Source: Oscillospiraceae bacterium
GTDB taxonomy: Bacteria; Bacillota; Clostridia; Oscillospirales; Ruminococcaceae
Direction of reading: 5' to 3'
NCBI GenBank assembly: GCA_017828955.1
Contig: JAGAJQ010000054.1
Location: 1 to 38,570 of the forward strand
DNA: 38,570 bases
Part shown: in pieces, positions 1-38,570 of the stretch
How positions within the stretch are numbered: position 1 is the first letter of the stretch
Layout: each line of letters starts with the position of its first letter
Program-made: the position numbers and the translations under genes
Notes under the pieces: model-generated
The model's database searches: none
What the model was told of the DNA's origin: nothing
What the model saw: only the letters and a program-made list of their open reading frames with translations

Positions 1-326
1 ATTTTATAGATAATCTTCCTGAATACGACATCGCAATGTATTGTCACAAGAAGATGAAGACAAACGAAGAAACTTCACTTGTAGCTTTAAAGGAAGCTCT
101 CCCCGTTTTAGAGAATATTTCCGAATGGACAGTTGATAATATTCACGAAGCACTTTTCGGACTTGTTGAGAAGCTCGGCGTTAAGAACGGCTACATTTTA
201 TGGCCCGTAAGAACAGCCGTTTCAGGAAAACAGTTCACACCCGGCGGTGCTGTTGAAATGTGTTATATTTTAGGCAAAGAAGATACTCTTGCAAGAATCA
301 AGAAGGGTATCGAAAAATTATCTTAA
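1..326 (+). CDS. gltX: Glutamate--tRNA ligase, C-terminal fragment (5' end outside the window)
   Basis: Frame is open from nt 3 with no stop before the listed ATG at 36, which is probably internal. The tail WPVRTAVSGKQFTPGGAVEMCYILGKEDTLARIKKGIEKL resembles the C-terminal domain of bacterial GltX. Confidence 0.7.
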   Translation, partial: FIDNLPEYDIAMYCHKKMKTNEETSLVALKEALPVLENISEWTVDNIHEALFGLVEKLGVKNGYILWPVRTAVSGKQFTPGGAVEMCYILGKEDTLARIKKGIEKLS

Positions 327-400
327 AAAAACACACAGTTATCACATAACGGCAATAAAATATTTAAGGTAACATTTTCTGCACTAAGGAGGCAGGACAG

Positions 401-1360
401 ATGATAGAAGTTAAAAACTTGAGTAAGCATTACGGCGACAAAAAAGCCGTCAATGACATTTCCTTTACTGTTGAGGACGGAATTATTTTGGGATTCTTAG
501 GCCCCAACGGCGCAGGAAAATCAACAACAATGAATATGCTGACAGGTTATCTTTCAGCAACAGGCGGACAGGCTTTAATCAATGGTATCGACATTTTAAA
601 AGATCCCATAAAAGCCAAGGAACAGATAGGATATCTTCCTGAAATTCCGCCCCTTTATCTTGATATGACAGTTAAGGAATATCTTGATTTTATCTATGAC
701 CTTAAAAAATGTAAATCACCCAGAGAAGAACATATCAAGCAGATATGCAAACTCGTTAAGATCACAGATGTTTACAACAGAATCATAAAGAACCTTTCAA
801 AAGGTTATAAGCAAAGAGTAGGGCTTGCGCAGGCACTTATCGGAAACCCACCCATACTCATTCTCGACGAACCAACTGTTGGTCTTGACCCTCAGCAGAT
901 TATTGACATCAGAAACCTTATCAAAAAGCTCGGTGAAAGACACACAGTTATCCTTTCATCACATATCCTTTCTGAAATTCAGGCTGTCTGCGATAAGATT
1001 GTCATTATAAATAAGGGACAGGTTGTAGCAGACGACACAGCAGAAAACATTTCAAAGTCTATTTCAGAAGACCATCGTCTTATCGTTCGTATCGACGGCA
1101 CAAAGGAAGAAAATATAAAACTTATCGAAGGTATTTCGGGTGTTACATCGGTTTCTGCTGATTTCGAAAGAGAACCCGGCGCATTCGAATATGTTATCGA
1201 AACAGACGGTGAAACAGATATCAGAAAGGCGCTTTTTGAAAGAGTTGCCGAAAAGAACCGTCATATCTTAGAACTTAAATCTGCAGAACTTACTCTCGAA
1301 GATATCTTCCTCAAAGTTACTGCGGGCGAAGATATTTCTGCAAAGGGAGGTAAAAAATAA
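401..1360 (+). CDS. ABC transporter ATP-binding protein (ABC-2/GldA-like)
   Basis: Walker A GPNGAGKST, ABC signature LSKGYKQR and Walker B ILILDEP. Strong RBS AAGGAGG upstream. Confidence 0.9.
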   Translation: MIEVKNLSKHYGDKKAVNDISFTVEDGIILGFLGPNGAGKSTTMNMLTGYLSATGGQALINGIDILKDPIKAKEQIGYLPEIPPLYLDMTVKEYLDFIYDLKKCKSPREEHIKQICKLVKITDVYNRIIKNLSKGYKQRVGLAQALIGNPPILILDEPTVGLDPQQIIDIRNLIKKLGERHTVILSSHILSEIQAVCDKIVIINKGQVVADDTAENISKSISEDHRLIVRIDGTKEENIKLIEGISGVTSVSADFEREPGAFEYVIETDGETDIRKALFERVAEKNRHILELKSAELTLEDIFLKVTAGEDISAKGGKK

Positions 1361-2064
1361 TGAAAGCGATTTTCAGAAGAGAACTTATTGCATATTTCAC
1401 ATCGCCTATTGTTTATGTTTATCTCGCGGTGTTCACATTTTTCTCGGGAGTTTTCTTTCAGGCAACCTGCCTTTATAACAGAACGACAAATATGGGCGGA
1501 ATTTACGACAATATGTTCTCGGTTCTTCTGTTCATAATTCCTATCCTTACAATGCGTCTTCTCAGTGAAGATAAAAAGCATAAGACAGACCAGTGTCTTT
1601 TAACAGCACCCGTAAGCCTTACAGGAATTGTTCTCGGAAAATTCTTCGCAGCGACAGTAGTATTCTGTGCGGGAATGCTCGTATTCTTCATCTACGCGCT
1701 TATGCTCTCTGTCTACGCAGCGGTAGAATGGCAGCTTGTTATCTGCTATACAGTCGGAATGGCTGTTCTCGGAATGGCATTCATTTCAGTAGGACTTTTC
1801 ATTTCATCATTAACAGAAAGCCAGATTGTTTCAGCGATAGGTTCATTCGCTTGTATGATAGTTATCTATATGATAGATATGCTTGCGTCATTTATTCCTA
1901 ACCAGACAATCGCATCAATGCTTTCATCACTTTCATTCCTTACAAAATTCTATGAATTCACATACGGAATAGTAAATATCTCAGCGATACTTTTCTTCAT
2001 AAGTTTTGCTGCGGTTATGAATTTCCTCACAGTGAAAGTTCTTGAAAAACGCCGTTGGGGCTAA
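1360..2064 (+). CDS. ABC-2 type transporter permease (GldF-like)
   Basis: The TAATG stop/start overlap with the ATPase gene suggests translational coupling. The protein has about six hydrophobic helices. Confidence 0.8.
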   Translation: MKAIFRRELIAYFTSPIVYVYLAVFTFFSGVFFQATCLYNRTTNMGGIYDNMFSVLLFIIPILTMRLLSEDKKHKTDQCLLTAPVSLTGIVLGKFFAATVVFCAGMLVFFIYALMLSVYAAVEWQLVICYTVGMAVLGMAFISVGLFISSLTESQIVSAIGSFACMIVIYMIDMLASFIPNQTIASMLSSLSFLTKFYEFTYGIVNISAILFFISFAAVMNFLTVKVLEKRRWG

Positions 2065-2094
2065 TAGGTAAGATCTGAAAGGAAGAATAATATT

Positions 2095-3564
2095 ATGAAT
2101 AAGAATTTTTTTAAGGAACAGCGTTTTAAATACGGCGCTATGTCAGTGGGAATGACCGTTCTCTTTATCCTTGCGGTTATTCTTTTAAATGTTGTTGTTT
2201 CAAAGATTGTCGAAAGAGCGGATATAAAGATAGACCTCACAAAAGAGCAGGTTTATGAAGTAACCGACCAGACAAAAGAATATCTCACAACACTCGATAA
2301 GGATATAAAGATTACTGTTTTTATGGAAGAAAGAGCGCTCAACGATATGGGTCTTGAAGGAAAATCCATCGTTGAAGTTTTAAATAAATATCAGCAGTAT
2401 TCAGACAAGATTACAATACAGTATGCAAATATCCAGACAAACCCCGAAATCTTCACACAGTACAGCAACCTCTATAAAGGCGACCTTTCAAACTACATCG
2501 CCGTTGTATCATGTGGAAACAAGATAAAGCCTCTTTCTCAGGGTGACCTTATCGACTATACAATAAACTCAGCAGGAACAATGGACTCTGCAAACACAAC
2601 AGAACAGGCGATAACATCTGCTATTATGAACGTTATCGACGATAAGGTAATAAAGGCAGCTATCTTAAACGGAAAGTCATATTTCTATATAACAGACCTT
2701 ACAGAAATGATGATAGCAAACGGTTATGAAATCGAAGAAGTTGACGTTACTATGGGAAAAATCCCCGAAGACGCAACAATGGTAATCCTCAACACACCCG
2801 TTACAGACCTTTCACCCGATATGGCTGATAAGCTCGAAGCTTTCCTCTATAACGACGGAAACTACGGCAGAACATTATTCTATATCGGTTGCTATAAGCA
2901 GGGCGAAATGACAAATGTCAACAACCTTCTCGCCGCTTATGGTCTTCAGGTTTCACCCGGAAGACTTTTAGACCTTGACACATCAAACCTTATGTCAACG
3001 GGAACATCTTACGCTATCCGTTCGTTTGAATATAACGACAGATATTCAGAAAACTTACAGAACAAGGATCTCCCTGTTCTTATGCCTACTCCTTCACCCC
3101 TTGAAGTTTTATGGGATGTAAAGGATACAAGAGAAACACAGGTTCTTCTTTCAACAGCGGATACAGGTGTTGTTATCCCCAACGATGCGGATACATCAAC
3201 TCTTGACCCCACAACTCTCGAAAGAAAGAAACAGCCCGTTATGGCAGTAGGTTCAAAGTATGACTCAATGAATGCTGTTGACAGAAAGGGAAGCCACGTT
3301 TTAGTTTTAACATCACCCGAAATGCTTATGGCACCTTTCTTTGATTATGCAACACTCAACAATGCTGAATATATCTTCGGTGCTGTAAATAAGCTCAACG
3401 GTAAGGAACAGTCAATCGTAATCGCTCCCAAGAGCCTTGCAGGAGATATGCTCGAAGCCAGCGACGCACAGACAGGCGTTATGTCAACTATTGCAACAAT
3501 CATCATTCCTCTCGCTATTGCAATAGCAGGTGTTGTTGTTTATATCAGAAGGAGACATAAATAA
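2095..3564 (+). CDS. GldG-like ABC-transporter auxiliary protein
   Basis: N- and C-terminal TM helices flank a large soluble domain. Its position directly after the ABC-2 ATPase and permease is typical of GldG-family genes. Confidence 0.65.
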   Translation: MNKNFFKEQRFKYGAMSVGMTVLFILAVILLNVVVSKIVERADIKIDLTKEQVYEVTDQTKEYLTTLDKDIKITVFMEERALNDMGLEGKSIVEVLNKYQQYSDKITIQYANIQTNPEIFTQYSNLYKGDLSNYIAVVSCGNKIKPLSQGDLIDYTINSAGTMDSANTTEQAITSAIMNVIDDKVIKAAILNGKSYFYITDLTEMMIANGYEIEEVDVTMGKIPEDATMVILNTPVTDLSPDMADKLEAFLYNDGNYGRTLFYIGCYKQGEMTNVNNLLAAYGLQVSPGRLLDLDTSNLMSTGTSYAIRSFEYNDRYSENLQNKDLPVLMPTPSPLEVLWDVKDTRETQVLLSTADTGVVIPNDADTSTLDPTTLERKKQPVMAVGSKYDSMNAVDRKGSHVLVLTSPEMLMAPFFDYATLNNAEYIFGAVNKLNGKEQSIVIAPKSLAGDMLEASDAQTGVMSTIATIIIPLAIAIAGVVVYIRRRHK

Positions 3565-5003
3565 TGGGTGCTAATATAAAAAAGATGTTAATAGGCGTTG
3601 TTGCCGCGATAGTTGTTCTTGCGGGACTTTTAATAGTCCTTATGCTGACAGAACCCAAGGACGAAAGCGGTAACCCCGCTACTACAACAACAGCCGAAGC
3701 GGTAACTTCAAAGCTTCTCTATGAAAAATCACCCGACTCGGTTACCTATTTAAAGGTTAAGAACGAAAAGGGAACATACGAAGTAGAAAGAACATCAAAG
3801 GGCCTTTCTGTAAAGGGTCTTGAGGGAAAAGAACTCTATCAGGCTTATCTTTCGGTTCTCGTTGAGAGAGCGTCAAGCCTTGTTTCACAGAAAGTCATCG
3901 AAGAGAACGCTTCCGACCTTTCAAAATACGGTCTTAAAAACCCAAAAACAAAGATTGAAGTAACATTCAAGAACGGAGATAAGAAAACTCTCCTTTTAGG
4001 AAACGATATTCCCCTTTCTGAATATGAAGCACTCTATTTCTGTTTTGAGGGCGAAAAGACAGTCCACGCCGTTTCAAAATCACCCCTTACAGTTTTTATG
4101 GGAATTTCAAAGGAAAACCTTTTAAGCCCCATAGTTACAAAGGTGCCTGACAGAGACAGCGAAGGCAAACTTCCCATTGTAAGAGAGATGATTATCGAAA
4201 GAAGCGATTTCCCCTATACAATAACAATGGCTTATGATGAAGATGAAGCTTTTGTCCTTACATCTCCCGTTGACCTTAAACTTACAGAAACGATAAAATA
4301 TATCCTTCCCAATGGTCTTTACGGAATTTCTGCTATCTCAGCAGTTCGTTATCCCGTTTCGGAAACTGACCTTGAAACAGCAGGTTTAAACGAACCATTT
4401 GCTACAATCACTATGAACAGCGACGCAGGCAAGGAAAAGATTTTTGTCGGAAACAAGGCGGTTTCAGCAAATGGAACAGAAAGCTATTTCGTTATGGTTG
4501 AGGGAAAAGAAGATATCATCTATTCAGTAAGTTCAGATGTTCTTCCCTGGATAAAGATTGATGTCGGCGATATCGCAGTAAGCTATGTTTATAAAGCAGT
4601 TGCCGATACAACAACCGATATCACAATAAAAACAAGAAATGTAAACGAAACGATAAAGAAATCGGGTAAGGTTTCTTCTGAAGAATTCAAGGCGACAAGA
4701 AACGGAAACGATATGCCCGTTTCAGATTTCAGAAGTCTTTTTGAATACCTCTTCAAATTCAGATTTGAAAGAATAGTAACAGATGATACAATTATCGGAG
4801 GTTTAACACCTTACGCTACTATAACAGTAAAATCCGAAGGAAACGGAACAGAAACACTCGAATTCTATGATGTAGGGAATAAGGAATCTGTTGTAACATA
4901 TAACGGCAAGGTTTCTTACTACTGCAGAACGTCATATATCGAAGTTCTCGAAAAGAATATAAAAAATCTTGATAACGGCGAAGAACTCGTTATGACATGG
5001 TAA
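3564..5003 (+). CDS. DUF4340-like membrane-anchored protein
   Basis: TAATG overlap with the preceding gene and a single N-terminal TM helix. The gene order ABC ATPase / permease / GldG / DUF4340 is a common conserved arrangement. Confidence 0.55.
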   Translation: MGANIKKMLIGVVAAIVVLAGLLIVLMLTEPKDESGNPATTTTAEAVTSKLLYEKSPDSVTYLKVKNEKGTYEVERTSKGLSVKGLEGKELYQAYLSVLVERASSLVSQKVIEENASDLSKYGLKNPKTKIEVTFKNGDKKTLLLGNDIPLSEYEALYFCFEGEKTVHAVSKSPLTVFMGISKENLLSPIVTKVPDRDSEGKLPIVREMIIERSDFPYTITMAYDEDEAFVLTSPVDLKLTETIKYILPNGLYGISAISAVRYPVSETDLETAGLNEPFATITMNSDAGKEKIFVGNKAVSANGTESYFVMVEGKEDIIYSVSSDVLPWIKIDVGDIAVSYVYKAVADTTTDITIKTRNVNETIKKSGKVSSEEFKATRNGNDMPVSDFRSLFEYLFKFRFERIVTDDTIIGGLTPYATITVKSEGNGTETLEFYDVGNKESVVTYNGKVSYYCRTSYIEVLEKNIKNLDNGEELVMTW

Positions 5004-5039
5004 AATCTTTTCAAAATAAAATTAAGGAGGATTACAGAA

Positions 5040-5315
5040 ATGTCTGATACAAACAAGGAAATTTTCTCATACAAGGGTTTTCCGCTTGTAAGAAAAAAGG
5101 ACGAAATCTACTACGGAAATATGTCTGATGACTTTGTTGTAATGATGCAGGTTATCGAAAAGAAAAAAGTCGGCGATGTAGAGGTTGCAACAAAAATCAA
5201 GCTCTATAAAATGTCAACCGACGAAAGCAAGAATCCTCTCGAAAGAGTAAGCAAGACAAGCGAAAAGGAAGGCCTTTATGCAGCGCTCGATGTTGCATAC
5301 GCATGGCTTTCATAA
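5040..5315 (+). CDS. Hypothetical small protein (91 aa)
   Basis: RBS AAGGAGG lies 8 nt upstream and a terminator follows. No recognisable domain. Confidence 0.5.
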   Translation: MSDTNKEIFSYKGFPLVRKKDEIYYGNMSDDFVVMMQVIEKKKVGDVEVATKIKLYKMSTDESKNPLERVSKTSEKEGLYAALDVAYAWLS

Positions 5316-5322
5316 TGAAAAC

Positions 5323-5352
5323 AAAAAATCCACCCTTATGGGTGGATTTTTC
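5323..5352. terminator. Bidirectional rho-independent terminator
   Basis: Stem ATCCACCC / GGGTGGAT with loop TTAT, an A-run on the left and a T-run on the right, between convergent genes. Confidence 0.7.
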
Positions 5353-5354
5353 TT

Positions 5355-5822
5355 TTAATACTTATAAGTTGTTTCGTGTTTAACATTTCCGTTGGCGTCA
5401 TACTCAGTTGATTTTACCATATTTCCGCTTGAATCGTATTCGTATATGATATAAAGCATAACAGCGCCCTTTTCGGTATACATCGTTGATTTCAACATAT
5501 TTCCGCTCATATCGTATTCGGTAATATCAGCAATCGAATGGTCAGCACGATATAAATATTCTTTTTTTACCGAATCCGTGTCGCCGTAATATTCGATTAT
5601 CACATAATGATCGACATCATCGAAAGCGTTTAACGAAGTATATTTTACTTCTCTGTCGAGAGCGTCATATTCGTGGATGATAGTATGAGGACTATAAGCC
5701 AGATCTTCTTCTTCTGTTCTGACAGAATTGACAACGGGAGGAACAACAGGTGGAGCACTTTCACACCCTGTTAAAGAAACAAGCATTGTGAAAACAAAAA
5801 GTATTCCGATAAGTTTTTTCAT
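5355..5822 (-). CDS. Lipoprotein with YD-like (Y-x-YD-x-x-GN) beta-hairpin repeats
   Basis: Signal peptide with lipobox LVSLTGC. Repeats such as EYDMSGNMLKSTMY, YEYDSSGNMVKSTEYDANGNV. Same repeat type as the T7SS-island paralogues. Confidence 0.75.
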   Translation of the reverse strand: MKKLIGILFVFTMLVSLTGCESAPPVVPPVVNSVRTEEEDLAYSPHTIIHEYDALDREVKYTSLNAFDDVDHYVIIEYYGDTDSVKKEYLYRADHSIADITEYDMSGNMLKSTMYTEKGAVMLYIIYEYDSSGNMVKSTEYDANGNVKHETTYKY

Positions 5823-6009
5823 TGTAAAAAAATCCCCCTTGTCTGTATTTTAGATGATTATATCATATCTTTTTCCATAAATCAATAGAGAAAAAACACC
5901 CATTATGGTAATGACCGCACAGAAGTAATTAAGGGTACCGAGCCACAAACTCAGGTACCCTTGATTGTTTATTAAAGATTGGCAAATGGGGACACCCCTT
6001 GGGTGATTT

Positions 6010-7761
6010 TTATCTCTTGTAAACTGCAACAAATATAAGTCCGCCTGCGAGAATCAGTATCGAGACTATGAAAAGAGCAAAACCGTTATTTCCGTTTTCA
6101 GTCGGAACATTTTCTGTATTCTGACCATTCATATCCTGCGGAAAATTCTGTCCGCTGTTTCCCATAGGGAACTGCCCCTCGCCCATATTCTGAGGGAACT
6201 GTCCTTCACCCATATTATCGGGGAACTGCTGTCCGTCGGGGCGTTGTGGTCGCTCGTTTTCAGAGAATTCTCCCTCAGGGAACTGTTGTCCGTCTGGCAT
6301 TTCTCCATCGGGTATCTGTGGAATTTCTCCCTCAGGGATTTCAGGCATTTCACCCATTTCATCGGGAACTTGTCCTTCAGGTCTGTAAGCAGGTAAACTC
6401 TCGAAATTTCCGCCCTTGCCGATATTCATCGTTCCCATTGAAGATAGGTTTATATTACTTGCGTCTATCAGTTTTTCCTCAGATGAAAGTTGTGATAAAA
6501 CGCTTTCTTTACGAAGATTGCAGAATTCTGTAAGTGTCTTTACTCCCTCTTTGTATTCCTCATATGTGCAGAATTTAGTAGGGTCTTTTTCGACATAAGA
6601 AGAAATAAGAGCGTCTGCTTCTGATATGATTTTTTCTGTGTCGATTTTCGATATGAAGTCGTAATAGAAATCATAATATTTTTGTTTATAGTTTTCATCC
6701 GAAAAGATAAAAGAAACCATTGGTCTGTCTGAAATATTTTCGTATTCGATAGAGTAATTCACCTGCGATGAGGCATTTCCACCGTTAAATCCACCGAAAG
6801 CGAGGTTATAATCCCAGGGGAGCATTGAAAGTTTTCCGTCATCTTCATAAAGATAATAGTTGTGGATCATATTGCCCGTATAACTGTCACCGTTGCAGAC
6901 AAAATTATGAACCGCAAAATATTTTATCAGTGAGTCTGTATCAGCGACCGATTCAATATCATCTTTTTCAGAAATTTTCTTTAAACATTCAATAAGTCTT
7001 TCTTTGTCACTATCTGTTATATCGGTTTTTGCGTTGTCAAAAATTTCAGAGTATGATGAAATTTCATCATCTGTATAAAGAAGTTTTACTGCATTGTTTC
7101 CGCCCGAATTCTTGTCACCCATAAAGTTCTGTCCGTTGCCTTTTCCGCCTGCCATTTCAGAAGTGTCGGGCTTATATAAATTTCCCGAAACAGAGCCGTA
7201 ATTTCTTATCAAAAAAGAATCCTCAACTGCCTCTAAAAGAAGATAAAGGCCGTGTTCTTCGCCGTTTATGGTAACAATCCCGTAACTGCATAAAGGAGCG
7301 TTTACCCCTGCTTCTCTCATCATTTCATAGGTGAGATAGTCTTTCATATATGTATTATCCTGAATAACATTATTGAGAACAAGCTTATCAAGACCGAAAT
7401 AATTCTTGCCCTCTTCATAATGGTCGAATTCTATCTTGAAACTGTATCTGTCACTGTCCATCGCGTGAACAGATGTCAGCGATGTATTTCCTTTTCCTCT
7501 TATAGCGACATTACCCATCGCTTTTCCATCTATAACAACCGAACATGATGTATATTTTTCAGAAAGACAACTGTCTAAAAACGCATCTTTATCGTCTAAG
7601 ACAATGTCTATATGATGGATTTTTGAAGTGTCGAAAATAAGGTCTTCATACTGCATATGAAATTCTTTTTCCGTTGTGAACCCTAAAAGAAGAAAAACAG
7701 AAACAAGAGAAAGGATAATAGCAAATATACCTATTTTTTCTATGTTTTTATTTGTTGACAT
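6010..7761 (-). CDS. CotH kinase-family protein with Pro/Gly/Gln/Glu-rich tail and C-terminal TM anchor
   Basis: N-terminal TM helix and a CotH-like core (LYLLLEAVEDSFL, GNLYKPD, HNYYLY). The tail has low-complexity repeats (PDGQQFPEGE, MGEGQFPQNMGEGQFP) followed by a hydrophobic anchor. Confidence 0.75.
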   Translation of the reverse strand: MSTNKNIEKIGIFAIILSLVSVFLLLGFTTEKEFHMQYEDLIFDTSKIHHIDIVLDDKDAFLDSCLSEKYTSCSVVIDGKAMGNVAIRGKGNTSLTSVHAMDSDRYSFKIEFDHYEEGKNYFGLDKLVLNNVIQDNTYMKDYLTYEMMREAGVNAPLCSYGIVTINGEEHGLYLLLEAVEDSFLIRNYGSVSGNLYKPDTSEMAGGKGNGQNFMGDKNSGGNNAVKLLYTDDEISSYSEIFDNAKTDITDSDKERLIECLKKISEKDDIESVADTDSLIKYFAVHNFVCNGDSYTGNMIHNYYLYEDDGKLSMLPWDYNLAFGGFNGGNASSQVNYSIEYENISDRPMVSFIFSDENYKQKYYDFYYDFISKIDTEKIISEADALISSYVEKDPTKFCTYEEYKEGVKTLTEFCNLRKESVLSQLSSEEKLIDASNINLSSMGTMNIGKGGNFESLPAYRPEGQVPDEMGEMPEIPEGEIPQIPDGEMPDGQQFPEGEFSENERPQRPDGQQFPDNMGEGQFPQNMGEGQFPMGNSGQNFPQDMNGQNTENVPTENGNNGFALFIVSILILAGGLIFVAVYKR

Positions 7762-7777
7762 ACTTTTTAATTTTCTC

Positions 7778-8449
7778 CTAGTTCATATATTCTCCGTTGT
7801 AACTTACGAGAACAGCACTTCTCACTCCCTCTTTTTCTGCGAGTTCGTTTATGAAATCCGTGTTGTCATCTTTAAGTCTGATTTCGATGTTTATTTCGAT
7901 TTCATCCTTTTCGACGGTTTTGCTTCTTATAATTGTTCTTTCGGTTTTTTCCTTTATAAAATCGGTGGCTTTCTTTTCAGCGTCTTTTCCGTCGCATCTT
8001 ATAACAACTATGTAAGGATGTGTATGTGATTTTCTGTTTACGAATAAAAGAAGAATTATTCCTATAACAACGCTTCCTATCAAAGCGAGGGGAATCATTC
8101 CCGCTGCGAGAACAATGCCTACTGCAATAGACCAGAAAAGAAACGCAATATCCAAAGGCTCTTTTATCGCCGCACGGAATCTTACTATTGAAAGCGCGCC
8201 GACCATACCGAGTGAGAGAACAACGTTGCTTGTTACAGCAAGGATAACAACCGTTGTAATCATAGTGAGTGCTATGAGTGTTACACCAAAACTTGATGAA
8301 TACATTACGCCCGAAAATGTCTTTTTGTAAACTAAAAATATAAACATTCCGAGTGCGAAAGCGAGGACTAAAGCTATAATCATATCTACTATGCTTACGC
8401 TTGTTATGCTGTCTAAAAAACCTGATTTGAAAATGTCGTTGAATGTCAT
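7778..8449 (-). CDS. DUF4956 domain membrane protein
   Basis: Multi-TM N-terminus with the signature LSLGMVGALSIVRFRAAIKEPLDIAFLFW. RBS AAGGAG. Confidence 0.75.
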   Translation of the reverse strand: MTFNDIFKSGFLDSITSVSIVDMIIALVLAFALGMFIFLVYKKTFSGVMYSSSFGVTLIALTMITTVVILAVTSNVVLSLGMVGALSIVRFRAAIKEPLDIAFLFWSIAVGIVLAAGMIPLALIGSVVIGIILLLFVNRKSHTHPYIVVIRCDGKDAEKKATDFIKEKTERTIIRSKTVEKDEIEINIEIRLKDDNTDFINELAEKEGVRSAVLVSYNGEYMN

Positions 8450-8461
8450 TATAAAAACTCC

Positions 8462-9133
8462 TTATCCGTAAATTCTTGATGCTGAATATTTTGAGAAAGA
8501 TGTTGTTCTTCTATCCGAAAGTCCCACAACGCCTTTTACTATATCGGGTAAAAAATTATCCCATTTTACTTCGAGTATCACAGGCGTTATAACAGGGACT
8601 GTAAGGCAGTCTGGATTTAAAAATCCCATAACATCATGCGTTTCTCTTATGTGATAATCAAGCGTTACTCTTACATTCGAGGCGGGGAAAGTAAACGCCT
8701 CTCTCTCATAATCGACTATGACTTTCGGCATAAGCCCTTCGGAACGTATTTTAAAATAAAGCTCTGAAAGAAGAGGTCGCTTATCATTTTCCGCCATAAA
8801 AGAATAGTCGCCCGAGAGAATTTTTTCTACTTCCTCAGAAGTCAGTGAGCAGCTCTGCTTCGTTCCGAGGTCGTTTATCTTTGATTTCTTTTCAAGATTT
8901 ATTTTCGAGGTGTCGCCGTTATAATATCTTATTCTGAACTTTTCACGCTTCGCCATACCGTTGAGTTTTTCACTCAGTGCTTTATCTGAAATGCTGTCAA
9001 AATAAAGGCTTCTTACAATATATCTTCCGCCCAGAGCGCTTTCATCGGGCCTTAAAACCGCCCTCGCGCGTTGCCTTACCGTAAGCATATCGGCATAGTT
9101 TATTTCGTGTTTGTATTCGTGTCGAAACTGCAT
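8462..9133 (-). CDS. VTC-domain polyphosphate polymerase-like protein (CYTH-like fold)
   Basis: N-terminus MQFRHEYKHEI and overall pattern are typical of bacterial VTC-domain proteins. It is the first gene of a VTC/DUF4956/CotH operon. RBS GAGGTG. Confidence 0.75.
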   Translation of the reverse strand: MQFRHEYKHEINYADMLTVRQRARAVLRPDESALGGRYIVRSLYFDSISDKALSEKLNGMAKREKFRIRYYNGDTSKINLEKKSKINDLGTKQSCSLTSEEVEKILSGDYSFMAENDKRPLLSELYFKIRSEGLMPKVIVDYEREAFTFPASNVRVTLDYHIRETHDVMGFLNPDCLTVPVITPVILEVKWDNFLPDIVKGVVGLSDRRTTSFSKYSASRIYG

Positions 9134-9457
9134 TTTATCACCTCTATTCCTATTAAATCATAAAGTGAGAATTTTTTCAAGAGAAATCAAAATATCACCT
9201 GTCTTTCGTGGCGGTACACCAGTACAGCGTCGTCGTGCTTCCTGGAAATACAGGCAATCTTTTTATTTCTGATTTTATTGTGGTTTGAAAACACTCAAGT
9301 GAGGTTTCCCACTAGTTTTTTATAATACCCCTTATTTTTTTGTATTACGTGAGAAAAAAGTGAAAGTTATGTGAGATAGCAAACTGTAATTTTGAATAAA
9401 CAGAAAAAAGATGTATTATAGAATATGACGAAATTATTGGGTGTAAAACATATTTTA

Positions 9458-9486
9458 TTGTAATTATTGTAAAAATGTGTTATCAT
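9458..9486 (+). promoter_or_regulatory. Putative sigma-A promoter of the chemoreceptor gene
   Basis: TTGTAA, 17-nt spacer, TATCAT with a TGT extended -10. Its position puts the listed GTG start at 9477 upstream of the transcription start. Confidence 0.4.
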
Positions 9487-9536
9487 TTAAGCGTCGGAAA
9501 ACTCATCTTTTTACATATAGAAAGGGCGGATATTTT

Positions 9537-11534
9537 ATGGGCTCAACCAAAAAGCTAGGTCTTACAAAGGCGATTATGATCTCCGTTGTGATAACAACAA
9601 CGGTAGCGCTTTTAATGCTCACGATAACAGGTTTCTTTACCTCATATTCAAAGGTTAAAGAGGGCATTTTTTCTACAACCGAACAGTCGCTTAACGTCTA
9701 TTCCGAAGAGGTAAACCAGTGGCTTACAAGACAGGCTGAATTCACAGCCGCGCAGGCAAATGCCGCAGGAAAACTCGGTGAAATCTCGGGCGGCCATCAG
9801 AATAACGACGCCTTTCTCGACAGCGTTATGCCCTTAAACGACGCGCTTCTCGATTGCTATACCGCTTACGAAGATGTAAGTCTTTATATGGCGGTAACAG
9901 ATACAACAACCCTCCCCGAAGGGTTTGACGCAACAACAAGAGGCTGGTATCAGGACGCCAAGAAGTCAAAAACAACAATCTTTACAGCGCCCTATATCGA
10001 CACAGCAACGGGCAGAATGATTATAACAGTTGCTTCTCCTCTTTATGAAAACGGAAAATTCGCAGGGGTTTTCGCTTGCGATATAACTCTCGACAGCGTT
10101 ATGCAGATTGTCGGCGAAATGAAGATAACAGAAAACGGCTACCCCGTTCTTATCGATAATGACGGGAACTTTATGATCCATGGAAACGAAGAATATAATC
10201 CTGCCGTTGCGGACGGAAACGCAGTTATAACTTCTTCTGCCGATATAGAAGGCGATTACTCAGCGGTTTTATCATCACTCTCAGAAGAGATCTATCTTGA
10301 TACACATAAGGACTATGACGGAAAGCAGAAATATTTTGCATTCACAAAGCTCCCCGTTTCGAACTGGTCAATGGGATATATTATGCCCGAAAGCGATATA
10401 AACAGCGGTCTTGTAGGGCTGGGCGTTACTTATGTTATCCTGTTTATCGTGTTCTTTGTTGTTGCAAACGCAGTTGTAATGCTCGTTATGAAAGCACAGA
10501 TGAAGCCTCTTAAAGAGATAAACGAAGTTGCTGAAAAAATCGCCGACGGAAACCTTTCCGCAAGATTTGATTATCGTTCCGATGACGAAATCGGCCAGTT
10601 ATGCGGAAACTTTATGGAATGTACAGAAATAACAAGGCACTACATTTCAGAAATCTCAGATAAGCTCGACAGACTTTCTAACGGCGATTTCACAGTAAAA
10701 ATCACAGAAGATTACAAAGGTGATTTCAGACCTATAAAGGAATCTCTTCTGAATATAACTGACTCTATGAGAAGAACTCTTGAACATATCGGAAACGCGT
10801 CTGTTCAGGTCAATATGGGTGCCGCGAGAATGGCTGAGTCTTCAACGGTTCTTGCACAGGGCGTTTCAAACCAGACAAACACAATTAAAAAGCTTACCGA
10901 CGATATGACATCTGTTATAGAACAGGTAAAGGAAACCGAACAGAGAACCTTCGCCGCACGTGAACTTGCAGGAAACGCAAAGAAAAAGATTGAAACAAGC
11001 AGTCTTGAAATGGATAAACTTCTTTCTGCTATGAACGAAATCTCAAATATGTCATCAGAAATCTCAAAGATTATGAAGACTATCGACGATATCGCTTTCC
11101 AGACAAATATCTTAGCGCTCAATGCTTCTGTTGAAGCTGCAAGAGCAGGCGAAGCAGGAAAGGGATTCACAGTTGTTGCCGAAGAAGTAAGAATGCTCGC
11201 AAGTAAATCTGCAGAAGCTGCAAAGCGTACATCAGATCTTCTTTCGCAGACAGAAATTGCTATCAATGAGGGCGTTCATCTTGCGGATTCAACCGCAAAG
11301 GCACTTTCAGATGCCGTTTCGGATACAGTAAGCGTTGATGAAAACATCATAAAGATTGCCGAAACAACAAAGAACGAAAGCGAATTTATGGATAATATCT
11401 TTACAAGCATAAACGCAATTTCGGGAATTGTTGAAACAACTTCCGACTCAGCACAGTCGGGTGCCGCATCAAGCGAAGAACTCAGCAGTCAGGCGACGAT
11501 TCTTTCACACCTTATTTCAGAATTCAAGATTTAA
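9537..11534 (+). CDS. Methyl-accepting chemotaxis protein (Cache-like sensor, HAMP, MCP signalling domain)
   Basis: Two TM helices flank a periplasmic Cache-like domain. The signalling hairpin is highly conserved ([37 protein letters not shown]). Start moved to the ATG at 9537 (MGSTKK) on RBS and promoter position. Confidence 0.9.
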
Positions 11535-11544
11535 TGACAAAAAC

Positions 11545-11581
11545 AAAATACGCTCTCTTTTAAAAAGAGAGCGTATTTTTT
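11545..11581. terminator. Bidirectional rho-independent terminator
   Basis: 16-bp stem AAAATACGCTCTCTTT / AAAGAGAGCGTATTTT with a T-run, between convergent genes. Confidence 0.75.
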
Positions 11582-11608
11582 ATATACCGATTGTAAGATC
11601 GGAAGTTA

Positions 11609-12937
11609 TCAATATTTCAATAAGTCTGAAGCTTCCGAAAATTCATCGGCAAGCCCTTCGTTCTTGATTGACATTCTTTCATACATGACTTCTTTTATAG
11701 AACCGTCAACTTCAATGAGAGTATTAAGAGTGTTGATATCCTCCATAGAAGCCGTTCCGCTGTTGTATTTATCGAGATAAGTGTCTATAACATTATCAAG
11801 AGTAGGTCGGAATGCCTGATTGTAATATACTATCGAACTCCAGTTATCCATATTTTTATCGAAGCCAGTTATTTTTCTGATAGTGTCTATTCCGTCGGCG
11901 ACAGTTTTAAGAGCCTTTGTTCCGGGTGTCATATCAAATACGGCATCCATAACCTTATCTCCTGCCCATTCCTTTGCATCCTTCATAACCATATCTGCTG
12001 TTTCAAAGAACTGGTCTGAATATTTTCTTTTGAGTTCAGATATAACCTGTTCAACGACAACAGGATTTTCAACCTGAGAAAATGCACTTTCAAGAGAGTC
12101 GAGATATTTAAGATTTTCCGAATAGTCATTCAAAAGATATTCGACAAATTCTGCACCTCTTTTTCCGTATTTCATAAACTTTCCGAGGTCATCCAGACCT
12201 ATTCCTGTCAGTTTAGATAATTCTTTCATCTCGCTGTCAGAAAGTTTTCCGCTTAAAAACAATTCGCCTATGTCCATTCCGTGATCTATAATATCTTTTC
12301 CGTCGTAAACGCTGTCAACGAAATCCTTATATCCACCGCTCAATATCTCATGTTGTCTGTGCTCGCATTCTTTCTGGATTGCAGAATGGATAACTTCCTT
12401 GATATGACCCACTTGAATTTCGTTAACCATATCTTTGCCTGTAATTGTATCCCATATTGAAACAACCATATTTTTGGTTTCATCCCAGGCATCATTGACA
12501 GCGGAACCGATAATGCTATGAGCGTTATAGTTTTTCTCTTTCCACATATCATAATTTTTATCATATTCTTTTCTGTTATAGAGATATGCGTCATATTTTG
12601 ATAATGTAGAAAATTCTTTTTCCGTTGCTTGTTCAAACATAGTGTTTATTGATTTTTTAACATTATATTCTGTTTCCGCAGTTTCGCCAATGCAAGCTCC
12701 GAGAATATCTCTGAGTTCAATTAATTCTTCTTTACATTTGACGAATTTATAAAGCTGTTCTAAAACCTCATCGTAGAAATGTCGTAAATTTTTATCCTGC
12801 ATCATATCACTGTGACATTCGAAGTTTGTGATAAGATTGACAGCAGTTGTTTTATGAGTTTCCTCAAGGTTTGATACGGATAAAGATAACTTATCTACCA
12901 TTGTGGACATAACTGTTGTATTCATTTTGTAAAGCAT
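11609..12937 (-). CDS. Hypothetical 442-aa soluble helical protein, last gene of the WXG operon (candidate T7SS substrate)
   Basis: RBS GGGGGA 6 nt upstream. No TM helix or signal peptide. Sits directly after two WXG100-size genes. LXG-like identity could not be established by eye. Confidence 0.6.
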   Translation of the reverse strand: MLYKMNTTVMSTMVDKLSLSVSNLEETHKTTAVNLITNFECHSDMMQDKNLRHFYDEVLEQLYKFVKCKEELIELRDILGACIGETAETEYNVKKSINTMFEQATEKEFSTLSKYDAYLYNRKEYDKNYDMWKEKNYNAHSIIGSAVNDAWDETKNMVVSIWDTITGKDMVNEIQVGHIKEVIHSAIQKECEHRQHEILSGGYKDFVDSVYDGKDIIDHGMDIGELFLSGKLSDSEMKELSKLTGIGLDDLGKFMKYGKRGAEFVEYLLNDYSENLKYLDSLESAFSQVENPVVVEQVISELKRKYSDQFFETADMVMKDAKEWAGDKVMDAVFDMTPGTKALKTVADGIDTIRKITGFDKNMDNWSSIVYYNQAFRPTLDNVIDTYLDKYNSGTASMEDINTLNTLIEVDGSIKEVMYERMSIKNEGLADEFSEASDLLKY

Positions 12938-12964
12938 ATTTTTTCCCCCTTTACATTATGATTG

Positions 12965-12984
12965 AAAAGGTCGGCTGACCTTTT
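12965..12984 (-). terminator. Intra-operon hairpin (possible attenuator after the WXG100 genes)
   Basis: AAAAGGTC / GACCTTTT stem with a 4-nt loop between the 107-aa gene and the 442-aa gene. Weak U-tract on the minus strand. Confidence 0.3.
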
Positions 12985-13010
12985 TCAGATAAACCGACCT
13001 CTATAAAAAA

Positions 13011-13334
13011 TCAGTTGTTGAACATTTTTGTTGTAGGAAGTCTGTCTACAGTACTTGTTGAATTGCTGTCTCCTTCTCTGTATAACTCTGCTGATGTTCT
13101 TAAATCCTGTATATGATTTGAAATATTATCGAGAGAAGCTGTGATTTCTCTTGTAACATTCTGATATTTGTCAACATAGTTTGTTCCTGACCGGCTCTTC
13201 CAGAAATCAGCGAGAGCGGTTACCTTTGATTTCATATCGCTCATAATAGCTTCCATTTCGTTCTTTTCTTTTTCAATCTGCGATGCTTTATTGTTTATTT
13301 CTTCAGTAGAAACTTTAATTACTAAATTACTCAT
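13011..13334 (-). CDS. WXG100-like small helical protein (107 aa)
   Basis: WXG100 size, a central FWKSRSG motif between two predicted helices, and adjacency to the esxA-like gene. C-terminal tail TTKMFNN. Confidence 0.65.
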   Translation of the reverse strand: MSNLVIKVSTEEINNKASQIEKEKNEMEAIMSDMKSKVTALADFWKSRSGTNYVDKYQNVTREITASLDNISNHIQDLRTSAELYREGDSNSTSTVDRLPTTKMFNN

Positions 13335-13368
13335 AATTCTGCGTCCTTTCGTTTATTTTATACTGGCA

Positions 13369-13662
13369 TTATCGGTTTGAATGAGTCTTTGCGTTCTTTA
13401 ATTCAGCTTCTTCATAAATCTGAACAGCTTTTAAAATCGCATCTTTGTATTCAATCATAAAGTTTGCAAGGCTGTTGTATTTGGGTTTGTCAGATGCAAA
13501 TGTTTTGTTGAAAGCTTCGTTTGCATTGCCGTCCCACATAGCGTCGAGCTCTGAGGCATACTGATAAAGTCTGTTTACAGAATTCTGCCAATCGCTGATT
13601 TTAGTATCGATTTCTTTTGCGATCTGTCTCATTTCCATTGGTCTGATTTCAAATTGTGCCAT
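13369..13662 (-). CDS. esxA: WXG100 family protein (EsxA-like, 97 aa)
   Basis: Canonical length and a central W-x-G motif (MWDGNA) in a helix-turn-helix layout. Strong RBS AAGGAG. Confidence 0.85.
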   Translation of the reverse strand: MAQFEIRPMEMRQIAKEIDTKISDWQNSVNRLYQYASELDAMWDGNANEAFNKTFASDKPKYNSLANFMIEYKDAILKAVQIYEEAELKNAKTHSNR

Positions 13663-13683
13663 AAAAACATCTCCTTATATAAT

Positions 13684-14646
13684 TTAATTATTTCCTATTA
13701 TAACCGCACCGTTCATATGCATATATCCATAATGCTGAAGGAATTCTTCAACCTGCATACCATGAACGGGAGCGTTGTCAACTGCTGCCATAGCGGACTC
13801 TAAAGAAAGGTCGTTTGCATAAAGTTTTGTTTCAAACCCTGCGCCCCAGGAATTATCATAGAATGTGATTTCGCCATCTTTATGTATTCCGTCTATAAAC
13901 ATTACGTGCCCATATTCTCCCGAGTCGAAAGAAACAACTATGTTTCGCAGTGGCTCTGTCTGATCCGACGCCATATATTCATTGATCATCTGTCTGAATC
14001 CGTCAACGCCCGTATATCTGTTTTCGGGTGCACCCGCGTAGTTATCAAACCATTGTCCTCCGCTTGTGTTTCCTACTGTTGCGAAGGGATAACCAAGCCC
14101 CTTTTTATGAAGACGGTACATAGTCGAGAATGTGCAGGACACCCAGCCTGATTCATCGTTGAATGGTGCAACAGCAGGATCGCCGCCTGAGGGGTCGTCC
14201 TGATAATAATATCCGCCTGCACCCGAATATCCGGTTGCTCCCGCAAGGCCTTGTGACGAATAATCCTTTGCCTTGTATCTGTCGATAACAGCATTTGAAG
14301 TCGGCGATGAAGCAGATGGTATTTTGGGTAATTTTGAAGCAAATGCTCCGAAAAGTCTTGAAGCTGCTTTATCTGCTTCGGTCATATTTATGATATATTG
14401 GTTTACTCTTTTTGATATTTCCTCAAGAGAATCAGATATATCTTTCAGTTCGCGAACAAGTTGGTTTATTTGTCTGCAATATTCTGCTGATGCCTGTGAT
14501 CTCCAAAACTCCTCTATTCGATGCGAAACTATATTCATACGTTCCGTTTCAGCGTTAATCTCAGCAGCTACTGTTCGTATCTCTTCCGAGAACCGCTGAG
14601 CCTCCATAGTATCAATAATGGCTTCCATTTGTTCTGAAAAATTCAT
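13684..14646 (-). CDS. WXG-like N-terminal domain fused to a CHAP/NlpC-P60-like peptidoglycan hydrolase domain
   Basis: The N-terminal ~100 aa is a helical hairpin with FWRSQASAEY, followed by a Gly/Ser/Tyr linker. The C-terminal domain has a Cys (WVSCTFSTMY), a His (YGHVMFIDG) and Asp-Asn (ITFYDNSW), spaced like a CHAP catalytic triad. Confidence 0.65.
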   Translation of the reverse strand: MNFSEQMEAIIDTMEAQRFSEEIRTVAAEINAETERMNIVSHRIEEFWRSQASAEYCRQINQLVRELKDISDSLEEISKRVNQYIINMTEADKAASRLFGAFASKLPKIPSASSPTSNAVIDRYKAKDYSSQGLAGATGYSGAGGYYYQDDPSGGDPAVAPFNDESGWVSCTFSTMYRLHKKGLGYPFATVGNTSGGQWFDNYAGAPENRYTGVDGFRQMINEYMASDQTEPLRNIVVSFDSGEYGHVMFIDGIHKDGEITFYDNSWGAGFETKLYANDLSLESAMAAVDNAPVHGMQVEEFLQHYGYMHMNGAVIIGNN

Positions 14647-14664
14647 TAAAATGTTCCACCTCCT

Positions 14665-15009
14665 TTAATTGCCAAACATTTTTTTGGTTGAAAAAACACT
14701 TTTCGGGATTATACCTTCTATTCCCTCAAAAATATTTGAATCGGCCGTTTCGTAGTCTATTCTTGACTGGATTATAAACTCTTTTTCTTTGTTCAGGTTA
14801 TTTTCAAGATTTAAAATCTTGTCTGATGTTTTGGCCGATTTTGAGTAATATTCTGCTTTGGCATCTGTGCCCCAATGACTTTCGTAATATTCTTTCAGAT
14901 TGTCATATTCTGATTCTAATTCTCCGATTTTTTCGGAAATTTCACCGAGCTTGTTTGCAACCTCTGTCATTACCTGAGGGTCAGAAATTATGTATTTCAG
15001 CATTTCCAT
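14665..15009 (-). CDS. WXG100-like small helical protein (114 aa)
   Basis: Central HWGTDAKAEY motif and helical heptad character. C-terminal tail TKKMFGN. RBS GAGGTG. Confidence 0.6.
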   Translation of the reverse strand: MEMLKYIISDPQVMTEVANKLGEISEKIGELESEYDNLKEYYESHWGTDAKAEYYSKSAKTSDKILNLENNLNKEKEFIIQSRIDYETADSNIFEGIEGIIPKSVFSTKKMFGN

Positions 15010-15025
15010 TTTCTATCATCACCTC

Positions 15026-15415
15026 TTATCTGGAGCCACCGCCGCCACCGCCGAAGCTTCCTTCTCCGCCGCCGCTGAAACTTATCTGCGATGAATAAGC
15101 AACTCTGTTTCTTACTTTTGCGAGAACTTGTTTCTCGCATTCTTCGTATCTTGATATAGCTTTGTTGAGAATGTCTATTTCACTTTCTATACGACAAATA
15201 ATCGATTCGAATTTACATTTGGTTTGTTCTAATCTGTAAATCTGAAGTTCTCCTGCCATACCCTGCCATACCGAAGAGAGAAGATTTTTCTGATTGACAA
15301 ATTCATCGCGCAGTTCAACAACTTCTTGATGCTTTTTATCTAAGGCTGATTTCATATCTTTGAGTTGTTCAACATCCCAATAGATTTCATCGGAAAATAA
15401 TAAAGGGTTATACAT
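15026..15415 (-). CDS. WXG100-like protein with Gly-rich C-terminal tail
   Basis: WQGMAG motif and a C-terminus GGGEGSFGGGGGGSR. The listed ATG at 15421 sits only 2 nt from the GGAG of the RBS, so the second in-frame ATG at 15415 is preferred. Confidence 0.6.
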   Translation of the reverse strand: MYNPLLFSDEIYWDVEQLKDMKSALDKKHQEVVELRDEFVNQKNLLSSVWQGMAGELQIYRLEQTKCKFESIICRIESEIDILNKAISRYEECEKQVLAKVRNRVAYSSQISFSGGGEGSFGGGGGGSR

Positions 15416-15458
15416 TGTCATCGCTCCTTTCTGTTCGTTTTCTATATTCTACATCAAA

Positions 15459-15487
15459 AAAATATGCTTGTGTTGATTTTCTGACAA
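15459..15487 (-). promoter_or_regulatory. Putative promoter of the WXG operon
   Basis: On the minus strand: TTGTCA, 17-nt spacer, TATTTT, about 35 nt upstream of the start codon. Confidence 0.3.
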
Positions 15488-15520
15488 ACAACCGATTTGA
15501 TGGGATAAAAGGTATCGCGA

Positions 15521-15574
15521 TGCATTTCAGGGCAGAAATCCTGCATTTCGTCAGGTTTTCAACAAATGCATTTT
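15521..15574. promoter_or_regulatory. Three phased direct repeats TGCATTTY (candidate LytTR-type activator site)
   Basis: TGCATTTC at 15521 and 15543, and TGCATTTT at 15567 (22- and 24-bp spacing). They lie in the divergent promoter region. An extended -10, TGATATGAT (15581-15589), follows on the plus strand. Confidence 0.3.
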
Positions 15575-15630
15575 AAAATGTGATATGATTGTGCTGTAAG
15601 ATACCTATTTATGTTAAAGGGGACATTTTT

Positions 15631-16542
15631 ATGCAGAAAAAATCAAAAATAATTATCATTTCGATAGTTTCGGCTATCCTTTTGATCGTCGGAGTTTTTA
15701 CCGCCATAGCGCTTACGGGCGCAGGGAATAATACAGAAAAAGTAACAACGGAAAAACTCTCTCTCGGACAGAAATTTCTTTTAGACCTCGAATATGACAA
15801 GGCTGTTGCGGAATTTCAGGCAGTTATTGATATCGAGCCTAAGAATGTTGACGCTTACATAGGCCTTGCGGATGCCTATATCGGAATGGGCGAAGAAGAA
15901 AAAGCCATTGAAACCCTCGAAAAAGGTCTTTCAGAGACAGGCGATGAAACTATCAGGGCGAAACTCGATGAGATGAAAAAGCCTGAGGAGACAACAGTGG
16001 AGGTTACTACAACACCCGAGGAGACGACAGCCAAAAAATCAGTCTGGCCGAGGAGGGAAGATCATAGCGATGGTTCTTATTCCATACTCGACCCCGATTC
16101 AAATGGAAATTTGATAATAAGTGATTACGAAGCTGACGGAACACTTTATCGTTATTCGATACACGAATACGATTACGATTCAAATGAGGAAAAAGTAAGT
16201 CGCTATAACCCCGATGGAACACTTAATAGTTATTCGATACACGAATACGATTCAAATGGGAATGAGATAAAAATGAGTTTTTACAACGGCGACGGAACAC
16301 TTGATGAGTATTGGATATCCGAATATGATTCAAATGGAAATAGGATAAAAGAAAGTTGGTACAACCCCGACGGAACACTTGATTATTACTCTATACACGA
16401 ATACGATTCAAATGGGAATGAGATAAAATCAAGTGATTACAACCCCGACGGAACACTTTTTTGTTATTCGATATCCGAATACGATTCAAATGGAAACAGG
16501 ATAAAAACAAGTCATTACTACCCCGACGGCACACCGATTTAA
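15631..16542 (+). CDS. Paralogue A: TM anchor + TPR module + Thr/Pro/Glu linker + YD-like repeats
   Basis: Start moved to MQKKSK (RBS AAAGGGGA), shared by all paralogues. TM helix IIIISIVSAILLIVGVFTAIALTG and TPR-like module KLSLGQKFLLDLEYDKAVAEFQAVIDIEPKNVDAYIGLADAYIGMGEEEKAIETLEKG. Five 26-aa repeats of the form EYDSNGNxIKxSxYNPDGTL. Confidence 0.85.
   Translation: MQKKSKIIIISIVSAILLIVGVFTAIALTGAGNNTEKVTTEKLSLGQKFLLDLEYDKAVAEFQAVIDIEPKNVDAYIGLADAYIGMGEEEKAIETLEKGLSETGDETIRAKLDEMKKPEETTVEVTTTPEETTAKKSVWPRREDHSDGSYSILDPDSNGNLIISDYEADGTLYRYSIHEYDYDSNEEKVSRYNPDGTLNSYSIHEYDSNGNEIKMSFYNGDGTLDEYWISEYDSNGNRIKESWYNPDGTLDYYSIHEYDSNGNEIKSSDYNPDGTLFCYSISEYDSNGNRIKTSHYYPDGTPI
16165..16539 (+). repeat. 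Intragenic tandem 78-bp (26-aa) repeats, about 5 units
   Basis: GAATA(C/T)GAT unit starts at 16165, 16243, 16321, 16399 and 16477, an exact 78-nt period. Confidence 0.85.
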
Positions 16543-16549
16543 CCCCAAC

Positions 16550-16580
16550 CCCCACACCATGCAGTGTGGGGATTTTTTTA
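16550..16580 (+). terminator. Rho-independent terminator
   Basis: CCCCACAC / GTGTGGGG stem with a 6-nt loop and a T7 run. Confidence 0.75.
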
Positions 16581-16584
16581 CCTA

Positions 16585-16724
16585 AAACAAACTGCGTAAC
16601 GATCTGCCTGCGCGGGCTCCGTGCCTGCATTTTGTCGGATATGCAGTCCTATCGTTACCGAGTCGCTTTTTAATTCCCACAAACAAACCCCGTAACGATC
16701 TGCCTGCACGGGCTCCGTGCCACC
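16585..16724. repeat. Two ~40-nt intergenic direct repeats, each with a GC-rich hairpin
   Basis: AAACAAACnnCGTAACGATCTGCCTGCrCGGGCTCCGTGCC occurs at about 16586 and 16681. Each copy has an internal GC(A/G)CGG-GCT-CCGTGC hairpin. An ATCGTTAC inverted copy lies between them. Confidence 0.55.
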
Positions 16725-16844
16725 TGTAACCAAATTGTAATAACTTTATGATAAACTGTAATCAATTTGTAATCGCATTGAAGTATAATGTATGGTATAA
16801 TCTGTAAAGGAGAAAAATTTTATTTTTTGGGGGAAGAAGAAAAA

Positions 16845-18173
16845 ATGAAAAAAATTATTATTGCAGTTCTCGCTTTAACACTCACATTCTCTATGACAGG
16901 ATGTTATAAACTGACAGAATTAAACCTTAATGAAAAAACAGAAACAACAACTACTATCATAGAGGGCGCTGATGTTCCTGACGGAGTTGTTATTACAGAG
17001 AATAAAGTCGACCTCGGCGATGGTGAATATCTTATAGAAGAACTCGACGAAAGAGGAAACCTTATCTGTAACAGATATTATTCTTCAGAGGACGTTCTTG
17101 AATATTATTCCACCTATGAATACAACGATATGGACCTTTGCACAAAAGAGATGCATTATGACGCAGAAGGAAACCTTGATATTTATTTTGAAACGGAATA
17201 TAACAACGACGGTTTTATAACAAAGAGAGCGACCTTTGAACCCAACGGAAGCTATCTTTCTTATGACCTATACGAATATGATGAAAATAATAACTGTATA
17301 AAAGAAATGAACTATAATGACGGCACAGAACTTTCATCATATCTGGTTTCGGAATATAATGAAATGAACCTTATTACAAAGACGGAACTTTTCAATCCCG
17401 ATGGAAGCAGTGTCTATACAGATACATATGAATATGACGAAAAAGGACAGCTTATAAAAGAAACTTATTACAACGGAAATAAAGAACTGACAGGCGAATG
17501 TGTATATAAATATGACGATGACGGGAATATTGTAAGCGAAATCCGCACCGATGAAAACGGAGAAAAGTATTTCGGATATTATGAAAGAAACGGAATATAT
17601 CTGGTTGAAACATGGGAGAATGAAGCCGGCGAAATTCTTTATAAATATGATTATGAAGACGGTGTTCTCAAAAGGGAATATTTTTACGAAAAAGGTGTTC
17701 TCACAAGTTATGAAGAACACATAGAAGAAAACGGAAATCACATTCTCATAAGAACATATGTTGATGAAACGGGAAATCCTACACAGTCAGAAACATACAA
17801 CGATTATGGCTATAAAGAAATCGAAGTATACTTTGATGAAATCGGCGAAGTAAAAGACTATTACACATATGAATACAACGGCGACTGGCTCATTGAAAGA
17901 CGCGATTATAAAAATGCAGCAGGCGATACATTATGGTTCGATACCTATGAATACGATGAAAATTTAAGACTTATAAAAGACAGTTGCTATTTCCCCGAAA
18001 GTGAGTTACAATCATATCAGGTTATGGAATACGACGGAAACGGAAACGAGGCAAAGCGTTCTGTATATAATGCCGACGGCACACTTCAGACATACCGCGA
18101 AATGCAGTATGACGATTATGGAAATCTCATTTCTTTCAAGGATTATAACGCCGACGGCACACCCATTTTTTAA
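16845..18173 (+). CDS. Lipoprotein with extended YD-like repeat domain (442 aa)
   Basis: Start moved to MKKIIIAVLALTLTFSMTGC (lipobox) after a GGGGGAAG RBS. Many YEYDxxGxLIKE / YNxDGT repeats. Confidence 0.8.
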   Translation: MKKIIIAVLALTLTFSMTGCYKLTELNLNEKTETTTTIIEGADVPDGVVITENKVDLGDGEYLIEELDERGNLICNRYYSSEDVLEYYSTYEYNDMDLCTKEMHYDAEGNLDIYFETEYNNDGFITKRATFEPNGSYLSYDLYEYDENNNCIKEMNYNDGTELSSYLVSEYNEMNLITKTELFNPDGSSVYTDTYEYDEKGQLIKETYYNGNKELTGECVYKYDDDGNIVSEIRTDENGEKYFGYYERNGIYLVETWENEAGEILYKYDYEDGVLKREYFYEKGVLTSYEEHIEENGNHILIRTYVDETGNPTQSETYNDYGYKEIEVYFDEIGEVKDYYTYEYNGDWLIERRDYKNAAGDTLWFDTYEYDENLRLIKDSCYFPESELQSYQVMEYDGNGNEAKRSVYNADGTLQTYREMQYDDYGNLISFKDYNADGTPIF

Positions 18174-18184
18174 GGAGAAATAAA

Positions 18185-18973
18185 ATGAAGAAATTCATGA
18201 CAGTATCCATAATTTTCGCAATGCTTCTGTCTTTAACGGCTTGTGAAAAAACGGAAGAAAAGCACAACGCAGAAACAACAACTGCTATAACAACAGAAGA
18301 AGTTGCTACAACGGCTGAAACAACTGCTGTGACAACGGAAGAAGTTACAACAACTTCCGAAGAAACTATAACAGTAGCGGAAGAAACAACGGTTGCAACG
18401 GCAGAAACAAACGTTGCGGTAACAACCGCAGCGACCACTGCCGAAAAGAAAGGCCCTAAAACAGAAAGAACCGATGATGAAAAAAACGGCGTATACTACA
18501 TAAAGGAATATGACGATAAGGGCCGTGAAATTGCGGCTTACGGATACCGTATGAAAGACGATTCGCTTATTGCTTACTATACAAAAAAGTATGACAGCAA
18601 TAATGGTTACGAGATGAAAGTCTATGACGGGAATAAGAAACTCACAGGGCATGAATTCCGTGATGCAAAAGACAACCTTGTGAGAGTAAATGTTTTTTCT
18701 ACAAACGGATATGTTCTTTATAAAAGAAACGATAACGGAAGACTTATAAAAGAAGAACATTATAATGAAAACGGAGGTCTTGTCAGTTACTGGACATATA
18801 CTCCCGATGAAAACAGCAAGACAGTAAAGGCGGAGTATTATGATGTTGCGGGAGCGTTTACATATTACTATTCGGGAACGATAAACGAAAGAGGACAGTA
18901 TATACTCAACAAAAAACACTCCGCTGACGGAACAATTATACAGGAACTGGCGCCCGGAGAACAATTTACTTAA
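18185..18973 (+). CDS. Lipoprotein: Thr/Glu-rich linker + YD-like repeats
   Basis: Lipobox LLSLTAC and a TTEEV-type linker. The junction KGPKTERTD is shared with paralogues B and D. Repeats such as KEYDDKGRE and KKYDSNNGY. Confidence 0.8.
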   Translation: MKKFMTVSIIFAMLLSLTACEKTEEKHNAETTTAITTEEVATTAETTAVTTEEVTTTSEETITVAEETTVATAETNVAVTTAATTAEKKGPKTERTDDEKNGVYYIKEYDDKGREIAAYGYRMKDDSLIAYYTKKYDSNNGYEMKVYDGNKKLTGHEFRDAKDNLVRVNVFSTNGYVLYKRNDNGRLIKEEHYNENGGLVSYWTYTPDENSKTVKAEYYDVAGAFTYYYSGTINERGQYILNKKHSADGTIIQELAPGEQFT

Positions 18974-18994
18974 TATAGAGTAAGGAAGACAGAT

Positions 18995-19741
18995 ATGAAA
19001 AAAACAGAAATTATAGTTATAGTAACAATAGTGGTTCTCGCAATAGCGGCGATTGTTGTAGGTATCTTCGCTTTTAAGGGAACGGAAGAAACATCTGCAC
19101 CCAAGGAAGATAAAATCGGGAATTTCTTCTCTGAACTTTTTGAGAAAAAGCCCGAAGATGAAGATGTTGACCCCATTGAACCCGTGGAAACAACAGAAGA
19201 ACCCGATGAAACAGAACCCGAACCCGAAGACGATGAACCTTATGGTGATATTGATGATTTCTTCGAATATGATGACAACGGAAATATAATAGAAGAAGAT
19301 TACGGTGATTATGTTTTAAGACACGAATATGATCACAAAAACCGTAAGATAAGAACTATCACATACGACGGAAAGGGCGATATCCAGTATTGGAGCGATT
19401 TTGAATACAAAGGCGACAGTGACAAGCCCTCAAGAAAAGAAACCAAAGATGCCAACGATGAACATATCTCAACAATTATATATGAATACGGAAGCGACGG
19501 TTCATATACCGAATCAAGCTATCTCCCCAATGGTATTCTTATGGATAAAACATATTTTGATAAATCGGGATTTATAGTAAGGGCAGAATATTATTATAAG
19601 AATTATATGGCTCAGCTTTATGAATTCGACCCCGAAACATACTGTGCAAAGCAGACTGATTATGACGAAGACGGAAATGTCATCTATTATGCCGAATACG
19701 ACGAAAACGGCGATCTTGTAAAAGAAGAAACATATGATTAA
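18995..19741 (+). CDS. TM-anchored protein: acidic Pro/Glu/Asp linker + YD-like repeats
   Basis: N-terminal TM helix IIVIVTIVVLAIAAIVVGIFAF. Repeats FEYDDNGNIIEE, YDEDGNVIYYAEYDENGDLVKEE. Confidence 0.8.
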   Translation: MKKTEIIVIVTIVVLAIAAIVVGIFAFKGTEETSAPKEDKIGNFFSELFEKKPEDEDVDPIEPVETTEEPDETEPEPEDDEPYGDIDDFFEYDDNGNIIEEDYGDYVLRHEYDHKNRKIRTITYDGKGDIQYWSDFEYKGDSDKPSRKETKDANDEHISTIIYEYGSDGSYTESSYLPNGILMDKTYFDKSGFIVRAEYYYKNYMAQLYEFDPETYCAKQTDYDEDGNVIYYAEYDENGDLVKEETYD

Positions 19742-19747
19742 GAAAAA

Positions 19748-19786
19748 ATCCACACTCCCACAGGAGTGTGGATTTTTGTTTTTTTC
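19748..19786 (+). terminator. Rho-independent terminator
   Basis: 11-bp stem ATCCACACTCC / GGAGTGTGGAT with a 4-nt loop and a long T-run. Confidence 0.8.
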
Positions 19787-19857
19787 GACACAATCTTTGC
19801 TGATTTTGCAAACTGACTGAAAAACAAAATAATATTCTGATAGAATATTTTTGTCGG

Positions 19858-20169
19858 CTACATCGTTTTAAGCAGATCAAGGATAAGATCCTGCTGTTCG
19901 ATAGTCAGTTTGTTCCAGTTGTCAAGCAGTTCACGTTGTCTGTCGGATATGACAACAGGCGAGTTGTCAAAGGCGAAAAATTCCGAAAGAGAGATGTGGA
20001 ATGCTTCACAAATATTTATGAGCGATGGGATGGAAGGATTGATGTTCTTTTTAAACCATGAAGAAATCGTGGTCTGAGCAATTCCCGATTCTTCTGAAAG
20101 ACGGTATTCTGTCCATCCGCGCTCATTCTTCAGTTGAAGAATACGCTCTAAAACGGTTATGACTACCAC
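19858..20169 (-). CDS. XRE-family (Cro/C1-type HTH) transcriptional regulator
   Basis: LKNERGWTEYRLSEESGIAQTTISSWFKK is a typical HTH_3 motif. The start is uncertain: the listed GTG abuts the GGGAG of the RBS and there is no in-frame ATG. Confidence 0.75.
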   Translation of the reverse strand: MVVITVLERILQLKNERGWTEYRLSEESGIAQTTISSWFKKNINPSIPSLINICEAFHISLSEFFAFDNSPVVISDRQRELLDNWNKLTIEQQDLILDLLKTM

Positions 20170-20175
20170 CTCCCG

Positions 20176-20193
20176 CGATATATGTCTATATCG
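20176..20193. promoter_or_regulatory. Perfect palindrome CGATATA-TGTC-TATATCG (candidate operator)
   Basis: 7-bp inverted arms immediately upstream of the XRE gene. ATACGATT 8-mers at 20202 and 20246 flank the plus-strand promoter. Confidence 0.35.
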
Positions 20194-20214
20194 TTAATTT
20201 TATACGATTTTTCG

Positions 20215-20243
20215 TTGACAGGTAATAATTAAAATAGTATAAT
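20215..20243 (+). promoter_or_regulatory. Near-consensus sigma-A promoter at the head of the long plus-strand T7SS operon
   Basis: TTGACA, exactly 17 nt, TATAAT, about 40 nt upstream of paralogue B. Confidence 0.55.
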
Positions 20244-20284
20244 AAATACGATTATACTCATTATATGGAAAGAGGCTTTTTATT

Positions 20285-21442
20285 ATGCAGAAAAAATCAA
20301 AAATAATCATAATTTCAATAGTTTCGGCAATTCTTTTAATTGTCGGAATTTTTACTGCCATAGCGCTGACGGGTGCGGATAATCCGACGCAGGCAGTTGC
20401 GACAGAAAAACTCTCTCTCGGACAGAAATTTCTTTTAGACCTCGAATACGACAAGGCCGTTGCGGAATTCACAGCAGTTATTGATATTGAGCCTAAGAAT
20501 GTTGACGCTTACATAGGCCTTGCTGATGCCTATATCGGAATGGGTGATGAAGAAAAAGCCATTGAAACCCTCGAAAAAGGTTTTATGGAAACAGGCGATG
20601 AAACTATCAGGGCGAAACTTGAAGAATTGAAAGCAACATTTAAAGGACCAAAAACAGAACGAACAGATTATAAAAATGGTTATTATCGTATAGATGAATA
20701 TGATTCAAACGGAAATTTGATAAAAAGGAGTTATTACGATACCAAAGGTGTTCTTGGAAATTATCGTATATATGAATATGATTCAAATGGAAATAAGATA
20801 AAAGAAAGTTGTTACAACAGAAATGAAACGACTTATTATACAAACGAATATGACTTGAATGGAAATTGTATAAAAATAAGTTACTACAAAATAAACGGGA
20901 TTCTTTGTTATATAGATGAGTATAATTTAAACGGAAAGTTGATAAAAAAGAGTTATTACAACGCCGATGGAACATATAGCTCGATACACGAATACGATTC
21001 AAACGGAATTTTGATAAAAAATAGTTATTACAACGCCGACGGAACGCTTGATTATATACTGGAATACGATTCAGACGGGAAATTGATAAGAGAAAACCAT
21101 TACAATGCCGACGGAATTTTTGATTGTATGCATGAATACGATTCGAAAGGTATTTTGATAAAAAGAAGTTGGTATAACCCCGATGGAACACTTATTGATT
21201 ATTACATATGCGAATGCAATTCAAATGGAAAATTGATAAAAGAAAACCATTACAATGCCGACGGGATTTTTGATTGTATATTGGAATACGATGTATATGG
21301 TAATGAAATAAAAAGAAGTTGGTATAACCCCGACGGAACGCTTATTGATTATTACACATACGAATACGATTCAGAGAGCCAACTTATAAAAGAAAATCAT
21401 TACGATGCCGACGGAACGCTTATCGAAGAATACACCTACTAA
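20285..21442 (+). CDS. Paralogue B: TM anchor + TPR module + YD-like repeats (no Thr-rich linker)
   Basis: The N-terminal ~110 aa is nearly identical to A, D and E. Junction KGPKTERTD, then about 11 repeats (EYDSNGNLIKRSYY, YNADGTLDYILEYDSDGKLIRENHY). Confidence 0.85.
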   Translation: MQKKSKIIIISIVSAILLIVGIFTAIALTGADNPTQAVATEKLSLGQKFLLDLEYDKAVAEFTAVIDIEPKNVDAYIGLADAYIGMGDEEKAIETLEKGFMETGDETIRAKLEELKATFKGPKTERTDYKNGYYRIDEYDSNGNLIKRSYYDTKGVLGNYRIYEYDSNGNKIKESCYNRNETTYYTNEYDLNGNCIKISYYKINGILCYIDEYNLNGKLIKKSYYNADGTYSSIHEYDSNGILIKNSYYNADGTLDYILEYDSDGKLIRENHYNADGIFDCMHEYDSKGILIKRSWYNPDGTLIDYYICECNSNGKLIKENHYNADGIFDCILEYDVYGNEIKRSWYNPDGTLIDYYTYEYDSESQLIKENHYDADGTLIEEYTY

Positions 21443-21460
21443 CCCAAGGAGGAAAATAAA

Positions 21461-22126
21461 ATGAAAACAAAAATCTTATGTTACATAATCGACGGAATAA
21501 TACTCATATCGCTTATTGCGGTATGGGTTTATGTTCTTTTAACAGAAATGCCCATGAAATCAATAATCGCGATAGCGCTTATCTCGCTTGTCCTCATAAT
21601 ACTCGGCGGAGTTGTTCTTTTTGTGGCGATGAGAAGTGAAAGCGGAGAAAAGTCTGTTAAAAAACAGGTTGAAGAAAAAGAAGAAGTTCCCGTTATCGAA
21701 AAGCCTGAACCTGTTACTAAAAACAACGACGATCCGGAAACTGATATTATGCTAAAAGAACCGACAACAGAGATCATACTTGACAAAGGGTCTGACAAAA
21801 CAGAAATCATTCCTCAGAAGAGAAGTTTTTATGTAAAACTTCAGGATAAGAACAACTCTGTAAAGACATATCAGACATATTTTGACACAGAGGCTATCAT
21901 CGGAAGACATGAAGGAAACTGCAATATTGTCCTTGCGGATGAAAAGAGCGTTTCAAGACGCCATTGCAGACTTTTTGTCGATAAGGACAGAATTATGGCG
22001 GAGGACTTAGGGTCTTCAAACAGAACTTATGTAAACGGAATTCAGGTTGAGGGACGTGCACTTGAAATAAAAAGCGGAGATGAACTCAGAATGGGCAGAG
22101 CGATATTTATTGTCACAATAAATTAA
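21461..22126 (+). CDS. Membrane-anchored FHA-domain protein
   Basis: Two N-terminal TM helices and an acidic linker containing TTEII and KTEII. The C-terminal FHA domain has canonical phosphothreonine-binding residues (IIGRHE, SVSRRH, SSNRTYVNG). Confidence 0.85.
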   Translation: MKTKILCYIIDGIILISLIAVWVYVLLTEMPMKSIIAIALISLVLIILGGVVLFVAMRSESGEKSVKKQVEEKEEVPVIEKPEPVTKNNDDPETDIMLKEPTTEIILDKGSDKTEIIPQKRSFYVKLQDKNNSVKTYQTYFDTEAIIGRHEGNCNIVLADEKSVSRRHCRLFVDKDRIMAEDLGSSNRTYVNGIQVEGRALEIKSGDELRMGRAIFIVTIN

Positions 22127-22139
22127 GGGAGAGAACTCT

Positions 22140-23624
22140 ATGAAATACTGTGAATATACAAATACAGGAATAATCCGAAGCGTCAATCAGGACAGCCTTC
22201 TTTCGCTCTCGATGAACGGCTCGGGGCTTTTTGTCGTTGCCGACGGAATGGGCGGACATATAGACGGAGAGATTGCCAGCAAGGCTGTTAAAAAGGCCTG
22301 TCAGAAATGGTGGAACACATCTTTTATGGAAAATTCAGATATGGATTTTCTTCTGGCGGTTGAAGAAATCAAGGCAGCGATTGAAATTGTCAACAAAAAT
22401 CTCATAAAGAAAATGGAAGGTACGGGAAAAATCTGCGGAACAACCGTTGCCGTTGTTTTCATTCATAACGGTGCTTATGCCGCTATGAATATAGGCGACA
22501 GCAGAATATATCTTTCGAATAAAAGAGGTGTGCGTAAAATTTCATTTGACCACACCTTGAATTCGTTTGAGGAGATAAAAAACACCGCTCTTTCTGAAAA
22601 GGATAAACTTACTCAGGCGATAGGTGTTAAAGAAGATCTCAGCTGGTACACGGCGACAGATACACTCAAAAACGACGAAAAATTCTTTATCTGCACAGAC
22701 GGTGTTTATAAATACACAGAAGAGGAAGACCTTTTTTCTGCAATAAAGAATTACTCAGAAGAGGAAGAGATAAAGAAGGAAATCGAAAAGCAGGTTATCT
22801 TAGGCGGTGCGCCTGATAACTTTTCTTTTATTGCAATAGATATGAGAAAAGAAAAAGCCTCGGTTTCAAGAAAGCCTCTTATCATCGTTTCGGCGATAGC
22901 GGTTGCACTTTTCGTTATATTCACAGTGATTTTTGCGGTTGCCGTTTCGGGAGATAAAGGAGAAAATATACAGACTGTTATGTCTGAAAAACTCTCCCTC
23001 GGTCAGAAATTTCTTTTAGACCTCGAATACGACAAGGCTGTTGCAGAATTCACAGCCGTTATTGATATCGAGCCTAAGAATGTCGACGCTTATATGGGGC
23101 TTGCTTCTGCTTATATCGGTATGGGTGAAAAGGATAAGGCTATTGAAACTCTCGAAAAGGGTCTTATGGAAACGGACGACGAAACTATCAGGGCAAAACT
23201 TATGGAACTCAAAACCCCCGAAGAAACAACAGCAGAGGTGACTACTACCCCCGAAGAAACAACCCCCGAGACTACAACAACCCCTGAGGAGACGACAACT
23301 GTTCCTGAAACGACAATGGTTGTAACTACACAAAAAGCAGCAACAATAAAAAAATTCGAATATGAAGATGAGGATATTATAAGTGAATTTGATTCAAATG
23401 GAAGAATAATAAAAAGAAGTATCTATAAGAAAGACGGAACACTTTTAGAATACGAAATATATGGATACGATTCATACGGGAATATGTCAGAAGGATATTT
23501 TTATAAAGCAGACGGAACACTTCTTCGTTATTTCAGAGAAAAATACGATGAGAACGGAAGGATTGTAGATGCGACTATTAAAGTTTTAGAAGGAACAGCA
23601 TCTCCAATGGGAATTGTGCAATAA
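22140..23624 (+). CDS. PP2C (PPM) Ser/Thr phosphatase fused via a TM helix to the paralogue TPR + linker + YD-like ectodomain
   Basis: PPM motifs NQDS, VVADGMGGH, GDSRIY and TDGV. TM helix LIIVSAIAVALFVIFTVIFAVAV. This is followed by KLSLGQKFLLDLEYDKAVAEFTAVIDIEPKNVDAYMGL, a TTTPEETT linker and FDSNGRIIKRSIY repeats. Confidence 0.85.
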   Translation: MKYCEYTNTGIIRSVNQDSLLSLSMNGSGLFVVADGMGGHIDGEIASKAVKKACQKWWNTSFMENSDMDFLLAVEEIKAAIEIVNKNLIKKMEGTGKICGTTVAVVFIHNGAYAAMNIGDSRIYLSNKRGVRKISFDHTLNSFEEIKNTALSEKDKLTQAIGVKEDLSWYTATDTLKNDEKFFICTDGVYKYTEEEDLFSAIKNYSEEEEIKKEIEKQVILGGAPDNFSFIAIDMRKEKASVSRKPLIIVSAIAVALFVIFTVIFAVAVSGDKGENIQTVMSEKLSLGQKFLLDLEYDKAVAEFTAVIDIEPKNVDAYMGLASAYIGMGEKDKAIETLEKGLMETDDETIRAKLMELKTPEETTAEVTTTPEETTPETTTTPEETTTVPETTMVVTTQKAATIKKFEYEDEDIISEFDSNGRIIKRSIYKKDGTLLEYEIYGYDSYGNMSEGYFYKADGTLLRYFREKYDENGRIVDATIKVLEGTASPMGIVQ

Positions 23625-23681
23625 TATCTGACAAAATATCCGAATCGGATAAAACCTACTAACCCACCATGGAGGAAGATT

Positions 23682-25898
23682 ATGTTTAAGCAAGGCGAAT
23701 TACTCAACGGAACATACAAGATAATCGAAAATATAGGCTCGGGCGGTGGCGGAGAAATCTATAAAGCCTATCATACACACCTCGATTGTTATGTTGCCGT
23801 TAAACTTATAAAGGATAACATCAAGGGAAAACTTGATGACAGGGCAGAAGCCGATATCCTCAAAAAAATAAAACATTCATATCTTCCTCAGGTTTATGAC
23901 TTTGTCATCACTGACGAGGGGGATGTCTATACGGTTATGGAATTCGTTGAGGGGATGTCTTTTTCAGAGCATCTCAAAAACGGAAAGACATTCACAAACG
24001 CACAGGTTATAAAATACGCAAAGCAGGCTTGTGAGGCACTTTCATACCTGCATACAAGAAAACCCGCTATTGTCCACAGTGATATCAAACCTGCGAATAT
24101 TATGCTTACTCCCGATGACAATATCTGCATAATAGACTTCAACATCTCGTCTGTACTCAGTGAAGGAGGAGCGTTTGCTGTCGGCAAAAGCGACGGATAT
24201 TCTCCCCCTGAGCAGTATGTAAAGAAGAACAAGACGGAAAAAGCAAAGACAGATAAAACATCAACAATAACAGAAACAGAAATCTTAGGCGAAACAGAAT
24301 TTGACAGTTTTGAAGAAGATACTTCGATAACAGTTACAACCATAACAGAAATCGAGGAGACAGAAGCTGTTACAGACATAGTAGGAGAAGAGAAAGAAGA
24401 AACTGATATCACTCCCGAAAAGAGCAGTAGTTTTGCCTCAAAGATGATAGTTTCAAAAGCGATTATTGATGAACGTTCAGATGTTTATGCCCTTGGCGCA
24501 ACACTTTATCATCTCATCAGCGGAAAAAGACCTGAAAAGTCGACAGATGGTGTTACTCCCATAAACAAACTCGATACAGAGGCAAGCTACGGACTTCGCT
24601 GTATCATTTCAAAGGCTATGGAAAATTCTCCGAAAAAGAGATATGCAAACGCAGGGGAGATGCTTATTGCCCTTGAAAATATTCACAGTATGGAAAAGCT
24701 ATATAAAAGCTTTACTTTAAGAAACCGCATAATCTATGCCCTTTTGATTTTGGGAACAGCCTTTTTCTCTGTTCTTGCCTTTATGGGATATAAGAGAATC
24801 GGAACAGAAAATGCCATGGCATATAAGGAGTATACAGAAAAGCTCGTCGTTTTAAGAGAAAAGGGCGACGAAAAGGGCTTTGAAGAAATCTATCAGAAGG
24901 CAGAGGCTATCTATAACGACAGACTCGATATCCATTTTCAGAAAGCACTCTTTCTTTTTGAAAAGGGTGAATATGATAACTGTCTTTCATATATGGATGA
25001 AATAATGAGAAATCATCCCGAATACACGGACGATGCCGAAATGGCGGACCTTTTATTCGTTCATGCAAACTGTTATTTTGAAAAAGAGGATTATTCTTCG
25101 GCTATCATAAAATACAAATCCGCGATAGATAAAAAATCGGATAACGGAGAATATTACCGCGACTATGCAATTTCTCTCGCGAGAACGGGCGAGCCGGACA
25201 AGGCTTCGGAAGTTCTGAAAAGGGCGACAGAACTCGGTCTTTCGGAAGAAAATATATGCCTCGTTGACGGCGAAATAGATTTTGTAAGAGGAAGATATGA
25301 AGAGGCTGAAAAATCGCTTTTGAAATGTATATCCGTTTCATCTGATGAATACATAAAACAGCGTGCGTATATTCTTATAAACAAGGTTTATTCAAAAACG
25401 GGCGAAACCGCAAAGAATACGGAAATTCTCGAAAAGGCTTTAAAGGAACTTCCCGAAGAAAGACTTTACAGCATATATGAGCTTCTTTCACAATGCTATC
25501 TTGATATGGGAAAAGAAACGGGTGAAAACGACTATTATCTCAAAGCCGTTGATATTTTTTCGGTTATGCAGAAAAAGGGTTTCGGCGGATACAGAGTTTC
25601 TGAAAATAAGGCTGTCGCTTATTATACAATAGGCGATTGCGAGTCGGCAAAGGCGGAACTGAATAAGATGAAAGAGGATTTCGGAGAAAATTATAGAACA
25701 GATATGTATCTCGCTTTCTGCGAACTTCGTGAAGAGTCTGAAAAAAGCAATAACAAGAGAGACTATTCGGATTTTCTCAAATATTACAATAACGCGAAAA
25801 GCCTTTATGAAAAAGAGGCAGAGGATGGTATGACCGATATGGAAATGCAGGTTCTCACGGACACATATCATCAGCTAAAAGAGGGCAACTGGTTTTAA
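23682..25898 (+). CDS. Membrane Hanks-type Ser/Thr protein kinase with C-terminal TPR-like domain
   Basis: G-loop GSGGGGEIYKA, VAVK lysine, catalytic loop HSDIKPANIML (non-RD), DFN and SPPE. A ~70-aa Thr/Glu-rich insert precedes SDVYALG. One TM helix (IIYALLILGTAFFSVLAFMGY), then ~370 aa of helical TPR-like repeats. Confidence 0.9.
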   Translation: MFKQGELLNGTYKIIENIGSGGGGEIYKAYHTHLDCYVAVKLIKDNIKGKLDDRAEADILKKIKHSYLPQVYDFVITDEGDVYTVMEFVEGMSFSEHLKNGKTFTNAQVIKYAKQACEALSYLHTRKPAIVHSDIKPANIMLTPDDNICIIDFNISSVLSEGGAFAVGKSDGYSPPEQYVKKNKTEKAKTDKTSTITETEILGETEFDSFEEDTSITVTTITEIEETEAVTDIVGEEKEETDITPEKSSSFASKMIVSKAIIDERSDVYALGATLYHLISGKRPEKSTDGVTPINKLDTEASYGLRCIISKAMENSPKKRYANAGEMLIALENIHSMEKLYKSFTLRNRIIYALLILGTAFFSVLAFMGYKRIGTENAMAYKEYTEKLVVLREKGDEKGFEEIYQKAEAIYNDRLDIHFQKALFLFEKGEYDNCLSYMDEIMRNHPEYTDDAEMADLLFVHANCYFEKEDYSSAIIKYKSAIDKKSDNGEYYRDYAISLARTGEPDKASEVLKRATELGLSEENICLVDGEIDFVRGRYEEAEKSLLKCISVSSDEYIKQRAYILINKVYSKTGETAKNTEILEKALKELPEERLYSIYELLSQCYLDMGKETGENDYYLKAVDIFSVMQKKGFGGYRVSENKAVAYYTIGDCESAKAELNKMKEDFGENYRTDMYLAFCELREESEKSNNKRDYSDFLKYYNNAKSLYEKEAEDGMTDMEMQVLTDTYHQLKEGNWF

Positions 25899-25910
25899 GG
25901 AGTTTTAGAT

Positions 25911-26066
25911 ATGATTGAATTTATAAAGAATCTTTCTGTCGGCGAGCTTATGTTCTATGGCGGAATTTCAGGCGCAGGGCTTTGCGTTATCGCGATGATA
26001 GTGGGAATTCCCCTTACAAACCTCGGCAAAAAGCAGGTTAAGAACAAAATAGACAAGGAGTATTAA
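25911..26066 (+). CDS. Small membrane protein (51 aa), absent from the ORF track
   Basis: RBS AAGGAG 8 nt upstream of the ATG. Sequence MIEFIKNLSVGELMFYGGISGAGLCVIAMIVGIPLTNLGKKQVKNKIDKEY has one TM helix and a basic tail. It exactly fills the gap between the kinase gene and paralogue D. Confidence 0.5.
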   Translation: MIEFIKNLSVGELMFYGGISGAGLCVIAMIVGIPLTNLGKKQVKNKIDKEY

Positions 26067-26069
26067 ACT

Positions 26070-27176
26070 ATGCAGAAGAAATCAAAAATAATTATCATTT
26101 CGATAGTTTCGGCTATCCTTTTGATCGTCGGAGTTTTTACTGCCATATCACTTACGGGTGCAGGAAATAATACAGAAAAAGTAACAACGGAAAAACTCTC
26201 TCTCGGGCAGAAATTTTTACTCGACCTTGAATACGACAAGGCCGTTGCGGAATTTCAGGCAGTTATTGATATCGAGCCTAAGAATGTTGACGCTTACATA
26301 GGGCTTGCGGATGCCTATATCGGAATGGGCGAAGAAGAAAAGGCAATAGAAACTCTCGAAAAAGGTTTTATGGAAACAGGCGATGAAACTATCAGGGCGA
26401 AACTCGATGAGATTAAAGAGGTTGAGGAGACGACAGCGGAGGTTACTACTACTCCCGAGGTGACGACAACTCCGCCTGAAACGACAACAGAGGAGGTAAC
26501 GACAACACCTGAGGTTACGACTACTCCCGAGGTTACTACAACACCCGAGGTGACAACAACTGAGGAAATAACTACAACTCCCGAGGTTACTACAACCCTA
26601 AAAGGTCCGAGAACGGAGAGGGTAGATTTTGATGACGGAAGTTATCTGATTCACGAATATGACAAAGATGGTCAGTGTTTAAAAGAAACAGTATATTATT
26701 CAAATGGCGAATCCTATGGAGAAGCCACTAACGGCTTAACTGGTTGGTGGAATAATAAGAAAAATGAAACAGTTGAATACCGGTTTATTCATTTTAATAA
26801 ATGGATACGCGAGTTTGATTCAAATGGAAATATGATAAAAGTAAGTTATTACAACGCCGACGGAACGCTTAGTTATTACTATATAAACGAATACGATTCA
26901 AATGGAAATAGGATAAAAGAAAGTAGTTACAACGGCGACGGAACACTTATAGTTATATTAGAATACGATTCAAATGGAAATAGGATAAAAGACAGTTGGT
27001 ACCACTCCGACGGAACACTTTATAATTACTCTATACACGAATACGATTCAAATGGAAATAGGATAAAAGAAAGTTGGTACACCCCCGACGGAACACTTTA
27101 TTTGATATCCGAATACGATTCAAATGGAAATAGGATAAAAGAAAGTTGGTACAACCCCGACGGAACACCGATGTAA
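26070..27176 (+). CDS. Paralogue D: TM anchor + TPR module + long PEVTTT linker + YD-like repeats
   Basis: The N-terminal module is by eye about 90% identical in nucleotides to paralogue A. Junction KGPRTERVD, then repeats EYDSNGNRIKESWY. Confidence 0.85.
   Translation: MQKKSKIIIISIVSAILLIVGVFTAISLTGAGNNTEKVTTEKLSLGQKFLLDLEYDKAVAEFQAVIDIEPKNVDAYIGLADAYIGMGEEEKAIETLEKGFMETGDETIRAKLDEIKEVEETTAEVTTTPEVTTTPPETTTEEVTTTPEVTTTPEVTTTPEVTTTEEITTTPEVTTTLKGPRTERVDFDDGSYLIHEYDKDGQCLKETVYYSNGESYGEATNGLTGWWNNKKNETVEYRFIHFNKWIREFDSNGNMIKVSYYNADGTLSYYYINEYDSNGNRIKESSYNGDGTLIVILEYDSNGNRIKDSWYHSDGTLYNYSIHEYDSNGNRIKESWYTPDGTLYLISEYDSNGNRIKESWYNPDGTPM
26421..26598 (+). repeat. Thr/Pro/Glu/Val low-complexity tandem repeat (PEVTTT units)
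   Basis: EVTTTPEVTTTPPETTTEEVTTTPEVTTTPEVTTTPEVTTTEEITTTPEVTTT, encoded by degenerate 18-nt units. Confidence 0.8.
26811..27173 (+). repeat. Intragenic tandem 72/78-bp repeats, about 5 units
   Basis: Unit starts at 26811, 26889, 26961, 27039 and 27111. The string GAATACGATTCAAATGGAAATAGGATAAAAGA recurs four times, at the last four unit starts. Confidence 0.85.
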
Positions 27177-27202
27177 AAATCCCCGAAAGGACTTGAAAAA
27201 TT

Positions 27203-30200
27203 ATGGCATATATATTTTATTTCAACTTCAAAGAAAATGTTTATGAATACCCGTTGCCTGCTGTCAACAACAGGGTCATAAGCATTGATATATCTGAATT
27301 CTCATCGGAAAAAGGCGTTATAAATCTTGAAATCTTTGACGGCGTATGGAAACTCCTCCCCTCAGAAGATTTCAACTTCTCAGTGAACAACTCAATAATA
27401 ACAGAGAAGAAAATCGAAGACGGCGACAAAATCACAGCGAAGAAAAAACGCGGGGAACTCACCTTTATGATTTTTGCGCTCAAAGCCTCTGAAAACACAA
27501 GCGTATACAGAAAATGGTCGCTCGAAGGGGTAAACAGGGTTACTGTCGGTATGGATGAAAACTGCGATATCGTTTATAAAGAACAGTTTGTCAGCCATAA
27601 ACACGCAACTATCGAAAGAAAAGGCTCGGGCTTTTTCCTTACAGACAATTCAACAAACGGAACATTTTTAAATGGCTCGAAAATATCGGGCGAAACCCCT
27701 CTTTCTATCTTTGACACAATATACATACTGGGTCTTAAAATAATCTTTTTAGGCGAATATATAGCAACAAACAAGATTTTGGAACTCGGCGTTTCGCTTA
27801 CTGAAATATGCGATATAAACAATGATTATGAGCCTTATGAGGATGAATCCGACTTTTCTCGTTCACCGAGAAGAATAGAGCCTCTCGATGAAGAAGTAAT
27901 TGAGATAGAATCCCCTCCCTCACAGCATAAGGCTTCGAGTCAGCCTCTTATTTTCATAATAGGCCCTTCGGTAACAATGCCACTGCCGATTATGATTTCT
28001 GTCATCATAAATATGATGTCATCGGGCAACACATCAAATCCGCTTATGTATTTAGGAACGGTAATTTCCGTTGTATGTTCGGGATTCATAGGCGCGGGTT
28101 GGGCACTCGCACATCAGTTTTATAACAAGAAGACAGTTAAAAAACAGGAAGAAGCAAGAGTAAAGGCATATGGCGAATATATTGCCAAAAACGAAAATCT
28201 TCTCTCTGAAAAACAGGATAAGAACAAGCGTATTATAGATGAACAGTTTTTATCCTCAGATAAACTTATGAAAAAGGTTTTCAAGGATAAGACTTTTTTA
28301 TGGAACAGAAATATAAACCACGCCGATTTCTCGAAAATCCGTTTCGGAACAGGCTCTGTAAAACTTCCTAACGGAATATCTGTTCCCAAGGAAAGATTTT
28401 CTATGAATGACGACACCCTTGCCGACAAGCCGAGAGAGCTTTTCGACCGTTACAACACAATGGAAGACTGCGCATATACCGCAAGACTCAACGACAGCAA
28501 GATATGGGGCGTTATCGGTGAATATAAGAATGTTATGAATATCGTCAATAACATCGCCGTTCAGCTTTCGGCGCTCCATAGTTATAGCGATATCAAGATA
28601 GCGATTCTCTGTAAAGAAAACGAAAAGGAAAAATATCTCTGGATGAAGTGGCTTCCTCATATATTCTCATCCGACAGAAAAGTAAGAATGTTCGGATGCG
28701 ACAGCAACTCTGTAAAGAATGTATGCAATTTCCTCGGCGGAGAACTCCGTTCAAGAGAGGAGAATGCAGAGGGTGCATTATCAAGGGATTTAAGATTTCT
28801 CCCTCATTATTTCGTTATCTGCACAGACAAGTCCATCCTTGAAAAGAACAGTCTTTCAAAATACATAATGAATAATTCCGAGCTCGGTTTTACATTCATT
28901 CTTGCATACGAAAAGATGGACAAACTCCCCAATGAATGTAAGGTCATCATACAGCATGACGAAACATACAGCGGAATATATTCGCTTTCATCAACTATCG
29001 ACGAAACAAACTCTGTAAATTTCGATAACGTTGATGTAAAATACGCAGAAAAATATGCAAGAGCAATAAGCGGACTTTATCTTACAGAATTCACACAGGG
29101 CGAAATCCCCGCTTCTATCGATTATCTCGATATGCTCGGCATAGGAAAATTCGAACAATGGAACCTTATCAGAAAATACAAGGAAAACCGTTCTTATGAA
29201 AGTCTTGCTTCGTTTATAGGAATAGGAACAGGTAACCGCCCCGTTGTTCTTGATATCAGCGAAAAGATGCATGGTCCTCATGGTCTTATTGCGGGAACAA
29301 CAGGCTCGGGTAAGAGTGAAACAATACAGACATTTATTCTTTCGCTTATTTTAAATTACAGCCCCGATGAAGTTGCGTTTATCCTTATTGACTATAAGGG
29401 TGGAGGAATGGCAGCCGCTTTTGAAGGAATACCTCACCTTGCGGGAATTATCACAAACCTCGGCGGAGATACAGGCGAGGGTGAGATTGACGAAAACCTT
29501 ACAAGACGTGCACTTATCTCGATAAAGAGTGAAATAAAGAGAAGACAGCAGATTTTCAACCGCTATAAAGTAAACCATATAAACCAGTATATAAAGATGT
29601 ACAGAGGCGGTGCTGTCAGCGAAGCATTACCCCATTTGATTATTATATCGGACGAATTTGCAGAACTTAAACACAAACAGCCTGAATTCATCAAAGAACT
29701 TGTCAGCGTTGCCAGAGTAGGAAGAAGCCTCGGCGTTCATCTTATACTTGCAACACAGAAACCTTCGGGGGTTGTCGATGAAGAAATCTGGAGTAACTCA
29801 CGTTTCAAAATCTGTCTTAAAGTTCAGGACAAGCAGGACAGTATAGGAATGCTCAAACGCCCCGAGGCAGCATATCTTGTCAATACGGGACGCGCTTATA
29901 TGCAGATAGGAAACGATGAGATTTTTGATATGTTCCAGTCGGGATATTCGGGTGCTGAATATATGCCGACAGATGAATTTGTTTCTTCAAAGGATAAGGA
30001 AGTCATTATGATTGATATCGACGGAACATATCTTGAAGAAAACACAATGACAGGAAAAGGAAATCAGACAGGTATCTCACAGCTTAAAGCGGGTATTGAT
30101 TATGTAATAAATGTTTCGGCAATGAGTGGTTTCAAACCGACAAGAAAACTTTGGAATGAATGTCTGCCTTCGCTTATCGGTCTTGATAAACTTGATGTTT

Positions 30201-31798
30201 CGGGCATTGATTTTAAAAGCGGGCTCATCTCCTGCTATGGTATCATTGATAACCCTGAAAAACAGTCACAGTATCCTGCTGTCGTTGATGTTTCAAAGAC
30301 ATCTCATATACTTGTTTCAGGTATGTCAGGCTCAGGAAAATCAACATTCTTACAGACAATGGTATATTCTCTTGTTTCAAGATATACTCCCGATGAAATA
30401 CAGTTCTACTTCATAGATTTTTCAAGCAGAACAACAAGAAAATTTGAAAAGCTTCCTCATTGCGGAGGAGTTGTTTTCCAGGAACACAACGAACTCATAG
30501 AAAGACTTTTCAGACTTCTTGAAAACGAATGTGATGAAAGAAGAAGAATTTTCGATAAGGCAGATGCGGGAAGTTTCGGTGAATATACAAAGAAGAATAA
30601 AATGCCTATGATACTTGTTGTAATCGACAATTATGCAGGTTTTTCAGAAGGGTATCCCGAACTTGCAGAAAAACTCGCAGGGTTTTCAAGAGACTGCCTT
30701 AAATACGGCATCCAGCTTGTTATTTCAGCGAATAATACAAACGATGTGAAATACAAGACAATGCAGAATATCGGATATAAAATCGCACTCCGCCTTTCAG
30801 ACCGTTATGGATATAACGAAATACTCGGTGGTGCGCCCGAATTCACACCTTCAAAATATGCAGGCCGTGGTCTTGTAAAAGAAGACGGTATTTTAGAATT
30901 CCAGACAGCTGTTCCGTTTGAAATCGAAGATGAAACAGAACGTTCTGAAAAGATGATAAAGGAATTTTCAGATATCGCAAAGAAATACAAGAAACACACT
31001 CCCGCAAAGAGAATTCCGTCTATCCCCAGGGATGAAATATATGCTGATTTCTATGAAAAGAATAAGGCGGATGGTATGATTCCTTTAGGATACGATACAA
31101 ACGATATCTCACCTCTTTCTCTTTCGAGACGTGATACATTCTGTCTTGCTGTCGGTGCTTCTGAAGAAAAGAGTATATCGCTTATGTTCAGTAACTTCAC
31201 TTACTGTGCGAAACAGTCGGGCGCTGTTGTATGGTATTTTAAAACATCGACAGATATGCTCTGTAAACCTGAATATGTCGACAGGGTTTATACAAAGACA
31301 AAAATCGAAGATTTTCTTAAAGCCTTGCAGAAAGAGTTTGAAACTGCATCTGAAATAAGAGGGAAATATAAGGATTCTATGAGTGTAAACGAGATGGAAA
31401 CAAAGGTTGTCGAAGAAAAGAAGATGCTCTATATCTTTATTGATAATATGGCAGAATTTTGTAAGATAATATATAATCCCAAAAATGAATATCCGCTTAA
31501 TAATATTGTTGAGGAGACATTCAGATATGGCGAAAAGAGAGGGGTAACCTTTATAGTTGGCTTCGGAACTGATAGCTATATCGACGCTATACACAGCACA
31601 GCCTGCAGGAATTTCCTCTTTAATAAGACAATTCTTCATATCGGCGGACATCTTGATCAGCAGAAACTTTATTCTTCATCATTGCCTTATAATATCCAGA
31701 ACAGACCTCTTGATTTACAGACAGGCTATTTCTTCAACGGAACAACCGAAAGACAGATATTCATACCATTGTCCGAACGAGGTGAAAACGATGCTTGA
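27203..31798 (+). CDS. essC: T7SS FtsK/SpoIIIE-family ATPase EssC (N-terminal FHA region, 2 TM helices, 3 ATPase domains)
   Basis: FHA-like segment VTVGMDENCDIVYKEQFVSHKHATIE...STNGTFLNG and two TM helices. D1 has GTTGSGKSE and IIISDEFAEL. D2 has GMSGSGKST and VVIDNYA. D3 has the degenerate P-loop GASEEKS. The 1531-aa length is typical of EssC/YukB. Confidence 0.9.
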   Translation: MAYIFYFNFKENVYEYPLPAVNNRVISIDISEFSSEKGVINLEIFDGVWKLLPSEDFNFSVNNSIITEKKIEDGDKITAKKKRGELTFMIFALKASENTSVYRKWSLEGVNRVTVGMDENCDIVYKEQFVSHKHATIERKGSGFFLTDNSTNGTFLNGSKISGETPLSIFDTIYILGLKIIFLGEYIATNKILELGVSLTEICDINNDYEPYEDESDFSRSPRRIEPLDEEVIEIESPPSQHKASSQPLIFIIGPSVTMPLPIMISVIINMMSSGNTSNPLMYLGTVISVVCSGFIGAGWALAHQFYNKKTVKKQEEARVKAYGEYIAKNENLLSEKQDKNKRIIDEQFLSSDKLMKKVFKDKTFLWNRNINHADFSKIRFGTGSVKLPNGISVPKERFSMNDDTLADKPRELFDRYNTMEDCAYTARLNDSKIWGVIGEYKNVMNIVNNIAVQLSALHSYSDIKIAILCKENEKEKYLWMKWLPHIFSSDRKVRMFGCDSNSVKNVCNFLGGELRSREENAEGALSRDLRFLPHYFVICTDKSILEKNSLSKYIMNNSELGFTFILAYEKMDKLPNECKVIIQHDETYSGIYSLSSTIDETNSVNFDNVDVKYAEKYARAISGLYLTEFTQGEIPASIDYLDMLGIGKFEQWNLIRKYKENRSYESLASFIGIGTGNRPVVLDISEKMHGPHGLIAGTTGSGKSETIQTFILSLILNYSPDEVAFILIDYKGGGMAAAFEGIPHLAGIITNLGGDTGEGEIDENLTRRALISIKSEIKRRQQIFNRYKVNHINQYIKMYRGGAVSEALPHLIIISDEFAELKHKQPEFIKELVSVARVGRSLGVHLILATQKPSGVVDEEIWSNSRFKICLKVQDKQDSIGMLKRPEAAYLVNTGRAYMQIGNDEIFDMFQSGYSGAEYMPTDEFVSSKDKEVIMIDIDGTYLEENTMTGKGNQTGISQLKAGIDYVINVSAMSGFKPTRKLWNECLPSLIGLDKLDVSGIDFKSGLISCYGIIDNPEKQSQYPAVVDVSKTSHILVSGMSGSGKSTFLQTMVYSLVSRYTPDEIQFYFIDFSSRTTRKFEKLPHCGGVVFQEHNELIERLFRLLENECDERRRIFDKADAGSFGEYTKKNKMPMILVVIDNYAGFSEGYPELAEKLAGFSRDCLKYGIQLVISANNTNDVKYKTMQNIGYKIALRLSDRYGYNEILGGAPEFTPSKYAGRGLVKEDGILEFQTAVPFEIEDETERSEKMIKEFSDIAKKYKKHTPAKRIPSIPRDEIYADFYEKNKADGMIPLGYDTNDISPLSLSRRDTFCLAVGASEEKSISLMFSNFTYCAKQSGAVVWYFKTSTDMLCKPEYVDRVYTKTKIEDFLKALQKEFETASEIRGKYKDSMSVNEMETKVVEEKKMLYIFIDNMAEFCKIIYNPKNEYPLNNIVEETFRYGEKRGVTFIVGFGTDSYIDAIHSTACRNFLFNKTILHIGGHLDQQKLYSSSLPYNIQNRPLDLQTGYFFNGTTERQIFIPLSERGENDA

Positions 31799-32522
31799 TG
31801 TTTATATCTATGACGCGGATATTTCAAGGCATACTACTGTTCAGAGCTATTGTTTCAGATTTTTTATGAGGAAAAATCTGACATCCGAAATAAAACTCAT
31901 AACAGCCGACGCTATGGAAGCAGGCAGAGTTTTTTCAGAAGAGGAGAAGCAATCTGTTTTTATAATAAGCTGTGATGAATATTCCGATTATCTTATAAAA
32001 TCTATGAGAAAAGGGAATGCCGAAAATTATCTGATAATTGTTGCAAACGATTTTGATGATATTCTTAAATATCTGAAACCCGGTCATAAACCATCAGGAT
32101 TTATATTAAGACCTATGAAACCCTATGACATAGAAAAACTTATGGGAGATATAATTTCGGATTATAAATCGAAAAAAGAAAAGCAGGAGTTTGATTGTTT
32201 TGTTTTCAAGATGAAGTCAACGGAATACAGCATTCCGTTTGACTCGATAATATCCTTTGAAAGCGGAAACAAGAAAATAAAACTGAAAACCGCCGAAAAG
32301 GAATATTCCTTTTACAGCACATTCGATGATATACAGAACACCCTCCCCGATGGGTTTATAAGGGTGCATAAAAGCTATATCATCAATATGGCGCATATAA
32401 AAGAAATTCATTATGCCGATTCTGAAATTATTTTAAGCGGTGGAACAAGCGTTTATTTTTCAAGGACATACCGCAGTGTTGTCAGAGAACTTTTCAACAT
32501 AAACGCAGAAACAGTCTCATAG
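31791..32522 (+). CDS. LytTR-family DNA-binding protein with atypical receiver-like N-terminal domain
   Basis: ATG at 31791 follows RBS GAGGTGA and overlaps the essC stop (ATGCTTGA). The listed start at 31557 lies inside essC. The C-terminal LytTR motif is FIRVHKSYIINMAHIKEI. The N-terminal domain has VYIYDAD and VFIISCD but lacks the conserved receiver Thr/Ser and Lys (LIIVAN, FILRP). Confidence 0.75.
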   Translation: MLDVYIYDADISRHTTVQSYCFRFFMRKNLTSEIKLITADAMEAGRVFSEEEKQSVFIISCDEYSDYLIKSMRKGNAENYLIIVANDFDDILKYLKPGHKPSGFILRPMKPYDIEKLMGDIISDYKSKKEKQEFDCFVFKMKSTEYSIPFDSIISFESGNKKIKLKTAEKEYSFYSTFDDIQNTLPDGFIRVHKSYIINMAHIKEIHYADSEIILSGGTSVYFSRTYRSVVRELFNINAETVS

Positions 32523-32534
32523 GAGGAAATTTAT

Positions 32535-32792
32535 ATGACAAAGATACTTGTTGAAATAAATTGCCCCTCAACTGCAAGAAACTATGAATTCTGGATTTCA
32601 AAGCAGATGATTGTAAAGGACGTTATAAAAATCTGCAAAGAAGAAATCTGTATGACAGAGGGCAATAAGAAGATTTTCAACGATAACGAAAATATGGTGC
32701 TTTTTTCACAGAGGCTCCGTATTCCGCTTAATGAAAACTATACCGCAACCGAAGCGGGAATCATAAGCGGAGATAAACTTATGATTGTTTAA
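32535..32792 (+). CDS. esaB: YukD/EsaB-like ubiquitin-fold T7SS protein (85 aa)
   Basis: Size, a beta-grasp-like pattern (KILVEINCP, YEFWISKQMIVKDV, ISGDKLMIV at the C-terminus) and position beside essC. RBS AGGAGG. Confidence 0.65.
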   Translation: MTKILVEINCPSTARNYEFWISKQMIVKDVIKICKEEICMTEGNKKIFNDNENMVLFSQRLRIPLNENYTATEAGIISGDKLMIV

Positions 32793-32806
32793 AGAGGACG
32801 AATTTT

Positions 32807-33652
32807 ATGCAGAAAAAATCAAAAATAATCATAATTTCGGTAGTTTCGGCAATTCTTTTAGTTGTAGGAGTTTTTACCGCCATAGCACTCACAGGTAAGG
32901 GAAACAGCATTGAAAAAGAGGTCGGCGAAAAGCTCTCTCTCGGGCAGAAATTCTTGCTTGACCTCGAATACGACAAGGCCGTTGCGGAATTTCAGGCAGT
33001 TATTGATATCGAGCCTAAGAATGTTGACGCTTATATAGGCCTTGCTGATGCCTATATCGGCATGGGCGAAGAAGAAAAGGCAATAGAAACCCTCGAAAAA
33101 GGTTTTATGGAGACAGGCGATGAAAAGATTCAGGCGAAACTCGAAGAGATGAAAACCCCCGAAGAAACAACCGCAGAGGTAACCACAACACCCGAGGAGA
33201 CGACAACTGTTCCTGAAACTACAACAACAGTTGCGACGACAGCCAAAAAATCAGGCTGGACAGAGAGGAAAGATTATAGCGATGGTTCTTATCGGATAAT
33301 CGAATACGATTCGGACGGGCATATGATAAAATCAAGTTATTACAACGCTGACGGAACGCTTAATTATTACTATATAAACGAATACGATTCAAAAGGAATT
33401 TTGATAAAAAATAGTTTTTACAATGCCGACGGCATACTTGATTGCTATTATACTTATGAATATTATTCCTATCCTGGCAAATACAAAAAAGCATATAAAT
33501 ATCTTCCTGACGGAACACTTGACAGTTATTCTTTATTTGAATATTATGAATCCGGTTACATCAAAAAACAGACATGGTATTACCAATCGGGTGGCGAAGG
33601 CTGGCATGATTGGGAAGACGGAGAAGCCATGTGGGCTCATGCGATTTGGTAA
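32807..33652 (+). CDS. Paralogue E: TM anchor + TPR module + Thr-rich linker + YD-like repeats
   Basis: Same MQKKSKIIIIS start and TPR module. Repeats EYDSDGHMIKSSYYNADGTL. The divergent Trp-rich C-terminus is WYYQSGGEGWHDWEDGEAMWAHAIW. Confidence 0.85.
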   Translation: MQKKSKIIIISVVSAILLVVGVFTAIALTGKGNSIEKEVGEKLSLGQKFLLDLEYDKAVAEFQAVIDIEPKNVDAYIGLADAYIGMGEEEKAIETLEKGFMETGDEKIQAKLEEMKTPEETTAEVTTTPEETTTVPETTTTVATTAKKSGWTERKDYSDGSYRIIEYDSDGHMIKSSYYNADGTLNYYYINEYDSKGILIKNSFYNADGILDCYYTYEYYSYPGKYKKAYKYLPDGTLDSYSLFEYYESGYIKKQTWYYQSGGEGWHDWEDGEAMWAHAIW

Positions 33653-33667
33653 TTTTTGGATTTTCAT

Positions 33668-33705
33668 AAAAAGGACATCTTTTTTAAGATGTCCTTTTTA
33701 TTTTA
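33668..33705. terminator. Bidirectional rho-independent terminator
   Basis: 12-bp stem AAAAAGGACATC / GATGTCCTTTTT with an 8-nt loop and flanking A/T runs, between convergent operons. Confidence 0.75.
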
Positions 33706-33707
33706 TC

Positions 33708-35048
33708 TTATTTACAACCCATTAAAACGCTCGCAGAGAAAATTCCGTTTTCTGCGTTTGCGGAATAAGAACCGTAATATTTTTCGGCGATGTTTTTGAC
33801 GATGTTCGTTCCTAGTCCGTGAAGGAGTTTATCCTTTTTCTGAGTTGTAAGTTTCTTGGCTTTTTCTTCATCAAGACAAGAGTTTTCACAACAGATAGCG
33901 ATAGTTCCCTTCTTGCAGACGCAGTTGAGCGTTATCTTCTTTTCACCTTCTGCTATGCGTTCACATTCTTCGATAGCGTTGTCAAGTAAATTTGTGAAAA
34001 CCGAAACGATATCCATAGAGTCGATATCTATTTTTTCGGGCAAGTTTATTGATGTTTCAAAAGTAATGCCCTTTTCCTTGGCGATTGTTTCTTTACTTGA
34101 AACCGCAGCGTTTACTATGTTGTTTTCACAGTATTCGATTTTCTTTACATCATAAGAAGATGTCATTTCGCTGACATATTTTTTAAATCCCTCGGTGTCG
34201 TTGTTTTCAGAAAGGATACGAAGCGCCTGAATGTGATTTTTTATGTCGTGGTTCATTTTTCTTATCGTCTGCTGATTTTTTTCAAGAGAAGCGTAATAGT
34301 CAAACTGCAACTGAGTCTGCTTTTTTAAAAATTCCTTTTCACGCTTATAGTTCGAACTTAAAACCGTACTGAAAAGAATGGTATAAAGTATCATAAGGGG
34401 AATAAGCATTGTATAGAATATTGTCGGATATTTAAATTCGCCTGTCATAGAAAAATCATTGATAAACATAATTACAAATCCGGGGATTTCTATGAGAACG
34501 AAAACTATCGAGAAAATCATCGAAAAAGCAATTGGCGGATGATATCTTCTGAAAAGAACAGGACCCGCAAGATAAAGGGGAAGAAGAAATCCTGTCCAGT
34601 CGATAAGTTTTCTGAATATCCATTCCGCGATTACAACGCTTTGGGAATAATTATCTGATGAAAGAATAAATTCCCGAACACCCGTTGCGTCATAACAGAA
34701 TGAAATTATTGTCGAGATAGTTGTTGTTGCAAAGGCAACGAGAAAATAGAATGAAAAATATCTCCATTTGTCTTCGTTGTAGTTTATGGATGTATAGATG
34801 TAAACCATAGCATAAAATGCAAACGATAAAATAAGCATTACATATATGTCAACATTATATCCGTCGGTTGTAATCAATCCTTTGAAGATATTTCCGATGA
34901 ATTTTATAGTGAAGAAAACAGGCAGAAGAATTTTTGAAAATTTCTTCGGCGGAATGGCAATCATTATTGAAAGAAATTCAATAATGGTCGTAAGAAAAAT
35001 CTCTACTATATAAAAAATGTCACTCGTATTGTTGTAAGGTGTAAACAT
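33708..35048 (-). CDS. AgrC/LytS-type (HPK10-like) sensor histidine kinase
   Basis: Six to seven N-terminal TM helices, H-box MNHDIKNHIQALR, N-box FTNLLDNAIEE and G-box GLGTNIVKNIAEKY. Start moved from the listed TTG at 35081 to the ATG at 35048, which has RBS AGAGGGG and follows the regulator's stop codon. Confidence 0.8.
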   Translation of the reverse strand: MFTPYNNTSDIFYIVEIFLTTIIEFLSIMIAIPPKKFSKILLPVFFTIKFIGNIFKGLITTDGYNVDIYVMLILSFAFYAMVYIYTSINYNEDKWRYFSFYFLVAFATTTISTIISFCYDATGVREFILSSDNYSQSVVIAEWIFRKLIDWTGFLLPLYLAGPVLFRRYHPPIAFSMIFSIVFVLIEIPGFVIMFINDFSMTGEFKYPTIFYTMLIPLMILYTILFSTVLSSNYKREKEFLKKQTQLQFDYYASLEKNQQTIRKMNHDIKNHIQALRILSENNDTEGFKKYVSEMTSSYDVKKIEYCENNIVNAAVSSKETIAKEKGITFETSINLPEKIDIDSMDIVSVFTNLLDNAIEECERIAEGEKKITLNCVCKKGTIAICCENSCLDEEKAKKLTTQKKDKLLHGLGTNIVKNIAEKYYGSYSANAENGIFSASVLMGCK

Positions 35049-35052
35049 TTTA

Positions 35053-38570: not shown

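What the first reader, a model, noticed from the sequence alone, without database searches (positions are those of the whole stretch)
31791..32522. LytTR regulator with a degenerate receiver domain, translationally coupled to essC and placed between essC and yukD
Seen in sequence: the start codon overlaps the essC stop (ATGCTTGA) and has its own GAGGTGA RBS. The C-terminal LytTR domain is intact. The N-terminal domain keeps acidic residues (VYIYDAD, VFIISCD) but lacks the conserved Thr/Ser and Lys, unlike the bona fide regulator at 35053-35760.

Inference: this is an orphan, possibly phosphorylation-independent or Ser/Thr-kinase-controlled transcription factor made in step with the secretion ATPase. 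It could form a feedback loop onto the WXG or paralogue promoters. A DNA-binding regulator embedded inside the T7SS core operon is unusual.
Basis: partly seen in the sequence, partly recalled or inferred. Interest (0 to 1): 0.6.

Follow-up and report, generated by a model that had tools for sequence, protein, structure and literature searches.

The report
Pseudo-receiver LytTR regulator of T7SS
This gene encodes a DNA-binding regulator whose sensor half can no longer take the usual phosphate; it is a fixed part of a variant type VII secretion gene cluster in gut Clostridia (a kind named TsiN in 2024) and probably switches on neighbouring secreted-protein or surface-protein genes through a conserved pair of DNA repeats.

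Summary
ORF 31791-32522 encodes a 243-aa protein. Its ATG overlaps the essC stop (ATGCTTGA) behind a GAGGTGA ribosome-binding site. It has an intact LytTR domain and an N-terminal CheY-fold domain that keeps one of the five receiver catalytic residues (D8; A9, S60, A85 and R107 replace D, D, T, K).

It is not unusual. Every relative I could place (about 35 genomes of Oscillospirales and Lachnospiraceae) lies beside essC, and 0 of 27 ordinary LytTR response regulators do. Garrett, Higginson and Palmer (2024) list such a protein, TsiN, as a T7SSi component.

Added here:
- a family-wide pseudo-receiver signature;
- a predicted operator: TGCATTTCGTCAG-type direct repeats, 21-bp period, with a -10 hexamer 41-42 nt downstream of repeat 2.

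The strong repeat pair occurs once in this genome, at 15520-15554. In five other loci a box (a pair or a single half-site) precedes WXG100 gene arrays.

Binding, targets and control of activity are inferred, not shown. This scan reached similar readings on other genomes (e1-1976386, e1-5329977).

Verdict: new member of a known kind, moderate interest.

The parts
31791..32522 (+). Gene for the 243-aa pseudo-receiver LytTR regulator (P0001), TsiN-like
   Evidence: Orthologues at 95, 70 and 57% identity sit in the same position in three species of the genus.
31791..32195 (+). Pseudo-receiver domain, residues 1-135. CheY fold; D8 kept; A9, S60, A85 and R107 at the other catalytic positions
   Evidence: No Pfam Response_reg hit at E 10. 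AF2 model and Foldseek. hhalign mapping. Read-out with controls.
32226..32495 (+). LytTR DNA-binding domain, residues 146-235
   Evidence: Pfam PF04397, E 4e-22, profile positions 4-97 of 98. Fold matches AgrA and 3d6w LytTR domains at TM 0.8-0.9.
31779..31798 (+). Shine-Dalgarno GAGGTGA (31779-31785) and the ATGCTTGA start/stop overlap with essC (31791-31798)
   Evidence: The overlap is invariant in four species.
27203..31798 (+). essC, a 1531-aa FHA-FtsK/SpoIIIE ATPase immediately upstream
   Evidence: TIGR03928, 1066.7 bits against a cut-off of 778.4.
32535..32792 (+). 85-aa YukD/EsaB-like ubiquitin-fold gene immediately downstream
   Evidence: The window protein alone matches Pfam YukD only at E 0.035. 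Eight of 9 syntenic homologues match, best 4.8e-9.
15520..15554 (+). Predicted LytTR box: ATGCATTTCAGGG, then 8 nt, then CTGCATTTCGTCAG; direct repeat with a 21-bp period
   Evidence: The only strong pair in the 1.9-Mb genome. The same box and geometry occur in other T7SS loci that carry a family member.
15566..15589 (+). Third weaker copy (ATGCATTTT, 15566-15574) and a TG-extended -10 TATGAT (15584-15589), 42 nt after the start of repeat 2. It faces the TPR-DUF2963 gene at 15631.
15446..15451 (-). -10 TAGAAT of the divergent WXG100 operon (first gene 15026-15421). The box lies about 70-105 nt upstream of it, inverted.
   Evidence: Block conserved between this genome, G001 and G004.
20215..20243 (+). 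Consensus sigma-70 promoter (TTGACA, 17 nt, TATAAT) of the 10-gene operon 20285-33652 that contains the regulator gene
   Evidence: About 90% conserved in G001 and G004.
33666..33701 (+). Terminator-like hairpin that ends the operon
35053..35760 (-). Canonical LytTR response regulator with D10, D56, T84 and K104, next to its kinase (33708-35081). Used as the comparison; it is a rival binder of the box.

Best explanation
The gene encodes a TsiN-type regulator, a LytTR transcription factor whose N-terminal receiver has become a pseudo-receiver that cannot take part in His-Asp phosphotransfer.

It is transcribed from the T7SS core operon (promoter at 20215, terminator at 33666) and is translationally coupled to EssC. 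Its amount therefore follows that of the secretion ATPase.

It most likely binds, as a dimer, the 21-bp-period direct repeat ATGCATTTC(A/G)..., 8 nt, (A/C)TGCATTTCGTCAG at 15520-15554, in the divergent promoter region. From there it would activate the promoter 42 nt downstream, which drives the TPR-DUF2963 surface-protein operon starting at 15631, and possibly the WXG100 operon on the other strand. This would tie production of secreted and surface proteins to production of the machine.

Shown: gene structure, fold, loss of catalytic residues, strict linkage to essC, and the presence and conservation of the repeat.
Inferred: DNA binding to that repeat, activation rather than repression, and independence from phosphorylation.
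For: 1. Architecture. LytTR at E 4e-22 and no receiver hit. CheY fold, with ComE as best full-length match. hhalign to true LytTR regulators gives 99.9% probability.

2. Catalytic positions in 34 essC-linked relatives against 27 control regulators:
- metal-binding Asp: kept in 2 relatives, 27 controls;
- Thr: Ala in 25 relatives; Thr in 17 controls (the other controls look shifted by about one column);
- Lys: Arg in 21 relatives; Lys in 27 controls.

3. Linkage to essC.
- All 12 loci from named genome records have EssC beside the gene.
- The 2 best hits in a 401-genome Oscillospirales sample are beside EssC, against 0 of the next 14.
- The 20 best hits in a 401-genome Lachnospiraceae sample are all beside EssC, against 0 of the next 13.

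4. Operator.
- The composite repeat plus -10 occurs 4 times in 556 kb of family loci, 0 times in 448 kb of control loci, and once in the whole genome, in this window.
- PWM pair scores are 33-42 in four family loci; the best control scores 20.
- In L087, L027, L021, L095 and L090 a box (a repeat pair in L087, L027 and L095; one strong half-site in L021 and L090) lies 60-132 nt before a gene array whose later members match Pfam WXG100.
- tblastn found no kinase or second LytTR gene within the roughly 8-10 kb fetched on each side of the regulator gene in those loci.

5. Published precedent: TsiN, described as 'LytR-like' with a 'CheY-like superfamily' domain, is a T7SSi component.
Against: - No binding, expression or phosphorylation data exist.
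- In this genome a second LytTR protein, the canonical regulator at 35053-35760, could bind the same box. In G004 the box sits between that regulator's operon and the WXG operon, as in agr P2/P3.
- Only 4 of 33 family loci show a strong box, and a few more show weak ones. The PWM was trained on the sites it then scored.
- In this genus the box is inverted relative to the WXG100 operon, unlike the five other loci.
- Single exact 13-mers do occur by chance; one lies inside a gene in G007.
- Homology to the Vallitalea TsiN itself could not be checked.
Confidence: 0.6

Rival explanations
1. Same protein, but its activity is set by Ser/Thr phosphorylation from the operon's own membrane kinase (23682-25898) and PP2C phosphatase (22140-23624). 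This would follow known cases from my own knowledge, such as WalR-PrkC, CovR-Stk1 or the aspartate-less RitR-StkP. The phosphorylation would act on the alpha4-beta5 loop that feeds the dimer face.
For: - The kinase, phosphatase and an FHA protein are in the same operon.
- Such genes recur in many of the related loci.
- By my count from the table, 31 of 34 family members carry a Ser at position 102 or 103, just before beta5.
- P97 is present in 34 of 34 family members and in 1 of 27 controls.
Against: - No Ser or Thr is invariant.
- Several related loci show no kinase within the stretch fetched.
- Nothing here tests phosphorylation.
Confidence: 0.2
2. The pseudo-receiver is a protein-binding module. 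The regulator would be held inactive by a secretion component (EssC, the YukD-like protein or a chaperone) and released when secretion runs, as in the partner-switch circuits of flagella and type III systems.
For: - Start/stop coupling to essC is invariant across the genus.
- The gene order essC, regulator, (EspG-like), yukD-like is conserved.
- Stand-alone pseudo-receiver paralogues exist: P0007, encoded at L013:6156-6565 in G004, and other hits of 107-136 aa.
Against: - The EspG-like gene found between regulator and yukD in Lachnospiraceae loci has no tblastn match in this genome.
- Gene order alone is weak evidence.
Confidence: 0.12
3. It is an ordinary two-component response regulator, served by the histidine kinase at 33708-35081.
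For: A GHKL kinase lies 1.2 kb downstream on the other strand.
Against: - Four of the five catalytic residues are replaced, including the acceptor.
- That kinase overlaps and is co-oriented with its own canonical regulator.
- tblastn found no kinase in the roughly 8-10 kb flanks of the essC-linked relatives outside this genus.
Confidence: 0.03

Closest known systems
TsiN, the 'LytR-like transcriptional regulator' of the T7SSi variant (Garrett, Higginson & Palmer 2024, Microlife 5:uqae013, PMC11217815)
   Same: - LytTR plus CheY-like N-domain.
- Encoded in a T7SS cluster whose EssC-type ATPase has FHA domains, with a YukD-like gene.
- Proposed to regulate the cluster.
- Related Lachnospiraceae loci also carry an EspG-fold gene (a TsiG equivalent) between the regulator and the YukD-like gene.
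   Different: - The paper says T7SSi is found only in Vallitalea and gives one sentence on TsiN, without noting the decayed receiver or any operator.
- This locus has no EspG-like gene. It carries a receptor-type kinase, a PP2C phosphatase, an FHA protein and TPR-DUF2963 paralogues instead.
- Sequence identity to Vallitalea TsiN could not be measured.
AgrA / ComE / LytR-type LytTR response regulators
   Same: - Same two-domain fold; full-length ComE (4cbv) is the best structural match.
- The LytTR domain is intact.
- The predicted target is a pair of direct repeats with a 21-bp period just upstream of a promoter that lacks a -35, which is the classical LytTR geometry (from my own knowledge of agr and com promoters).
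   Different: - No phospho-acceptor Asp, metal-binding Asp, Thr or Lys.
- No cognate kinase.
- No peptide-signal genes.
Pseudo-receiver / atypical response regulators (review: PMC12632262; examples from my own knowledge: ChxR, HP1043, RitR, BldM)
   Same: The receiver fold is kept and the catalytic residues are lost. Activity is presumably independent of His-Asp phosphotransfer.
   Different: The characterised examples I know of have OmpR- or NarL-type outputs. The review text does not mention LytTR.
LytTR regulatory systems of streptococci (HdrRM, BrsRM); from my own knowledge
   Same: A kinase-independent LytTR transcription factor controlled by something other than phosphorylation.
   Different: Those proteins have no receiver-like domain and are paired with a small membrane inhibitor. 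No such pair is seen here.

Membership tests
TsiN (T7SSi regulator) | Encoded inside a T7SS cluster next to an EssC-type ATPase with N-terminal FHA domains | tested here: met
   The start codon overlaps the essC stop. EssC carries an FHA domain at 113-175.
TsiN (T7SSi regulator) | LytTR DNA-binding domain plus CheY-like N-terminal domain | tested here: met
   The paper's supplement lists 'LytR-like' and 'CheY-like superfamily' for TsiN.
TsiN (T7SSi regulator) | Sequence homology to the Vallitalea TsiN proteins | not testable with these tools
   No Vallitalea sequence could be fetched.
TsiN (T7SSi regulator) | Companion T7SSi genes: TsiB (ubiquitin-like), TsiG (EspG-like), TsiM | tested here: inconclusive
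   TsiB-like: present. EspG-like: present in six related Lachnospiraceae loci, with EspG chaperones as the top 17 Foldseek matches, but no tblastn match in this genome. TsiM: not examined.
Canonical LytTR response regulators (AgrA/ComE/LytR/AlgR) | Receiver with the five catalytic residues (two acidic, acceptor Asp, Thr/Ser, Lys) | tested here: not met
   The positions read D8, A9, S60, A85, R107. Controls read D/E, D, D, T, K.
Canonical LytTR response regulators (AgrA/ComE/LytR/AlgR) | Cognate histidine kinase in the same operon | tested here: not met
   The operon 20285-33652 holds none. The nearby kinase is paired with its own regulator.
Canonical LytTR response regulators (AgrA/ComE/LytR/AlgR) | Intact LytTR domain | tested here: met
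   PF04397, 78.7 bits against a cut-off of 22.6.
Pseudo-receiver (atypical) response regulators | Receiver fold that lacks residues needed for phosphotransfer | tested here: met
Pseudo-receiver (atypical) response regulators | Activity independent of Asp phosphorylation | not testable with these tools
   This needs biochemistry.

The most novel reading that the evidence does not exclude
The pseudo-receiver is a sensor of the secretion apparatus itself. Its alpha4-beta5 loop (family-specific P97 and Ser102/103) would be phosphorylated by the operon's membrane kinase, or be bound by EssC or a chaperone. Transcription of WXG100 substrates and surface paralogues would then be switched by the activity state of the T7SS, not merely by its abundance. 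That would be a secretion-coupled checkpoint so far unknown for type VII systems of Bacillota.
Probability: 0.2. Interest if true: 0.7.

Novelty: new member of a known kind. Interest (0 to 1): 0.42.

Why it matters
Almost nothing is known about how the variant type VII secretion systems of gut and rumen Clostridia are controlled. This analysis makes three points.
- The one-line 'TsiN' component reported from Vallitalea belongs to a wider family fixed beside essC in many Lachnospiraceae and some Oscillospirales.
- Its receiver is non-catalytic across the family.
- There is a concrete, short, testable operator with a fixed promoter geometry in front of WXG100 substrate genes.

That turns 'may regulate T7SS genes' into an experiment that could be done with one purified protein and a 100-bp DNA fragment. 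Family members also occur in species with cultured strains (Coprococcus eutactus, Eubacterium limosum), although linkage to essC was not checked in those two.

Tried and rejected
Contexts of database homologues and an EssC-FHA x pseudo-receiver complex could therefore not be examined.
- No RNA holder was listed among public runs.
- The search for related loci with the 31-sequence alignment failed for lack of a conserved stretch.
- The profile search with A2 was swamped by relatives of the canonical regulator I had included, and added nothing.
- Names looked up for 20 family clusters gave no Vallitalea entry.
- The looser pattern RAAATGCA, 10-25 nt, RAAATGCA also hit intragenic places in G007 and in G001 contig 27. 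I treat these as chance.
- An exact 13-mer in G007 lies in coding sequence with no repeat or -10. I treat this as chance too.
- The 8-mer pair alone is not enriched in family loci over control loci. Only the extended site with its geometry separates them.
- No LytTR-type repeat was found at the core-operon promoter, upstream of the canonical regulator, or elsewhere in the window.
- A conserved Cys21 (at least 90% within the closest subfamily) is not kept in the wider family. I dropped a redox-switch idea.
Full report
**The gene.** The ORF runs from 31791 to 32522 on the + strand and encodes 243 residues.
- Its ATG (31791-31793) lies 5 nt after GAGGTGA (31779-31785).
- It overlaps the TGA of the 1531-aa essC gene (27203-31798) in the sequence ATGCTTGA.
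- EssC identity is firm: TIGR03928 scores 1066.7 bits against a cut-off of 778.4.
- The 8-nt overlap is invariant in the three other species of the genus that carry the gene, at 95, 70 and 57% protein identity.

**The operon.** The gene sits in a 10-gene unit.
- The unit begins at a perfect TTGACA, 17 nt, TATAAT promoter (20215-20243) and ends at a hairpin (33666-33701).
- Gene order: TPR-DUF2963 paralogue, FHA protein, PP2C-TPR phosphatase, Ser/Thr kinase-TPR, a 51-aa ORF, a second paralogue, essC, this gene, an 85-aa gene, a third paralogue.
- The 85-aa product matches Pfam YukD only at E 0.035 on its own. Eight of nine syntenic homologues match it, best 4.8e-9.

**The two domains.**
- Pfam finds LytTR at residues 146-235 (E 4e-22) and nothing in residues 1-135, even at E 10.
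- An AlphaFold2 model (pLDDT 86.7) gives a (beta-alpha)5 N-domain followed by the LytTR beta fold.
- Foldseek ranks full-length ComE first (E 1e-12). Isolated receivers match at target-normalised TM-scores of about 0.64-0.83, and AgrA LytTR domains at 0.85-0.89.
- A profile of 28 family members aligns over its full length with a profile of 23 true LytTR response regulators (hhalign probability 99.9%, E 1.4e-32).
- In that alignment the regulators' invariant D10, D56, T84 and K104 face A9, S60, A85 and R107 of this protein. D8 faces the first acidic residue.
- As a check I aligned 27 ordinary regulators to the family HMM. The same columns read D/E, D (27 of 27), D (23), T (17; the others look shifted by about one column) and K (27 of 27), so the mapping is sound.
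- The receiver is therefore a pseudo-receiver.

**The family.**
- A phmmer search with the N-domain alone against 1.84 billion representative proteins found only 33 hits at E up to 1e-3. Most are 230-245 aa long.
- Across 34 essC-linked relatives: the metal-binding Asp survives in 2, the Thr position is Ala in 25, and the Lys position is Arg in 21 and Lys in 11.
- The acceptor column is Asp in 20 (mostly the Lachnospiraceae branch), Glu in 4 and Ser in 3 (the window's own clade).
- Pro97 is present in all 34 and in 1 of 27 controls.

**Linkage to essC.** This is the strongest result.
- Twelve loci were recovered from named genome records through two peptide patterns of the protein itself: MAGs labelled Oscillospiraceae, Ruminococcus, Clostridia, Clostridiales and Lachnospiraceae. 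All have EssC nearby, directly upstream in nearly every case.
- In an even sample of 401 genomes of the window's order, the two best outside hits (E 6e-55 and 8e-40) lie directly downstream of essC. The next 14 hits (E 1e-28 and weaker) do not, and most of them sit next to a histidine kinase.
- In that sample 26 genomes have an EssC match at E up to 1e-50, and only 3, counting this genome, carry the regulator. It marks a minority T7SS type there.
- In 401 Lachnospiraceae genomes, the 20 best hits (E up to 1.4e-35) are all directly downstream of essC on the same strand. The next 13 (E 1e-34 to 1e-30) are not.
- Six of those Lachnospiraceae loci have a gene of about 230-240 aa between the regulator and the YukD-like gene. 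Its model matches EspG chaperones in the top 17 Foldseek hits.
- Those loci therefore carry counterparts of TsiC, TsiN, TsiG and TsiB. That gene has no tblastn match in the window's genome.

**What is published.** Garrett, Higginson and Palmer (2024, PMC11217815) define T7SS variants c to j.
[quoted passage not shown] - Their supplement lists 'LytR-like' and 'CheY-like superfamily' for TsiN.
- No other paper in the library mentions TsiN in this sense, or links LytTR to T7SS in Ruminococcus.
- A 2025 review of pseudo-receivers does not mention LytTR.
- The kind of component is thus known. Its wide distribution, its decayed receiver and its operator are not in that paper.

**A predicted operator: how it was found.**
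- A search of the window's intergenic regions for LytTR-style direct repeats found ATGCATTTC / CTGCATTTC with a 21-bp period at 15520 and 15541. A third, weaker copy lies at 15566.
- The site is identical in G001 and partly kept in G004. There the collinear block runs from the box to the WXG100 operon.
- A Lachnospiraceae locus (L087) carries GATGCATTTCATCC, 8 nt, ATGCATTTCGTCAGA, against GATGCATTTCAGGG, 8 nt, CTGCATTTCGTCAGG in the window.

**A predicted operator: how strong it is.**
- The 13-mer TGCATTTCGTCAG occurs exactly in the window, L021 and L087, and with one mismatch as a tandem pair in L027. It is absent from 448 kb of control loci.
- By my counting on the sequences, a -10 hexamer (TATAAT, TATGAT or TAGAAT) starts 41-42 nt after the start of repeat 2 in the window, L021, L027, L087, L090 and at both sites of L095. 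The scripted scan confirms this for the window, L027 and L087.
- A composite scan (repeat 2 with up to 3 mismatches, repeat 1 at 20-22 nt, -10 at 40-43 nt) gives 4 hits in 556 kb of family loci and 0 in 448 kb of controls. It gives exactly one hit in the 1.9-Mb genome, the window's site.
- PWM pair scores are 33-42 in four family loci, and the best control scores 20.3. The PWM was trained on these sites, so only the controls are informative.

**A predicted operator: what lies downstream.** This was not part of the search.
- In L087, L027, L021, L095 and L090 a box lies 60-132 nt before a gene array. It is a repeat pair in L087, L027 and L095, and one strong half-site in L021 and L090.
- The array's later members match Pfam WXG100 at E 1.7e-5 to 2.9e-16. 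Where the first ORF is a separate helical protein of 118-128 aa, it has no WXG100 hit.
- tblastn found no kinase or second LytTR gene within the roughly 8-10 kb fetched on each side of the regulator gene in those loci.
- In L095 a second box precedes the kinase-essC-regulator operon. A weaker one precedes the essC operon in L078.

**Reading for this window.**
- The box lies in the 209-bp divergent region between the WXG100 operon (first gene 15026-15421, minus strand) and the first TPR-DUF2963 paralogue (15631, plus strand).
- By geometry it serves the plus-strand promoter (TG-extended TATGAT at 15584-15589, 42 nt from repeat 2). That promoter drives the unit 15631-19741, which ends at the hairpin 19744-19777.
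- Relative to the WXG100 promoter (TAGAAT at 15451-15446) the box is inverted and lies about 70-105 nt upstream.
- Which of the two promoters responds is open. So is which LytTR protein binds, because this genus also has a canonical kinase-regulator pair (33708-35760).
- The core-operon promoter carries no such box. It is about 90% conserved in G001 and G004 and has an inverted repeat, ATCGT, 9 nt, ACGAT, next to its -35. It faces a divergent HTH_3 (XRE-type) gene at 19858-20169.
- The likely logic is a cascade: XRE-controlled core operon, then the regulator, then the substrate or surface-protein operon. It is not feedback on the regulator's own promoter.

**How the pseudo-receiver is controlled is unknown.** The options are:
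- constitutive activity set by abundance;
- Ser/Thr phosphorylation by the operon's kinase;
- binding to a secretion component.

Stand-alone pseudo-receiver paralogues suggest the domain can act on its own. One of 136 aa opens the operon in G004, and others of 107-136 aa are in the database.

**Relation to earlier notes of this scan.** After I had the fold and the linkage, look-ups showed that the scan had reached similar readings on other genomes.
- e1-1976386: pseudo-receiver LytTR regulator with a conserved pair of direct repeats.
- e1-5329977: aspartate-less LytTR regulator, possibly held by the neighbouring chaperone.
- e1-4310039: a first-reader note only.

The lead to the 2024 paper came from note e1-4325709. 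I then read the paper myself.

**Verdict.** The feature is an ordinary, conserved component of a recently named T7SS variant, not an oddity. What this analysis adds is a family definition, evidence that the family is far more widespread than Vallitalea, and a specific operator prediction.

Noticed in passing
window 19858-20169 (-) and 20170-20284: A 103-aa HTH_3 (XRE/Cro-type) gene is transcribed divergently from the T7SS core operon. The shared region has a perfect sigma-70 promoter and an inverted repeat, ATCGT, 9 nt, ACGAT, next to the -35. It is about 90% conserved in G001 and G004 although the proteins are only 70% identical. This is probably the primary switch of the core operon.
   Followed up: partly
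L013:6156-6565 (G004), protein P0007: A stand-alone 136-aa copy of the pseudo-receiver domain (57% identical to residues 1-130) is the first gene of the T7SS operon in G004. It is absent at that position in the window. Other hits of 107-136 aa exist in the database (P0029, P0031).
   Followed up: partly
L018:11838-12143 (G001): A remnant duplicates the regulator/yukD junction downstream of the third TPR paralogue in G001: residues 100-163 of the regulator at 92% identity and residues 38-85 of the YukD-like protein at 92%. Seven stop codons lie in the overlapping match in genome coordinates (G001:C30:16887-17261).
   Followed up: no
L087:8768-9490 and homologues in L090, L077, L088, L085, L082: A gene of about 230-240 aa between the regulator and the YukD-like gene in Lachnospiraceae loci has no Pfam hit (L087 copy tested). 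Its model has an EspG-chaperone fold (top 17 Foldseek matches). There is no tblastn match in the window's genome.
   Followed up: yes
window 25911-26066 (+): A 51-aa ORF between the kinase and the second TPR paralogue is conserved at 98, 78 and 86% identity in G001, G004 and G007. It has no family match. It may be a real small protein of the system.
   Followed up: no
G000 contig C25, about 6700-12400: A second patch of DUF2963/RHS-type paralogue fragments lies next to an ORF of about 180 aa that carries a LytTR domain (12128-12415). A one-mismatch copy of the 13-mer lies at 8832, with no repeat partner.
   Followed up: partly
L018:13017-15725 (G001): G001 has two tandem copies of the AgrC-like histidine kinase (65% and 75% identical to the window's single one) beside the canonical regulator.
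   Followed up: no
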